Notes under the pieces: model-generated
Told to the model about the DNA's origin: nothing
Seen by the model: only the letters and a program-made list of their open reading frames with translations
Database searches by the model: none
Assembly (NCBI RefSeq): GCF_018336915.1
Contig: NZ_CP064923.1
Location: 3,390,001 to 3,422,000, forward strand
From: Acaryochloris marina S15
Lineage (GTDB): Bacteria; Cyanobacteriota; Cyanobacteriia; Thermosynechococcales; Thermosynechococcaceae
DNA length: 32,000 nt
Reading direction: 5' to 3'
Position numbers and translations under genes: made by a program
In this document: one piece after another, positions 1-32,000 of the stretch
Numbering within the stretch: the stretch's first letter is position 1
How the letters are laid out: each line of letters starts with the position of its first letter

Positions 1-140
1 TCCTTGGTTATCTACAATTTAGGCTCTATAGATGGGACTGAACGTGACAGTTATCACGGGTTTTCATTGTTCTATGTCATGCTGCTGCCGTACATCGAAA
101 AAATTCGGCATTATAAAGAGGCAGTCACCTCTTCGCCCTA

Positions 141-2147
141 ATGACAGCTTTTGACCTCCATGCTCCATTTGTCCCTAAAGGTGATCAACCCCAAGCCATT
201 GAGAAACTGACCGCTCTCCTTCAATCTGGCCATTCTAGGCAAACTTTGCTGGGCGCTACGGGTACGGGTAAGACCTTCACGATGGCTAAGGTGATTGAAG
301 AGATTGGTAAACCCACGCTAATCCTGGCCCATAACAAAACGCTAGCTGCGCAGCTCTGTAACGAAATCCGTTCCTTTTTTCCCAACAATGCAGTTGAGTA
401 TTTCATCAGCTATTACGACTATTACCAGCCTGAAGCCTATATTCCGGTCACAGATACCTTTATTGAAAAGACAGCTGCCATCAATGAAGAAATTGATATG
501 CTGCGGCATTCCGCGACACGATCGCTATTTGAACGTCAGGATGTCATTGTGGTGGCATCAATCAGCTGTATTTACGGTTTGGGTATCCCTGCTGAGTATC
601 TCAAGGCCTCAATCCCCCTCAAAGTTGGAGCTGAAGTTGATCAGCGGCAATTGCTGAGAAGTCTGGCAGCCGTGCAATATACCCGCAATGATGTGGACTT
701 AGGGCGGGGGCGATTTCGAGTCAAAGGAGATGTTCTGGAGATTGGTCCAGCCTATGAAGACCGGATTATTCGGGTGGAGTTTTTTGGGGATGAGATCGAT
801 GCCATTCGCTATGTCGATCCCGTTACTGGAGCAACATTACAGAGTTTGGAAGGACTGAATGTTTATCCTGCCCGCCACTTTGTAACGCCAACAGAACGAT
901 TGGAAATGGCAGTTGAAGCCATTGATGAGGAGAGAAAAGCACAGGTCGAACATTTAGAAACGACCGGGAAACTTTTGGAAGCTCAGCGCCTCAACCAACG
1001 GGCTCGCTACGATCTAGAGATGCTGAGAGAAGTTGGGTATTGCAATGGAGTAGAAAACTATTCTCGTCATCTGGCTGGACGGGAAGCAGGGGCTCCACCT
1101 GAGTGTTTGGTGGATTATTTTCCTCAGGATTGGTTGTTAATCGTAGATGAGTCTCATGTATCGGTCCCCCAAATTCGGGCCATGTATAACGGCGATCAGG
1201 CTCGCAAGAAAGTTCTGATTGATCATGGTTTTCGTCTACCCAGTGCGGCAGACAATCGCCCCCTTAAGTCCGAAGAATTTTGGCAAAAAGTTAACCAGTG
1301 TGTGTTTGTGTCCGCTACTCCAGGGCAGTGGGAAATAGAGTTATCAGAAAATCGGGTAGTGGAGCAAGTTATTCGACCGACGGGGGTAATCGATCCAGAA
1401 ATTTTTGTCCGTCCGACAACTGGCCAAGTGGATGATTTACTAGCTGAGATTCATGAGCGAGTCAGTCGCCAAGAACGGACTTTGATCACCACCTTAACCA
1501 AACGGATGGCAGAGGACCTGACGGAATACTTTGAAGAGCGAGGCGTGCGAGTCCGATATCTGCATTCGGAGATTAATGCCATTCAACGTATCGAAATTCT
1601 TCGGGATTTACGCCAGGGAGTATTTGATGTCTTAGTTGGGGTCAATTTATTGCGAGAGGGGTTGGATTTACCTGAAGTTTCTCTTGTAGCCATCTTAGAT
1701 GCTGATAAAGAAGGGTTCCTGAGAGCTGAGCGTTCTCTGATTCAAACCATTGGTCGAGCCGCTCGCCATGTCCGAGGTCAAGCCATTCTCTATGCTGACA
1801 ATCTGACGAATAGCATGGAAAGGGCTATTTCCGAAACTGAGCGGCGTCGGACCATTCAGCTTGCCTATAATGAAAAGCATGGCATCACTCCACAACCGGT
1901 CAAAAAAGGATCTGATAATGCGATTTTGGCCTTTTTGGAGGTCTCCCGCCGCCTCAATACCCAAGAACTTGAGGATGCCTATGAACAGGCAGATGATCTA
2001 CCCTTGGAGAGTGTGCCAGAGTTGATTACCCAATTGGAGGCAAAGATGAAGGAATCAGCTAAAAATCTGGAGTTCGAAGAAGCTGCAAAGTATCGAGATC
2101 GCATCAAGAACCTGAGATCTAAACTCTTAGGTCAAAAGTCTCCTTGA
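141..2147 (+). CDS. uvrB: Excinuclease ABC subunit B (UvrB)
   Basis: 668-aa ORF. It has N-terminal [11 protein letters not shown], Walker [10 protein letters not shown], a DESH box (IVDESHV), helicase C-terminal motifs, and a C-terminal UVR motif ([15 protein letters not shown]). Confidence 0.97.
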
Positions 2148-2424
2148 TCCCCTTGCCCTTTCTTTGGGCAATATCATCTTAGGTCTGCTTTAAGTCCATC
2201 CTTTTTTATGAGGTCTCGATCTGCTAGGAACTCTGGCATTTCATGAAATAATACAAGCAGCCACTCTAGCTCAAGATTTTCATTCGATTTCTCCATACAT
2301 CGCTTTTTAGTATCCTTTCTCGTCCTAATACCTGCAAATCTCACCCGAAGTTCTCCTTTATATCTTTTTATCAGTATCGATATTGGCCAAACTTTCAAGC
2401 CGATCATGAACTAAGACGATAACT

Positions 2425-4563
2425 GTGTTATTCGAACAAACAACTGTCGGTGAGTTTTTGCAGCAGACATTAGTCTGTCAAGCTGACACTCCCATTCAAG
2501 AAATATTAGATATACTCCAGCATCAAAGTTCTGCATCTCCAGTTGCTCAGTCTGAGGATGAGTCTGGCGATGGGGTCGATCTATCCCAATTAGTGGTGGT
2601 TAATGCACAGCAGCAACCCACTAGTCTCATTCCCCTAGCGCAATTTATTCATTTATTTATTACTGAGCAAAAGTCCCCTGACGCTGTTTCTCCTCAGCAG
2701 CCGATTGGAGAATGGGGCGATTTACACAATCAACCCTTGCAGCAGGTAGCGGTAACGAACTCTCTCAAGCAATTTTGGCAATATTTACAAACTTTTTCCC
2801 AAGATCTCAGCTTGTCTTGGGCCATTGTTGAGGATGAAACCGGCAAATATTTGGGGTTATTGGATACGCCTAAGTTAATTCAATTCCTGGCCCATCATGC
2901 CCCCTTGAGTGTTGCGATCAAGTTTTCCTCGGATTTAAAAAGTTCACTTTCACCTGCCTTAGAGATATCCGATACACCACCCGCCTCAACAGAGTCATTG
3001 CCCCCTCAAGATTCAATCTCTGCCGCTGCTCCATTGAGTGCCGAACTATTGGCTGAAATTAGCCATGAACTCAAATCTCCCCTCACGGCAATTCTGAGTT
3101 TGTCCAATGTTCTGAGTCATCAGGGCATTCAGAATTTATCTGAGCGGCAGTTGCAATATGTGCAGTTGATTCATCAGAAAAGCCAGCATCTGATGGGTAT
3201 CCTCAATACGTTACTGGACTTAACTCAACTTCCTGTCCAAGTTCAGCCTGAAGCACAAACAGCTGTTGATATTGATTCGCTGTGTGACGATGCGATCGCA
3301 CAAGCGAAACGATACTACCAACTGGAAGAAGGCACAGCGAATCAGGCTTCTCTCATCATTCGTCGGCATCCCCAGGGAGTCCTCGGCTCGATCACAAGTG
3401 ATGAGCTGAAATTACGCCAAATCCTGATACATCTTTTGCACAACGCTTTAGGAGCGACTCAAGGGCAATCCTCCATCGAACTGGGAGTTAAGCAGTGGCA
3501 AGGGTGGACGATCTTTACCATTTCCGACCAGGGTGCTCCAATTCCCCACCTACAGCAGCCCCTTATCTTTCAAATCCCCCAAACTTGGACGATTCCAGAC
3601 CAAGACATTCTCGGTAAAACAGGGCTAGGATTGGTGCTGGCCCATCGATTAGCAGAACAGATGTCAGGGGATATTTCTTTTATCTCTGGACCGACTCAGG
3701 GCAATACCTTCTCCTTGTATGTGCCTCCAGACCCTCTTCAAAGACAGCAGACTAAAACCACCCAAGGTTTAGTTCTTCTGATTGCCACAAATCCCAATCT
3801 AATTGAACAAGTGAGTCAGTATCTGTCTGATCAATCTTTACAAGTTGTCGTGGCCCGTTCAGAGCCAGAAGTCGCTCAGAAAATCGCCTTATTCAAGCCT
3901 CAAGCCGTTATCCTACAAACTCTGCTTACCACTGGCTCAGGGTGGGATATTCTTTCACTCCTTCAACAGCGAGATAGGGATTGTCCCATCTTACTGATAG
4001 GAAGCACCGATGACTGTCTACGTACTACTGATAGTGTAGATGGCTGCCTAACCTTACCCGAACTTCAACCCGGCTTGGCACAATGGTTAGAAACTTGCTT
4101 AAAAGCCAAAATTTCAACCTCTGGTTCTACCCCTAAGCAGAAACACCTCGCCCCCTCTAACTCTCCTAAAGCGCAAAAATTAACCGTTCTCCATCTAGAC
4201 GGCAATCTAGATCAATTCGGCAATACCTTACCCATTGATATTAGTCACTCGCTGTATGAACATCAGTGGAGAGTGATATCGACCACAACTTTAGATGAAG
4301 CTGAGTTATTAGTAGATATTTGGCAGCCCGATATCATTCTCTATACAGATGATGATTCTGCTCCCTTCTTGAACATGGCCGCAGAATCTCCCTTAGTCTC
4401 CTTCCCCTTTGTTATTCTTCACCCTGAAGTCCGGCAGATAGCCCTTGAGCGGGGAGACCTGGAGGTCTTTTCTCATGCAAACATAACCACACTTTCGAAC
4501 TCTGAACTATCAGAAGTATCGTCACTGCTAGAAATACTCAACCACTCCACCGCAGCCGAGTAG
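2425..4563 (+). CDS. Sensor histidine kinase: CBS-pair-like N-terminus, HisKA, HATPase_c, two C-terminal pseudo-receiver domains
   Basis: 712-aa ORF with a GTG start. H-box is AEISHELKSPLTAI (His214), N-box is LIHLLHNALGAT, and the G2 box is GKTGLGLVLAHRLAEQMSGDISF. Two CBS-like segments lie in aa ~8-160. Two receiver-like folds (aa ~448-560 and ~586-700) have Gln498 and Tyr640 where the phospho-acceptor Asp should be. Confidence 0.8.
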   Translation: MLFEQTTVGEFLQQTLVCQADTPIQEILDILQHQSSASPVAQSEDESGDGVDLSQLVVVNAQQQPTSLIPLAQFIHLFITEQKSPDAVSPQQPIGEWGDLHNQPLQQVAVTNSLKQFWQYLQTFSQDLSLSWAIVEDETGKYLGLLDTPKLIQFLAHHAPLSVAIKFSSDLKSSLSPALEISDTPPASTESLPPQDSISAAAPLSAELLAEISHELKSPLTAILSLSNVLSHQGIQNLSERQLQYVQLIHQKSQHLMGILNTLLDLTQLPVQVQPEAQTAVDIDSLCDDAIAQAKRYYQLEEGTANQASLIIRRHPQGVLGSITSDELKLRQILIHLLHNALGATQGQSSIELGVKQWQGWTIFTISDQGAPIPHLQQPLIFQIPQTWTIPDQDILGKTGLGLVLAHRLAEQMSGDISFISGPTQGNTFSLYVPPDPLQRQQTKTTQGLVLLIATNPNLIEQVSQYLSDQSLQVVVARSEPEVAQKIALFKPQAVILQTLLTTGSGWDILSLLQQRDRDCPILLIGSTDDCLRTTDSVDGCLTLPELQPGLAQWLETCLKAKISTSGSTPKQKHLAPSNSPKAQKLTVLHLDGNLDQFGNTLPIDISHSLYEHQWRVISTTTLDEAELLVDIWQPDIILYTDDDSAPFLNMAAESPLVSFPFVILHPEVRQIALERGDLEVFSHANITTLSNSELSEVSSLLEILNHSTAAE

Positions 4564-4594
4564 GAGCCGCAAGTTATTTTGTAATCAAGGGAGA

Positions 4595-6187
4595 TTACTG
4601 GAAGCTTTCTGGGGATTCTGATGGAGGCGGTGTTGAGAAATCAGGCCGAGCAAAGGGGTCGAACGGAGATGGCTCTGGGCTGGGAGCCAGGCTGTCAGGA
4701 TAGGAGTCTATTGGCGCTTGAAGAGTAGGATCCGGGCCTAGGGAATCAGGACTAAGAGGGACGGAGTCCTGAAGGGTGGGATCTGGCCCAATATCACCCT
4801 GATCAAACTGAGGATCAACCGTTGGTTCTTCTAAAGTTGAGGGAATGGGGGACTCAAGAGGTGTTTCAATCGGAGTGGGCAAAGTTTCTAATTCCCTTCT
4901 GGTCGTCCCTGGCTTAGGTAGAAAATCTTCATTTTGAACCGGGGCAGCCTTTGCAGGCACTTGCGGGTTCGCGAACTGATTCTGGTAATGAAACCGTAGC
5001 AACAGGCCAAAGGCAATTCCCACAACACCTGAGAGCACTGAACACACGATTAATGCTCGGAAGGGAAATCTGGGAGGCGCGGAATAAGGTTGGAGACGAG
5101 TGGTTGACACAGTCTGGCTGGGCTCCTGGCTAGGGACTGTTGATTCTGAAAGTGTTGTCGGAAGATCCTCAGTCTCAGGGGCTATAGATAATTGCTCTGA
5201 AGGGTAAGGAATTGCTGGGCCTGAAGGTTCTGAGGCTGGAGGTTCTGAGGCTGGAGGAGGAGAGGTCTCTAGAAGAGAAGAGTCTATTGAGGATACAGGT
5301 TTCGCAGTTAGGGAAGGGGAAGCTGCGCCTATGTTACCCGATTCTGTTGGGAATGATACAGGGGGAGAAGGTGCCTTGGGTAGGAGTTTCATCCACTCTG
5401 AGATAGATTGAGGGCGATGCTGAGGTTGCATCGCCATTCCCCGTAGCAGGGCAACAATCGTTGCCTGGCTTAGGTCTGGGTGATGCATTTCCAAGCGAAT
5501 ATGTTGCCGCTGGGAAGCTGCTATCGGCATTTGCCCCATCACCAAGGTGTATAAGGTTGCGGCTAATCCATAGATATCGGTTGTAACGGTTTGTTGACCT
5601 TGAGCGGATTCAGGTGCTGCATAGGCATGAACCAGAGGAGGAGGCAAACTAGGGTTGCTGGGTTGCCAAACCCAATTCACAAGCATCGGATGATCAGTAT
5701 GGGGAGGGTCAACAACATTTTTCGGTTGAACATCTCCATGCCGAAGCTGCTGCTGATGCGCTTGGTTCAAGCCGTTAGCAATTTGGGTGATTTGGGCAAT
5801 CGCCTCCGCTTCTGATAGGGGCTGATTTTTTCCATTTATGGCCCAGGTCTGTTCTGGTAGCTTGTCCCTGACCAGAAAGGGGAGAACCGAATCTACAAAA
5901 ACGTCTCGGATGGGTTCTAGGGAAGGATGTTTTAAGCGCTGCCAAGCTTGAGCTTCTTGTATGAAAGCATCGCGATGTAGGAGGATTTTTTTAGGGTGTT
6001 GACGGGACGGATTAAGGGTATTGATCAGAACAGGCTGCTGACTAGGTAAATGAGTGCCCTCATAGGTTAGCTGCAAGCCCTGATGCCTGACCAGTTGCTC
6101 TAAACGATACGTTCCTTTTTGTAAAAGTGTTCCGAGGGGAAGCAAAACCATTGTTGGCAGAGGGGGGCGCATGGTAGCTAACGGCAA
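4595..6187 (-). CDS. Membrane-anchored Ser/Thr protein kinase-like protein (predicted pseudokinase) with Pro-rich C-terminal region
   Basis: 530-aa ORF. The kinase fold is recognisable from FIQEAQAWQRLKHPS, LRHGDVQPKN, AYAAPE, TDIYGLAATLYTLVMGQMP and HRPQSISEW. However, the Gly-loop is degenerate (VRHQGLQ), VAIK is replaced by VLIN, and DFG is replaced by NWV. There is one TM helix (ALIVCSVLSGVVGIAFGLLL) followed by a Pro/Ser/Glu-rich tail. Confidence 0.75.
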   Translation of the reverse strand: MPLATMRPPLPTMVLLPLGTLLQKGTYRLEQLVRHQGLQLTYEGTHLPSQQPVLINTLNPSRQHPKKILLHRDAFIQEAQAWQRLKHPSLEPIRDVFVDSVLPFLVRDKLPEQTWAINGKNQPLSEAEAIAQITQIANGLNQAHQQQLRHGDVQPKNVVDPPHTDHPMLVNWVWQPSNPSLPPPLVHAYAAPESAQGQQTVTTDIYGLAATLYTLVMGQMPIAASQRQHIRLEMHHPDLSQATIVALLRGMAMQPQHRPQSISEWMKLLPKAPSPPVSFPTESGNIGAASPSLTAKPVSSIDSSLLETSPPPASEPPASEPSGPAIPYPSEQLSIAPETEDLPTTLSESTVPSQEPSQTVSTTRLQPYSAPPRFPFRALIVCSVLSGVVGIAFGLLLRFHYQNQFANPQVPAKAAPVQNEDFLPKPGTTRRELETLPTPIETPLESPIPSTLEEPTVDPQFDQGDIGPDPTLQDSVPLSPDSLGPDPTLQAPIDSYPDSLAPSPEPSPFDPFARPDFSTPPPSESPESFQ

Positions 6188-6369
6188 GGAGGAGGGTTAG
6201 ATCATGAAGATGCTTGTAAAATTCCTTAGGTTCCTGGCTAATTATTGTTTCCCTGAACCCTAAACCTATTCCGTCAAGTATCTTCAAACTGTAATGTGTC
6301 TCACAATCGGGGCTGAGAGTTAGCCAAAAAAGAGGTTGAGAACCGCTTGTAGAGAGACATTCAGTCTAA

Positions 6370-7278
6370 TTAGATGATGCCTAATTTCTCTAGTATGGGT
6401 CGTGTGGAGACCACATGCTTTTCTAGCCCAAGTTTCTGCGGTTCAATCCCTAAAGCCAAACCGACTAACTGAGGTAAATGCAAAACAGGCAAGCCTAGCT
6501 TGGTATTAATGGATTTTTCAACTTCAGGTTGACGAGAATCTAAATTCAGATGACAGAGGGGACAAGGGGTCACCAAGCAGTCAGCTCCAGCTGCAATTGC
6601 GTCCTGAATTCTACCTCCCGCCATGGCAAAGGACTGGGGGGTGGCATAGCTAGCGAGGGGCCAACCACAACATTGGGTGCGACCCGAGTAGTAGATTGGC
6701 GTAGCATCGAGGGCCAGAAACACATTTTCCATGGAAGAAGGGTGAATTGGATCGTCGAAGGGGAGACTCTGTTGGGCTCTGAGAAGATAGCAACCATAAA
6801 AAGCCGCACACTTTAATCCGCTGAGTTTACGCTTGACTTGAAGGGAAAGGGCTTCTAAGCCATAATCTCCGACCAAAGCCCACAGGAGATGCTTGACTTC
6901 AGTACTGCCTTGATAGGGAGAACAATGTTGTTCGGACAACAAGCTATTGATCTGATCAAAATACTCAGGGTTACTCTCTTTGGCGTCTTTCAATCGCTCA
7001 TCGACATGACCAATCACTCCTTGGCAGGTACTGCAATGGGTGAGGAGGGGTAAATTGAGCTGTTCGGCTAGGGCAATATTGCGGGCATTAACGGTATCTT
7101 CGAGTAATTGCGAATCTTCTTTAAAGGTGCCAGACCCACAACAGGCCGCTTTCTTCAATTCAATGAGTTTAATCCCTAAGGCCTGGGCAATTTCCTGAGT
7201 TGACATGTATAGTTCTCGACAAGCGCCTTGAGCGACACATCCTGGGAAGTATGCATATTGGAGTGTTGGGACCGACAT
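6370..7278 (-). CDS. Heterodisulfide reductase subunit B-like / CCG-domain Cys-rich protein (type-E succinate dehydrogenase SdhE/HdrB-like family)
   Basis: 302-aa ORF with two CCG motifs (KKAACCGSG and GRTQCCGWP) and accompanying Cys clusters (FPGCV, HCSTCQG, FYGC, TPCPLCH). This pattern is typical of HdrB/GlpC-like proteins. Confidence 0.8.
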   Translation of the reverse strand: MSVPTLQYAYFPGCVAQGACRELYMSTQEIAQALGIKLIELKKAACCGSGTFKEDSQLLEDTVNARNIALAEQLNLPLLTHCSTCQGVIGHVDERLKDAKESNPEYFDQINSLLSEQHCSPYQGSTEVKHLLWALVGDYGLEALSLQVKRKLSGLKCAAFYGCYLLRAQQSLPFDDPIHPSSMENVFLALDATPIYYSGRTQCCGWPLASYATPQSFAMAGGRIQDAIAAGADCLVTPCPLCHLNLDSRQPEVEKSINTKLGLPVLHLPQLVGLALGIEPQKLGLEKHVVSTRPILEKLGII

Positions 7279-7312
7279 CTGATGAATTACTCGCTGTTAC
7301 TGAGCCTTTGCT

Positions 7313-7382
7313 AGAGCAACGCTAGCATGTTGGTCTGAGAATTCGGCTTACCTGTGATTGAACATTACAAAACGGTGAAGTC
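7313..7382. repeat. Left copy of the direct repeat flanking the LRR-Roc-COR gene
   Basis: agagcaaCgctagc-N11-agaattcggCttacctgtgattgaacattacaaaacggtgaaGtc matches 10991..11060. The match is 13/14 in the first block, then an 11-nt variable block, then 43/45 in the core. Weaker similarity continues on both sides. Confidence 0.85.
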
Positions 7383-7453
7383 TTTTTGCCTGAAGGCACA
7401 GGTATTTCAATGTTTCAATTGGTCATATTGAAAGTTCGCAGAATTTCCATTAC

Positions 7454-10400
7454 TTACAAGCGTTTATCCTCCCGGAGCTTGTCCAGTTGGCCTCGGAAGT
7501 GTCCCTGCAATCCTTCGATCGATTCATATTCCTTGTAAAAGTGGCTTAAATTACTAAGCTTATCTTTGAAGTCACGCAGAGAAATAAGATCATCAACATT
7601 GACATCACTGGTTGAAACCGTGGTCTTCCGGAAGTAGGTATAGATCAGCGGTTTCTTAGTCTTCTTGAAGGTTTTGTATGCAACGTCAAATTCTTCCTCT
7701 GTGTATTTACCTGTTTTAGTCTTGAACAAGCTGACGAAAATGTCGCAGTGTCGAATTTTTTGGTTATATTCATTCTGGAGTCGGGTTGTCGACATGGCAT
7801 CAAGGAAGTTTTCCCAGCGGATAACTTCTAAGTAGATGCCTTGTTTGCGTAGACGGTCATTCTGCTGGCGAAAATATAGATCGAAAGCGTCGCGATCTTC
7901 GCGAAGCTCAGCTGAGGACGCTAGGAAGATCCGAATCGTCTTTTCCTTCACAGTATCCGCCGACTTAGATTGATTTGATTCTTCAGGTGTTTCTATCTCA
8001 CTATTGTCTTGAGGTAGCTCTTGTTTTGCTCTCGCCAACCATTGTTCTAGATTCATGCCATCCAGAAGTTCTAGCACGCTGACATCATGGTAGTCAGGTG
8101 GATTGGGGCACTCAATGGATGGTTTGCCTCTACTTTTCCGTTCAATTAATTTTTTCTGCTCGAACATTGCTGGTTCTGTTAGGTTCATGCAGGTTTCACA
8201 GATGCAAGGCACCCATTTACTGACTTTGTCTTTGAGTCCTTGGAAGCTGTCGTTTAGTGCATCAAGTTCACTGGCAATAGTGCTGAGCAGCGATTTTTTT
8301 TCTGGACCACGGCTGCGGAGAATAATTTCATTACCTTTTTCGGCTGTCACCACTAGCATCTTTGTTTCACCATGCTCGAATAAGGCACCCTGCAACCAAC
8401 ATAGATTCGGCTGCTTTACAAAACGGTGCACTCGAACGATCAGTCGGCTTACCAGGCCCCGAGGTAGAAACTCGTAGCGGTAGGTCAACATCAGATCGCC
8501 ACTCCTGGCCCAATTGTCTAGCTCTGAAGGCTTTGAAGGTGACAAGTGTTGTGGAACCAGCCATGTCTCTTTGTTCATATCCGGCAGCCGATAACATAGC
8601 TCGAAACGGACCATGAGGGCACGCAACTCTATTTCCTTATCCGCGTAGCCTTTTTTGGACCACAGACGATCGCAATCATCCAGGGTAAAGCGACCTTGCT
8701 GGGATTTGACATTTTCGTCGTCAAGGATACGAAATACTGCATCTGTCATCCACTGGTTCTGTAAAAATATAGTCCGTCGGAGTTCCCGTGGTTCCTGAAA
8801 GTGTAGGAACACTCCCAGGTCATGCAGGTACTGGCTTAGCTTTAGGGCCTTATCGAGATCTGCTTCAAGATGACCTGCATAGACTGTGAAGTAGTTATCC
8901 AGTGAGATATAGGGCTGGGTCTTTGCCAATTCCTTCAATTCATCGCGAATGGCAACCCATTTAGCTGGTACATCTTCACCAATATGTGGCAATTTCTGAA
9001 TGTAGTATTCTACCGCTTGGCGCAGTTTATCCGCCGCACATGGATGTTCCAGATTGCCCCGATGGAACTCCTCTACGTTGGGAAAGCGCCCTCTGATGCC
9101 CACCTCGTCGATCTGTTTACTGCGTCCGCCTTTCTCATTTTGAAAAATTAGTAGGGGACTAGCTGCGCTAAGGGTTTCAACTACCTCCAGCCAGAACTTA
9201 AAACCTTCGTCATAGACTGATTTGTGATCACTGCGGGTGTCATCGACCAATACATACAAGGAACGCTTTGTGAGAAAGAACTGATGGGTCGCATGATAAA
9301 TCTGCTGACCGCCAAAGTCCCAGGCATTAAGTCGAAACTTGCGTCCATTAGACATTGAGAACTCATGACGGTGGATATCGATGCCACGGGTTGTTTCGTC
9401 TTCGTTAGGCAGTCCTAATTCGGGCAGAAACATACGACGCAGAATGCTAGTTTTTCCAGCCCCACCCTCGCCAACAATTAGTAGTTTGGCTTCAAACAGC
9501 CGATCTACCCCCTGCGCTTCAACCTCATGAAAGTAATTGAGTACTGCCTCCGGCCCCTGCTTTACGATTTCCGGCGAGGGATGTGTTAGCGGACAATCTT
9601 CGACATAGATACCTACTCCCCGCCATGTTGCTTGGGACCAATGGATCGGTCGTTTGGCTAAGACCCACGATTTTAAAGGTGATAGATCTACCACGTTTGT
9701 CTCAGCAATGTTCAGTGTCACGAGTGGAAGCTGTGCTAATGGAGCAACCGTCGTTATCTGTTTATTTGAATTTAGATGTAGATCGTTGAGAGCTGTTTGG
9801 TGTTGACCAATGGCAATGACAACTGCATCACCCACATTGTTGTTACTCAGATTGAGTGACGAGAGCTGTTGGAGGTTCTCTGCGATGGCCCGCGCCCCGT
9901 CATCACCCACTTTGTTGTTTCTCAGATTGAGTGACGAGAGCTGTTGAAGGTTCTCTGCGATGGCCCGCGCCCCGTCATCACCCACATTGTTGTTTCTCAG
10001 ATTGAGTGACGAGAGCTGTTGGAGGTTCTCTGCAATGGCCCGCGCCCCGTCATCACCCACTTTGTTGCCACTCAGATCAAGGGACGAGAGCTGTTGGAGG
10101 TTCTCTACGATGGCCCGCGCCCCATCATCGCCCACTTCGTTGAAACTCAGATTGAGTGACGAGAGCTGTTGGAGGTTCTCTGCAATGGCCCGCGCCCCGT
10201 CATCACCCACATTGTTGTTACTCAGATTGAGTGACGAGAGCTGTTGGAGGTTCTCTGCGATGGCCCGCGCCCCATCATCGCCCACTTCGTTGAAACTCAG
10301 ATTGAGTGACGAGAGCTGTTGGAGGTTCTCTGCAATGGCCCGCGCCCCGTCATCACCCACTTCGTTGTCACTCAGATCAAGTGACGAGAGCTGTTGGAGG

Positions 10401-10885
10401 TTCTCTGCGATGGCCCGCGCCCCATCATCGCCCACTTCGTTGAAACTCAGATTGAGTGACGAGAGCTGTTGGAGGTTCTCTGCGATGGCCCGCGCCCCGT
10501 CAGCGCCCACTTCGTTGTCACTCAGATCAAGTGACGAGAGCTGTTGGAGGTTCTCTGCGATGGCAGTGATGTCTGTATCCTGCAGGCTGAGGGACCAAAA
10601 GGTGAGAGTTTGCAACCGATTGAGTCGCAATAGTTCAAGGGGGAGACTAGATAACTGGGTGGTAAGTTGGAATACAACGCGCCCCTGAAACTCCTTTGGC
10701 CAATTGTCCATTGATGGTGAAAGGCTAACTTCTGGTCCAAAGAGGGCTAGGTCAGTCCGATGTTCATTGCTGAGCCGCATTAGTAGATCGGGCAATTCAT
10801 CTGGATTTATGCGCTGCAGCCCAGTTTCTCCAGTCATATTAGGTACTCCCAGCTTGTCCATCGGCTTTTTTTGGGTATTGCCCAC
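7454..10885 (-). CDS. ROCO-family multidomain protein: LRR - Roc GTPase - COR - C-terminal TIR-like domain
   Basis: Uninterrupted 1143-aa ORF. It has ten 25-aa LRR units (ENLQQLSSLxLSxNxVGDDGARAIA), a P-loop (GEGGAGKTS) and switch II (WDFGGQ). COR hallmarks are VPAKWVAIRDEL..PYISLDNYF, LSQYLHDLGVFLHF and FELCYRL..WLVPQHL. The C-terminal pattern IRIFLASSAELREDRDAF..CDIFVSLF..GKYTEEEF..PLIYTYF resembles TIR/DUF4062-type domains. Confidence 0.9.
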   Translation of the reverse strand: MGNTQKKPMDKLGVPNMTGETGLQRINPDELPDLLMRLSNEHRTDLALFGPEVSLSPSMDNWPKEFQGRVVFQLTTQLSSLPLELLRLNRLQTLTFWSLSLQDTDITAIAENLQQLSSLDLSDNEVGADGARAIAENLQQLSSLNLSFNEVGDDGARAIAENLQQLSSLDLSDNEVGDDGARAIAENLQQLSSLNLSFNEVGDDGARAIAENLQQLSSLNLSNNNVGDDGARAIAENLQQLSSLNLSFNEVGDDGARAIVENLQQLSSLDLSGNKVGDDGARAIAENLQQLSSLNLRNNNVGDDGARAIAENLQQLSSLNLRNNKVGDDGARAIAENLQQLSSLNLSNNNVGDAVVIAIGQHQTALNDLHLNSNKQITTVAPLAQLPLVTLNIAETNVVDLSPLKSWVLAKRPIHWSQATWRGVGIYVEDCPLTHPSPEIVKQGPEAVLNYFHEVEAQGVDRLFEAKLLIVGEGGAGKTSILRRMFLPELGLPNEDETTRGIDIHRHEFSMSNGRKFRLNAWDFGGQQIYHATHQFFLTKRSLYVLVDDTRSDHKSVYDEGFKFWLEVVETLSAASPLLIFQNEKGGRSKQIDEVGIRGRFPNVEEFHRGNLEHPCAADKLRQAVEYYIQKLPHIGEDVPAKWVAIRDELKELAKTQPYISLDNYFTVYAGHLEADLDKALKLSQYLHDLGVFLHFQEPRELRRTIFLQNQWMTDAVFRILDDENVKSQQGRFTLDDCDRLWSKKGYADKEIELRALMVRFELCYRLPDMNKETWLVPQHLSPSKPSELDNWARSGDLMLTYRYEFLPRGLVSRLIVRVHRFVKQPNLCWLQGALFEHGETKMLVVTAEKGNEIILRSRGPEKKSLLSTIASELDALNDSFQGLKDKVSKWVPCICETCMNLTEPAMFEQKKLIERKSRGKPSIECPNPPDYHDVSVLELLDGMNLEQWLARAKQELPQDNSEIETPEESNQSKSADTVKEKTIRIFLASSAELREDRDAFDLYFRQQNDRLRKQGIYLEVIRWENFLDAMSTTRLQNEYNQKIRHCDIFVSLFKTKTGKYTEEEFDVAYKTFKKTKKPLIYTYFRKTTVSTSDVNVDDLISLRDFKDKLSNLSHFYKEYESIEGLQGHFRGQLDKLREDKRL
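7457..7939 (-). other. TIR-like (STIR-superfamily, DUF4062-like pattern) domain plus C-terminal helical tail, aa 983-1143 of the ROCO protein
   Basis: Alternating strand and helix segments: IRIFLASS / YLEVIRWE / CDIFVSLF / PLIYTYF. An acidic EEE (aa 1063-1065, nt 7691-7699) follows the third strand. The assignment rests on remembered family patterns, not on a search. Confidence 0.6.
8051..8992 (-). other. COR (C-terminal of Roc) domain, aa ~632-945
   Basis: PAKWVAIRDELKELAKTQPYISLDNYF, YLHDLGVFLHFQ, IFLQNQWMTDAVFRILD and FELCYRLPDMNKETWLVPQHL. It ends in a Cys motif, CICETC..(26 aa)..C. Confidence 0.8.
8993..9490 (-). other. Roc (Ras of complex proteins) GTPase domain, aa ~466-631
   Basis: G1 is GEGGAGKTS (nt 9446-9472), switch I is TTRGIDI, and G3 is DFGGQ. 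The G4 NKxD motif is not canonical (FQNEKGG / SKQID). Confidence 0.85.
9686..10654 (-). other. Leucine-rich repeat region (RI-like 25-aa units followed by degenerate units), aa ~78-400
   Basis: The LxxLxLxxNxVG periodicity is visible directly in the translation. Confidence 0.9.
9831..10580. repeat. Ten in-frame 75-bp tandem repeats (coding, LRR units)
   Basis: Period of exactly 75 nt. Unit 10131-10205 is identical 75/75 to unit 10281-10355. Blocks 10281-10430 and 10431-10580 form a near-identical 150-bp super-unit. Confidence 0.95.
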
Positions 10886-10990
10886 CCTCTATTTCTCGAT
10901 GTGTTTTATCCATTACCATCAATATTTCTTGACCTTCTCAATACAATATCTCAGCCGAATCAGTGACATTTACGCATTTATCTCTATGCC

Positions 10991-11060
10991 AGAGCAATGC
11001 TAGCCCTATGACACCAGAATTCGGGTTACCTGTGATTGAACATTACAAAACGGTGAAATC
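10991..11060. repeat. Right copy of the direct repeat flanking the LRR-Roc-COR gene
   Basis: Matches 7313..7382 in the same orientation. It lies 64 bp upstream of the pip ATG and about 105 bp upstream of the ROCO gene start. Confidence 0.85.
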
Positions 11061-11123
11061 AGTGGTCCTGAGTCGGGAGACCTTTTATCTTGAAGGACAA
11101 GAGATAGCTGTTGGACCTCCAAA

Positions 11124-12074
11124 ATGCGCGAACTTTACCCAGTCATCACCCCTTATACAACGGGTAAACTCCAAGTTTCTGATCTGCATACCCTCCATTA
11201 CGAAGAAGTGGGAAATCCCCAGGGGAAACCAGCTATATTTCTGCACGGGGGACCCGGGGGCGGCATTGATCCGGTCTATCGACAGTATTTTGATCCACAG
11301 GAATGGCGGTTAGTGCTGTTTGACCAGCGGGGTTGCGGGCAAAGCACCCCCCATGCAGAGCTAAAAGAAAACACCACCTGGGATTTAGTCAGGGATATCG
11401 AAACCCTGCGTCAGCATCTCGACATTGATCAGTGGGTAGTCTTTGGAGGGAGTTGGGGCAGTACTTTAGCCCTGGCCTACAGCCAGACCCATCCTGAATC
11501 CTGCAAGGGACTCATCTTGCGGGGGATATTTATGTTGCGTCATCAAGAACTGCAATGGTTCTACCAAGAAGGAGCCAGCAACATTTTCCCAGATGCCTGG
11601 GAAGCCTATCTCCAGCCCATTCCTCTGGAAGAGCGTCAGGATTTAATCAGTGCCTATTACCGCCGACTCACAAGTAACGATCCAAACATTCAACTGGAAG
11701 CGGCCAAAGCCTGGTCCGTCTGGGAGGCCACAACGAGCAAACTGTTGCCCGATCCTGAATTGCAAGAAAAATGTGGTGAAGACACCTTTGCCACGGCCTT
11801 TGCTCGGATTGAATGTCACTATTTCATGAACAAGGGCTTTTTAGACACAGAAGATCAGCTGATGCGGGGATGCGATCGCATCCAGCATCTCCCCATCGTT
11901 ATTGTTCAAGGCCGTTATGATGTCGTTTGCCCCGTCATTTCAGCCTGGGAACTCCATCAGCAACTTCCTCAATCAGAGCTGCAAATCATTGCCGATGCCG
12001 GCCATTCCATTACAGAACCTGGCATTCGCAATGCTTTGATCGAAGCAACCGACCGCTTTGCTCAAATTCCATGA
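11124..12074 (+). CDS. pip: Prolyl aminopeptidase (proline iminopeptidase), alpha/beta hydrolase
   Basis: 316 aa. It has HGGPGGG, the nucleophile elbow GGSWGSTLALAY, and C-terminal GRYDVVCP..AGHS. Confidence 0.93.
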   Translation: MRELYPVITPYTTGKLQVSDLHTLHYEEVGNPQGKPAIFLHGGPGGGIDPVYRQYFDPQEWRLVLFDQRGCGQSTPHAELKENTTWDLVRDIETLRQHLDIDQWVVFGGSWGSTLALAYSQTHPESCKGLILRGIFMLRHQELQWFYQEGASNIFPDAWEAYLQPIPLEERQDLISAYYRRLTSNDPNIQLEAAKAWSVWEATTSKLLPDPELQEKCGEDTFATAFARIECHYFMNKGFLDTEDQLMRGCDRIQHLPIVIVQGRYDVVCPVISAWELHQQLPQSELQIIADAGHSITEPGIRNALIEATDRFAQIP

Positions 12075-12322
12075 CATGCCTTGGCTAAGACTTAATTTAT
12101 GCTCCAGCAAGAAAACAAGATCGATGCTTTCAGAGGGGCGGTTTCAGATTACTATGGAAGGAATGGCTGAAACCCTGAAAGACTGGATCAGACATTCCCT
12201 GGCCTTGATCTTTGAGCAAGGACATTGAAATATGCTCAGGGAAGGAAGTAAAGCATTTGGCCTCATTTGAAGCCGCATTTAACCTTCTGCTAGAGTCCGT
12301 AGTTTTAGAGAAAAGAGAACCC

Positions 12323-12568
12323 ATGAGTGAGTCGGAAATTTTTGGCAAAGTAAAAGATATTGTTGCCGAGCAATTAAGTGTTGATGCTGAAAAGGTAACG
12401 CCAGAAGCGAGCTTCCAGAACGATCTAGATGCTGACTCCCTGGATGTTGTGGAAATGGTGATGGCTCTAGAAGAAGAGTTTGATATCGAAATTCCAGACG
12501 AAGCAGCCGAAGAAATCCTTACGGTTCAAGCTGCTGTTAACTTTATCTCAAGCAAAGTAAAGGCTTAG
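12323..12568 (+). CDS. acpP: Acyl carrier protein
   Basis: 81 aa counted from the internal ATG at 12323. It has the phosphopantetheine-attachment motif [10 protein letters not shown]. The upstream part of the 118-aa ORF has no ACP counterpart. Confidence 0.95.
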
Positions 12569-12582
12569 CAATCCTGATAGAC

Positions 12583-12610
12583 CGTGTTGCATGCTCTAGC
12601 ATGCAACACG
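12583..12610 (+). promoter_or_regulatory. Perfect 12-bp stem / 4-nt loop hairpin in the acpP-fabF spacer
   Basis: cgtgttgcatgc-tcta-gcatgcaacacg. No U-tract follows it, so it is a candidate partial terminator or mRNA-stability/processing element. Confidence 0.5.
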
Positions 12611-12660
12611 ATTGCTAACCCCTAAATATTTTCATCCTATGCTGATCACATGTGACCATC

Positions 12661-13914
12661 ATGACTAACCTAGAGCCTAAGCGCGTTGTAATTACAGGGC
12701 TGGGGGCCATCACTCCGTTAGGGAATACCCTCTCTGAATACTGGGATGGGTTGCTTGCGGGTCGCAGTGGAATTGGCCCCGTCACCCGGTTTGATGCAGC
12801 TAAGCATGCCTGCCAAATTGCCGGAGAAGTGAAAGGCTTCGATCCACAAGACTATATGGATCGTAAAGACGCCAAACGCATGGACCGTTTTGCTCAATTT
12901 GCGGTGTCTGCCAGCAAACAAGCCCTAGCTGATGCTAACTTCACCATTGACGATACCAATGCAAACGATATCGGTATCATCATCGGCACCGGTATTGGGG
13001 GTCTAAAAGTTCTAGAGGATCAGCAGGAAATTTATCTCACCAAAGGGCCGGATCGCTGCAGCCCCTTTATGATTCCGATGATGATTGCCAATATGGCGGC
13101 AGGCTTAACAGCCATTCATGTGGGTGCTAAAGGTCCTAACTCCTGTTCAGTGACGGCCTGTGCTGCCGGGTCTAACGCCATTGGTGATGCCTTTCGCTTT
13201 GTCCAGAGGGGCTATACCAAAGCGATGATTTGTGGTGGCACCGAAGCTGCAGTGACTCCCTTATCCATGGCTGGATTTGCGGCCTGTCGAGCCCTCTCCA
13301 CCCGCAATGATGATCCCACAAAAGCCAGCCGCCCGTTTGATCGTGATCGGGATGGTTTTGTCCTGGGAGAAGGAGTTGGCATTCTCTTAATTGAAGAATT
13401 AGAGCATGCTCTAGCGCGAGGCGCCAAAATTTACGCCGAGCTGATTGGCTATGGGGTCACTTGCGATGCTCATCATATGACATCCCCCTCCCCTGGTGGC
13501 GTTGGCGCGGCCCGAGCCATTGAGTTATGCCTTAAAGACAGTAACTTGTCCCCTGACCAAATCAGCTATATCAATGCCCATGGCACCAGCACGAACGCCA
13601 ACGATACAACGGAAACAGCTGCAATTAAGCATGCAATCGGTGATAATGCTTACCGAGTAGCCATTAGTTCCACAAAATCGATGACGGGTCATTTACTGGG
13701 CGGGTCGGGTGGTATTGAAGCCGTAGCCACTGCCATGGCCATTGCCAATGATCAAGTCCCGCCGACAATTAACCTAGATAATCCTGACGAAGGATGCGAT
13801 TTAGACTATATTCCCCATACCAGCCGTAAATTAACGGTTGATGTTGCTCTTTCCAATTCCTTTGGTTTTGGCGGTCACAATGTCACCCTCGCCTTCCGAA
13901 AATATGCCGATTGA
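12661..13914 (+). CDS. fabF: 3-oxoacyl-ACP synthase II (KAS II)
   Basis: The ATG at 12661 gives MTNLEPKRVVITGLG. It has the active-site Cys (SVTACAAGSNAIG), the two His motifs (NAHGTSTNANDTTE and GHLLGGSGGIE), and C-terminal NSFGFGGHN. Confidence 0.95.
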   Translation: MTNLEPKRVVITGLGAITPLGNTLSEYWDGLLAGRSGIGPVTRFDAAKHACQIAGEVKGFDPQDYMDRKDAKRMDRFAQFAVSASKQALADANFTIDDTNANDIGIIIGTGIGGLKVLEDQQEIYLTKGPDRCSPFMIPMMIANMAAGLTAIHVGAKGPNSCSVTACAAGSNAIGDAFRFVQRGYTKAMICGGTEAAVTPLSMAGFAACRALSTRNDDPTKASRPFDRDRDGFVLGEGVGILLIEELEHALARGAKIYAELIGYGVTCDAHHMTSPSPGGVGAARAIELCLKDSNLSPDQISYINAHGTSTNANDTTETAAIKHAIGDNAYRVAISSTKSMTGHLLGGSGGIEAVATAMAIANDQVPPTINLDNPDEGCDLDYIPHTSRKLTVDVALSNSFGFGGHNVTLAFRKYAD

Positions 13915-13949
13915 TGTTGGATTTACTTGCCATGATGGCATTGATATTT

Positions 13950-13977
13950 GAGGCTTGTCTGTTCCAAGCCTCTTTTT
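13950..13977 (+). terminator. Rho-independent terminator after fabF
   Basis: Stem gaggctt / aagcctc, a 9-nt loop, then ttttt. Confidence 0.75.
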
Positions 13978-14061
13978 GACGCCCATAGAAAACATAGACA
14001 ACGTCGTTTTCTTGCCGCTTATTCCTTCTTGCCGTTCAGTAAATACTAAAAATTCAAGCTT

Positions 14062-16068
14062 ATGGTTGTTGCGACCCAATCCCTAGACGAACTTTGTATT
14101 AATGCAATTCGTTTCCTGGCCATTGATGCCGTCGAAAAAGCCAAATCGGGACACCCAGGTTTACCCATGGGTGCCGCTCCCATGGCCTATGTCCTTTGGG
14201 ACCGCATCATGCGGTTTAATCCCAAAAATCCTTATTGGTTTAACCGTGATCGGTTTGTGCTGTCCGCCGGGCATGGCTGCATGTTGCAGTATGCTCTTTT
14301 GCACCTGACGGGATTTAACAGTGTTTCCCTTGATGAAATCAAGAATTTCCGTCAGTGGGGTTCCAAAACCCCTGGACACCCTGAGAACTTTGAAACCCCT
14401 GGGGTTGAAGTCACGACAGGGCCTTTGGGACAAGGAATTTGTAATGCCGTGGGTTTAGCCATGGCCGAAGCCCACTTGGCTGCCAAGTTCAACAGACCCG
14501 AGCATACTCTCGTTGATCACTACTCCTACGCCATCTTGGGGGATGGTTGCAACATGGAAGGGGTTTCTGGTGAAGCCTGTTCCTTGGCGGGTCACTTGGG
14601 ATTGGGCAAGTTAATTGCCCTTTACGATGACAACCATATTTCCATTGATGGTTCCACAGATATTTCCTTTACAGAAGATGTGGGCAAGCGCTTTGAAGCC
14701 TATGGTTGGCATGTTCAGCATGTTGAGAATGGCAACACCGATTTAGACGGGATTCAGAAGGCCATTGAAGCGGCTAAAGCTGTAACCGATAAGCCTTCGC
14801 TGATTAAAGTGACGACCACCATTGGTTATGGATCCCCCAATCGGGCCGATACTGCTGGTATTCATGGTGCCGCTCTTGGGGATGCAGAGATTAAAGCCAC
14901 CCGAGAAAATCTTGGCTGGAATCATGAGCCCTTTGATATTCCTGCTGATGTCCTGTCTCATTGCCGCCAAGCAGTCGATCGAGGCGCTACGGCTGAATCA
15001 GAATGGGATGCAATCATGGCCTCCTATCGGACTAAATATCCAGCTGAAGCGGCAGAATTTGAGCGGATGGTGAAAGGAGAACTCCCAGCCAATTGGGATA
15101 AATCTCTACCCAGCTACACTCCAGCAGATAAAGGACTCGCCACACGAAAGCATTCTGAAATCACAATTAATGCTTTGGCCGGTGCAATTCCTGAGTTGAT
15201 TGGTGGATCCGCTGACCTAACCCACTCCAATCTGACCGAAATCAAAGGTTCAGGGAATTTCCAAAAGGGAGATTACAATAATCGCAACCTTCGATTTGGG
15301 GTACGTGAGCATGGCATGGGTGCCATCTGTAACGGGATTGCCTTACATAATTCCGGTTTAATTCCCTACTGCGCCACCTTCTTGGTGTTCGCAGACTATA
15401 TGAGAGCCGCCATTCGCCTCTCTGCCCTGGCAGAAGCGGGGGTTATCTACGTCATGACCCATGACTCCATTGGCTTAGGTGAGGATGGTCCAACTCACCA
15501 ACCCGTCGAAACGGTTGCCTCATTGCGAACAATTCCCAATTTAACGGTGATTCGACCAGCAGATGGTAACGAGGTTTCTGGAGCGTATAAAGTTGCGATC
15601 GCACATCGCAAATCCCCTACGCTCATTGCCTTCACTCGTCAGGCCCTCCCCAATTTGGCTGGCAGCTCCATTGATGCCGTAGCTAAGGGCGCTTACATCA
15701 TGTCTGATAGTGATGGCACGCCTGACATGATCATGCTGGCCACTGGCAGTGAAGTTCATCTTTGTGAGCAAGCGGCTGAGCAGCTTCGTTCCGAAGGCAA
15801 GAAGGTTCGAGTGGTTTCCATGCCCTCGTGGGAATTGTTCGAAGCCCAAACTCCTGAATATAAAGAGTCCGTTTTGCCCAAAGCAATCACCAAGCGTCTA
15901 TCGGTGGAAGCCGGAGCTGATTTCGGCTGGCATCGGTATATTGGCTTCGAAGGTCAAGCTATCAGCATTAACCGCTTTGGTGCCTCTGCTCCTGGCAATA
16001 CTTGCCTAGAACAGTTTGGCTTCACCGTTGAGAACGTTCTCGCGAAAGCCAAGGATCTGCTGAGCTAA
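14062..16068 (+). CDS. tkt: Transketolase
   Basis: 668 aa. It has the SGHPG and GDGCNMEG thiamine-diphosphate motifs, and conservation typical of transketolase runs along the full length. Confidence 0.97.
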
Positions 16069-16090
16069 GGTATTTCAATAATTTGGTTTG

Positions 16091-16124
16091 CAGTCCTCCT
16101 ATTTTTTAGGGGGACTGTTTTTTT
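16091..16124 (+). terminator. Rho-independent terminator after tkt
   Basis: 9-bp stem cagtcctcc / gggggactg (one G-U pair), a 9-nt loop, then ttttttt. Confidence 0.85.
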
Positions 16125-16259
16125 GTATATGGTTCGGCAGACCCACTCAATACAGGGTCAAGTGGCTTTTGCTCAACAAGCTCAGACTACATCGCATTCG
16201 AAATTGCCCCTGTATAATCGAACCAATCTTTGTCGATACCAAGACCCTAAAACGTTGGC

Positions 16260-17210
16260 ATGACTCTTAAACAAGGCATTGCCCAAACCACCTTAATACT
16301 GAGCCTTGGCCTATATATTTTCTATCTATGCCCCTTTATCAATCGCTCTTTCCCTTTGGCTTTAGGAATGGAGTTTTGGCCTTATGTTTGTGTGATTCCT
16401 TGTTTTGGTTTGGGATTTAGACTATTCCACCCAGATCTTCGGGGGCAGCGACTGGGACTCGGATTAGCATCGCTGTTGCTAGTACTCAGTTTTACCCCTT
16501 GGTTTCATTGGTTAGGAATGCCATCCATTGGCACAAAACCGGCAGGGTTGCGGATGATGTCTTATAACATCTGGACCCAAAATCAGGATTATGATGCCAT
16601 TCAACTATCTATTCAGCGAGAAAAGCCCGATATTCTTTTCTTAACAGAGATTACGCTGTCGGCCATGCGTGACTTGAAAAATCGATTGGAGTATCCCTAT
16701 AGCCAACGCTCCAATCGGGGGTCCAATGCCTTTTTTAGTCGCTACCCCATCCTCTCCACTACTCCGGAATATCCTAATGCGACAGACCATGGCCTTACTT
16801 TTAGCCTGGTTGCTCAAATTCAAACACCACAAGAGATACTGACAGTTGTAGGCATTCATCCCCCCATTCCTCTAACCCGTTCTTCGTTTGCAGTTCGCAA
16901 TCAGCAGTTTGAGCGTTTAGCTCCATTTATTCGACAAGTTCCCAATCGAGTCATCGTTCTGGGAGATTTCAATACGTCTCCCTGGTCGCCTTATTTCGAT
17001 CAGTTCTTACAGGAGGCAGATTTGTCTAGTGCAACCCGAGGACAGGGCATTTGGGCAACCTGGAGTTATGAATCCTCTTTGCCTCACTGGTTTGCCAAAA
17101 TCCCTATCGACCATGTTGCCAGTCGTGGGTTTGACTGCATTGACGCTTGGACAGGCCATGCCAATGGATCCGATCATCGACCTGTTATTGCGGAATTAAA
17201 GCCTATTTGA
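16260..17210 (+). CDS. Endonuclease/exonuclease/phosphatase (EEP) family protein with N-terminal TM helices
   Basis: 316 aa. Three hydrophobic N-terminal segments are followed by SYNIW, PDILFLTEI, LGDFNTSPWS, IDHV and SDHRPV. Confidence 0.8.
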   Translation: MTLKQGIAQTTLILSLGLYIFYLCPFINRSFPLALGMEFWPYVCVIPCFGLGFRLFHPDLRGQRLGLGLASLLLVLSFTPWFHWLGMPSIGTKPAGLRMMSYNIWTQNQDYDAIQLSIQREKPDILFLTEITLSAMRDLKNRLEYPYSQRSNRGSNAFFSRYPILSTTPEYPNATDHGLTFSLVAQIQTPQEILTVVGIHPPIPLTRSSFAVRNQQFERLAPFIRQVPNRVIVLGDFNTSPWSPYFDQFLQEADLSSATRGQGIWATWSYESSLPHWFAKIPIDHVASRGFDCIDAWTGHANGSDHRPVIAELKPI

Positions 17211-17234
17211 AATAACAGAAGGATTGAAAGTGAG

Positions 17235-18230
17235 CTATCCCCCAATCTGAGACATCGTGCGGCTATAGTTAGCTCCCACCGTGCCTGATTGGCGTTCCTT
17301 GTAGTTAATCTCTGGTTTGAGCTCCAACAATTCCTGGACGCGATCACGCAGCACACTGGTAGACACCCCATCCCTCAAAGCCGTCTTCAAATCTAACTGT
17401 CCCGTTTCATTCAACAGACAGGGACGTAACCAGCCATCTGCCGATAACCGCATGCGGTTACAGCGATCACAAAAGCATTCCGACATCTGACTAATAAATC
17501 CTAAGGTTCCCTGGGCTCCTGGAATTTGGAATACATCTGCGGGACCGTTTCCCTGGACCTGTCCTTCCGTTAGACCCCACCGTTCTCGAATTTGGGTTCG
17601 GATATCTTCTGACGGTATCCAGCCGCGATCGCAAAACAAATCCGCGTTCCCAATCGGCATAAACTCAATAAACCGCACATGCCACTGGCGATCAATCGTC
17701 AATGCTGCCAGATCTAGCACCTCATGATCATTCACCCCAGGAATAATCACAACATTGAGCTTGAGAGGATTAAACCCCACTTGATAGGCTTTTTGGATGC
17801 CTGCCCAGACCTTACTCCAGCGTTGGTGCCTTTGTGAATCTCTACCCACAATGGTGGCAAAGGTCTCTGGCACGAGTGAATCCAAGCTGATATTGATGCG
17901 GTGCAGCCCCGCCTCATATAAATCCTGGGCCAGAGGCTCTAGCAAAAAAGCATTTGTGGTCATCGCCAAATCTTTGACCTGGGGCAACGCTACAACCCCA
18001 TGCACAATGTCTAAAATATCGGGCCTCAGTAGCGGTTCCCCTCCCGTAAGACGGAAGCGAGTGAATCCCGAAGGGATAAAGACTTCCCGAATTAAAGCTA
18101 ATAGTTCTGTCGTTGTCAGAACGGCTGTAGGCTGTAAAAAATGTAAGTCTTGGGTGTCGGGCATGCAATATTGGCAGCGGAAATTGCAGCGATCGATCAA
18201 ACTAATCCGAAGATAGTCAACTGCATTCAT
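17235..18230 (-). CDS. moaA: GTP 3',8-cyclase (molybdenum cofactor biosynthesis protein A), radical SAM
   Basis: 331 aa. It has [18 protein letters not shown], and the C-terminal cluster motif [15 protein letters not shown]. Confidence 0.95.
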
Positions 18231-18295
18231 TGCATTAGCCTTTTATAGGGTTAGGAACATCTAACCGCGATGTCTTCTACTGTAACGTTATCGGC

Positions 18296-18327
18296 AAAAA
18301 AAATTGGGGCGCTAGATAACGCCCCAA
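18296..18327 (-). terminator. Rho-independent terminator after petF
   Basis: On the minus strand the stem is ttggggcg / cgccccaa with an 8-nt loop, followed by uuuuuuuu (the plus-strand A-run at 18296-18303). Confidence 0.85.
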
Positions 18328-18356
18328 CCCATTAGCCACAAGCTGTAGCGTTGGAT

Positions 18357-18656
18357 TTAATAGAGATCTTCTTCTTTATGAGTTTCGATTGTGCAGTCAG
18401 AAGTTGCGTAAGCGACACAAGTCAGAACGAAACCAGCTTCAATTTGATCGTCATCCAAGAAAGACTGATCAGACTGATCAACAGTACCAGCAGTGATTTT
18501 TCCAGCACAGGTGGAGCAAGCGCCAGCACGGCAGGAGAAAGGAAGGTCAATGCCTTGCTCTTCAGCTACGTCCAAAATATATTCGTCATCAGGGCATTCG
18601 ATAGTAGTGTCTAGCCCTTCAGATGCACTTTTCAGTGTGACCTTAAAAGTTGCCAT
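18357..18656 (-). CDS. petF: Plant-type [2Fe-2S] ferredoxin
   Basis: 99 aa. It begins MATFKVTL, has [15 protein letters not shown] Cys ligands, and is preceded by a GAGGAG RBS. Confidence 0.95.
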
Positions 18657-19101
18657 GGTGTACTCCTCAATAAAATTCGTGGAAACGGCAGTTCAGAAAG
18701 CTCAGTAATGGTTTTCATGACTTAAGAAAAACTCAAGGTCGAACCTTCTTCTTTGATACTACGCAAAAAATTAAGGTTTATAAAGCTGAAATAGGGTTTG
18801 AGCCAATGGGATTTGTAATCAATAAAAGCATTTAGACCATGATTTACTTATCTAATGTCAAATAGACACCTTAAGCATTTTATGAACACGACTAAAAAAT
18901 ATACCCCTAAAGCCATGATAGACAATAGTTTTAGCGATTGCAAAAGGTCCTCAATAGTTCTCAAAAAAAAGAGGAGAAGAAGGAAAGAAAAACCTTGAAA
19001 GCCTTACCCAGAGAGAAGTACAAAGCATTGTCATCTAGAGACAGATTAGAATTTCCTATCGATAGGTTCAACTTATATAATCTGGTCCTGGATTTTTGAG
19101 T

Positions 19102-19722
19102 TTATTCAGAATCGGATATCGATACTGTGCGTCCATTGAAAAGGGTCATGGATTGCTCAATCCCTTTTTTGAGTGCCATCTCTACCGCATCTACACCGAG
19201 ATCAAGCACCCCAGGAAGAAGTTGGTTCTCTAGTGGAGCAAAGCGCCCTAAGACAAAAGAGATGGTGTCTTTACCTCTTTCTGGAGGCGGACTACCAATA
19301 CCAATTCGTAACCTAGGGACTTCAGGGGTACCCAAATGGGAAATGATGGAGCGCATGCCATTGTGCCCCCCAGCAGAACCCTTCAGTCGCAATCGCAATT
19401 TACCAACAGGTAAGGCCATTTCATCGTAGATGACCAACACAGAGGCCGGTTCCAGCTTGAACCAGTCAATCACAGATCGAATGGATTGGCCGGAGTTATT
19501 CATATAGGTATGAGGCTTAAGCAAACGCACCCTCCGACCTTGGCCACCCAAACCTTCACCATATTCGCCTTGAAACCGCCGTTCTGAAGTTAAGGAAATT
19601 TGCCAGTGCTGGGCCAATCGATCGATGAATGCGAATCCAATATTATGGCGAGTGCGATCATATTTAGAGCCAGGGTTTCCTAAACCTACAATCAGTTCAG
19701 GAATCATCAGTGGAGCGGTCAT
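19102..19722 (-). CDS. pth: Peptidyl-tRNA hydrolase
   Basis: 206 aa with LIVGLGNPGSKYDRTRHNIGF and GGHNGMRSI. Its start codon abuts the tatA stop codon (TAAATG). Confidence 0.95.
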   Translation of the reverse strand: MTAPLMIPELIVGLGNPGSKYDRTRHNIGFAFIDRLAQHWQISLTSERRFQGEYGEGLGGQGRRVRLLKPHTYMNNSGQSIRSVIDWFKLEPASVLVIYDEMALPVGKLRLRLKGSAGGHNGMRSIISHLGTPEVPRLRIGIGSPPPERGKDTISFVLGRFAPLENQLLPGVLDLGVDAVEMALKKGIEQSMTLFNGRTVSISDSE

Positions 19723-20052
19723 TTAGGAATTCGTTACTTCAGGAGAGTCAGCCATTACTTCGTCTGTTGGAGCTTCAGCCATCTCTTGGCCTTCTTCGAG
19801 TTGAGGTTGAGGTTGATCTTGGGCCTTAGGAGTTTCTAAGGTTGCCTCCATCGGTGTTTCATTTAGGGTCTCATTGATCCGATCCGCTTCTTTTTTAAAT
19901 TCATTTTCAAATTCTTTCGAAGCTTCTTGGAAACTTTTGAGAGCTTTGCCCATACTCCGGCCAATTTCTGGGAGTTTTTTAGGACCAAATACCAATAAAG
20001 CAATGACCATAATTAAGGCCATCTCTGGCAAGCCAATACCAAACACGTTCAT
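19723..20052 (-). CDS. tatA: Twin-arginine translocase TatA/E family protein
   Basis: 109 aa. It begins MNVFGIGLPEMALIMVIALLVFGPKKLPEIGRSMGKALKSFQ and is preceded by a GAGGAGG RBS. Confidence 0.9.
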   Translation of the reverse strand: MNVFGIGLPEMALIMVIALLVFGPKKLPEIGRSMGKALKSFQEASKEFENEFKKEADRINETLNETPMEATLETPKAQDQPQPQLEEGQEMAEAPTDEVMADSPEVTNS

Positions 20053-20143
20053 GGGGTCCTCCTCAAGATTCCGATCGCAGCGGGGCTAGTCTTCGATTGT
20101 AATAGATCTCTAGAATCTCCCCTAAGATAGGCCGTCTATGACA

Positions 20144-20168
20144 ATAAAAAACCCCGGAAGACCGGGGT
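20144..20168 (-). terminator. Rho-independent terminator after psbH
   Basis: On the minus strand: accccgg-ucuu-ccggggu followed by uuuuuauu. Confidence 0.8.
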
Positions 20169-20236
20169 CAATCGGATATCAATTCCAAGAGAAACTGATA
20201 TCAACTACAGGAAAAACGTCATGCTAAAGGATGTTC

Positions 20237-20452
20237 TTATTGACCGAAACCACCAAGGCTGGTCCAACCCGCATCAACACCATCAAGGACGATAGTGTGG
20301 TTATAAACTTGAAGCATGATGAGCAACAACAACGTAATCATGACTACAAAACCAGCCATTACTGGAGTTGTCCCCCAGCCGGGCACGAATTTGCCGGCTT
20401 CAGAATTGTTATTACCTTTGAGAACGTCTCCCCACCAGGTCTGTCTTGGCAT
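20237..20452 (-). CDS. psbH: Photosystem II reaction centre protein H
   Basis: 71 aa with GKFVPGWGTTPVMAGFVVMITLLLLIMLQVYN, which matches the PsbH pattern. Confidence 0.93.
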   Translation of the reverse strand: MPRQTWWGDVLKGNNNSEAGKFVPGWGTTPVMAGFVVMITLLLLIMLQVYNHTIVLDGVDAGWTSLGGFGQ

Positions 20453-20528
20453 AGCTTATCGGCTCACAACAAACAACACTATTTTTTAACTTATCGTAAT
20501 ATTATAGAGGAAAGATACTCATAAAAAA

Positions 20529-20669
20529 ATGCAATTTTCTGACCCTGCAACAGTTCTTATCATAACCATCCTGGCTGTAACCGTTGCCTTCACTGCGGTT
20601 TCCCTCTATACAGCTTTTGGTCCTCCCTCAAAACAATTGGCTGATCCCTTCGAAGAACATGAGGATTAA
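20529..20669 (+). CDS. psbN: PsbN protein (PSII assembly factor)
   Basis: 46 codons, below the ORF-track cutoff: MQFSDPATVLIITILAVTVAFTAVSLYTAFGPPSKQLADPFEEHED. It has the hallmark YTAFGPPSK..DPFE.HED and lies divergent from psbH, as is usual. Confidence 0.9.
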   Translation: MQFSDPATVLIITILAVTVAFTAVSLYTAFGPPSKQLADPFEEHED

Positions 20670-20760
20670 TTCCTAATTAAGGCATGCTTTTAGTTAAATA
20701 AGGTGCCTTTTTTTGCACTCTTGCTAGTATGTCTAGTTGTGGCACGTCTAGAGTGAGTCA

Positions 20761-22320
20761 ATGCCTCAAAATAAAAATATCGCCCTCCTTGCCTCTTTGG
20801 GTCTAACTTTAGGACTGAGTGCAGGCGGGTTTTTGTTGCTTCAGAATACAGCCCCAGACCTGTTGCCTAGCCTGCTAGGACAATCAGGAGACAATGGTGG
20901 TTCTAGGCGAACAAAAGGAACCTTCAAGGTCTTAGGGGACACGTTTAGTGGCTACAGTACCTTCCGCAATGACGCATTCCAAGATGCGTTGGGGGAACCT
21001 GGAATTCGCCTAGAGTATGCGGATGAATTTGACCAGTCCCAGCGAGCTCAGGCCTTAGAAAAGGGTAAAGCAGATTTCATCGCCACGACGCTCGATCAGT
21101 TTCTCAAGCAAAAGCCAAAGGGAAAAATTGTTGGCCTGATCGATCGGACGGTGGGGGCTGATGCAGTGGTGCTGAATACCCGCCAGTTTCCTCAGCTCAA
21201 GTCCTTAATCAATCTCAGTCAACTCGTTAAACAAGGGAAGTCGAAGCAATATTCCATTGTTTACGCAGGCGATACGCCAAGTGAATATTTAGCCTTGGTT
21301 CTAGATACCAAGTTTGATGCTTTTAACCTCTCCGACTTCCGTGTGATCAAGGTAGAGGATGCCTCCCAGGCCTGGAAGCTGATGCAAGATACCAAGGAAA
21401 ATGTTGCGATCGCAGTTTTGTGGGAACCCTTCGTTTCCCAAGCTCGCAAGCAAGGCCATACCGTAGTTCTGTCCAGCGAAGATGCCCCCAATACCATCGT
21501 CGATGTCTTAGTTGCCTCGGACAAAGTGATTCAGTCCCAACCGGAACAAATTTCGGCTTTTCTAGCAGCCTATTACCGACGCATTGAGTCAGGCATTAGC
21601 AATCGGTCCCAACTCCAAGACCAAATTGCTACAGATGGCGAGCTCTCTGCTCCAGATGCCGATACGGTTTTGAAAGGGATTAACTTTTTTACTGCCTTAG
21701 AAGCCCAGGATTGGATGCAGAAAGATGCACTCAACCAGCGGATTACGGCAACATCTGCTGTTTTGGTCCTGTCTGGCACTTTAACTCAGGTGCCGGATAA
21801 TCCCACACAGCTCTATGACCCCCAGTTTGTCAGTCAAGCTGCTGACAACACCAAAAAATTAATCGATATTGTCCGAGCAGATAATCCTGAATTAGCCAAA
21901 AAGTTAGAAGGGCAACCGTCCTCCCCCCAGAAAACCGCTAAACCGACTGCTGATATCAAATCTGCCCCCAGTATCGGCAATCTCAAAGTGCGAGGGGAAG
22001 TGAAGTTTGCGGTGGGTGCCGCCAATTTAACCTCCACGGGGCGTCAAACTTTGGATAAGCTATCCAAAGAAATTGAGGAGTTTAACCCGGATACTATTGC
22101 CGTTCGCGTGATTGGTCATACTTCTAAGTCTGGGTCTGCTAGCTTGAATCAATCTCTAAGCCAGCAACGGGCTCAAGTGGTAGTGCAATATCTAAAGAAG
22201 TTGGGTATCAAACAAGCGATTCAAGCCGAAGGCAAAGGATTCAGTACACCGTTACCGGGTATTCCACCTGGAGATGCTCGTAATCAACGCACCGAAATTC
22301 GGTTAGTCCGAATTAGCTAA
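20761..22320 (+). CDS. Periplasmic substrate-binding-like / OmpA-family fusion protein
   Basis: 519 aa with an N-terminal signal anchor. The middle region resembles NMT1/ABC-type solute-binding proteins. The C-terminus is an OmpA-like peptidoglycan-binding domain (IGHTSKSGSASLNQSLSQQRAQVV..NQRTEIRL). Confidence 0.8.
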   Translation: MPQNKNIALLASLGLTLGLSAGGFLLLQNTAPDLLPSLLGQSGDNGGSRRTKGTFKVLGDTFSGYSTFRNDAFQDALGEPGIRLEYADEFDQSQRAQALEKGKADFIATTLDQFLKQKPKGKIVGLIDRTVGADAVVLNTRQFPQLKSLINLSQLVKQGKSKQYSIVYAGDTPSEYLALVLDTKFDAFNLSDFRVIKVEDASQAWKLMQDTKENVAIAVLWEPFVSQARKQGHTVVLSSEDAPNTIVDVLVASDKVIQSQPEQISAFLAAYYRRIESGISNRSQLQDQIATDGELSAPDADTVLKGINFFTALEAQDWMQKDALNQRITATSAVLVLSGTLTQVPDNPTQLYDPQFVSQAADNTKKLIDIVRADNPELAKKLEGQPSSPQKTAKPTADIKSAPSIGNLKVRGEVKFAVGAANLTSTGRQTLDKLSKEIEEFNPDTIAVRVIGHTSKSGSASLNQSLSQQRAQVVVQYLKKLGIKQAIQAEGKGFSTPLPGIPPGDARNQRTEIRLVRIS

Positions 22321-22328
22321 TTAGCTAA

Positions 22329-23816
22329 TCAACGGGGCTTCAGCTTATACGGAATCGAGGACTGAGGGAAGTCGAAGCCCGGCGAAGACTGACGCAGTTG
22401 CTGGAGTAAGTCATAGAAGGGTTGCCAATCGTCTTCTACCACGATGGGTTCCCAAATGGCCTCAATTTGAGGACGGGTAATGACCGTCAGGGGGTTGTGC
22501 TGCAATCGTTGTTTGATAGCAGCCATCTCAGTCTGAGGATATTGTTGGAGCAGACGGTGATAAAGCTGCCGCCATTGCTCTAACTGATCTTGCCATTGGG
22601 GAGGGCTTAAAAGCTCTGATTCACTGAAAATATGACCAGGATCGACCCGCCAAGTCTCTTGAAATTGCAGCCGTAATTCAGCAAAGAACTCATGGTATCC
22701 GACTTGCGATCGCTGCAAAAAATCCAGCGTCAGTACCAACAGATCTTCGGCTTCCGTCCTCTCCGATGGCTCAAACCCCAACTTCCTCAACATCCGCTGC
22801 CGATAGGCCGAGTAGTAATGGGACTTGAATGTTTCCAGCCCGGCATCTAAGTCAGACTGGGGAATCACCGCCACCAGGGGACGCTGCAACATCTCTAGAT
22901 TCCAATGACACATGGTGGGCTGGTTGCCATAGCTGTAGCGCCGAAAATGATCGAAATAGGCAGCAGTAAAGTTGGGATCTAGGGTTTGAATAAAGGCATA
23001 AGGCCCATAATCAAAGCTTTCCCCTGTGATCGACATATTGTCTGTATTCAAAACAGCATGGCAAAATCCCACAGACATCCATTGGGCCACCAACTCCGCC
23101 GTTCGCTGGGCTAACTCTGCATAGAAGCGGACATAAGCATCTGGCTGTTGCCAGAGATGGGGATAGTAATACTGGATGACATGATCGAGGAGCTGCTGGA
23201 TGAGATCAGGTCTTTGCAGTGCCAGTAACCGTTCAAAAGTACCAAAGCGGATATGGGACCGACTAAACCGTACCATCACTGCCGAACGAGTCGGAGAGGG
23301 TTCATCTCCTCGCCATAAGGATTCTCCCGTCTCAATCAAACTCAGACATCGAGAGGTCCGCACCCCCAAATGGTGCAGCGCTTCTGCTGCCAACACCTCC
23401 CGTACACCTCCTTTTAGGGTTAAGCGACCGTCTGCACTTCGGGAATAGGGAGTCGTTCCAGATCCCTTAGTACCCAGATCATAAAGTTCCCCATCTGTTC
23501 CTCGGACCTGGCCGTATAGAAAGCCTCGCCCATCTCCAAGGCGGGGGTTATAGTCTCCAAACTGATAGCCGTGATAGCAGAGGGCCAGTAAGGGTTCGCG
23601 ACTCTGAAACTGCCCATAGGCTTCTACGACATCAATATCACTGACCTGTTGGGCATCCAGCCCCATTTGCCCCAACACAGCATCATTACGAAATCGCAAG
23701 ACATGATGGGGAAACTCAGCCGCCATCACTGGATCGTAAAAGCTCTCGCCCAGGGCTTCCAGGGCCGGTTCAAAATCTAAATTAAGCAGCAGGTTTATGG
23801 TGGATGGGGTCGACAT
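22329..23816 (-). CDS. selO: Protein adenylyltransferase SelO (YdiU/UPF0061 family)
   Basis: 495 aa with [32 protein letters not shown]-type motifs, [23 protein letters not shown]. Confidence 0.9.
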
Positions 23817-23865
23817 AAATTGCCAGAGTGATGGCCGTTGAAGCTAGGAAAGGGAGAATACCCTC

Positions 23866-24996
23866 TCAATTGACGCCAGGCATCATCCCCTTACTCAAGC
23901 GCTGAATAGCATTATTGGCCACGTCTCGATATCCCACTTCACCTGAGAGGAGCTGGCCCATTCTGCGGGTAGCACTAGGACGCTTCACTCCAATTTGATA
24001 GCCAATGCCGGGTACCCGATAAAACACGCTGGCAAGTCGTTGGGCCCACTTCATTTCGCCTCCCCACTCCGTCGCCATCACCTCGGAATAATTCTCCAGG
24101 GCATCACTTTGGCCTGATAGGGCCGTATCAATTGCTTCAGAGGCTTTCAATCCGCTAAACATCGAAGGACGAATGCCTTCAGCCGTAAAGGGGTCAACCA
24201 CGCAGGCAGCCTCCCCCGCTAGGATCGCATTTTGAGTATGGAGGGTTTGGTCCCCATTCCAAAGGCAGAGGGGATGGCCATGCTGGCGTATTGACGTAAA
24301 GTCAACGCCAAACATTTTCGAATATTCCGTGACAATGGCTCGCAGATCTTGGCGCTCACCGCCACGAAAGGCCCCAATACCAATGGAATAGCCATCTGCC
24401 TTGGGAAAATTCCAGATGTAGCCGTTTTTGACTAAGCCAAATTCAAAATGAACCGTATCAGGGTTCTCAATCTCCGTCATGGCTTCGGCTTCTAGTGCCC
24501 CACCCAGCTGGCGCTTGCGGTCTTTGAAACCTAACCATCTTGCCATCGGCCCTTTGGCCCCGTCAGCAGCGATCAGATATTTTCCAGAAACAGGACCATT
24601 TGCGGTATTCACCTGCCAATGATCGGATTGAAATTCAATCCCTGTTACTGCTGTATTTTCTCGCAGTTCTGCTCCTTGCTTTTGGGCTTGCTGAATCAGG
24701 AAATGATCAAAAATATCTCGGCGAACCATCCAAATGGGTTCTGGGGTCTGTAAATCCGCTAGCACCTCATCTTCCATATTCCAGGTGTAGCGAACTGTTT
24801 TAACCTTCAGGGAAATAGCAGGAGAAAAATCAAAATCAAACCATTCCGCGACCACTGGAGATACGCCACCTCCACAAGGCTTATAGCGCGGTAAGGTTTC
24901 TTTTTCCAATACCAGGACCGATCGACCTTTTTTGGCAAGGTGGTAGGCTGCGGTACCCCCTGCTGGCCCCGCCCCGACAATAATGCAATCAAACAT
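23866..24996 (-). CDS. FAD-dependent oxidoreductase, geranylgeranyl reductase family
   Basis: The ATG at 24996 gives MFDCIIVGAGPAGGTAAYHLAKKG, a Rossmann GxGxxG motif. It also has ADGAKG and GEAACVVDPFTAEGI. The ORF-track start at 25044 would overlap frr. Confidence 0.8.
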   Translation of the reverse strand: MFDCIIVGAGPAGGTAAYHLAKKGRSVLVLEKETLPRYKPCGGGVSPVVAEWFDFDFSPAISLKVKTVRYTWNMEDEVLADLQTPEPIWMVRRDIFDHFLIQQAQKQGAELRENTAVTGIEFQSDHWQVNTANGPVSGKYLIAADGAKGPMARWLGFKDRKRQLGGALEAEAMTEIENPDTVHFEFGLVKNGYIWNFPKADGYSIGIGAFRGGERQDLRAIVTEYSKMFGVDFTSIRQHGHPLCLWNGDQTLHTQNAILAGEAACVVDPFTAEGIRPSMFSGLKASEAIDTALSGQSDALENYSEVMATEWGGEMKWAQRLASVFYRVPGIGYQIGVKRPSATRRMGQLLSGEVGYRDVANNAIQRLSKGMMPGVN

Positions 24997-24997
24997 A

Positions 24998-25546
24998 TTA
25001 AACCGTGGTGATTTCTGTTTCCTTATCAGCCAAAATCTTATCAATTTGGTTGGTATATTTATCGGTCAAACCTTGAATCTGATCTTGCAGATCCTTCGAT
25101 TCATCTTCCGAGATATCACCACTTTTGCCCTGCTTCCGCGCCGTATCAATGGCATCTCGGCGGATGTTGCGGATAGCAACTTTTCCTTCTTCGGCAATCT
25201 TGCCGGCCATCTTGACGAAGTCTTTACGGCGTTCTTCCGTCAAAGGGGGAATATTGAGGCGAATGGCTGAGCCATCATTATTAGGTACTAAGCCCACATC
25301 CGAGAGGGAAATCGATTTTTCGATATCCGTTAAACTGCTGGGGTCAAAGGGCTGAATCGTAATTGTGCTGGCATCTGGGGTGCTGATGGTGGCCAAAGAG
25401 CGCAATGGAGTCTCCGTACCATAATATTCCACCGTAATTCGGTCCAACAAAGAGGCATTGGCTCGACCCGTCCGAATCGTGTTGAGGGACCGCTTCATAG
25501 CCTCAATAGACTTTTCCATTAAAGTCTTGGCATCAGCTAACTTCAC
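24998..25546 (-). CDS. frr: Ribosome recycling factor
   Basis: 182 aa counted from the GTG at 25546, which is preceded by GGAGG. It has [16 protein letters not shown] and NIRRDA. The longer ORF-track N-terminus overlaps pyrH and is probably not real. Confidence 0.92.
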
Positions 25547-26261
25547 AAGAACCTCCCACAATAGTGCCAATGGATTCGCCCAATAGGGCTCGCCGAATAT
25601 TTCCAGAAACAGATAGGTCAAAGACCAAAATAGGAATATTGTTGTCTTTGCACAAGGCGATCGCAGTGCTGTCCATCACTTTCAAATCATGGGTGAGGAC
25701 ATGTCCGTAGGTCAAACTTTGAAATCGCTTGGCATTGGGATTGATTTTAGGATCTGCATCGTACACTCCATCCACCTTGGTGGCCTTCATGATGATATCT
25801 GCATCAATTTCAGCCGCCCGCAAAGCTGCGGTGGTATCCGTGGTAAAGAAAGGATTGCCAGAGCCTGCACCAAAAATGACCACCCGGCCTTTTTCTAGAT
25901 GGCGCATGGCGCGACGGCGAATGTACGGTTCTGCCAATTCCTGCAGGGAGATAGCGGTTTGTACACGGGTCGGTACATCCATTTGCTCGAGGGAATCTTG
26001 CAGAGTCATCGCATTCATGACCGTTGCAATCATGCCGATATAGTCTGCAGTCGCTCGATCCATACCCGCAGCTGCACCTTTCACACCGCGAAAAATGTTG
26101 CCCCCTCCGACCACAACAGCGACCTGTATGCCACGGGCTGCTACGTCAGAGATCTCTTCAGCAATTCCTTGAACAATGGTGGGGTCAATACCATAGGGCA
26201 AAGTTCCCATTAGGGCTTCGCCACTAAGCTTTAATAGGACCCGTTGATAGGTATTTCCCAT
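25533..26261 (-). CDS. pyrH: UMP kinase
   Basis: The ATG at 26261 gives [17 protein letters not shown]. It also has [11 protein letters not shown] and a [13 protein letters not shown] motif. Confidence 0.93.
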
Positions 26262-26501
26262 GCAATGATAACTGCTACGAAAATTGCTCCCCAATTAAGA
26301 TAGCAGGATTAGGGATCAGGAGGTTGGCTAAAATGATTTTATTCAGCTTTCGAATTGCCTATTGACAGTATCAATGGATGATTGGAGTAACGATGAAGTT
26401 GCCAAGACTCAATCACGACTCTGTTGTCTCTAACCACAGAAACCAGTGAAATAGTTACGGTAATAAAAGAAATTGAAGTGTCAAGGACTAATTTATAAGC
26501 C

Positions 26502-27359
26502 ATGAGGCATCCCTCCCGTTGGATCTTAGGAAGACTATTTTTACTACTGTGTCTACTCAGTATTGAAATGACGTTGGGTGGACACCTTGCGATCGCAGCA
26601 CCGAATCAATCCACTCCTCCTCCCTATACTGCTGAGATCGAAACTCAGGTAGAGGATCTATTTAACGCAGCGATGGAAGCAACCAACAAAGGTAACTTTG
26701 ACCAAGCGGAACAATATTGGACCGAAGCCCTTGAGTTTCTGCCTGATAACCCTGCCATCTGGAGCAATCGAGGTAATTCCAAGATTGGCCAAGGTAATTT
26801 TGAGGCTGCTTTAGTCGACTATGACCGTTCAGTTGAACTGGCTCCTGAACAACCCGATGCCTATCTAAATCGGGGTACCGTCCAAGAAGGACTAGCCAAT
26901 TGGGAAGCTGCGATCGCAGATTACAACAAGGTGATTGAACTGGATCCGAAGGAGGCGGCTGCCTATAACAATCGTGGCAATGCCAAGGCGGGACAAGGAG
27001 ATTGGAATGCTGCTCTAACAGATTTTGAAACAGCCATGGCGTTATCTCCACAGTTTGCCTTTGCTAGAGGCAATTATGCCCTCGCTTTGTACCAAGTGGG
27101 TGAGCGCGATGAGTCTATTCGGACTATGCGGAATTTAATCCGCAAATATCCCCAGTTTGCCGATATTCGTGCAGCGATGACGGCGGCTTTATGGGACAAA
27201 GGCCAAATTGGTGAAGCAGAAAGTAATTGGGTAGCTGCCATTGGACTAGATTCGCGCTATAAAGATACAACCTGGCTAGCAAAAATTCGCCGCTGGCCCC
27301 CCGCTTTGGTTGAAAATATGGAAGGTTTTCTCACCTTGTCTGGTGAGAAAGGGGCCTAG
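26502..27359 (+). CDS. Secreted TPR-repeat protein
   Basis: 285 aa with a signal peptide (LFLLLCLLSIEMTLGGHLAIA). It has at least 5 TPR units of pattern A..Y.NRGn....G....A..D...A..L.P. Confidence 0.8.
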   Translation: MRHPSRWILGRLFLLLCLLSIEMTLGGHLAIAAPNQSTPPPYTAEIETQVEDLFNAAMEATNKGNFDQAEQYWTEALEFLPDNPAIWSNRGNSKIGQGNFEAALVDYDRSVELAPEQPDAYLNRGTVQEGLANWEAAIADYNKVIELDPKEAAAYNNRGNAKAGQGDWNAALTDFETAMALSPQFAFARGNYALALYQVGERDESIRTMRNLIRKYPQFADIRAAMTAALWDKGQIGEAESNWVAAIGLDSRYKDTTWLAKIRRWPPALVENMEGFLTLSGEKGA

Positions 27360-27422
27360 AATTGAATCAAACCTCTGCTTGAGTTCAGGAGGTATTTGTC
27401 TTCTCTGTTGTTTTAATTGGTC

Positions 27423-27971
27423 ATGTCTCTCAAACCCGTCCAACAGGTTCTATCAACCTTAAAACAAACCCATTGGCAGCATGAGCAGGAATTTGTGCAG
27501 TTGTTGGATACCTGGACCCAGATTGTTGGACCTGTCGTTGCTGCCCAAACTCAACCCATCCAAATTACACCGCGAAAAATTTTGCTTGTGGCCACGACTA
27601 GTTCTGCCTGGGCTCAAAATTTAGCGTTTGAACGAAATCGCATTCTCAAGAAGCTGAATACCCAGCTCTCATATGAATTTACAGACATTCGTTTTTCCAC
27701 GAGCCAATGGCCGAGAGGGTCGAACACCCTCCGCCGTCGTTCCTCAGTACCTCCGTCAATTACACCTGCTAGTTTGCTCCCAGCCTTACCCGTTTCCCAA
27801 CTGGAACCTAGCCTCGATCCTAATGAGGCGTTTGAACGGTGGACGGATGCAATCCACCAACGGTCTCATGGGTATCCGACTTGTCCTGTCTGCCAATGTC
27901 CAACTCCAGAGACTGAACTACAACGCTGGTCCGTCTGTAGCTTATGTGCAGTTCGAGAACCAGAAGTATAA
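27423..27971 (+). CDS. DUF721 (DciA-like) domain protein with C-terminal CxxC..CxxC zinc-ribbon
   Basis: Has W..IVGP.VA..T.P..I....L.V...SSAWAQNL.FER..ILKKLN and C-terminal CPVCQC...CSLC. Starts at the ATG at 27423; the ORF-track start is a TTG at 27417. Confidence 0.7.
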   Translation: MSLKPVQQVLSTLKQTHWQHEQEFVQLLDTWTQIVGPVVAAQTQPIQITPRKILLVATTSSAWAQNLAFERNRILKKLNTQLSYEFTDIRFSTSQWPRGSNTLRRRSSVPPSITPASLLPALPVSQLEPSLDPNEAFERWTDAIHQRSHGYPTCPVCQCPTPETELQRWSVCSLCAVREPEV

Positions 27972-28017
27972 GTCTGCTGACTGACAAAAGTTGTACCTTA
28001 ATATTCAGTCAATTTAT

Positions 28018-28023
28018 CTCCAG
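28018..28023. repeat. Putative target-site duplication (left), CTCCAG
   Basis: The identical hexamer directly abuts both IS termini. Confidence 0.6.
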
Positions 28024-29265
28024 GGCACTTCGAAAAAAAGAATTGAATGTTTCCTAGGACATCACAACAGCTCAATCAAACTTGGTCCAGCCCAATGAAT
28101 TTGAAGAAGTCTGCATTTAGGGGCAAATCAGCGCCCCATCTCGCTTGATTGGGACTGTTTAGGCATACTGAGTCTGCAGTTCCTTTTTGCGCCAAAACAC
28201 ATAGCGTCTCAAGTTATAGGCCAAATCCTTCAGACCGAGTTGAGCACGGACTCGCTTCATCCCAATACAGCGGACCTGCTTGCCTCCCAAATTCATTACC
28301 CATGCCCCAAAGACATGTTCAATCTTAGCGCGCACCTTCGATTTACCCCGATTCGTTTCTTTTTGCTCTTCGGTTAATGGATGATTGCGATACCCTCGCT
28401 CATGAATTTGGCTGACATAGCCAATGGCTTCGAGTCCTGCTTCTAACGCTTCGCTGCGATAGGCACTGTCAGCCCAAATTTCATCGGCGTCATTCTCTCC
28501 ATCCAAGATGTCGCAAAAAGGCTGGGAGTCATGGACGGATGCGTCGGTCACCTGATGCTGGCGGATAAACCCATAGGCAGCATCAATATTGATATGGTTT
28601 TTGTAGCCAAAGTGGCTTTTGCCATTCTTTTTGGTCCATCGGGCGTCGGTATCTTTGTGAGACTGTTTATGAGGCTTATCTTTCCACTCAGGGGGGATGT
28701 CGCCTTGTTTGATCTGTTTGTTTTCTTCGCGAGTATTGCGTTGAATAGGAACTGGCACTAGGGTCGCATCAATGATTTGACCGCCTTTAGCCGTATACCC
28801 ACACCCTGCTAAAAACTGGTTAAAGGTTGCAAAAAGCTCCTCTATCAAATCGGCGTCACTCAGGTGCTGGCGAAATAGCCACACGGTCGTTGAATCGGGT
28901 ACTTCATCCTCTGGAGACAAACCTAGAAATCGGCGAAATGAGAGTCTGTCATGGGTTTGATATTCCAACTCTTCATCACTCAGGTTATACAGTTGCTGAA
29001 GGATTAACAGCTTCAATAGCAACAGTCTATCGATGGGTTTACGGCCTGCTTTGCTTTTGCGCTCTGGTTGGGGAAGTTGCTCTAAGCAACGGCGGAAGAT
29101 CGCCCAGTCTATGAGGCAATTGATCTCGCTTAAGCTGTCTTTGCGTGCTTCTAGCTGCTCACGGCGATGTTTGATTCTGCCAAAGCCTTTGGATTGCATG
29201 GCGAATTATCCTGTGAGGGCTGGGTCATATTCTCAATATTAAGGCTTTCTATTTTTCGAAGTGCC
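28024..29265 (-). mobile_element. IS5-family insertion sequence, 1242 bp, apparently intact
   Basis: The terminal inverted repeats are GGCACTTCGAAAAAAAGAA and GGCACTTCGAAAAATAGAA (18/19). It has a single transposase ORF and is flanked by CTCCAG direct repeats. Confidence 0.85.
28159..29199 (-). CDS. IS5-family DDE transposase
   Basis: 346 aa. The N-terminus is DUF772-like (LLLKLLILQQLYNLSDEELEYQTHDRLSFRRFLGL). The DDE region includes IIDATLV, WADSAYRS and RAKIEHVFG..LAYNLRR. Confidence 0.9.
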   Translation of the reverse strand: MQSKGFGRIKHRREQLEARKDSLSEINCLIDWAIFRRCLEQLPQPERKSKAGRKPIDRLLLLKLLILQQLYNLSDEELEYQTHDRLSFRRFLGLSPEDEVPDSTTVWLFRQHLSDADLIEELFATFNQFLAGCGYTAKGGQIIDATLVPVPIQRNTREENKQIKQGDIPPEWKDKPHKQSHKDTDARWTKKNGKSHFGYKNHINIDAAYGFIRQHQVTDASVHDSQPFCDILDGENDADEIWADSAYRSEALEAGLEAIGYVSQIHERGYRNHPLTEEQKETNRGKSKVRAKIEHVFGAWVMNLGGKQVRCIGMKRVRAQLGLKDLAYNLRRYVFWRKKELQTQYA

Positions 29266-29271
29266 CTCCAG
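29266..29271. repeat. Putative target-site duplication (right), CTCCAG
   Basis: See the entry for 28018..28023. Confidence 0.6.
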
Positions 29272-30263
29272 TAATAGCGTGTAGAGATTAACTGCATAAT
29301 TTGGGAATCAGCACCATTAGATTGGACGCCACGCTAAGAGGATGTTTGAAAAAGCTCCAGCAAAGTATGCCAATCGTCTGACCTTAATGCCAATCATAGC
29401 CAGATAAATGAATGTTTCACTAGCCTGTGCTAGAGACTCACAATTCCATTCAATCGACAACGCCAGTTCCACCAGTCAAAGGTGCGCCCAGGAGAAAAGT
29501 CTCCAGACACATCCTTCCCACAAGACCTAAAACATAGCGTTGAGAGCCAGTCCTTGGGTGTCCTAGCAGGGCTGTTTCAAGTTCACCTGAGGTGATTTAA
29601 AAGTACTGGAGATACGTGAGCAGAAATAATGTTATGAAAAATCTAGGTGCACGATAATTTTGGTTTCAGATTTTCTTTCAAGAACTTAAAAAAGCCCTGG
29701 GTGTCCTCGACATTTAGCTGCAGTTAGGAGGCATTCAAGGAGTTCTCCTTTCTCTAAAGTAAGGTCGATTTACACATTGCTCCTTGAAGCTAGGGTTTGG
29801 CAATGACAGTCTACTCACAAAGAGCTTTTTTATAGAAATTTCGATTTCTCACATATCCTCTCAGCCATTTACAGAAAACCACGAAAACTCATAAGAGCAG
29901 AACGCTTTCATAGCGAAATATAGTCAAATAATTTACCCAGAAAAATACCAAGAAGATTTTTTATAAGGAATTTGCGTATTTTTTTTATTTAATTCAGATA
30001 GGTAAGAAGAGTAATCAATTTAACCTCATAATTTTTTGCCATATTTTAGCAGTATTTTGAAATTTACTTTCCATAATCTCTCTAATTAGCTTAATTAAAA
30101 TTACTTCATAAAAGCTCGAATCAAGTCTTGCAATTAGCTAAAAATAACTATTATTATTTTTCTGATTATTTCAATAACTTAAAAATATATTCATCCCTTT
30201 TTACGACTTTCATAAATATATCTAAAAGGTGCATAGCATCAATTTCATTGACCTTTTCATGCA

Positions 30264-30845
30264 TTGAGTTCTATGTTTAGGCTTGATTATCCCCCTCTTG
30301 CTAACTGGGCTGGATTTATTGCTGCCCTGCTGTATGTCATTACTTTATTGCCCACTATCTTAAGGGTGGTATTTCCATCTACTAAAACAACAGGTATTCC
30401 TAAAAGCTTGCTAATTCAGCGCCGACTTCTTGGGATTATTGCTTTTTTAATGTCTGTCATCCACGGATACTGGCTAGTCTCTAAGAGAGAACTCGACTTT
30501 TTAGACTTCCAAACTTATTGGATTTATTGCCAGGGAATTATTACGTTTCTCATATTTACTTTACTCGCAATCACCTCTAATGACTGGAGTGTAAAAAAGC
30601 TTAAAAAGAACTGGAAAAAGCTTCATCAACTCACTTACTTTGCAATGTTCTTGCTGTTGTGGCATGTTATCGACAAAATGTGGGGCCATTGGACTTGGGT
30701 AACCCCACCATCCCTAGTCATAACAGGGGCAATTACGATTTTATTTTTAGTTCGAATGATTCGTGAAAATCATCAATCAGATAAGCCCAAAGGGCAGAAT
30801 CCTGAGTCACCAGCAACCAAAGAAACGGCCTCCAAAACTGACTAA
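30264..30845 (+). CDS. MsrQ/YedZ-like ferric-reductase-type transmembrane haem-b protein
   Basis: 193 aa with about 5-6 TM segments. QRRLLGIIAFLMSVIHGY and TSNDWSVKKLKKNWKKLHQLTYFAMFLLLWHV align by eye with E. coli MsrQ RRLLGLWCFAWATLHL and [23 protein letters not shown]..IHYL. The ORF-track start is a TTG; the first ATG is at 30273. Confidence 0.75.
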   Translation: MSSMFRLDYPPLANWAGFIAALLYVITLLPTILRVVFPSTKTTGIPKSLLIQRRLLGIIAFLMSVIHGYWLVSKRELDFLDFQTYWIYCQGIITFLIFTLLAITSNDWSVKKLKKNWKKLHQLTYFAMFLLLWHVIDKMWGHWTWVTPPSLVITGAITILFLVRMIRENHQSDKPKGQNPESPATKETASKTD

Positions 30846-30901
30846 TGGATGGCTGCTTGTAATCACTCAATCACCCTCAACCATTTACTAGGAAAAATAA
30901 A

Positions 30902-31942
30902 ATGGCAAAAACCACTCAAAAAAAGAACTGGGTACTGTTCCTTTTGATGTCTACTGCAGCCACTTTATATGGACTGAGAGCCCATGAGCAGCTAGGCCGT
31001 ACCGTTGCTTATCAAGCTGCACCATCTCAGTCTATATCGACCATTCACAAGACCCTGCAAACGCTAAAAAATAATAGTGTATGGATCTATGCGATCGCAC
31101 TCAGTCCCGATGGTGAAACCTTGGCGAGTGGGCGCTATGACGGCAAGATTGAGCTATGGAATTTACGCACTGGCACCTTACGTCAAACCCTGAAAGCTCA
31201 TGAAGATGCCGTCTCATCTTTAACAATCAGTGCTGATGGCCAAACATTAATCAGCGGTAGCTGGGATAACCGCATTAATTTATGGGACTTACACACTGGG
31301 AACCATCTGCATACTCTAGAAGATGCAGCAGATGATGTTACTGCCATCGCCCTCAGTCCAGACGGCAAATCCTTGGCTGCCAGTGCTGCAGATAAAACTA
31401 TCAGACTCTGGGATTTGAAGTCGAGCAGTCAACTGCAGGTCCAGAAAGCCCCCACTGTCGTTCTGTCTTTAGCCTTTAGTCCTGATGGGCAGGTTCTAGC
31501 TGGGGGGAGCCGGGATGGTGTCGTACGGTTCTGGCAGCGGGATAGTCTTTCTCCTAGAGTTGCCCTAGAGGGACATCAGGGTGCGGTACAGTCGGTCTCC
31601 TTTAGTCCCGATGGCACCTTATTGGCCAGTGGCAGTGAAGACCAGAGCATGAAAGTTTGGCATCTCTCCGAAGGGAAACTCCTGCATACCCTCCAGGGCC
31701 ATAATGCACCTGTCTTATCGGTTGCCTTTAGTCCAGATGGCCGCAACTTAGCCAGTGGGAGTTATGACCGCACCATTAAAATTTGGAATCCTGTATCCGG
31801 TCGGCCCCTCAAAAATTTGGTCGGACATACCAAGTCAGTGCAATCGATCCAATTTAGTCCGGATAGTCAAACCTTAGTGAGTTCCGGCAGTGATGCCACC
31901 GTAAGAGTTTGGCCGATTGTGGCAGCGACGGCTCTCCAGTAA
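30902..31942 (+). CDS. Exported or membrane-anchored seven-bladed WD40 repeat protein
   Basis: 346 aa. A basic N-terminus and hydrophobic segment (KKNWVLFLLMSTAATLYGL) are followed by seven units of pattern ..V.S.AFSPDG..LASGS.D.T.K.W. Confidence 0.9.
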   Translation: MAKTTQKKNWVLFLLMSTAATLYGLRAHEQLGRTVAYQAAPSQSISTIHKTLQTLKNNSVWIYAIALSPDGETLASGRYDGKIELWNLRTGTLRQTLKAHEDAVSSLTISADGQTLISGSWDNRINLWDLHTGNHLHTLEDAADDVTAIALSPDGKSLAASAADKTIRLWDLKSSSQLQVQKAPTVVLSLAFSPDGQVLAGGSRDGVVRFWQRDSLSPRVALEGHQGAVQSVSFSPDGTLLASGSEDQSMKVWHLSEGKLLHTLQGHNAPVLSVAFSPDGRNLASGSYDRTIKIWNPVSGRPLKNLVGHTKSVQSIQFSPDSQTLVSSGSDATVRVWPIVAATALQ

Positions 31943-32000
31943 CCCGTGATCAAACGCCCACGGCTGCAGCGAGTTTGCATGCTGTCTTCACTGGCCTAAA

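Follow-up and report, generated by a model that had tools for sequence, protein, structure and literature searches.

The ROCO gene in the window (the whole 32-kb stretch of DNA analysed here, which belongs to a strain of the Acaryochloris marina complex, probably S15 or a near relative) is bracketed by two direct copies of a 77-nt spacer element, at a site that in all relatives examined lacks the ROCO gene and has the element only once, and it belongs to a contiguous foreign tract of about 4.4 kb. The allele probably came from an unsampled, divergent Acaryochloris lineage (lineage D), in which the bracketed structure would already have existed, and entered this genome by homologous recombination. 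Reading the bracketed gene as an insertion therefore holds, and the acquisition of ROCO represents a well-supported, ordinary gene gain of modest novelty. The features of the region are listed in Table 1.

Table 1 Features of the HdrB-like/pip region (positions in the window).
Feature	Position	Strand	Remarks
HdrB-like / SdhE-like gene	6370..7278	-	Two CCG domains, 302 aa; Pfam CCG; NCBIfam SdhE/HdrB-like below cut-offs
Contiguous imported tract, ~4.4 kb	6631..11015	.	Defined against near-identical strains
Left copy (E_L), complete	7306..7382	.	28-104 nt upstream of HdrB-like ATG; donor-type; unique bases 7347, 7380
Left-copy core, 45 nt	7338..7382	.	Holds the 32-nt exact repeat 7348-7379
ROCO 3' flank, unique	7383..7453	-	No match in any fetched locus
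ROCO gene	7454..10885	-	LRR - Roc - COR-A - COR-B - C-terminal domain; Pfam
Tandem array in ROCO	9676..10650	-	75-nt units = 25-aa leucine-rich repeats, mutually 88-93% identical
ROCO 5' flank, unique	10886..10983	-	Without HdrB-like or pip remnant; no match elsewhere
Right copy (E_R), left 32 nt	10984..11015	.	Degenerate donor-type duplicate of the HdrB-proximal part
Right-copy core, 45 nt	11016..11060	.	Recipient-type; same as Moss Beach, L098, L100 and MBIC11017
pip-proximal spacer ('tail'), single-copy	11061..11123	+	Same as Moss Beach
pip, prolyl aminopeptidase	11124..12074	+	TIGR01249, 443.7 bits (cut-off 259.75); Pfam

Alignment of both copies to the empty sites of relatives gave in-register limits of 77 nt each at an offset of 3678 nt, while a repeat search returned 7338-7393 and 11016-11071 (56 nt, 88% match). 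The window has exactly two occurrences of the 32-mer TTACCTGTGATTGAACATTACAAAACGGTGAA, at 7348 and 11026; none of 100 shuffled sequences gave a match for this exact repeat, and the window contains no other non-tandem direct repeat of at least 30 nt besides this element. The fine structure described in an earlier, sequence-only reading was reproduced: 7313-7326 and 10991-11004 are identical at 13/14 positions, the following block that had been called unrelated (7327-7337 and 11005-11015) is of equal length in both copies with 2/11 identical, and the 45-nt core matches at 43/45, with mismatches at 7347 and 7380. The distances from the end of the left copy to the HdrB-like ATG (28 nt) and from the end of the right copy to the pip ATG (64 nt) were also near those claimed. 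By comparison, the proposed weaker similarity beyond these limits, reaching about 7401/11101 on the right with a 22-nt indel and some 25 nt more on the left, disappeared into background, its local alignment scores being equalled or beaten in 115-480 of 500 shuffles. An exact 13-nt match to the core is also found inside ROCO, at 8416-8428. Moreover, the first base of the Logan contig L101 corresponds to position 11028 of the window and falls within the 32-nt exact repeat; we read this as the break expected of short-read assembly at a two-copy repeat under an assumed assembler k-mer length.

ROCO is the sole gene between the two copies (7383-10983), as had been stated, and is accompanied by a 71-nt 3' flank and a 5' flank of 98-146 nt. 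Its Pfam domains are, in order, LRR_6 (3.5e-46), Roc (2.8e-20), COR-A (1.4e-35) and COR-B (8.1e-28), and the extra C-terminal domain (aa 982-1135) resembles the N-terminal part of PDC-S60, a PADLOC candidate. The NCBI product (1127 aa, start at 10837) matches P0121, a 'COR domain-containing protein [Acaryochloris marina]', at 100%, and the nearest other protein homologue, Acaryochloris included, is 72% identical. Relatives at 65-70% identity occur in Thiodiazotropha, Thiosymbion and other marine cyanobacteria. Judging from these homologues, ROCO is foreign to the genus Acaryochloris; the comparison of codon and k-mer usage between the ROCO region and its flanks, which had been suggested as a check, did not discriminate the two. 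In agreement with the sequence-only reading, no integrase or transposase gene lies in or beside the ROCO unit. The window contains no tyrosine or serine recombinase gene, no tRNA and no tmRNA, no terminal inverted repeats link the two ends of the unit, and the only mobile-type enzyme gene in the window is an IS5-like DDE transposase (28159-29199), 17 kb away from the unit.

The state of the site before ROCO is evident from the relatives. In 14 loci from nine relatives (L001/L002, L004, L005-7, L008, L013, L016, L096, L097 and L098-L100), HdrB-like and pip are direct divergent neighbours across a spacer of ~163 nt in which the element occurs once, and ROCO is present at this site in none of them. 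These loci include the complete genomes of A. marina MBIC11017 (L013) and strain Moss Beach (L097) as well as three assemblies in which the pip protein is identical. They are spread over the HdrB tree, and the neighbour-joining analysis nested the window among the empty-site lineages. The ancestral locus was thus of the kind that had been proposed, with one element between two divergent genes.

The element itself is confined to this context. A 20-mer of the core had 3 matches in 185,579 species genomes, one per genome, all upstream of HdrB-like in Acaryochloris (including the complete MBIC11017), and no match in viral contigs or plasmids; in 78 loci from outside Acaryochloris, the region upstream of HdrB-like lacked the element. 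These counts refute a dispersed intergenic repeat of the MITE/REP type. That the bracketing is a coincidence created by such a repeat has next to no probability: its only support is the 13-nt match inside ROCO, and against it the core is single-copy in each of the three Acaryochloris species genomes, with two occurrences in the window and none in shuffles.

Compared with MBIC11017, the left copy is identical at 74/77 positions, against a divergence of 36% at four-fold degenerate sites. Even in RU_4_1 and IP29b_bin.137, in which HdrB-like does not have pip as its neighbour, the element accompanies HdrB-like. Read in the HdrB-like sense direction, it contains TTTGTAATGTTCAA (with a -10-like TAATGT), GAATTCT and then a 6-7-6 palindrome in GCCAACATGCTAGCGTTGCTCTAGC. 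No promoter-like site passed a consensus scan in either copy, RNA covariation analysis gave no compensatory support for the palindrome, and the element had no Rfam match at the gathering threshold or at E<=1. The element is a genus-specific, strongly conserved spacer sequence, most likely the promoter, operator or leader of HdrB-like and possibly also an upstream site for pip. The idea that ROCO has acquired the same upstream element as HdrB-like stands as far as the shared core is concerned; in the HdrB-proximal 32 nt of the right copy, however, 12/32 positions differ, and the start codon lies 98-146 nt away instead of 28 nt.

The extent of the foreign DNA was determined by comparison with Moss Beach and L098-L100, all empty-site strains whose flanks are 99.3-99.5% identical to the window on both sides. 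HdrB-like is recipient-type at 6370-6589 (99.5% identical to Moss Beach) and donor-type over the ~650 nt of 6631-7278 (90.0% identical), where 57 of 65 differences fall at third codon positions. Against these near-identical strains, 68-73 differences were counted in 6590-7382, 34-53 in 1-6589 and 62-68 in 11016-20900. Donor markers reach 7380, 2 nt short of the insertion, and resume at 10986-11015, and the next difference is found only at 11246; the limits for the left crossover are 6590 and 6630, and those for the right one 11016 and 11245. Besides ROCO and the left copy, the tract takes in the 5' two-thirds of the HdrB-like gene and, in the right copy, the degenerate leftmost 32 nt, which match the left copy at 18/21 positions ahead of the replaced 11-nt block. 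This content does not agree with the clean one-gene insertion, creating its duplication on arrival, that the sequence-only reading had envisaged. The HdrB-like part of the tract is ~90% identical to both the Moss-type and the MBIC-type alleles, and the donor was therefore a third lineage; the outgroup L096 carries a Moss-type HdrB-like allele (97.9%), and this strain was therefore the recipient.

If the tail of the donor had diverged like that of other lineages, the right crossover most likely fell inside the 45-nt core of the right copy, which would therefore be a chimera of a donor left third and a native core. Among lineages that are ~88% identical in the HdrB-pip region, the longest runs of identity (78 nt and 50 nt) adjoin each other and cover the element, the 50-nt run coinciding with the right-copy core. 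Both runs exceed the minimal efficient processing segment of >40 bp reported in Bacillus subtilis (PMC4824099). The earlier suggestion of recombination at or through the repeated sequence is borne out to the extent that one junction probably maps to the repeat.

An alternative is that ROCO was inserted illegitimately into a Moss-type spacer in the recent ancestry of this strain itself, duplicating 77 bp, and that the 5' part of HdrB-like was exchanged in an unrelated later recombination. Indeed, ROCO is the sole gene content that the empty sites lack, and the repeats are in perfect register; recombination tracts are also common in this group, and some regions of Moss Beach are less close to S15 than to other strains (PMC9029297). 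We nevertheless regard this sequence of events as unlikely. With an empty-site donor, a crossover only 2 nt from the insertion, where the donor markers end, would lack the homology needed to resolve it, and the 12/32 differences between the left third of the right copy and the Moss-type element are far too many for decay after insertion when the flanks differ by only ~0.5%.

A history in which ROCO and both copies are ancestral, and in which deletions between the repeats removed the gene from every relative, is very improbable. Although recombination in the core would yield the observed empty site, whose left side resembles the left copy and whose right side the right copy, the HdrB tree would demand no fewer than four separate precise losses, and a simple deletion would not produce the 10% difference of the nearest strains in the adjoining HdrB-like segment. 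In addition, the Moss-type allele is present in the outgroup L096, and ROCO relatives above 72% identity are found nowhere, other Acaryochloris included.

The copies also form a mosaic: the ancestral state is found in the left part of the left copy and in the right part of the right copy, and the other two parts are variant. Such a pattern fits an exchange in AGAATTCGG (7338-7346 / 11016-11024), as would be expected if ROCO were a trans-mobilised cassette of the cis-mobilizable element (CIME) type that has no integrase of its own, using the 45-nt core as attachment site, excising as a 3678-bp circle and integrating site-specifically, so that both control regions are rebuilt in the way that a tRNA is restored by the islands that target it. 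CIMEs are an established concept (PMC5704250), the direct repeats around the single cargo gene are target-derived, and the element contains the 6-7-6 palindrome. On the other hand, besides the lack of a recombinase, of a tRNA and of copies in viral contigs or plasmids described above, the site is empty in 14/14 loci of relatives, other cargo was never seen and the core is single-copy per genome, while the co-transfer of a divergent HdrB-like segment is explained by homologous and not by site-specific recombination. We consider such a cassette a very unlikely origin of the locus.

Import from lineage D would imply the following history. From a locus with divergent HdrB-like and pip genes, a ~163-nt spacer and one 77-nt element, a foreign ROCO gene would have inserted into the spacer in lineage D, duplicating the element over 77 bp, so that both neighbours would have kept a core. 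That lineage D carried ROCO between two copies is something we infer from a single feature, namely that the right copy is donor-type in its left third. Our best guess for the duplication is one illegitimate insertion at staggered breaks with fill-in, selection having kept an event that left a core on both sides. In the right copy, the HdrB-proximal third, being redundant, may then have decayed, or may have been divergent from the start: gradual decay does not account for the 11-nt block of equal length with 2/11 identical, and position 10986 (A) has the outgroup state and not that of the window or MBIC, which could point to a different origin of this third. Later, this strain would have gained the lineage D allele through ordinary homologous recombination, with one crossover in HdrB-like and another in or just past the right-copy core, within the most conserved stretch between diverged lineages here.

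Several known systems share features with this locus. The LRR-Roc-COR architecture is known in bacteria from the Roco protein of Chlorobium tepidum, and the cargo gene has the same domain order of LRR, Roc, COR-A and COR-B as bacterial Roco proteins, with an extra C-terminal domain; the likeness is limited to the cargo gene. Insertion sequences and transposons also repeat their target directly around the inserted DNA, but their duplications are usually 2-15 bp compared with 77 bp here, and the unit has neither terminal inverted repeats nor a transposase. Campbell-type single-crossover integration leaves a direct duplication with hybrid copies around the insert, similar to the observed mosaic; however, it needs a circle that already holds the Acaryochloris-specific element and could therefore explain the spread of the structure, not the origin of the duplication. 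In CIMEs, which are integrase-less attL/attR elements (PMC5704250), target-derived direct repeats bracket the cargo and the function of the target is restored on both sides, whereas this locus has no recombinase and, instead of a tRNA or gene end, an intergenic target that is single-copy, empty in all relatives and without other cargo. Transformation-mediated locus replacement, i.e., homologous import, shares with this locus the sister-identical flanks, the contiguous and mostly synonymous divergence beside a novel gene and, probably, the crossovers in conserved stretches, and mobile-element genes are unnecessary for it. What distinguishes the present case is that one arm is essentially a conserved core of 45-50 nt with a putative regulatory role, not a gene, and that the allele carries an internal 77-bp duplication of the spacer.

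A repeat search of the window returned a direct repeat at 7338-7393 and 11016-11071, where the sequence-only reading had seen one, and this element pair was the only non-tandem direct repeat of at least 30 nt in the 32 kb. Within the window, the 32-mer TTACCTGTGATTGAACATTACAAAACGGTGAA is present at 7348 and 11026 and nowhere else, with 0 matches in shuffles. Aligning both copies to empty sites set the limits of the duplicated segment at 7306-7382 and 10984-11060, i.e., 77 nt each, in register and 3678 nt apart. The two copies are identical at 18/21 positions, then differ in an unrelated 11-nt block of equal length, and then match at 43/45 positions of the core; the weaker extensions that had been suggested on both sides scored no better than shuffled sequence. 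The left junction, around 7368-7398, runs from ACGGTGAAGTC into TTTTTGCC, and the right junction, around 10970-11000, from CATTTAT into CTCTATGCCAGAGC. In agreement with the reading from the sequence alone, the ROCO gene is the sole gene between the element copies. The upstream genes encode a Ser/Thr kinase and a histidine kinase. No tRNA gene was found in the window, and its only transposase gene, IS5-like, lies 17 kb from the ROCO unit (the ROCO gene with its flanks between the copies). The Ser/Thr kinase gene (4595-6187, minus strand), downstream of the HdrB-like gene, gave moderate matches when compared with the PD-T4-6 kinase models of PADLOC (best E 7.6e-26), which likely reflect generic kinase-domain likeness.

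Genes at and around the ROCO locus (window coordinates)
Feature	Position	Strand	Remark
HdrB-like / SdhE-like protein, two CCG domains	6370-7278	-	
ROCO, LRR-Roc-COR-A-COR-B protein	7454-10885	-	
pip, prolyl aminopeptidase	11124-12074	+	followed by acpP, fabF, tkt
IS5-like transposase (DUF772 + DDE_Tnp_1)	28159-29199	-	only mobile-element gene of the window

The HdrB-like homologues place the window in the genus Acaryochloris. The ancestral empty site postulated earlier does exist: the HdrB-like gene and pip are divergent neighbours across a 163-168-nt spacer with one element and no ROCO gene at loci L001/L002, L004, L005-L007, L008, L013 (the complete A. marina MBIC11017 chromosome) and L016. 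Empty-site strains far closer than MBIC11017 emerged from a pip search, namely Acaryochloris sp. Moss Beach (complete chromosome, L097), whose nearest relative is reported to be S15 (PMC9029297), three Logan assemblies (L098-L100) with a pip protein identical to that of the window, and the outgroup L096, a 97% relative. In a neighbour-joining tree of HdrB, the window is nested among empty-site lineages, which makes one gain of ROCO far more parsimonious than at least four precise losses. The phylogeny thus speaks against an ancestral ROCO gene with repeated loss, and so does the degree to which the neighbouring HdrB-like segment has diverged. Two lineages, RU_4_1 and IP29b_bin.137, have lost the pip adjacency and kept the element upstream of HdrB-like. 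Here, HdrB-like and pip have become separated at a point between the element and pip (L009-L011 in RU_4_1, L003/L014 in IP29b_bin.137), so that the spacer appears to be a recurrent rearrangement point at which the element invariably remains beside HdrB-like. RU_4_1 lacks pip and has a spacer of ~440 nt next to acpP. A synteny break exactly at the right edge of the element in IP29b_bin.137 was downgraded, as the alignment places it within about 30 nt rightward. Collinearity with Moss Beach stops near 16984, a second indel polymorphism of the neighbourhood: an Exo_endo_phos gene lies directly beside moaA in the window and L098-L100, and beside a glyoxalase gene and an AraC-type regulator in Moss Beach, L096 and the MBIC-type L001.

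The bracketing could in principle have been a coincidence produced by a dispersed repeat. This explanation is refuted, since the 20-mer TGTGATTGAACATTACAAAA had 3 matches in a scan of 185,579 species (one genome each), all of them upstream of HdrB-like in Acaryochloris; the search for further copies of the core, proposed from the sequence alone, thus found a single copy per matching genome. Neither the element nor the unit had a copy in plasmids (PLSDB) or viral contigs (IMG/VR), and a plasmid or phage source was rejected on this ground. The motif was also absent upstream of HdrB-like in 78/78 loci of other cyanobacteria. Three blocks are conserved along the HdrB-like sense strand: TTTGTAATGTTCAA (TAATG invariant), GAATTCT and GCCAACATGCTAGCGTTGCTCTAGC, a 6-7-6 palindrome. 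The window strain and MBIC11017 are identical at 74/77 positions of the element, while their four-fold degenerate sites differ by 36%. No Rfam match was obtained at the gathering threshold or at E<=1; RNAalifold gave only the small hairpin of the palindrome, where two changes are wobble-compatible and neither compensatory changes nor covariation lend support, and a scan for consensus promoters and terminators returned nothing in either copy. Compared by eye with the core, NtcA (GTA-N8-TAC), CRP (TGTGA-N6-TCACA) and HLR1 (consensus quoted in PMC11633204) did not fit in spacing or half-sites. We infer that the element is a putative promoter, operator or leader of HdrB-like, specific to the genus and perhaps serving pip as well. 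The right core matches MBIC11017 at 45/45 positions; an early reading of this match as selection on the duplicate was withdrawn, because this core is the native copy of the recipient and the match attests only to the overall conservation of the element. Inside the ROCO coding sequence, at 8416-8433, an exact 13-nt match to the core, TTACAAAACGGTG (16/18 over 18 nt; BLAST E 0.19), is probably due to chance.

Apart from the gene's own record, the best ROCO homologue is 72% identical, and relatives at 65-70% occur in Thiodiazotropha, Thiosymbion and other marine cyanobacteria. By sequence comparison, the ROCO gene is foreign to the genus. Codon usage, GC3 and tetranucleotide composition, suggested earlier as a check, proved uninformative on this point, as ROCO was not an outlier except for its LRR tandem array. 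The flanks of the closest homologue (L015; 288 nt of upstream flank covered) showed no similarity to the window and no bracketing repeat. In the literature, no paper was found that connects Acaryochloris with Roco, and the oxygen-response transcriptome paper has no mention of the genes in question. The LRR array (9676-10650) consists of 25-aa leucine-rich repeats encoded by tandem 75-nt units that are 88-93% mutually identical (10 overlapping 300-nt copies in the repeat search, roughly 13 units); the L015 homologue has a longer array (415-1764), which suggests that the LRR sensor domain undergoes concerted evolution and varies in copy number. Beyond COR-B, the C-terminal domain (7454-7940, aa 982-1135) matches the first 164 positions of PDC-S60, a candidate defence protein of PADLOC (E 7.8e-13), which hints at a possible connection of this Roco family with phage defence.

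Compared with Moss Beach and L098-L100, the window shows 34-53 differences in 1-6589 and 62-68 in 11016-20900 (about 0.5-0.7%), and 68-73 in 6590-7382, where the dense run begins at 6631. Within HdrB-like, 57/65 differences fall at third codon positions. Donor-type markers reach 7380, 2 nt short of the insertion, and resume at 10986-11015 (12/32 positions), after which the next difference from the close strains is at 11246. The HdrB-like segment of this tract is about 90% identical to both known allele types, Moss-type and MBIC-type, and L096 carries the Moss-type allele (97.9%). By these results, the window strain is the recipient of a ~4.4-kb tract, the donor being a putative third, unsampled Acaryochloris lineage. 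An insertion of ROCO in situ with a separate conversion of HdrB-like is disfavoured, as the donor-type markers are contiguous to 7380 and the 12/32 divergence stands in a 99.5% background. Another Logan assembly (L101) starts at 11028, inside the 32-nt exact repeat, which we read as a short-read assembly break at a two-copy repeat under an assumed assembler k-mer length. The tkt gene (14284-15783) differs more densely from Moss Beach, with 27 differences in 2007 nt (1.3%) versus 0.3-0.9% in neighbouring genes, and may be another small recombination patch. Position 10986 is A in the right copy and in the more distant L005, L008 and RU_4_1, and T in Moss Beach, MBIC11017 and the left copy. From this one site, there is a hint that the left third of the right copy may be older than the left copy or may differ from it in origin.

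Allelic import through homologous recombination accounts for the tract most simply. Its left crossover would have fallen within HdrB-like, at 6590-6630, and the right one in or just past the 45-nt core of the right copy. When lineages about 88% identical are compared across the whole HdrB-pip region, the two longest runs of perfect identity measure 78 nt and 50 nt; both cover the element and both exceed the minimal efficient processing segment reported for Bacillus subtilis, which is >40 bp (PMC4824099). Because the left third of the right copy is donor-type and already degenerate, the duplication would predate the transfer and belong to the donor lineage. There, a single illegitimate insertion at staggered breaks would be the favoured origin, and selection would keep an event in which each side retained the conserved core. 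No terminal inverted repeats or recombinase were found with the unit, nor any template in the window for the odd 11-nt block. Tandem duplication followed by replacement was rejected, as the unit contains no HdrB-like or pip remnants; a Campbell-type or site-specific origin, needing a circle that already carried the element, is possible. It is very improbable that the core serves as a genuine attachment site and that the unit of 3678 bp is a CIME-like single-gene cassette without integrase, moved in trans and duplicating the divergent control region so that neighbours and cargo keep the element: a recombinase is lacking, the site occurs once per genome and was empty in every relative, and such a cassette would leave the transfer of the HdrB-like segment unexplained. 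If true, such a cassette would be a promoter-region-targeting analogue of tRNA-reconstituting islands.

Read as allelic import, the locus offers a natural example of an accessory signalling gene passing from one lineage to a diverged one within a cyanobacterial species complex, with the empty site, the occupied site, the direction and both junctions mapped, and with a short, highly conserved regulatory spacer having served as one recombination arm. Because the core is duplicated, the gene can occupy a shared divergent control region without either neighbour losing it. Together with the strains that have an empty site, the complete copy and the copy whose proximal third has decayed provide an existing allelic series for studying the function of the element. 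The ROCO gain is a well-resolved new instance of a known event type and overturns no current understanding; the detail that falls outside this account is the 77-bp duplication of a regulatory spacer without mobile-element machinery. Likeness to attL/attR-flanked elements is limited to the target-derived direct repeats, and the locus departs from transposons and integrase islands in their other defining features. Overall, the ROCO event behaves like an ordinary case of recombination-mediated accessory-gene import.

Follow-up and report, generated by a model that had tools for sequence, protein, structure and literature searches.

The gene on the minus strand at 7454..10885 of the analysed window, a 32,000-nt stretch of the Acaryochloris marina S15 genome, encodes an LRR-Roc-COR protein of the ROCO (AP-GTPase) type with a TIR-like module at its C-terminus. 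We regard it as somewhat probable that the product is a cytoplasmic single-chain NLR-like counter-invader sensor acting by the mechanism proposed below. The open reading frame (ORF; 1143 codons from GTG, stop included in the coordinates) is uninterrupted, as described in the earlier sequence-only reading. The public annotation (1127 aa) starts at M17 of this ORF, as do the homologues checked, and the ATG at 10837 is therefore the probable real start. The probable CDS, 7454-10837 (minus), corresponds to WP_212661983.1 / QUY40769.1, annotated as 'COR domain-containing protein' of Acaryochloris marina; residue numbers of the public protein equal the ORF numbers used here minus 16.

The sensor region (9596..10654, minus; aa 78-430) was delimited by Pfam LRR_6 matches, repeat analysis, and identity among relatives. 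LRR_6 was detected above threshold (E 3.5e-46) in nine stretches over aa ~80-400, in agreement with the leucine-rich repeats first placed at aa ~78-400. Ten near-identical 25-residue units occupy aa 108-357 (nt 9815-10564), with a period of 75 nt in the DNA. Differences between the units are concentrated at unit positions 13, 15, 16, and 18, i.e. the x positions of LxLxxNxV, which in known LRR structures line the concave face. Median identities to 65 full-length relatives are 41% (LRR), 70% (Roc), 58% (COR), and 64% (effector), and the length of the N-terminal part varies among relatives from 249 to 580 aa. The LRRs evolve much faster than the rest of the protein and are hypervariable; the suggestion that they are diversifying agrees with both the domain identities and the location of the unit differences.

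The Roc (Ras of complex proteins) G domain was located by Pfam and phmmer at 8990..9490 (minus; aa 466-632), the Pfam Roc match covering aa 467-584 (E 2.8e-20, above threshold). The G1 motif GEGGAGKTS (aa 472-480; nt 9446-9472, minus) and a conserved G3 motif, WDFGGQ, are both present, as expected for the Ras-like GTPase read at aa 466-631. The G4 position is occupied by FQNEKGG in place of NKxD (aa 581-587; nt 9125-9145, minus). This guanine-specificity motif is degenerate across the family, so that the GTPase status is putative. The COR domain, outlined earlier at aa ~632-945, resolved into two parts, each above its Pfam threshold: COR-A (8543..8968, minus; aa 640-781; PF16095, E 1.4e-35), which was aligned to Methanosarcina Roco2 (4wnr), and COR-B (8057..8494, minus; aa 798-943; PF25497, E 8e-28). 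COR-B carries a conserved four-cysteine motif, C894-x-C896-x2-C899...C926 (nt 8108-8206, minus), the CxCxxC of which was found in 120/120 relatives, and terminates in a conserved junction, VSVLELLDG (aa 935-943). It is followed by a variable acidic linker (7937..8056, minus; aa 944-983) not alignable among relatives. Searches with phmmer retrieved the Chlorobium tepidum Roco structures 8r4b/6hlu (E ~1e-80) and LRRK2 (~1e-30), which makes the gene product a bacterial homologue of LRRK2, the protein known from Parkinson's disease.

The C-terminal module (7457..7936, minus; aa 984-1143) consists of a (beta-alpha)4-5 core at aa 984-1098 and a helical extension. The domain had been placed from residue 983; its position was correct, but 'IRIF' begins at aa 984. 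Conserved motifs include F987, W1024-E1025, and KYT-EEE-F at 1060-1066. HMM searches with the isolated segment aa 974-1143 yielded NPHP3 (2.1e-5), TIR_2 (5.7e-4), and DUF4062 (5e-3), and among 61 homologues of the module DUF4062 matched 36, NPHP3 34, and TIR_2 34, with no further family recurring in this search. None of the TIR, DUF4062, and NPHP3 models reached its curated cutoff on the module; TIR_2, whose cutoff is 28 bits, scored 20.8. Of the relationships anticipated for the HMM comparison, those to TIR_2 and DUF4062 were recovered, both below threshold. Membership of the canonical TIR family was rejected, as all TIR models remained below threshold. By these profile matches, the domain appears to be a divergent sister subfamily distantly related to DUF4062/NPHP3 ('NIR').

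The AlphaFold2 model of aa 974-1143 (pLDDT 84.8, pTM 0.81) displays a strictly alternating (beta-alpha)5 arrangement. The TIR-like flavodoxin fold first proposed is retained as regards this alternation, but not as TIR membership. Foldseek matches of the core model were weak (best E-value 1e-3) and included nucleoside deoxyribosyltransferases, toward which they lean, the CMP N-glycosidase BcmB (TM 0.56, rmsd 2.7), the SfSTING TIR, and BcThsB, while the full-length model matched Ras folds first. A family profile of the module gave no match to PDB sequences even at E <= 10. The structural neighbours reported for DUF4062 are the same set: NDT, CMP hydrolase, and TIR (10.64898/2026.09.04.749371).

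The acidic triad E1063-E1064-E1065, noted earlier as the counterpart of the catalytic Glu of TIR NADases, lies at the start of helix C (7691..7699, minus), as located from homologue conservation and the model. E1064 and E1065 do not vary among the 61 homologues, and conservation of E1063 is at least 90%. By analogy with the motif described in the Evangelion preprint, the leading candidate for the catalytic Glu is E1065, which precedes an aromatic residue. Counterparts of the published NIR motifs (N-terminal aromatic, Q/W/E, SYT-E-aromatic) are conserved as well. According to the 2026 preprints, DUF4062/NIR domains are TIR-like NADases, and Glu-dependent NADase activity has been shown for those of Swarozyc, PsAvs2, Vulcan/Vesta, and Evangelion. 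The module is, by this analogy, a probable NAD-cleaving domain. The NPHP3 domain is its best Pfam match, and this counts against the NADase reading; human NPHP3, NWD1, and NWD2 are without NADase activity in vitro.

The protein could also serve in defence with sensor and switch as above but without NAD+ depletion, its effector being an N-glycosidase/transferase (NDT, CMP-hydrolase, 'DRHyd'-like) or a maker of a signal nucleotide for a partner encoded elsewhere. We consider this unlikely. The folds with the best geometry and E-values are indeed nucleoside 2'-deoxyribosyltransferases and BcmB, ahead of TIRs; DRHyd stands beside TIR among AP-GTPase effectors (Kaur et al., PMC8195603), and the DUF4062 of Avs2 was originally annotated as CMP hydrolase (10.64898/2026.09.04.749371). 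One relative, which adjoins a SLATT_2 gene and immediately follows a gene for a ThsB-like TIR, also speaks for this reading. Against it, all DUF4062/NIR domains with activity detected so far hydrolyse NAD(P)+ to ADP-ribose and nicotinamide, and no conserved partner gene was found in 11 family contexts.

Five relatives, 61-73% identical across LRR-Roc-COR, bear a bona fide TIR_2 domain (43.6 bits) past the same junction. In hhalign, the module studied here and the TIR_2 module of these sister proteins were paired with a probability of 0.3%, so that the two are unrelated by this comparison. The output domain is swapped at a fixed junction. The module of our gene is N-terminal in NACHT, NB-ARC, and AAA_16 + TPR/HEAT proteins, and is also present in a CHAT-FGE-sulfatase protein. 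The N-terminal domain of the PADLOC candidate PDC-S60 matches it with an E-value of 7.8e-13.

The gene was inserted on its own into a housekeeping block that is shared by 80 cyanobacterial species; neither these nor the closest Acaryochloris genomes carry it at the orthologous site. It is bracketed by a direct repeat with copies at 7338..7393 (+; CCG-gene side) and 11016..11071 (+; pip-gene side), 88% identical over 56 nt with an identical 29-nt core; the related Acaryochloris genome L008 has a single copy at the empty site. The gene is the sole member of its 90% cluster, and its full-length relatives, 58-78% identical, are spread over five phyla. It is accessory and moves horizontally. A defence-island neighbourhood was rejected, the surrounding genes being housekeeping; of the islet-like context claimed from the letters, only the insertion of the gene itself was retained. 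PADLOC called no system, as had been expected. Defence- or mobile-type genes (toxin-antitoxin, transposase, ThsB-TIR, SLATT or nSTAND) occur in ~6/11 contexts of relatives, a raw count without a background rate, while four or five others have ordinary housekeeping neighbours. The predicted sensor-switch-effector logic is in keeping with the TIR_2 swap, the sharing of the module with STAND proteins, the fast LRRs, and the accessory status.

The same observations bear on the reading of the product as a housekeeping or regulatory ROCO, whose LRRs bind an endogenous partner and whose C-terminal domain, catalytically silent like animal TIRs, NPHP3, and NWD1, serves as a scaffold for interaction or oligomerisation. 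The inactivity of NPHP3 in vitro, the housekeeping neighbourhood, the stable synteny between two Nitrospira species, and the high conservation of effector and switch across phyla would agree with such a role. An empty locus in the closest genomes and 80 other cyanobacteria is unexpected for an endogenous regulator, and the isolation within the 90% cluster, the replacement of the output domain by an unrelated TIR_2, its occurrence in NACHT/NB-ARC proteins and a PADLOC candidate, and the invariant acidic pair at the catalytic-Glu position also make this role improbable. It is very improbable that the protein is an inter-bacterial toxin or an LRR effector, secreted or injected, that delivers the TIR-like domain to other cells. 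LRR proteins are common as host-interaction effectors and JGI labels several homologues 'internalin A', but these labels go back to LRR similarity alone. A context of secretion systems, immunity genes, or Rhs/PT-type delivery was seen in 0/11 loci, a cytoplasmic G-domain switch sits mid-protein, and Acaryochloris, Nitrospira, and the purple sulfur bacteria that serve as hosts live freely as autotrophs.

For the counter-invader sensor, we infer the ligand, the direction of switching, the NADase chemistry, and the immune phenotype as follows. The LRR solenoid would use its variable x positions to bind a ligand from the invader, probably a phage protein, and would thereby be freed from the Roc-COR unit. 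The latter would change state in a nucleotide-dependent dimer/monomer cycle, as in Chlorobium Roco, and so turn an auto-inhibited pair of C-terminal DUF4062/NIR-like domains into an active assembly. This assembly may cleave the N-glycosidic bond of NAD+ or a related nucleotide via the conserved Glu (E1065 or E1064), halting the infected cell by abortive infection. The coupling of switch and effector is not obvious, because CtRoco monomerises on GTP binding, whereas TIR-type NADases usually need oligomerisation.

CtRoco (PDB 3dpu, 6hlu, 8r4b), with its nucleotide-dependent dimer/monomer cycle and LRR folding back on Roc-COR, is the mechanistic model for the proposed switch. The LRR-Roc-COR order is common to CtRoco, human LRRK2, and the protein studied here. 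The output of LRRK2 is a kinase, unlike the TIR-like module; the C-terminal region of CtRoco did not align with our C-terminal domain in phmmer, and the deviant G4 motif NEKGG distinguishes the present family. With STAND NLR-like proteins (Avs, bacterial NACHT, plant TNLs) the protein shares a three-part plan, in which repeats act as sensor, an NTP-dependent unit as switch, and a death domain as effector; NACHT/NB-ARC proteins even contain the very module found here. Where those proteins switch by a STAND AAA+ ATPase, ours has a Ras-like GTPase of the TRAFAC type together with COR for dimerisation, and the domain order is inverted, with the sensor N-terminal and the effector C-terminal.

The DUF4062/NIR effectors of the 2026 preprints (Swarozyc; PsAvs2, Vulcan, Vesta; Evangelion; human TEP1) have in common with the module the (beta-alpha)5 fold, the N-terminal aromatic, W-E, and (S/K)YT-E-x-E-aromatic motifs, a modular use as N-terminal effector of STAND/NLR-like proteins, and weak structural similarity to NDT, CMP hydrolase, and TIR. 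The domain of our gene differs in scoring under the DUF4062 and NPHP3 thresholds, in its putative NADase activity, and in its C-terminal position and coupling to a Roc-COR GTPase, a combination that the three preprints do not mention. Brown-algal LRR-ROCO proteins, proposed pathogen receptors, likewise join a ROCO unit to diversifying LRRs, but are eukaryotic and diversify by exon shuffling, and the abstract describes no TIR-like effector (PMC11378527).

Prokaryotic conflict systems centred on AP-GTPase (Roc-COR) were predicted computationally by Kaur, Iyer, Burroughs, Aravind (eLife 2021, PMC8195603, Fig. 6D), with a rapidly evolving LRR, AP-GTPase (Roc), COR, and a variable C-terminal effector drawn from at least 24, TIR and DRHyd among them. 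By its domain content, the gene product appears to belong to this class; the concept is not new, and the earlier description of an undescribed conflict system does not hold. Searchable literature contained neither an experimental follow-up of this prediction nor an experiment on a bacterial ROCO in immunity, consistent with the earlier statement that no Roc-COR defence system had been characterised experimentally. The gene is a good experimental target. The survey of Kaur et al. stresses multicellular bacteria, whereas A. marina is unicellular, and singles out neither the subfamily nor the DUF4062/NIR identity of the effector; the architecture is identical, and both effector displacement and fast LRR evolution are present here.

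The gene occupies window positions 7454-10885 on the minus strand and is one uninterrupted ORF, read from 10885 to 7454, of 1143 codons counted from a GTG; residue numbers refer to this ORF. The encoded protein is 100% identical to WP_212661983.1/QUY40769.1 (contig size, 5.88 Mb), which carries only the public name 'COR domain-containing protein'. M17 is where the publicly annotated protein (1127 aa) and those relatives that were checked begin, so that the true start is probably the ATG at 10837; the GTG, which adds the stretch 10837-10885, would then lie 16 codons too far upstream. Three of the four parts described in the sequence-only reading were identified above Pfam thresholds: leucine-rich repeats in nine LRR_6 stretches (aa ~80-400; E 3.5e-46), the Roc domain (PF08477, aa 467-584; E 2.8e-20, 73 bits against a cutoff of 27), and the COR domain as COR-A (PF16095, aa 640-781; E 1.4e-35) and COR-B (PF25497, aa 798-943; E 8e-28). 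The best matches among PDB sequences (phmmer) were structures of Chlorobium tepidum Roco (CtRoco; E ~1e-80), followed by Methanosarcina Roco2 (1e-50) and LRRK2 (~1e-30). With a Ras-like Roc G domain located directly ahead of a COR domain, membership of the protein in the ROCO family is secure.

The G1 (GEGGAGKTS) and G3 (WDFGGQ) motifs of Roc are canonical and conserved. The G4 motif reads FQNEKGG (window 9125-9145, aa 581-587) and aligns with NKID of Methanosarcina Roco2. NEKGG replaces NKxD in ~89% of 102 family members; asparagine, glutamate and lysine are conserved in 99%, 99% and 97% of these proteins, respectively, and aspartate occupies the last position in only 11%. Since this degeneracy is family-wide, the Roc-COR switch may have a changed nucleotide specificity, and a preference for guanine should not be assumed. 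Four cysteines (C894, C896, C899, and C926; window 8108-8206) are located at the end of COR-B, just ahead of the effector junction. Their CxCxxC core recurs in all 120 relatives, the TIR_2 variants described below among them, and may represent a candidate zinc site at the switch-effector hinge. The switch is Roc, and the AAA_16 and AAA_23 models gave no more than marginal matches at the P-loop (E 0.4-0.6); the protein is NLR-like in its working and is not a member of the STAND NLRs or Avs proteins.

Against full-length relatives that reach 900 aa or more, of which 65-85 could be compared in each region, the median identity is 41% for the N-terminus and LRR, against 70% for Roc, 58% for COR, and 64% for the effector. 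The region ahead of the P-loop ranges from 249 to 580 aa across relatives, with a variable number of repeats. In the Acaryochloris protein, ten nearly identical 25-residue LRR units are encoded with a 75-nt DNA period, the central copies being 88-93% identical. The units differ from each other mostly at positions 13, 15, 16, and 18, the x positions of LxLxxNxV. In known LRR structures, the x residues of this strand motif form the concave, ligand-binding face. The proposal that the LRRs are diversifying is borne out by both the regional identities and the location of this variation. A 242-aa antisense ORF over the repeats (window 9960-10688, plus strand; 'MARAPSSPT...' repeated) is almost certainly an artefact of the 75-nt periodicity and no gene.

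The fourth part, the C-terminal module (aa 984-1143), had been described as TIR-like. The Pfam scan of the full protein retrieved only NPHP3 (7.7e-4) and DUF4062 (0.12) in this region, and no TIR model at E <= 1. When aa 974-1143 were scanned in isolation, NPHP3 (PF25022; E 2.1e-5, 25 bits, cutoff 33), TIR_2 (E 5.7e-4, 20.8 bits, cutoff 28), and DUF4062 (PF13271; E 5e-3, 17.4 bits, cutoff 24.7) were all detected, but each below its gathering threshold. Single scans of 61 homologous domains gave the same three families at E <= 0.01 (DUF4062 in 36, NPHP3 and TIR_2 in 34 each), with the scores seen lying below cutoffs and no further family recurring. The 50%-identity representatives listed all lie near the family consensus and would offer no bridge to bona fide DUF4062. 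A family profile of the module had no match among PDB sequences at E <= 10. The N-terminus of the PADLOC candidate PDC-S60 matches the module with E 7.8e-13; this match is confined to positions 3-164 of the 906-position model, that is, to the effector domain and not the full length. A literature search on PDC-S60 yielded nothing.

In the alignment of homologues, F987, W1024-E1025, and KYT-EEE-F (1060-1066) are invariant or nearly so. The EEE at aa 1063-1065, singled out from the sequence at the outset, is located at the start of helix C in the structural model; E1064 and E1065 show no variation, and E1063 has a conservation of 90% or more. The motif set reported for DUF4062 in the Evangelion preprint comprises an N-terminal aromatic residue, a Q/W/E motif, and a SYT region in which the catalytic Glu precedes an aromatic residue. 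The conserved residues of the module fit this published description, and E1065 is the putative catalytic residue. According to three 2026 preprints, DUF4062 ('NIR') domains are TIR-like, Glu-dependent NADases in the Swarozyc, PsAvs2, Vulcan/Vesta, and Evangelion defence systems as well as in human TEP1.

The AlphaFold2 model of aa 974-1143 (pLDDT 84.8, pTM 0.81) displays strict (beta-alpha)5 alternation. A Foldseek search with its core (aa 979-1098, pLDDT 81) retrieved weak matches (E 1e-3 to 5e-2) to lumazine synthases, nucleoside 2'-deoxyribosyltransferases, the CMP N-glycosidase BcmB (TM 0.56, rmsd 2.7 Å), and the TIR domains of SfSTING and BcThsB (E only 0.02-0.04, TM ~0.5). Deoxyribosyltransferases also came first in the viral structure library (best E 7.9e-4), followed by a TIR/WD40 protein. 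The expected strand-helix alternation is present in the model and TIRs are among the matches, but these are weak and include deoxyribosyltransferases. One main rival reading, by which the domain performs another N-glycosidase or signalling chemistry, finds its points of contact in the BcmB and deoxyribosyltransferase matches. Essentially the same list of neighbours, namely CMP hydrolase, ribosyltransferases, and TIRs, is given for DUF4062 itself (Le Mouellic et al., 10.64898/2026.09.04.749371). The other main rival is a non-immune scaffold role, such as may apply to the domains of human NPHP3, NWD1, and NWD2, which are inactive in vitro (2026 DUF4062/NIR preprints); NPHP3 is the best-scoring profile for the module, whereas the acidic pair kept invariant across the homologues of the module speaks against this role. 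A third reading, that of a divergent TIR_2, is rejected because hhalign found no relationship (probability 0.3%) between the module and the TIR_2 module of sister proteins. The Ras/KRas similarity of the whole model in Foldseek (TM ~0.5, rmsd 5-7 Å) is generic three-layer alpha/beta similarity, since it was absent from the core-only search, no Ras or P-loop HMM matched, and the domain is strictly (beta-alpha)5. Within the TIR/NDT-like assemblage, the module is best placed as a divergent subfamily that is sister to DUF4062/NIR; it is not a canonical TIR, and 'TIR-like' should be read as 'DUF4062/NIR-like'.

Among the 120 closest Roc-COR relatives, the NIR-like module is present in 114, another module in five, and one sequence is truncated. 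The five exceptions, Thiodictyon and Chlorobaculum among them, are 61-73% identical to the Acaryochloris protein over LRR-Roc-COR and have a genuine TIR_2 in its place, which scores 43.6 bits where the cutoff is 28. The junction VSVLELLDG (aa 935-943) is common to both effector types. As the two modules are unrelated by hhalign, the swap is a non-homologous displacement, which is a hallmark of conflict systems. An exhaustive profile search for the NIR-like module retrieved 6,739 representative clusters, 841 of them at E <= 1e-30. Of the top 140 clusters, 63 have the module at the C-terminus, 39 have it at the N-terminus, 23 consist of it alone, and 15 hold it internally or in another position. 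Where it is N-terminal, the proteins scanned belong to the NACHT, NB-ARC, or AAA_16 types, bear TPR/HEAT repeats, and match the family profile at E ~1e-63; like DUF4062/NIR domains, the module is used as a putative effector of NLR-like/STAND proteins. In one 880-aa protein (P0352), it is located between CHAT protease and FGE-sulfatase domains, in what appears to be another conflict-system-like architecture.

Clustering of ~15 billion sequences at 90% identity leaves the Acaryochloris protein as a singleton, whereas its full-length relatives (58-78% identical) come from Cyanobacteria, Nitrospira, Gamma- and Betaproteobacteria, Desulfuromonas, and Planctomycetota. This distribution implies horizontal spread of the family. 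Across 11 contexts of relatives, no partner gene is conserved, and synteny is shared only by two Nitrospira species. By raw count, about six of the 11 include toxin-antitoxin pairs, transposases, a ThsB-like TIR gene, SLATT_2 or nSTAND/NACHT genes; the others are housekeeping. The enrichment reported for NIR is 20% versus 3.9%. Directly ahead of the homologue in one metagenomic genome (locus L004, 7091-14644), and oriented like it, lie a ThsB-like TIR gene and a 762-aa gene whose TPR_12 match is no more than marginal (E 0.0034, 18 bits); a SLATT_2 gene comes after the homologue, and ISL3 and DDE transposases are close by. This locus may be a multi-gene defence patch or operon. Of the two Nitrospira species sharing the locus (L088, 14992-16537, and L001), N. 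allomarina has a MafB19-like deaminase and a 272-aa unknown gene inserted just downstream.

In the window, the gene order is UvrB, histidine kinase, Ser/Thr kinase, CCG-domain protein, ROCO, proline iminopeptidase (pip), ACP, FabF, transketolase, MoaA, Pth, RRF, PyrH, and others. The idea of a defence island fails on these housekeeping neighbours and on PADLOC, which called no system among them, as had been predicted; the gene itself is still a single-gene insertion. The block tkt-fabF-acpP(-pip)|CCG is kept in most species with enough flanking sequence in a survey of 80 cyanobacterial species retrieved via the CCG gene, and no ROCO match was found within 10 kb in species with enough flank. 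A gap of 169 bp separates pip from CCG in the closest Acaryochloris genome (93% CCG identity). The 3.6-kb ROCO insert is bracketed by a direct repeat (7338-7393 and 11016-11071; at least 56 nt long and 88% identical over 56 nt) with an identical core of 29 nt. This core occurs exactly twice in the window, so that the repeat is not a dispersed element. The empty site of Acaryochloris sp. IP29b_bin.148 contains one repeat copy, joined to the CCG side on one flank and to the pip side on the other. No integrase or transposase was identified within the insert and no tRNA integration site in the window. The ROCO gene is a clean single-gene insertion, which could have originated by target duplication; the reverse process, deletion between the repeats, could also account for the two states.

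Several further features of the region were recorded. A Ser/Thr kinase with a Pro-rich tail (window 4595-6187, minus strand), ~1.3 kb from the ROCO gene, matches PADLOC PD-T4-6 (E 7.6e-26) and also MkoA, probably through generic kinase similarity. Matches of UvrB to PADLOC helicase models likewise look like generic domain similarity. In a second Acaryochloris genome (L009), the equivalent site holds ~1 kb of unassigned sequence (7178-8182) between pip and CCG that shows no similarity to ROCO; on the side of CCG that bears the Ser/Thr kinase in the window, this genome is not syntenic. A DDE transposase (28159-29199) adjoins a low-GC patch (GC 0.35, 29500-31000) with a ferric-reductase-like gene. 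A 346-aa protein (30902-31942) matches PADLOC HEAT-ARM_XIII (E 1e-36). Two 346-aa ORFs near the 3' end were considered as IS copies and rejected, as there is no repeat between them.

Effector displacement, module mobility, and LRR divergence bear out the sensor-switch-effector logic of the sequence-only reading; its labels 'TIR' and 'undescribed' and its island context did not hold. A nucleotide-dependent change in COR-mediated dimerisation is established for CtRoco. Building on the architecture, modularity, LRR variability, and accessory status observed here, we propose that a ligand would be captured by the LRR face, relieving LRR-mediated inhibition of Roc-COR. A change in dimerisation of the CtRoco type would then repack the two C-terminal NIR-like domains from an auto-inhibited pairing, and the freed domains would hydrolyse NAD+, so that the infected cell is stopped. 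Auto-inhibited domain pairing of this sort, with BB loops blocking the active site, is reported for KpSwz (2026 DUF4062/NIR preprint). The ligand, switch polarity, chemistry, and phenotype of this scheme are those parts that we infer.

ROCO proteins have been studied intensively because of LRRK2 and Parkinson's disease, with bacterial Rocos serving as structural models. To our knowledge, no physiological role has been established for any bacterial Roco. Our tentative reading, held with somewhat less than even confidence, is that LRR-Roc-COR-NIR proteins may be immune receptors, each encoded by one gene, that are widespread and move horizontally; in them, a Ras-like Roc-COR switch would replace the STAND ATPase of NLRs and control a new subfamily of TIR-like NADases. 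Such an immune sensor would supply the missing role for bacterial Rocos and would mean that the sensor-switch-effector logic of NLRs arose on GTPases as well as on STAND ATPases. The newly recognised DUF4062/NIR NADase effectors would also gain a branch under Roc-COR control, and the ancestral immune function of the ROCO/LRRK2 lineage would for the first time become open to experiment. Testing the hypothesis would be inexpensive, since the family is abundant (thousands of proteins in at least five phyla) and encoded by a single gene with clear point mutants to make.

The system had been taken for undescribed, but its class was predicted in the survey of AP-GTPase (Roc)-COR conflict systems by Kaur et al. 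(2021; PMC8195603). No experimental study of a bacterial ROCO defence system, including protection against invaders, was found in the literature searched, in agreement with the earlier statement that none is characterised. The term AP-GTPase is absent from later papers in that literature, and Roc, ROCO, and GTPases are absent from the three DUF4062/NIR preprints. In the systems of Kaur et al., rapidly evolving N-terminal LRRs and COR are combined with one of at least 24 C-terminal domains, among them TIR, DRHyd, caspase, trypsin, FGS, EADs, and GT4. The Acaryochloris protein likewise combines LRR, AP-GTPase, COR, and a C-terminal effector in one polypeptide; within this kept architecture the effector is displaced (114 NIR-like and five TIR_2 of 120), and the LRR evolves rapidly (41% against 58-70% identity, with varying repeat number). 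The concept is accordingly not new. The ROCO gene is a new, well-characterised member of the predicted class, to which it adds two details: an effector that is a sub-threshold relative of DUF4062/NIR, and a deviant G4 motif.

What the first reader, a model, noticed from the sequence alone, without database searches (positions are those of the whole stretch)
9831..10580. Ten near-identical 75-bp coding tandem repeats whose differences fall almost entirely on the predicted LRR binding face
Seen in the sequence: the ten 25-aa units ENLQQLSSL[D/N]L[S/R][D/F/N/G]N[E/N/K]VGDDGARAIA differ essentially only at four positions inside LxxLxLxxNx. Minor exceptions are in rep1 (GADG for GDDG), rep6 (terminal A to V) and the tail of rep10. 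The rest of each unit is conserved down to the nucleotide, apart from a few linked synonymous variants: GGT GAT GAC versus GGC GAT GAT, and ATC versus ATT. Unit 10131-10205 equals unit 10281-10355 at 75/75, and 10281-10430 is nearly identical to 10431-10580, so 150-bp double units were duplicated recently.

Established knowledge: in LRR solenoids the x positions of LxxLxLxx line the concave beta-sheet that contacts ligands. Variation concentrated there is the signature of immune LRR receptors such as plant NLRs and lamprey VLRs.

Inference: perfect in-frame repeats of 75-150 bp are substrates for unequal recombination or gene conversion. The sensor could therefore change repeat number and order between lineages, or even within a population.
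Basis: partly seen in the sequence, partly recalled or inferred. Interest (0 to 1): 0.7.

Follow-up and report, generated by a model that had tools for sequence, protein, structure and literature searches.

The report
Hypervariable LRR array in bacterial Roco-TIR sensor
The ten near-identical 75-bp repeats are real and encode the ligand-binding leucine-rich-repeat arc of a strain-specific Acaryochloris protein (LRR + Roc-COR GTPase + TIR-like domain) that fits an already predicted class of bacterial immune-type sensors, so it is a clear example, not a new kind of system.

Summary
Window 9806-10555 on the minus strand holds ten in-frame 75-bp units (TRF 9.9 copies, no indels).

- **Where the units differ:** amino-acid differences fall on four codons, the x5, x7, x8 and x10 positions of LxxLxLxxNx. 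The scaffold is 95% identical at the DNA level.
- **The gene:** it encodes an 1127/1143-aa protein with LRR, Roc, COR-A/B and a C-terminal TIR-like (DUF4062/NPHP3-like) domain. Its closest solved relative is Chlorobium tepidum Roco.
- **The family:** the same four positions are the most variable within proteins across 53 homologues. Units are homogenised within each gene, which indicates concerted evolution. Unit number ranges from 5 to 20.
- **Allelic variation:** in one homologue, alleles that are otherwise identical differ only by whole units (13, 12 or 9). Short-read collapse is not excluded.
- **Selection:** dN at the four codons is 2-6 times the scaffold dS. This is not significant for this gene alone, and it is about 1 against those codons' own synonymous sites.
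- **Distribution:** the gene is a 3.7-kb insertion bounded by a 43-bp direct repeat. It is absent from three strains with 98-99% identical flanks.
- **Prior description:** Kaur et al. 2021 predicted LRR/AP-GTPase/COR/effector proteins as counter-invader systems. Highly conserved repeats with hypervariable sites are known from NLR-like proteins.

Verdict: a new member of a known kind. Its function is inferred, not shown.

The parts
7454..10837 (-). Gene for the LRR-Roc-COR-TIR-like protein. It is 1127 aa from the ATG at 10837. The open frame extends to a GTG at 10885, giving the 1143-aa numbering used in this report.
   Evidence: ORF list and translation. 100% identical to NCBI 'COR domain-containing protein [Acaryochloris marina]', P0001. 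Homologues start at the position of M17.
10556..10837 (-). N-terminal cap with irregular, degenerate LRR-like beta-alpha turns (ORF aa 17-110).
   Evidence: AF2 secondary structure has strands 22-26, 45-49, 70-74 and 93-97 with pLDDT 79-95. No Pfam family matches.
9806..10555 (-). Ten 75-bp / 25-aa highly conserved LRR units (ORF aa 111-360). Hypervariable codons are 10, 12, 13 and 15 of each unit. Units 2 and 4 are identical, and unit 6 differs from them by 1 nt.
   Evidence: Pfam LRR_6 E 3.5e-46. Model pLDDT 95-97 with strand, loop and helix in every unit.
9641..9805 (-). Two to three diverged C-terminal LRRs and the LRR-Roc linker start (ORF aa 361-415).
   Evidence: Pfam LRR_4 340-384. AF2 strands 368-370 and 390-392.
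9134..9487 (-). Roc GTPase domain (ORF aa 467-584). It has the P-loop GEGGAGKTS and switch II DFGGQ. The G4 NKxD motif is replaced by N583-E-K-G.
   Evidence: Pfam Roc E 2.8e-20. Alignment to CtRoco and MbRoco2, which have NKID at this place.
8057..8968 (-). COR-A (aa 640-781) and COR-B (aa 798-943).
   Evidence: Pfam E 1.4e-35 and 8.1e-28. Foldseek to 6hlu E 2.9e-37 and to 3dpu.
7469..7942 (-). C-terminal TIR-like (DUF4062/NPHP3-like) domain (aa 982-1139), after a disordered linker (aa 944-978). An invariant TEEEF motif (E1064/E1065) sits at the start of helix C.
   Evidence: Sub-threshold Pfam hits to NPHP3, TIR_2 and DUF4062. PADLOC PDC-S60 N-terminus E 7.8e-13. AF2 five-strand beta/alpha fold, pLDDT 85.5. 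Weak Foldseek hits to plant TIR domains and to nucleoside deoxyribosyltransferase.
7338..7393 (.). Left copy of the direct repeat bounding the gene insertion. The core is 43 nt: AGAATTCGGsTTACCTGTGATTGAACATTACAAAACGGTGAA.
   Evidence: the repeat finder family D3. Alignment break-points against the empty-site strains L001-L003.
11016..11071 (.). Right copy of the same direct repeat. The empty-site strains have a single copy.

Best explanation
**What it is.** The repeats encode the sensor arc of a single-polypeptide, NLR-like conflict ("counter-invader") protein of the Roco / AP-GTPase class. It has an N-terminal LRR solenoid, a Roc-COR GTPase switch and a C-terminal TIR-like effector.

**Shown here**
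- Ten of about 15 LRR turns are nearly identical at the DNA level.
- Units within one gene resemble each other far more than units of orthologues. This means intragenic unequal crossing-over or gene conversion keeps homogenising the scaffold.
- Amino-acid diversity persists at four surface positions per turn: x5 and x7 on the concave sheet by LRR geometry, and x8 and x10 in the adjoining loop.
- Unit number differs among homologues, and apparently among alleles of one homologue.
- The gene is a strain-specific 3.7-kb insertion. The family is scattered over more than 10 phyla.
- The effector position is swappable.

**Inferred**
- The 10 x 4 grid of variable residues is the ligand-contact surface, probably for a phage or other invader protein.
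- Binding would release LRR autoinhibition of Roc-COR, as proposed for CtRoco and LRRK2. That would change nucleotide state and oligomerisation and bring the TIR-like domains together.
- The TIR-like domains would then hydrolyse NAD+, as shown for DUF4062 in Swarozyc, and cause abortive infection.
- Exact repeats of 44-104 nt make the array a substrate for RecA-type recombination, so new unit orders and numbers arise faster than by point mutation.
For: - **Array and hypervariable columns:**. Concentration of nonsynonymous variation in the four codons: p = 3e-4.
- **Structure:** LRR pLDDT 95-97, with strands at unit columns 8-10.
- **Family-wide pattern:** within-protein entropy is 1.6-2.0 bits at columns 10, 12, 13 and 15, against 0.2 or less at the Leu columns. 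There are 5-20 units per protein, and 16 arrays are highly conserved internally.
- **Concerted evolution:** scaffold nucleotide identity is 0.89-0.95 within a gene and 0.68-0.78 between genes. Third-position identity is 0.80-0.88 within and 0.36-0.54 between.
- **Selection signal:** dN at the hypervariable codons divided by scaffold dS is 2.1-6.0 in the six young homologue arrays, and dN(HV)/dS over all codons is 2.6 in the window. The scaffold's own dN/dS is 0.06-0.64.
- **Unit-number alleles:** L085/86/87 have 13 units. L088 has 12 and differs in the gene only by one 72-bp indel, with 0 mismatches. L089 has 9. All sit at the same locus.
- **Recombination substrate:** exact repeats up to 104 nt.
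- **Roco identity:** Pfam, CtRoco phmmer E 4e-81 and Foldseek E 2.9e-37.
- **Effector:** 15, 14 and 12 of 21 family members hit DUF4062, NPHP3 and TIR_2, and PADLOC PDC-S60 also matches. Some orthologues carry TIR_2 instead (P0016 and P0021). The same module is fused to NB-ARC plus conserved repeats in L077 and to pentapeptide repeats in L065.
- **Accessory status:** the gene is absent from L001-L003, whose flanks are 98.4-99.4% identical, and from every Acaryochloris species representative.
- **Literature:** the class was predicted as counter-invader systems (PMC8195603). DUF4062 is a TIR-like NADase in phage defence (bioRxiv 10.64898/2026.05.01.722283).
Against: - No experiment links any bacterial Roco to defence in the papers I could search.
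- The neighbours are housekeeping genes (uvrB, glcF-like, pip, acpP, fabF, tkt), not a defence island.
- PADLOC recognises only the effector domain.
- All effector-domain matches are below Pfam's curated thresholds, and the Foldseek hits are weak: TM about 0.55, mixed with Ras-like folds.
- For this gene alone, nonsynonymous change at the hypervariable codons does not significantly exceed synonymous change (p = 0.23).
- In several homologues the hypervariable codons' own pS is as high as their pN. Unconstrained sites that escape homogenisation would fit those data equally well.
- The unit-number alleles come from short-read metagenome assemblies, which can collapse repeats.
- The Roc G4 motif is atypical.
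- The known Roco cycle (GDP dimer to GTP monomer) does not obviously produce the oligomerisation that TIR domains need.
Confidence: 0.6

Rival explanations
1. Ordinary signalling or scaffold Roco GTPase. The array is simply a recent tandem amplification. The four positions vary because the x positions of an LRR are structurally unconstrained. There is no immune role and no adaptive diversification.
For: - The x positions vary in all LRR proteins (established knowledge).
- In the window, nonsynonymous against synonymous density is not significant (p = 0.23).
- pS within the hypervariable codons is about equal to pN in L006, L008 and L014.
- The neighbourhood is housekeeping.
- The function of CtRoco-type proteins is unknown (PMC6337361).
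Against: - Under neutrality, whole-unit homogenisation should erase differences at the hypervariable codons as fast as at synonymous scaffold sites. Yet hypervariable pN is 2-6 times scaffold pS in the seven young arrays (the window and six homologues).
- Synonymous sites at L11 and N14, interleaved between the variable codons, are invariant in the window.
- Effector swapping, a TIR-like module shared with an NB-ARC protein, strain-level presence/absence and cross-phylum patchiness are not expected of a housekeeping regulator.
Confidence: 0.22
2. Host-interaction factor. The protein is an LRR/TIR protein used by symbiotic or epibiotic bacteria to engage eukaryotic host proteins, like GALA, internalin or Tcp-type TIR effectors. 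It is not an anti-phage sensor.
For: - The LRR type is GALA-like (PDB 9j7j, 4xa9).
- Several closest homologues come from animal symbionts such as Thiosymbion and Thiodiazotropha.
Against: - The family is equally present in free-living Nitrospira, Nitrosomonas, picocyanobacteria and Acidobacteria.
- The translated N-terminus shows no hydrophobic signal-peptide-like stretch by inspection. No signal-peptide predictor was run.
- No secretion system genes lie beside the gene.
- A 1127-aa GTPase-switch architecture is typical of intracellular sensors.
Confidence: 0.06
3. Assembly artefact. The number or order of the ten units was created or distorted by mis-assembly of a repeat.
For: - Repeats of 75 bp with exact stretches up to 104 nt are hard for short reads.
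- A short-read contig from SRR12447961 breaks at 11028, though that is inside the 43-bp flanking repeat and not in the array.
Against: - The record is a 5.88-Mb contig.
- The array is perfectly in frame with no indels.
- Homologues in independent assemblies have the same organisation.
- The array is only 750 bp, which any long read spans.
Confidence: 0.05
4. Targeted hypermutation: variation at the four codons is written by a diversity-generating retroelement.
For: Variation is confined to a few codons inside an otherwise identical sequence.
Against: - There is no template copy of the unit anywhere else in the window.
- No reverse transcriptase is among the window's ORFs.
- The substitutions are not adenine-specific (G/A, T/A, G/T/A).
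- Linked synonymous variants show that whole units are duplicated together with their variable codons.
Confidence: 0.01

Closest known systems
Prokaryotic AP-GTPase (Roc)-COR counter-invader proteins predicted by Kaur, Iyer, Burroughs & Aravind 2021 (eLife, PMC8195603)
   Same: The order is the same: rapidly evolving N-terminal LRRs, then the Roc/AP-GTPase, COR, and a variable C-terminal effector slot that includes TIR. Effector swapping among relatives is seen here too.
   Different: That paper does not, in the passages I read, describe near-identical DNA-level units with four hypervariable codons, allelic unit-number differences, or a DUF4062/NPHP3-like version of the effector. The class as a whole remains a computational prediction.
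Chlorobium tepidum Roco (CtRoco; PDB 6hlu, 8r4b, 3dpu)
   Same: LRR-Roc-COR fold and order. phmmer E 4e-81 and Foldseek E 2.9e-37.
   Different: In the Roc alignment CtRoco has a canonical NKID G4 motif where the window protein has NEKG. None of the CtRoco matches extends past query residue ~890, so no counterpart of the TIR-like domain was aligned. CtRoco's biological role is unknown. The internal conservation of its LRRs was not examined here.
Highly internally conserved (HIC) repeat domains of NLR-type receptors: fungal HNWD/HET-E WD40, ANK and TPR; also reported in Actinobacteria and Cyanobacteria (Dyrka 2014/2020; Ament-Velasquez & Saupe 2026, PMC13449251)
   Same: - Near-identical tandem units.
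- A few hypervariable positions on the binding face.
- Concerted evolution by unequal crossing-over.
- Gain, loss and shuffling of units between alleles.
- Association with an NTPase switch and a death or TIR effector.
   Different: The switch here is a Roc-COR GTPase, not a STAND ATPase (NACHT/NB-ARC). The repeat type is LRR, and the sensor is N-terminal while the effector is C-terminal.
Brown-alga LRR-ROCO candidate immune receptors (Zambounis 2012; Teng 2024, PMC11378527)
   Same: LRR-ROC-COR with modular LRR units of about 24 aa that are shuffled and under diversifying selection.
   Different: There, each LRR is a separate 72-bp exon and diversity comes from exon shuffling and alternative splicing. 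Here there is one uninterrupted bacterial ORF, recombination acts between tandem units, and a TIR-like effector is present.
Swarozyc / DUF4062 TIR-like NADases (bioRxiv 10.64898/2026.05.01.722283)
   Same: Distant sequence similarity of the C-terminal domain to DUF4062/NPHP3. Both have a beta/alpha TIR-like fold and a conserved acidic residue at the start of helix C.
   Different: The sensor there is a helix-turn-helix/winged-helix auxiliary domain that binds the phage portal, with no LRR or GTPase. The matches here are sub-threshold and NADase activity is untested.
Lamprey VLRs and plant NLR LRR domains
   Same: Variability is concentrated on the xxLxLxx concave-face positions of an LRR solenoid.
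   Different: - VLR diversity is somatic, generated by cassette copy-choice; here diversity is in the germline.
- Plant NLR LRRs are not near-identical at the DNA level.
- No homology exists beyond the LRR fold.

Membership tests
Roco (Roc-COR) protein family | Ras-like Roc GTPase domain with a P-loop and a DxxG switch II | tested here: met
   Pfam Roc E 2.8e-20. GEGGAGKTS and DFGGQ are present and invariant in 49 homologues.
Roco (Roc-COR) protein family | COR-A and COR-B domains immediately C-terminal of Roc | tested here: met
   Pfam COR-A E 1.4e-35 and COR-B E 8.1e-28. Foldseek to 6hlu E 2.9e-37, and to 3dpu with target TM 0.80.
Roco (Roc-COR) protein family | Canonical G4 guanine-specificity motif N/TKxD | tested here: not met
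   N583-E-K-G aligns with the NKID of CtRoco and MbRoco2. N583 is invariant and E584/K585 are nearly invariant in the clade. This is a clade-level deviation, and nucleotide specificity is untested.
Prokaryotic AP-GTPase counter-invader proteins (Kaur et al. 2021) | Rapidly evolving N-terminal LRRs fused to AP-GTPase + COR | tested here: met
   Unit number ranges from 5 to 20, and scaffolds are homogenised separately in each lineage.
Prokaryotic AP-GTPase counter-invader proteins (Kaur et al. 2021) | Variable C-terminal effector slot (TIR, caspase, etc.) | tested here: met
   The domain here is TIR-like. TIR_2 (PF13676) sits in the same slot in P0016, P0021, P0022, P0032 and P0034.
Prokaryotic AP-GTPase counter-invader proteins (Kaur et al. 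2021) | Protection against invading elements | not testable with these tools
   No experimental report found. The neighbourhood is housekeeping.
HIC-repeat NLR-type receptors | Tandem units near-identical at the nucleotide level | tested here: met
   Scaffold identity 0.953 within the array. Units 2 and 4 are identical at 75/75.
HIC-repeat NLR-type receptors | Hypervariable positions on the ligand-binding face | tested here: met
   Unit columns 10, 12, 13 and 15 are x5, x7, x8 and x10. The strand is at columns 8-10 in a model with pLDDT 95-97. No coordinates were available to compute exposure.
HIC-repeat NLR-type receptors | Positive or diversifying selection at those positions | tested here: inconclusive
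   dN(HV)/dS(scaffold) is 2.1-6.0 in the six young homologue arrays, and dN(HV)/dS over all codons is 2.6 in the window. But p = 0.23 in this gene, and the ratio is about 1 against the hypervariable codons' own synonymous sites.
HIC-repeat NLR-type receptors | Repeat-number polymorphism between alleles | tested here: inconclusive
   No close allele of this gene was found. In a homologue, alleles with 13, 12 and 9 units sit at one locus, but these are short-read assemblies.
HIC-repeat NLR-type receptors | Central STAND ATPase (NACHT / NB-ARC) | tested here: not met
   The switch is Roc-COR. The protein is therefore NLR-like in logic and not an NLR.
TIR / DUF4062 NADase superfamily | Sequence match above curated thresholds | tested here: not met
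   NPHP3 25 bits against a cutoff of 33, TIR_2 20.8 against 28, DUF4062 17.4 against 24.7. Consistent sub-threshold hits occur in 12-15 of 21 members.
TIR / DUF4062 NADase superfamily | Five-stranded parallel beta/alpha (flavodoxin-like) TIR fold | tested here: inconclusive
   The AF2 model (pLDDT 85.5) shows a beta-alpha x5 topology. Foldseek gives RRS1, L6 and RPS4 TIR domains at E 2e-4 to 9e-4 with TM about 0.55, but also NDT and Ras-like folds.
TIR / DUF4062 NADase superfamily | Catalytic Glu, and NAD+ hydrolysis | not testable with these tools
   Invariant E1064/E1065 (TEEEF) lie at the start of helix C in the model. Activity is untested.
Diversity-generating retroelement target | Nearby reverse transcriptase and a template repeat, with adenine-specific changes | tested here: not met
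   and the codon table.

The most novel reading that the evidence does not exclude
The array is an actively recombining specificity generator. In natural populations, intragenic unequal exchange among the near-identical units continually produces alleles with new numbers and orders of pre-diversified LRR turns. That would give a bacterial Roco-TIR-like protein a germline repertoire mechanism analogous to fungal HNWD receptors. It would also imply that immune sensing is the ancestral job of the Roco/LRRK lineage. The gene would additionally travel as a single-gene cassette that inserts at a 43-bp att-like site.
Probability: 0.25. Interest if true: 0.7.

Novelty: new member of a known kind. Interest (0 to 1): 0.45.

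Why it matters
- **Open question on bacterial Roco proteins.** They are used as structural stand-ins for human LRRK2, yet they have no known biological function. This clade is widespread and horizontally mobile. It has a recombining, surface-hypervariable LRR arc and a TIR-like effector, so it offers a concrete and testable hypothesis: invader sensing leading to NAD+ depletion.
- **Reach of the HIC mechanism.** It extends the diversification mechanism of highly internally conserved repeats, established in fungal NLRs, to a GTPase-switched bacterial receptor.
- **Practical caution.** The 75-bp array is also a place where short-read assemblies, and therefore gene catalogues, may be wrong.

Tried and rejected
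1. **Exact-protein look-ups.** The look-ups of the Roco protein and of the adjacent CCG-domain protein found nothing on record. Only the pip look-up worked, and that is what revealed the empty-site strains.
2. **LRR-only protein search.** It returned only 5 weak hits and did not even recover the protein itself, so it says nothing about paralogues that might share the units.
3. **Metagenome scan.** A degenerate scan for the unit scaffold DNA gave 0 hits.
4. **Genome scan.** It returned 77 loci and none from Acaryochloris, so allele comparison for this gene was impossible.
5. **PDB sequence search.** A profile of the C-terminal domain gave nothing meaningful.
6. **DGR-type targeted mutagenesis.** Rejected: no template copy, no RT, and no adenine bias.
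7. **Foreign base composition.** GC across the insert (0.42-0.57) is not distinctive.
8. **Promoter and terminator scan.** The scan around the gene gave no more than chance.
9. **Model coordinates.** They are not exposed by the tools, so solvent exposure and concavity of the four positions could not be computed.
10. **Antisense ORF 9960-10688 (+).** It is a by-product of the repeat periodicity and not a gene.

Full report
**1. The observation**

Tandem Repeats Finder reports one strong array at 9826-10564: period 75, 9.9 copies, 91% matches, no indels, score 1198. A 26-nt scaffold probe hits ten times at exact 75-nt spacing, all on the minus strand, with none expected in shuffles. The array lies inside a long minus-strand ORF, 7454-10885. 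NCBI's identical protein model starts at the internal ATG (10837) and is 1127 aa.

In codon phase the ten units are 9806-10555. Units 2 and 4 are identical at 75/75, and unit 6 differs from them by one base. The units fall into three types that carry linked synonymous variants:
- F-type: units 2, 4, 6.
- D/G-type: units 1, 3, 7.
- N-type: units 5, 8, 9, 10.

Whole units were therefore duplicated together with their variable codons.

One detail is overstated. 10281-10430 vs 10431-10580 differ at 15 of 150 positions. The close double-unit pair is 10131-10280 vs 10281-10430, with 5 differences. Exact intra-array repeats reach 104 nt.

Among units 1-9 there are 14 variable nucleotide sites. Six are nonsynonymous and lie in codons 10, 12, 13 and 15. 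Six are synonymous and lie elsewhere. Two are nonsynonymous singletons. The concentration of nonsynonymous change in the four codons is significant: 6 per 10.5 sites against 2 per 46.3 (p = 3e-4). The scaffold is under purifying selection: nonsynonymous against synonymous odds ratio 0.09, p = 0.005.

**2. What the gene encodes**

Pfam gives the following:
- LRR_6 x9 (E 3.5e-46)
- Roc, aa 467-584 (E 2.8e-20)
- COR-A, aa 640-781 (E 1.4e-35)
- COR-B, aa 798-943 (E 8.1e-28)

The best solved relative is the Chlorobium tepidum Roco protein, with phmmer E 4e-81 for 8r4b/6hlu and Foldseek E 2.9e-37 for the full-length model. LRRK2 follows. The LRR type resembles 24-25-residue GALA / RI-like repeats.

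The full-length AlphaFold model has mean pLDDT 83.9, and 95-97 across the array. DSSP places a short strand at unit columns 8-10 (x3-L4-x5 of LxxLxLxxN) and a helix from column 18 into the next unit. By the established geometry of LRR solenoids, x5 and x7 (columns 10 and 12) point from the parallel sheet into the concave face. x8 and x10 (columns 13 and 15) flank the Asn ladder in the ascending loop at the rim of that face. Three of the four positions belong to the canonical xxLxLxx set, and the fourth is adjacent to it.

**3. The C-terminal domain**

Residues 982-1139 follow a disordered linker. They fold in a separate model (pLDDT 85.5) as a five-stranded beta/alpha domain. Sequence matches are all sub-threshold but consistent:
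- NPHP3 domain E 2e-5, TIR_2 E 6e-4, DUF4062 E 5e-3 for this protein.
- 14, 12 and 15 of 21 family members hit these three families, with best E-values of 6e-7, 1.6e-4 and 6.9e-5.
- PADLOC matches the N-terminus of the candidate defence protein PDC-S60 (E 7.8e-13).
- Foldseek gives plant NLR TIR domains (RRS1, L6, RPS4; E 2e-4 to 9e-4, TM about 0.55) and nucleoside deoxyribosyltransferase, mixed with generic Ras-like folds.

An invariant TEEEF motif sits at the start of helix C. A 2026 preprint shows that DUF4062 domains are TIR-like NADases. They act in the Swarozyc phage-defence system and depend on an active-site Glu.

The slot is modular. Some orthologues carry a canonical TIR_2 domain there. 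The same TIR-like module also occurs on other proteins:
- At the N-terminus of an NB-ARC protein with its own near-identical helical repeats (L077).
- After pentapeptide repeats (L065).
- On a membrane protein (L066).

**4. Family-wide behaviour of the repeats**

In 53 homologues with at least 5 units, mean within-protein entropy peaks at columns 13, 12, 15 and 10 (2.0-1.6 bits). It is 0.2 bits or less at the Leu columns. Unit number runs from 5 to 20, and 16 proteins have mean inter-unit identity of at least 0.7.

For four genes with DNA, scaffold identity excluding the four codons is 0.89-0.95 within a gene and 0.68-0.78 between genes. Third-position identity is 0.80-0.88 within and 0.36-0.54 between. 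No unit is closer to a unit of another gene than to its own neighbours. That is concerted evolution.

Nei-Gojobori estimates give dN at the four codons as 2.1-6.0 times the scaffold dS in the six homologue arrays with scaffold pS below 0.3. In the window array, dN(HV) over dS across all codons is 2.6. Scaffold dN/dS is 0.06-0.64.

Several caveats apply:
- Pairs within an array are not independent.
- In this gene alone the excess over synonymous change is not significant (p = 0.23).
- The hypervariable codons' own synonymous divergence is about as high as their nonsynonymous divergence in several homologues.

The robust statement is this: the scaffold is homogenised and constrained, while diversity at these four surface positions is retained against homogenisation. 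Formal positive selection is not proven.

**5. Do alleles differ in unit number?**

No close allele of this gene exists in the collections. The next protein is 72% identical. The exact-protein look-up, the metagenome DNA scan and the genome scan found none.

A homologue in freshwater picocyanobacteria offers a test. Its flanking genes are PMSR, PIN, the Roco gene and a FitA-like RHH gene.
- Three independent contigs carry a 13-unit allele.
- One contig carries a 12-unit allele. Its 3.3-kb gene differs from the 13-unit allele by one 72-bp indel and nothing else.
- One contig carries a 9-unit allele.

**6. Genomic status**

Three Logan assemblies have a Pip protein identical to the window's and flanks 98.4-99.4% identical. 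They lack the gene: the glcF-like CCG gene is followed after 164 bp by pip.

The window carries about 3.68 kb extra, containing only this gene. It is bounded by a direct repeat, 7338-7393 and 11016-11071, with a 43-nt core that has one mismatch. The empty sites have a single copy of this repeat. I could not decide whether this reflects insertion at an att-like site or deletion between repeats.

No Acaryochloris species-representative genome has the gene. Relatives at 45-70% identity occur in Cyanobacteria, Gammaproteobacteria, Nitrosomonas, Nitrospirales, Planctomycetes, Chlorobiales, Desulfuromonas, Chloroflexota, Acidobacteria and Verrucomicrobia. The immediate neighbours are housekeeping genes, not a defence island.

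**7. Most likely mechanism**

Shown:
- The domain order.
- The recombining array with surface-hypervariable positions.
- Modular effectors.
- Accessory status.

Inferred:
- The LRR arc binds an invader-derived ligand through the 10 x 4 variable grid.
- This relieves LRR-mediated restraint on Roc-COR, as proposed for CtRoco and LRRK2, and changes nucleotide state or oligomerisation.
- It then activates the TIR-like domain to consume NAD+ or make a signal, aborting infection.
- Exact repeats of 44-104 nt allow homologous recombination to change unit number and order.

I put 0.6 on this reading. The main rival, at 0.22, is a non-immune Roco whose x positions simply drift.

**8. Relation to what is known**

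- Kaur et al. 2021 (PMC8195603) predicted [quoted passage not shown]. These have rapidly evolving N-terminal LRRs, COR and at least 24 alternative C-terminal effectors, including TIR.
- Highly internally conserved repeats with hypervariable sites and unit shuffling are established for fungal NLRs. They have been surveyed in bacterial NLR-like proteins, including Cyanobacteria.
- Brown-alga LRR-ROCO genes shuffle LRR exons.
- I found no paper that tests a bacterial Roco in defence.

This is therefore a clear new member of a predicted class. It adds new detail: DNA-level concerted evolution in an LRR-Roco, a DUF4062/NPHP3-like effector, and a cassette-like insertion. It is not a new kind of system.

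Noticed in passing
window 7338-7393 and 11016-11071 (insert about 7380-11015); L001-L003 9893-9934: The whole Roco gene is a 3.68-kb presence/absence polymorphism. It is bounded by a 43-56-nt direct repeat that is single-copy in three strains with 98-99% identical flanks. No integrase or transposase lies inside the insert. Insertion at an att-like site and deletion between repeats were not distinguished.
   Followed up: partly
window 9128-9139 (ORF aa 583-586): The Roc G4 motif NKxD (NKID in CtRoco and MbRoco2) is replaced by NEKG. N583 is invariant and E584/K585 are nearly invariant in the clade. The guanine-specifying Asp is missing, so nucleotide specificity may differ.
   Followed up: partly
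L077 7998-11363; L065 992-2164; L066 6522-8480: The same C-terminal TIR-like module (49-66% identical) is fused elsewhere. It occurs with an NB-ARC ATPase plus near-identical helical repeats of about 30 aa (ELWPEALEITREIKDESSRS..), with pentapeptide repeats, and with a membrane protein. The MAG that carries L077 also carries a Roco orthologue (L011).
   Followed up: partly
L085-L089 (gene at 3001-6339 in L085): A picocyanobacterial homologue shows alleles with 13, 12 and 9 LRR units of 24 aa at one locus flanked by PIN and RHH toxin-antitoxin-type genes. The 12-unit allele differs from the 13-unit allele by a single 72-bp indel and no substitutions. These may be real alleles or short-read collapse.
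   Followed up: yes
window 9960-10688 (+): A 242-aa antisense ORF (MARAPSSPT... repeated) runs through the array. It is produced by the repeat periodicity and has no independent support.
   Followed up: no
window 4595-6187 (-), tandem repeat 5221-5257: The neighbouring Ser/Thr kinase gene has a Pro/Ser/Glu-rich tail containing a 15-bp tandem repeat (2.5 copies). The called product length differs between related strains (525, 525 and 519 aa in L001-L003).
   Followed up: no
window 28159-29199 (-) and 30902-31942 (+): There is a DDE transposase (DDE_Tnp_1 / DUF772) and, downstream, a 346-aa protein with seven WD40 repeats. By eye the WD40 repeats are not near-identical to one another, and no link to the Roco gene was seen.
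   Followed up: no
protein hit list: Several of the closest homologues (65-73% identity) come from animal-associated sulfur-oxidising symbionts (Candidatus Thiosymbion, Thiodiazotropha) and not from cyanobacteria. This points to cross-phylum transfer, possibly within marine host-associated communities.
   Followed up: no
(method): A protein search with only the repetitive LRR region returned 191 candidates and failed to recover the source protein itself. Word-index searches are unreliable for such repeats, so the absence of paralogues sharing the units is not established.
   Followed up: no
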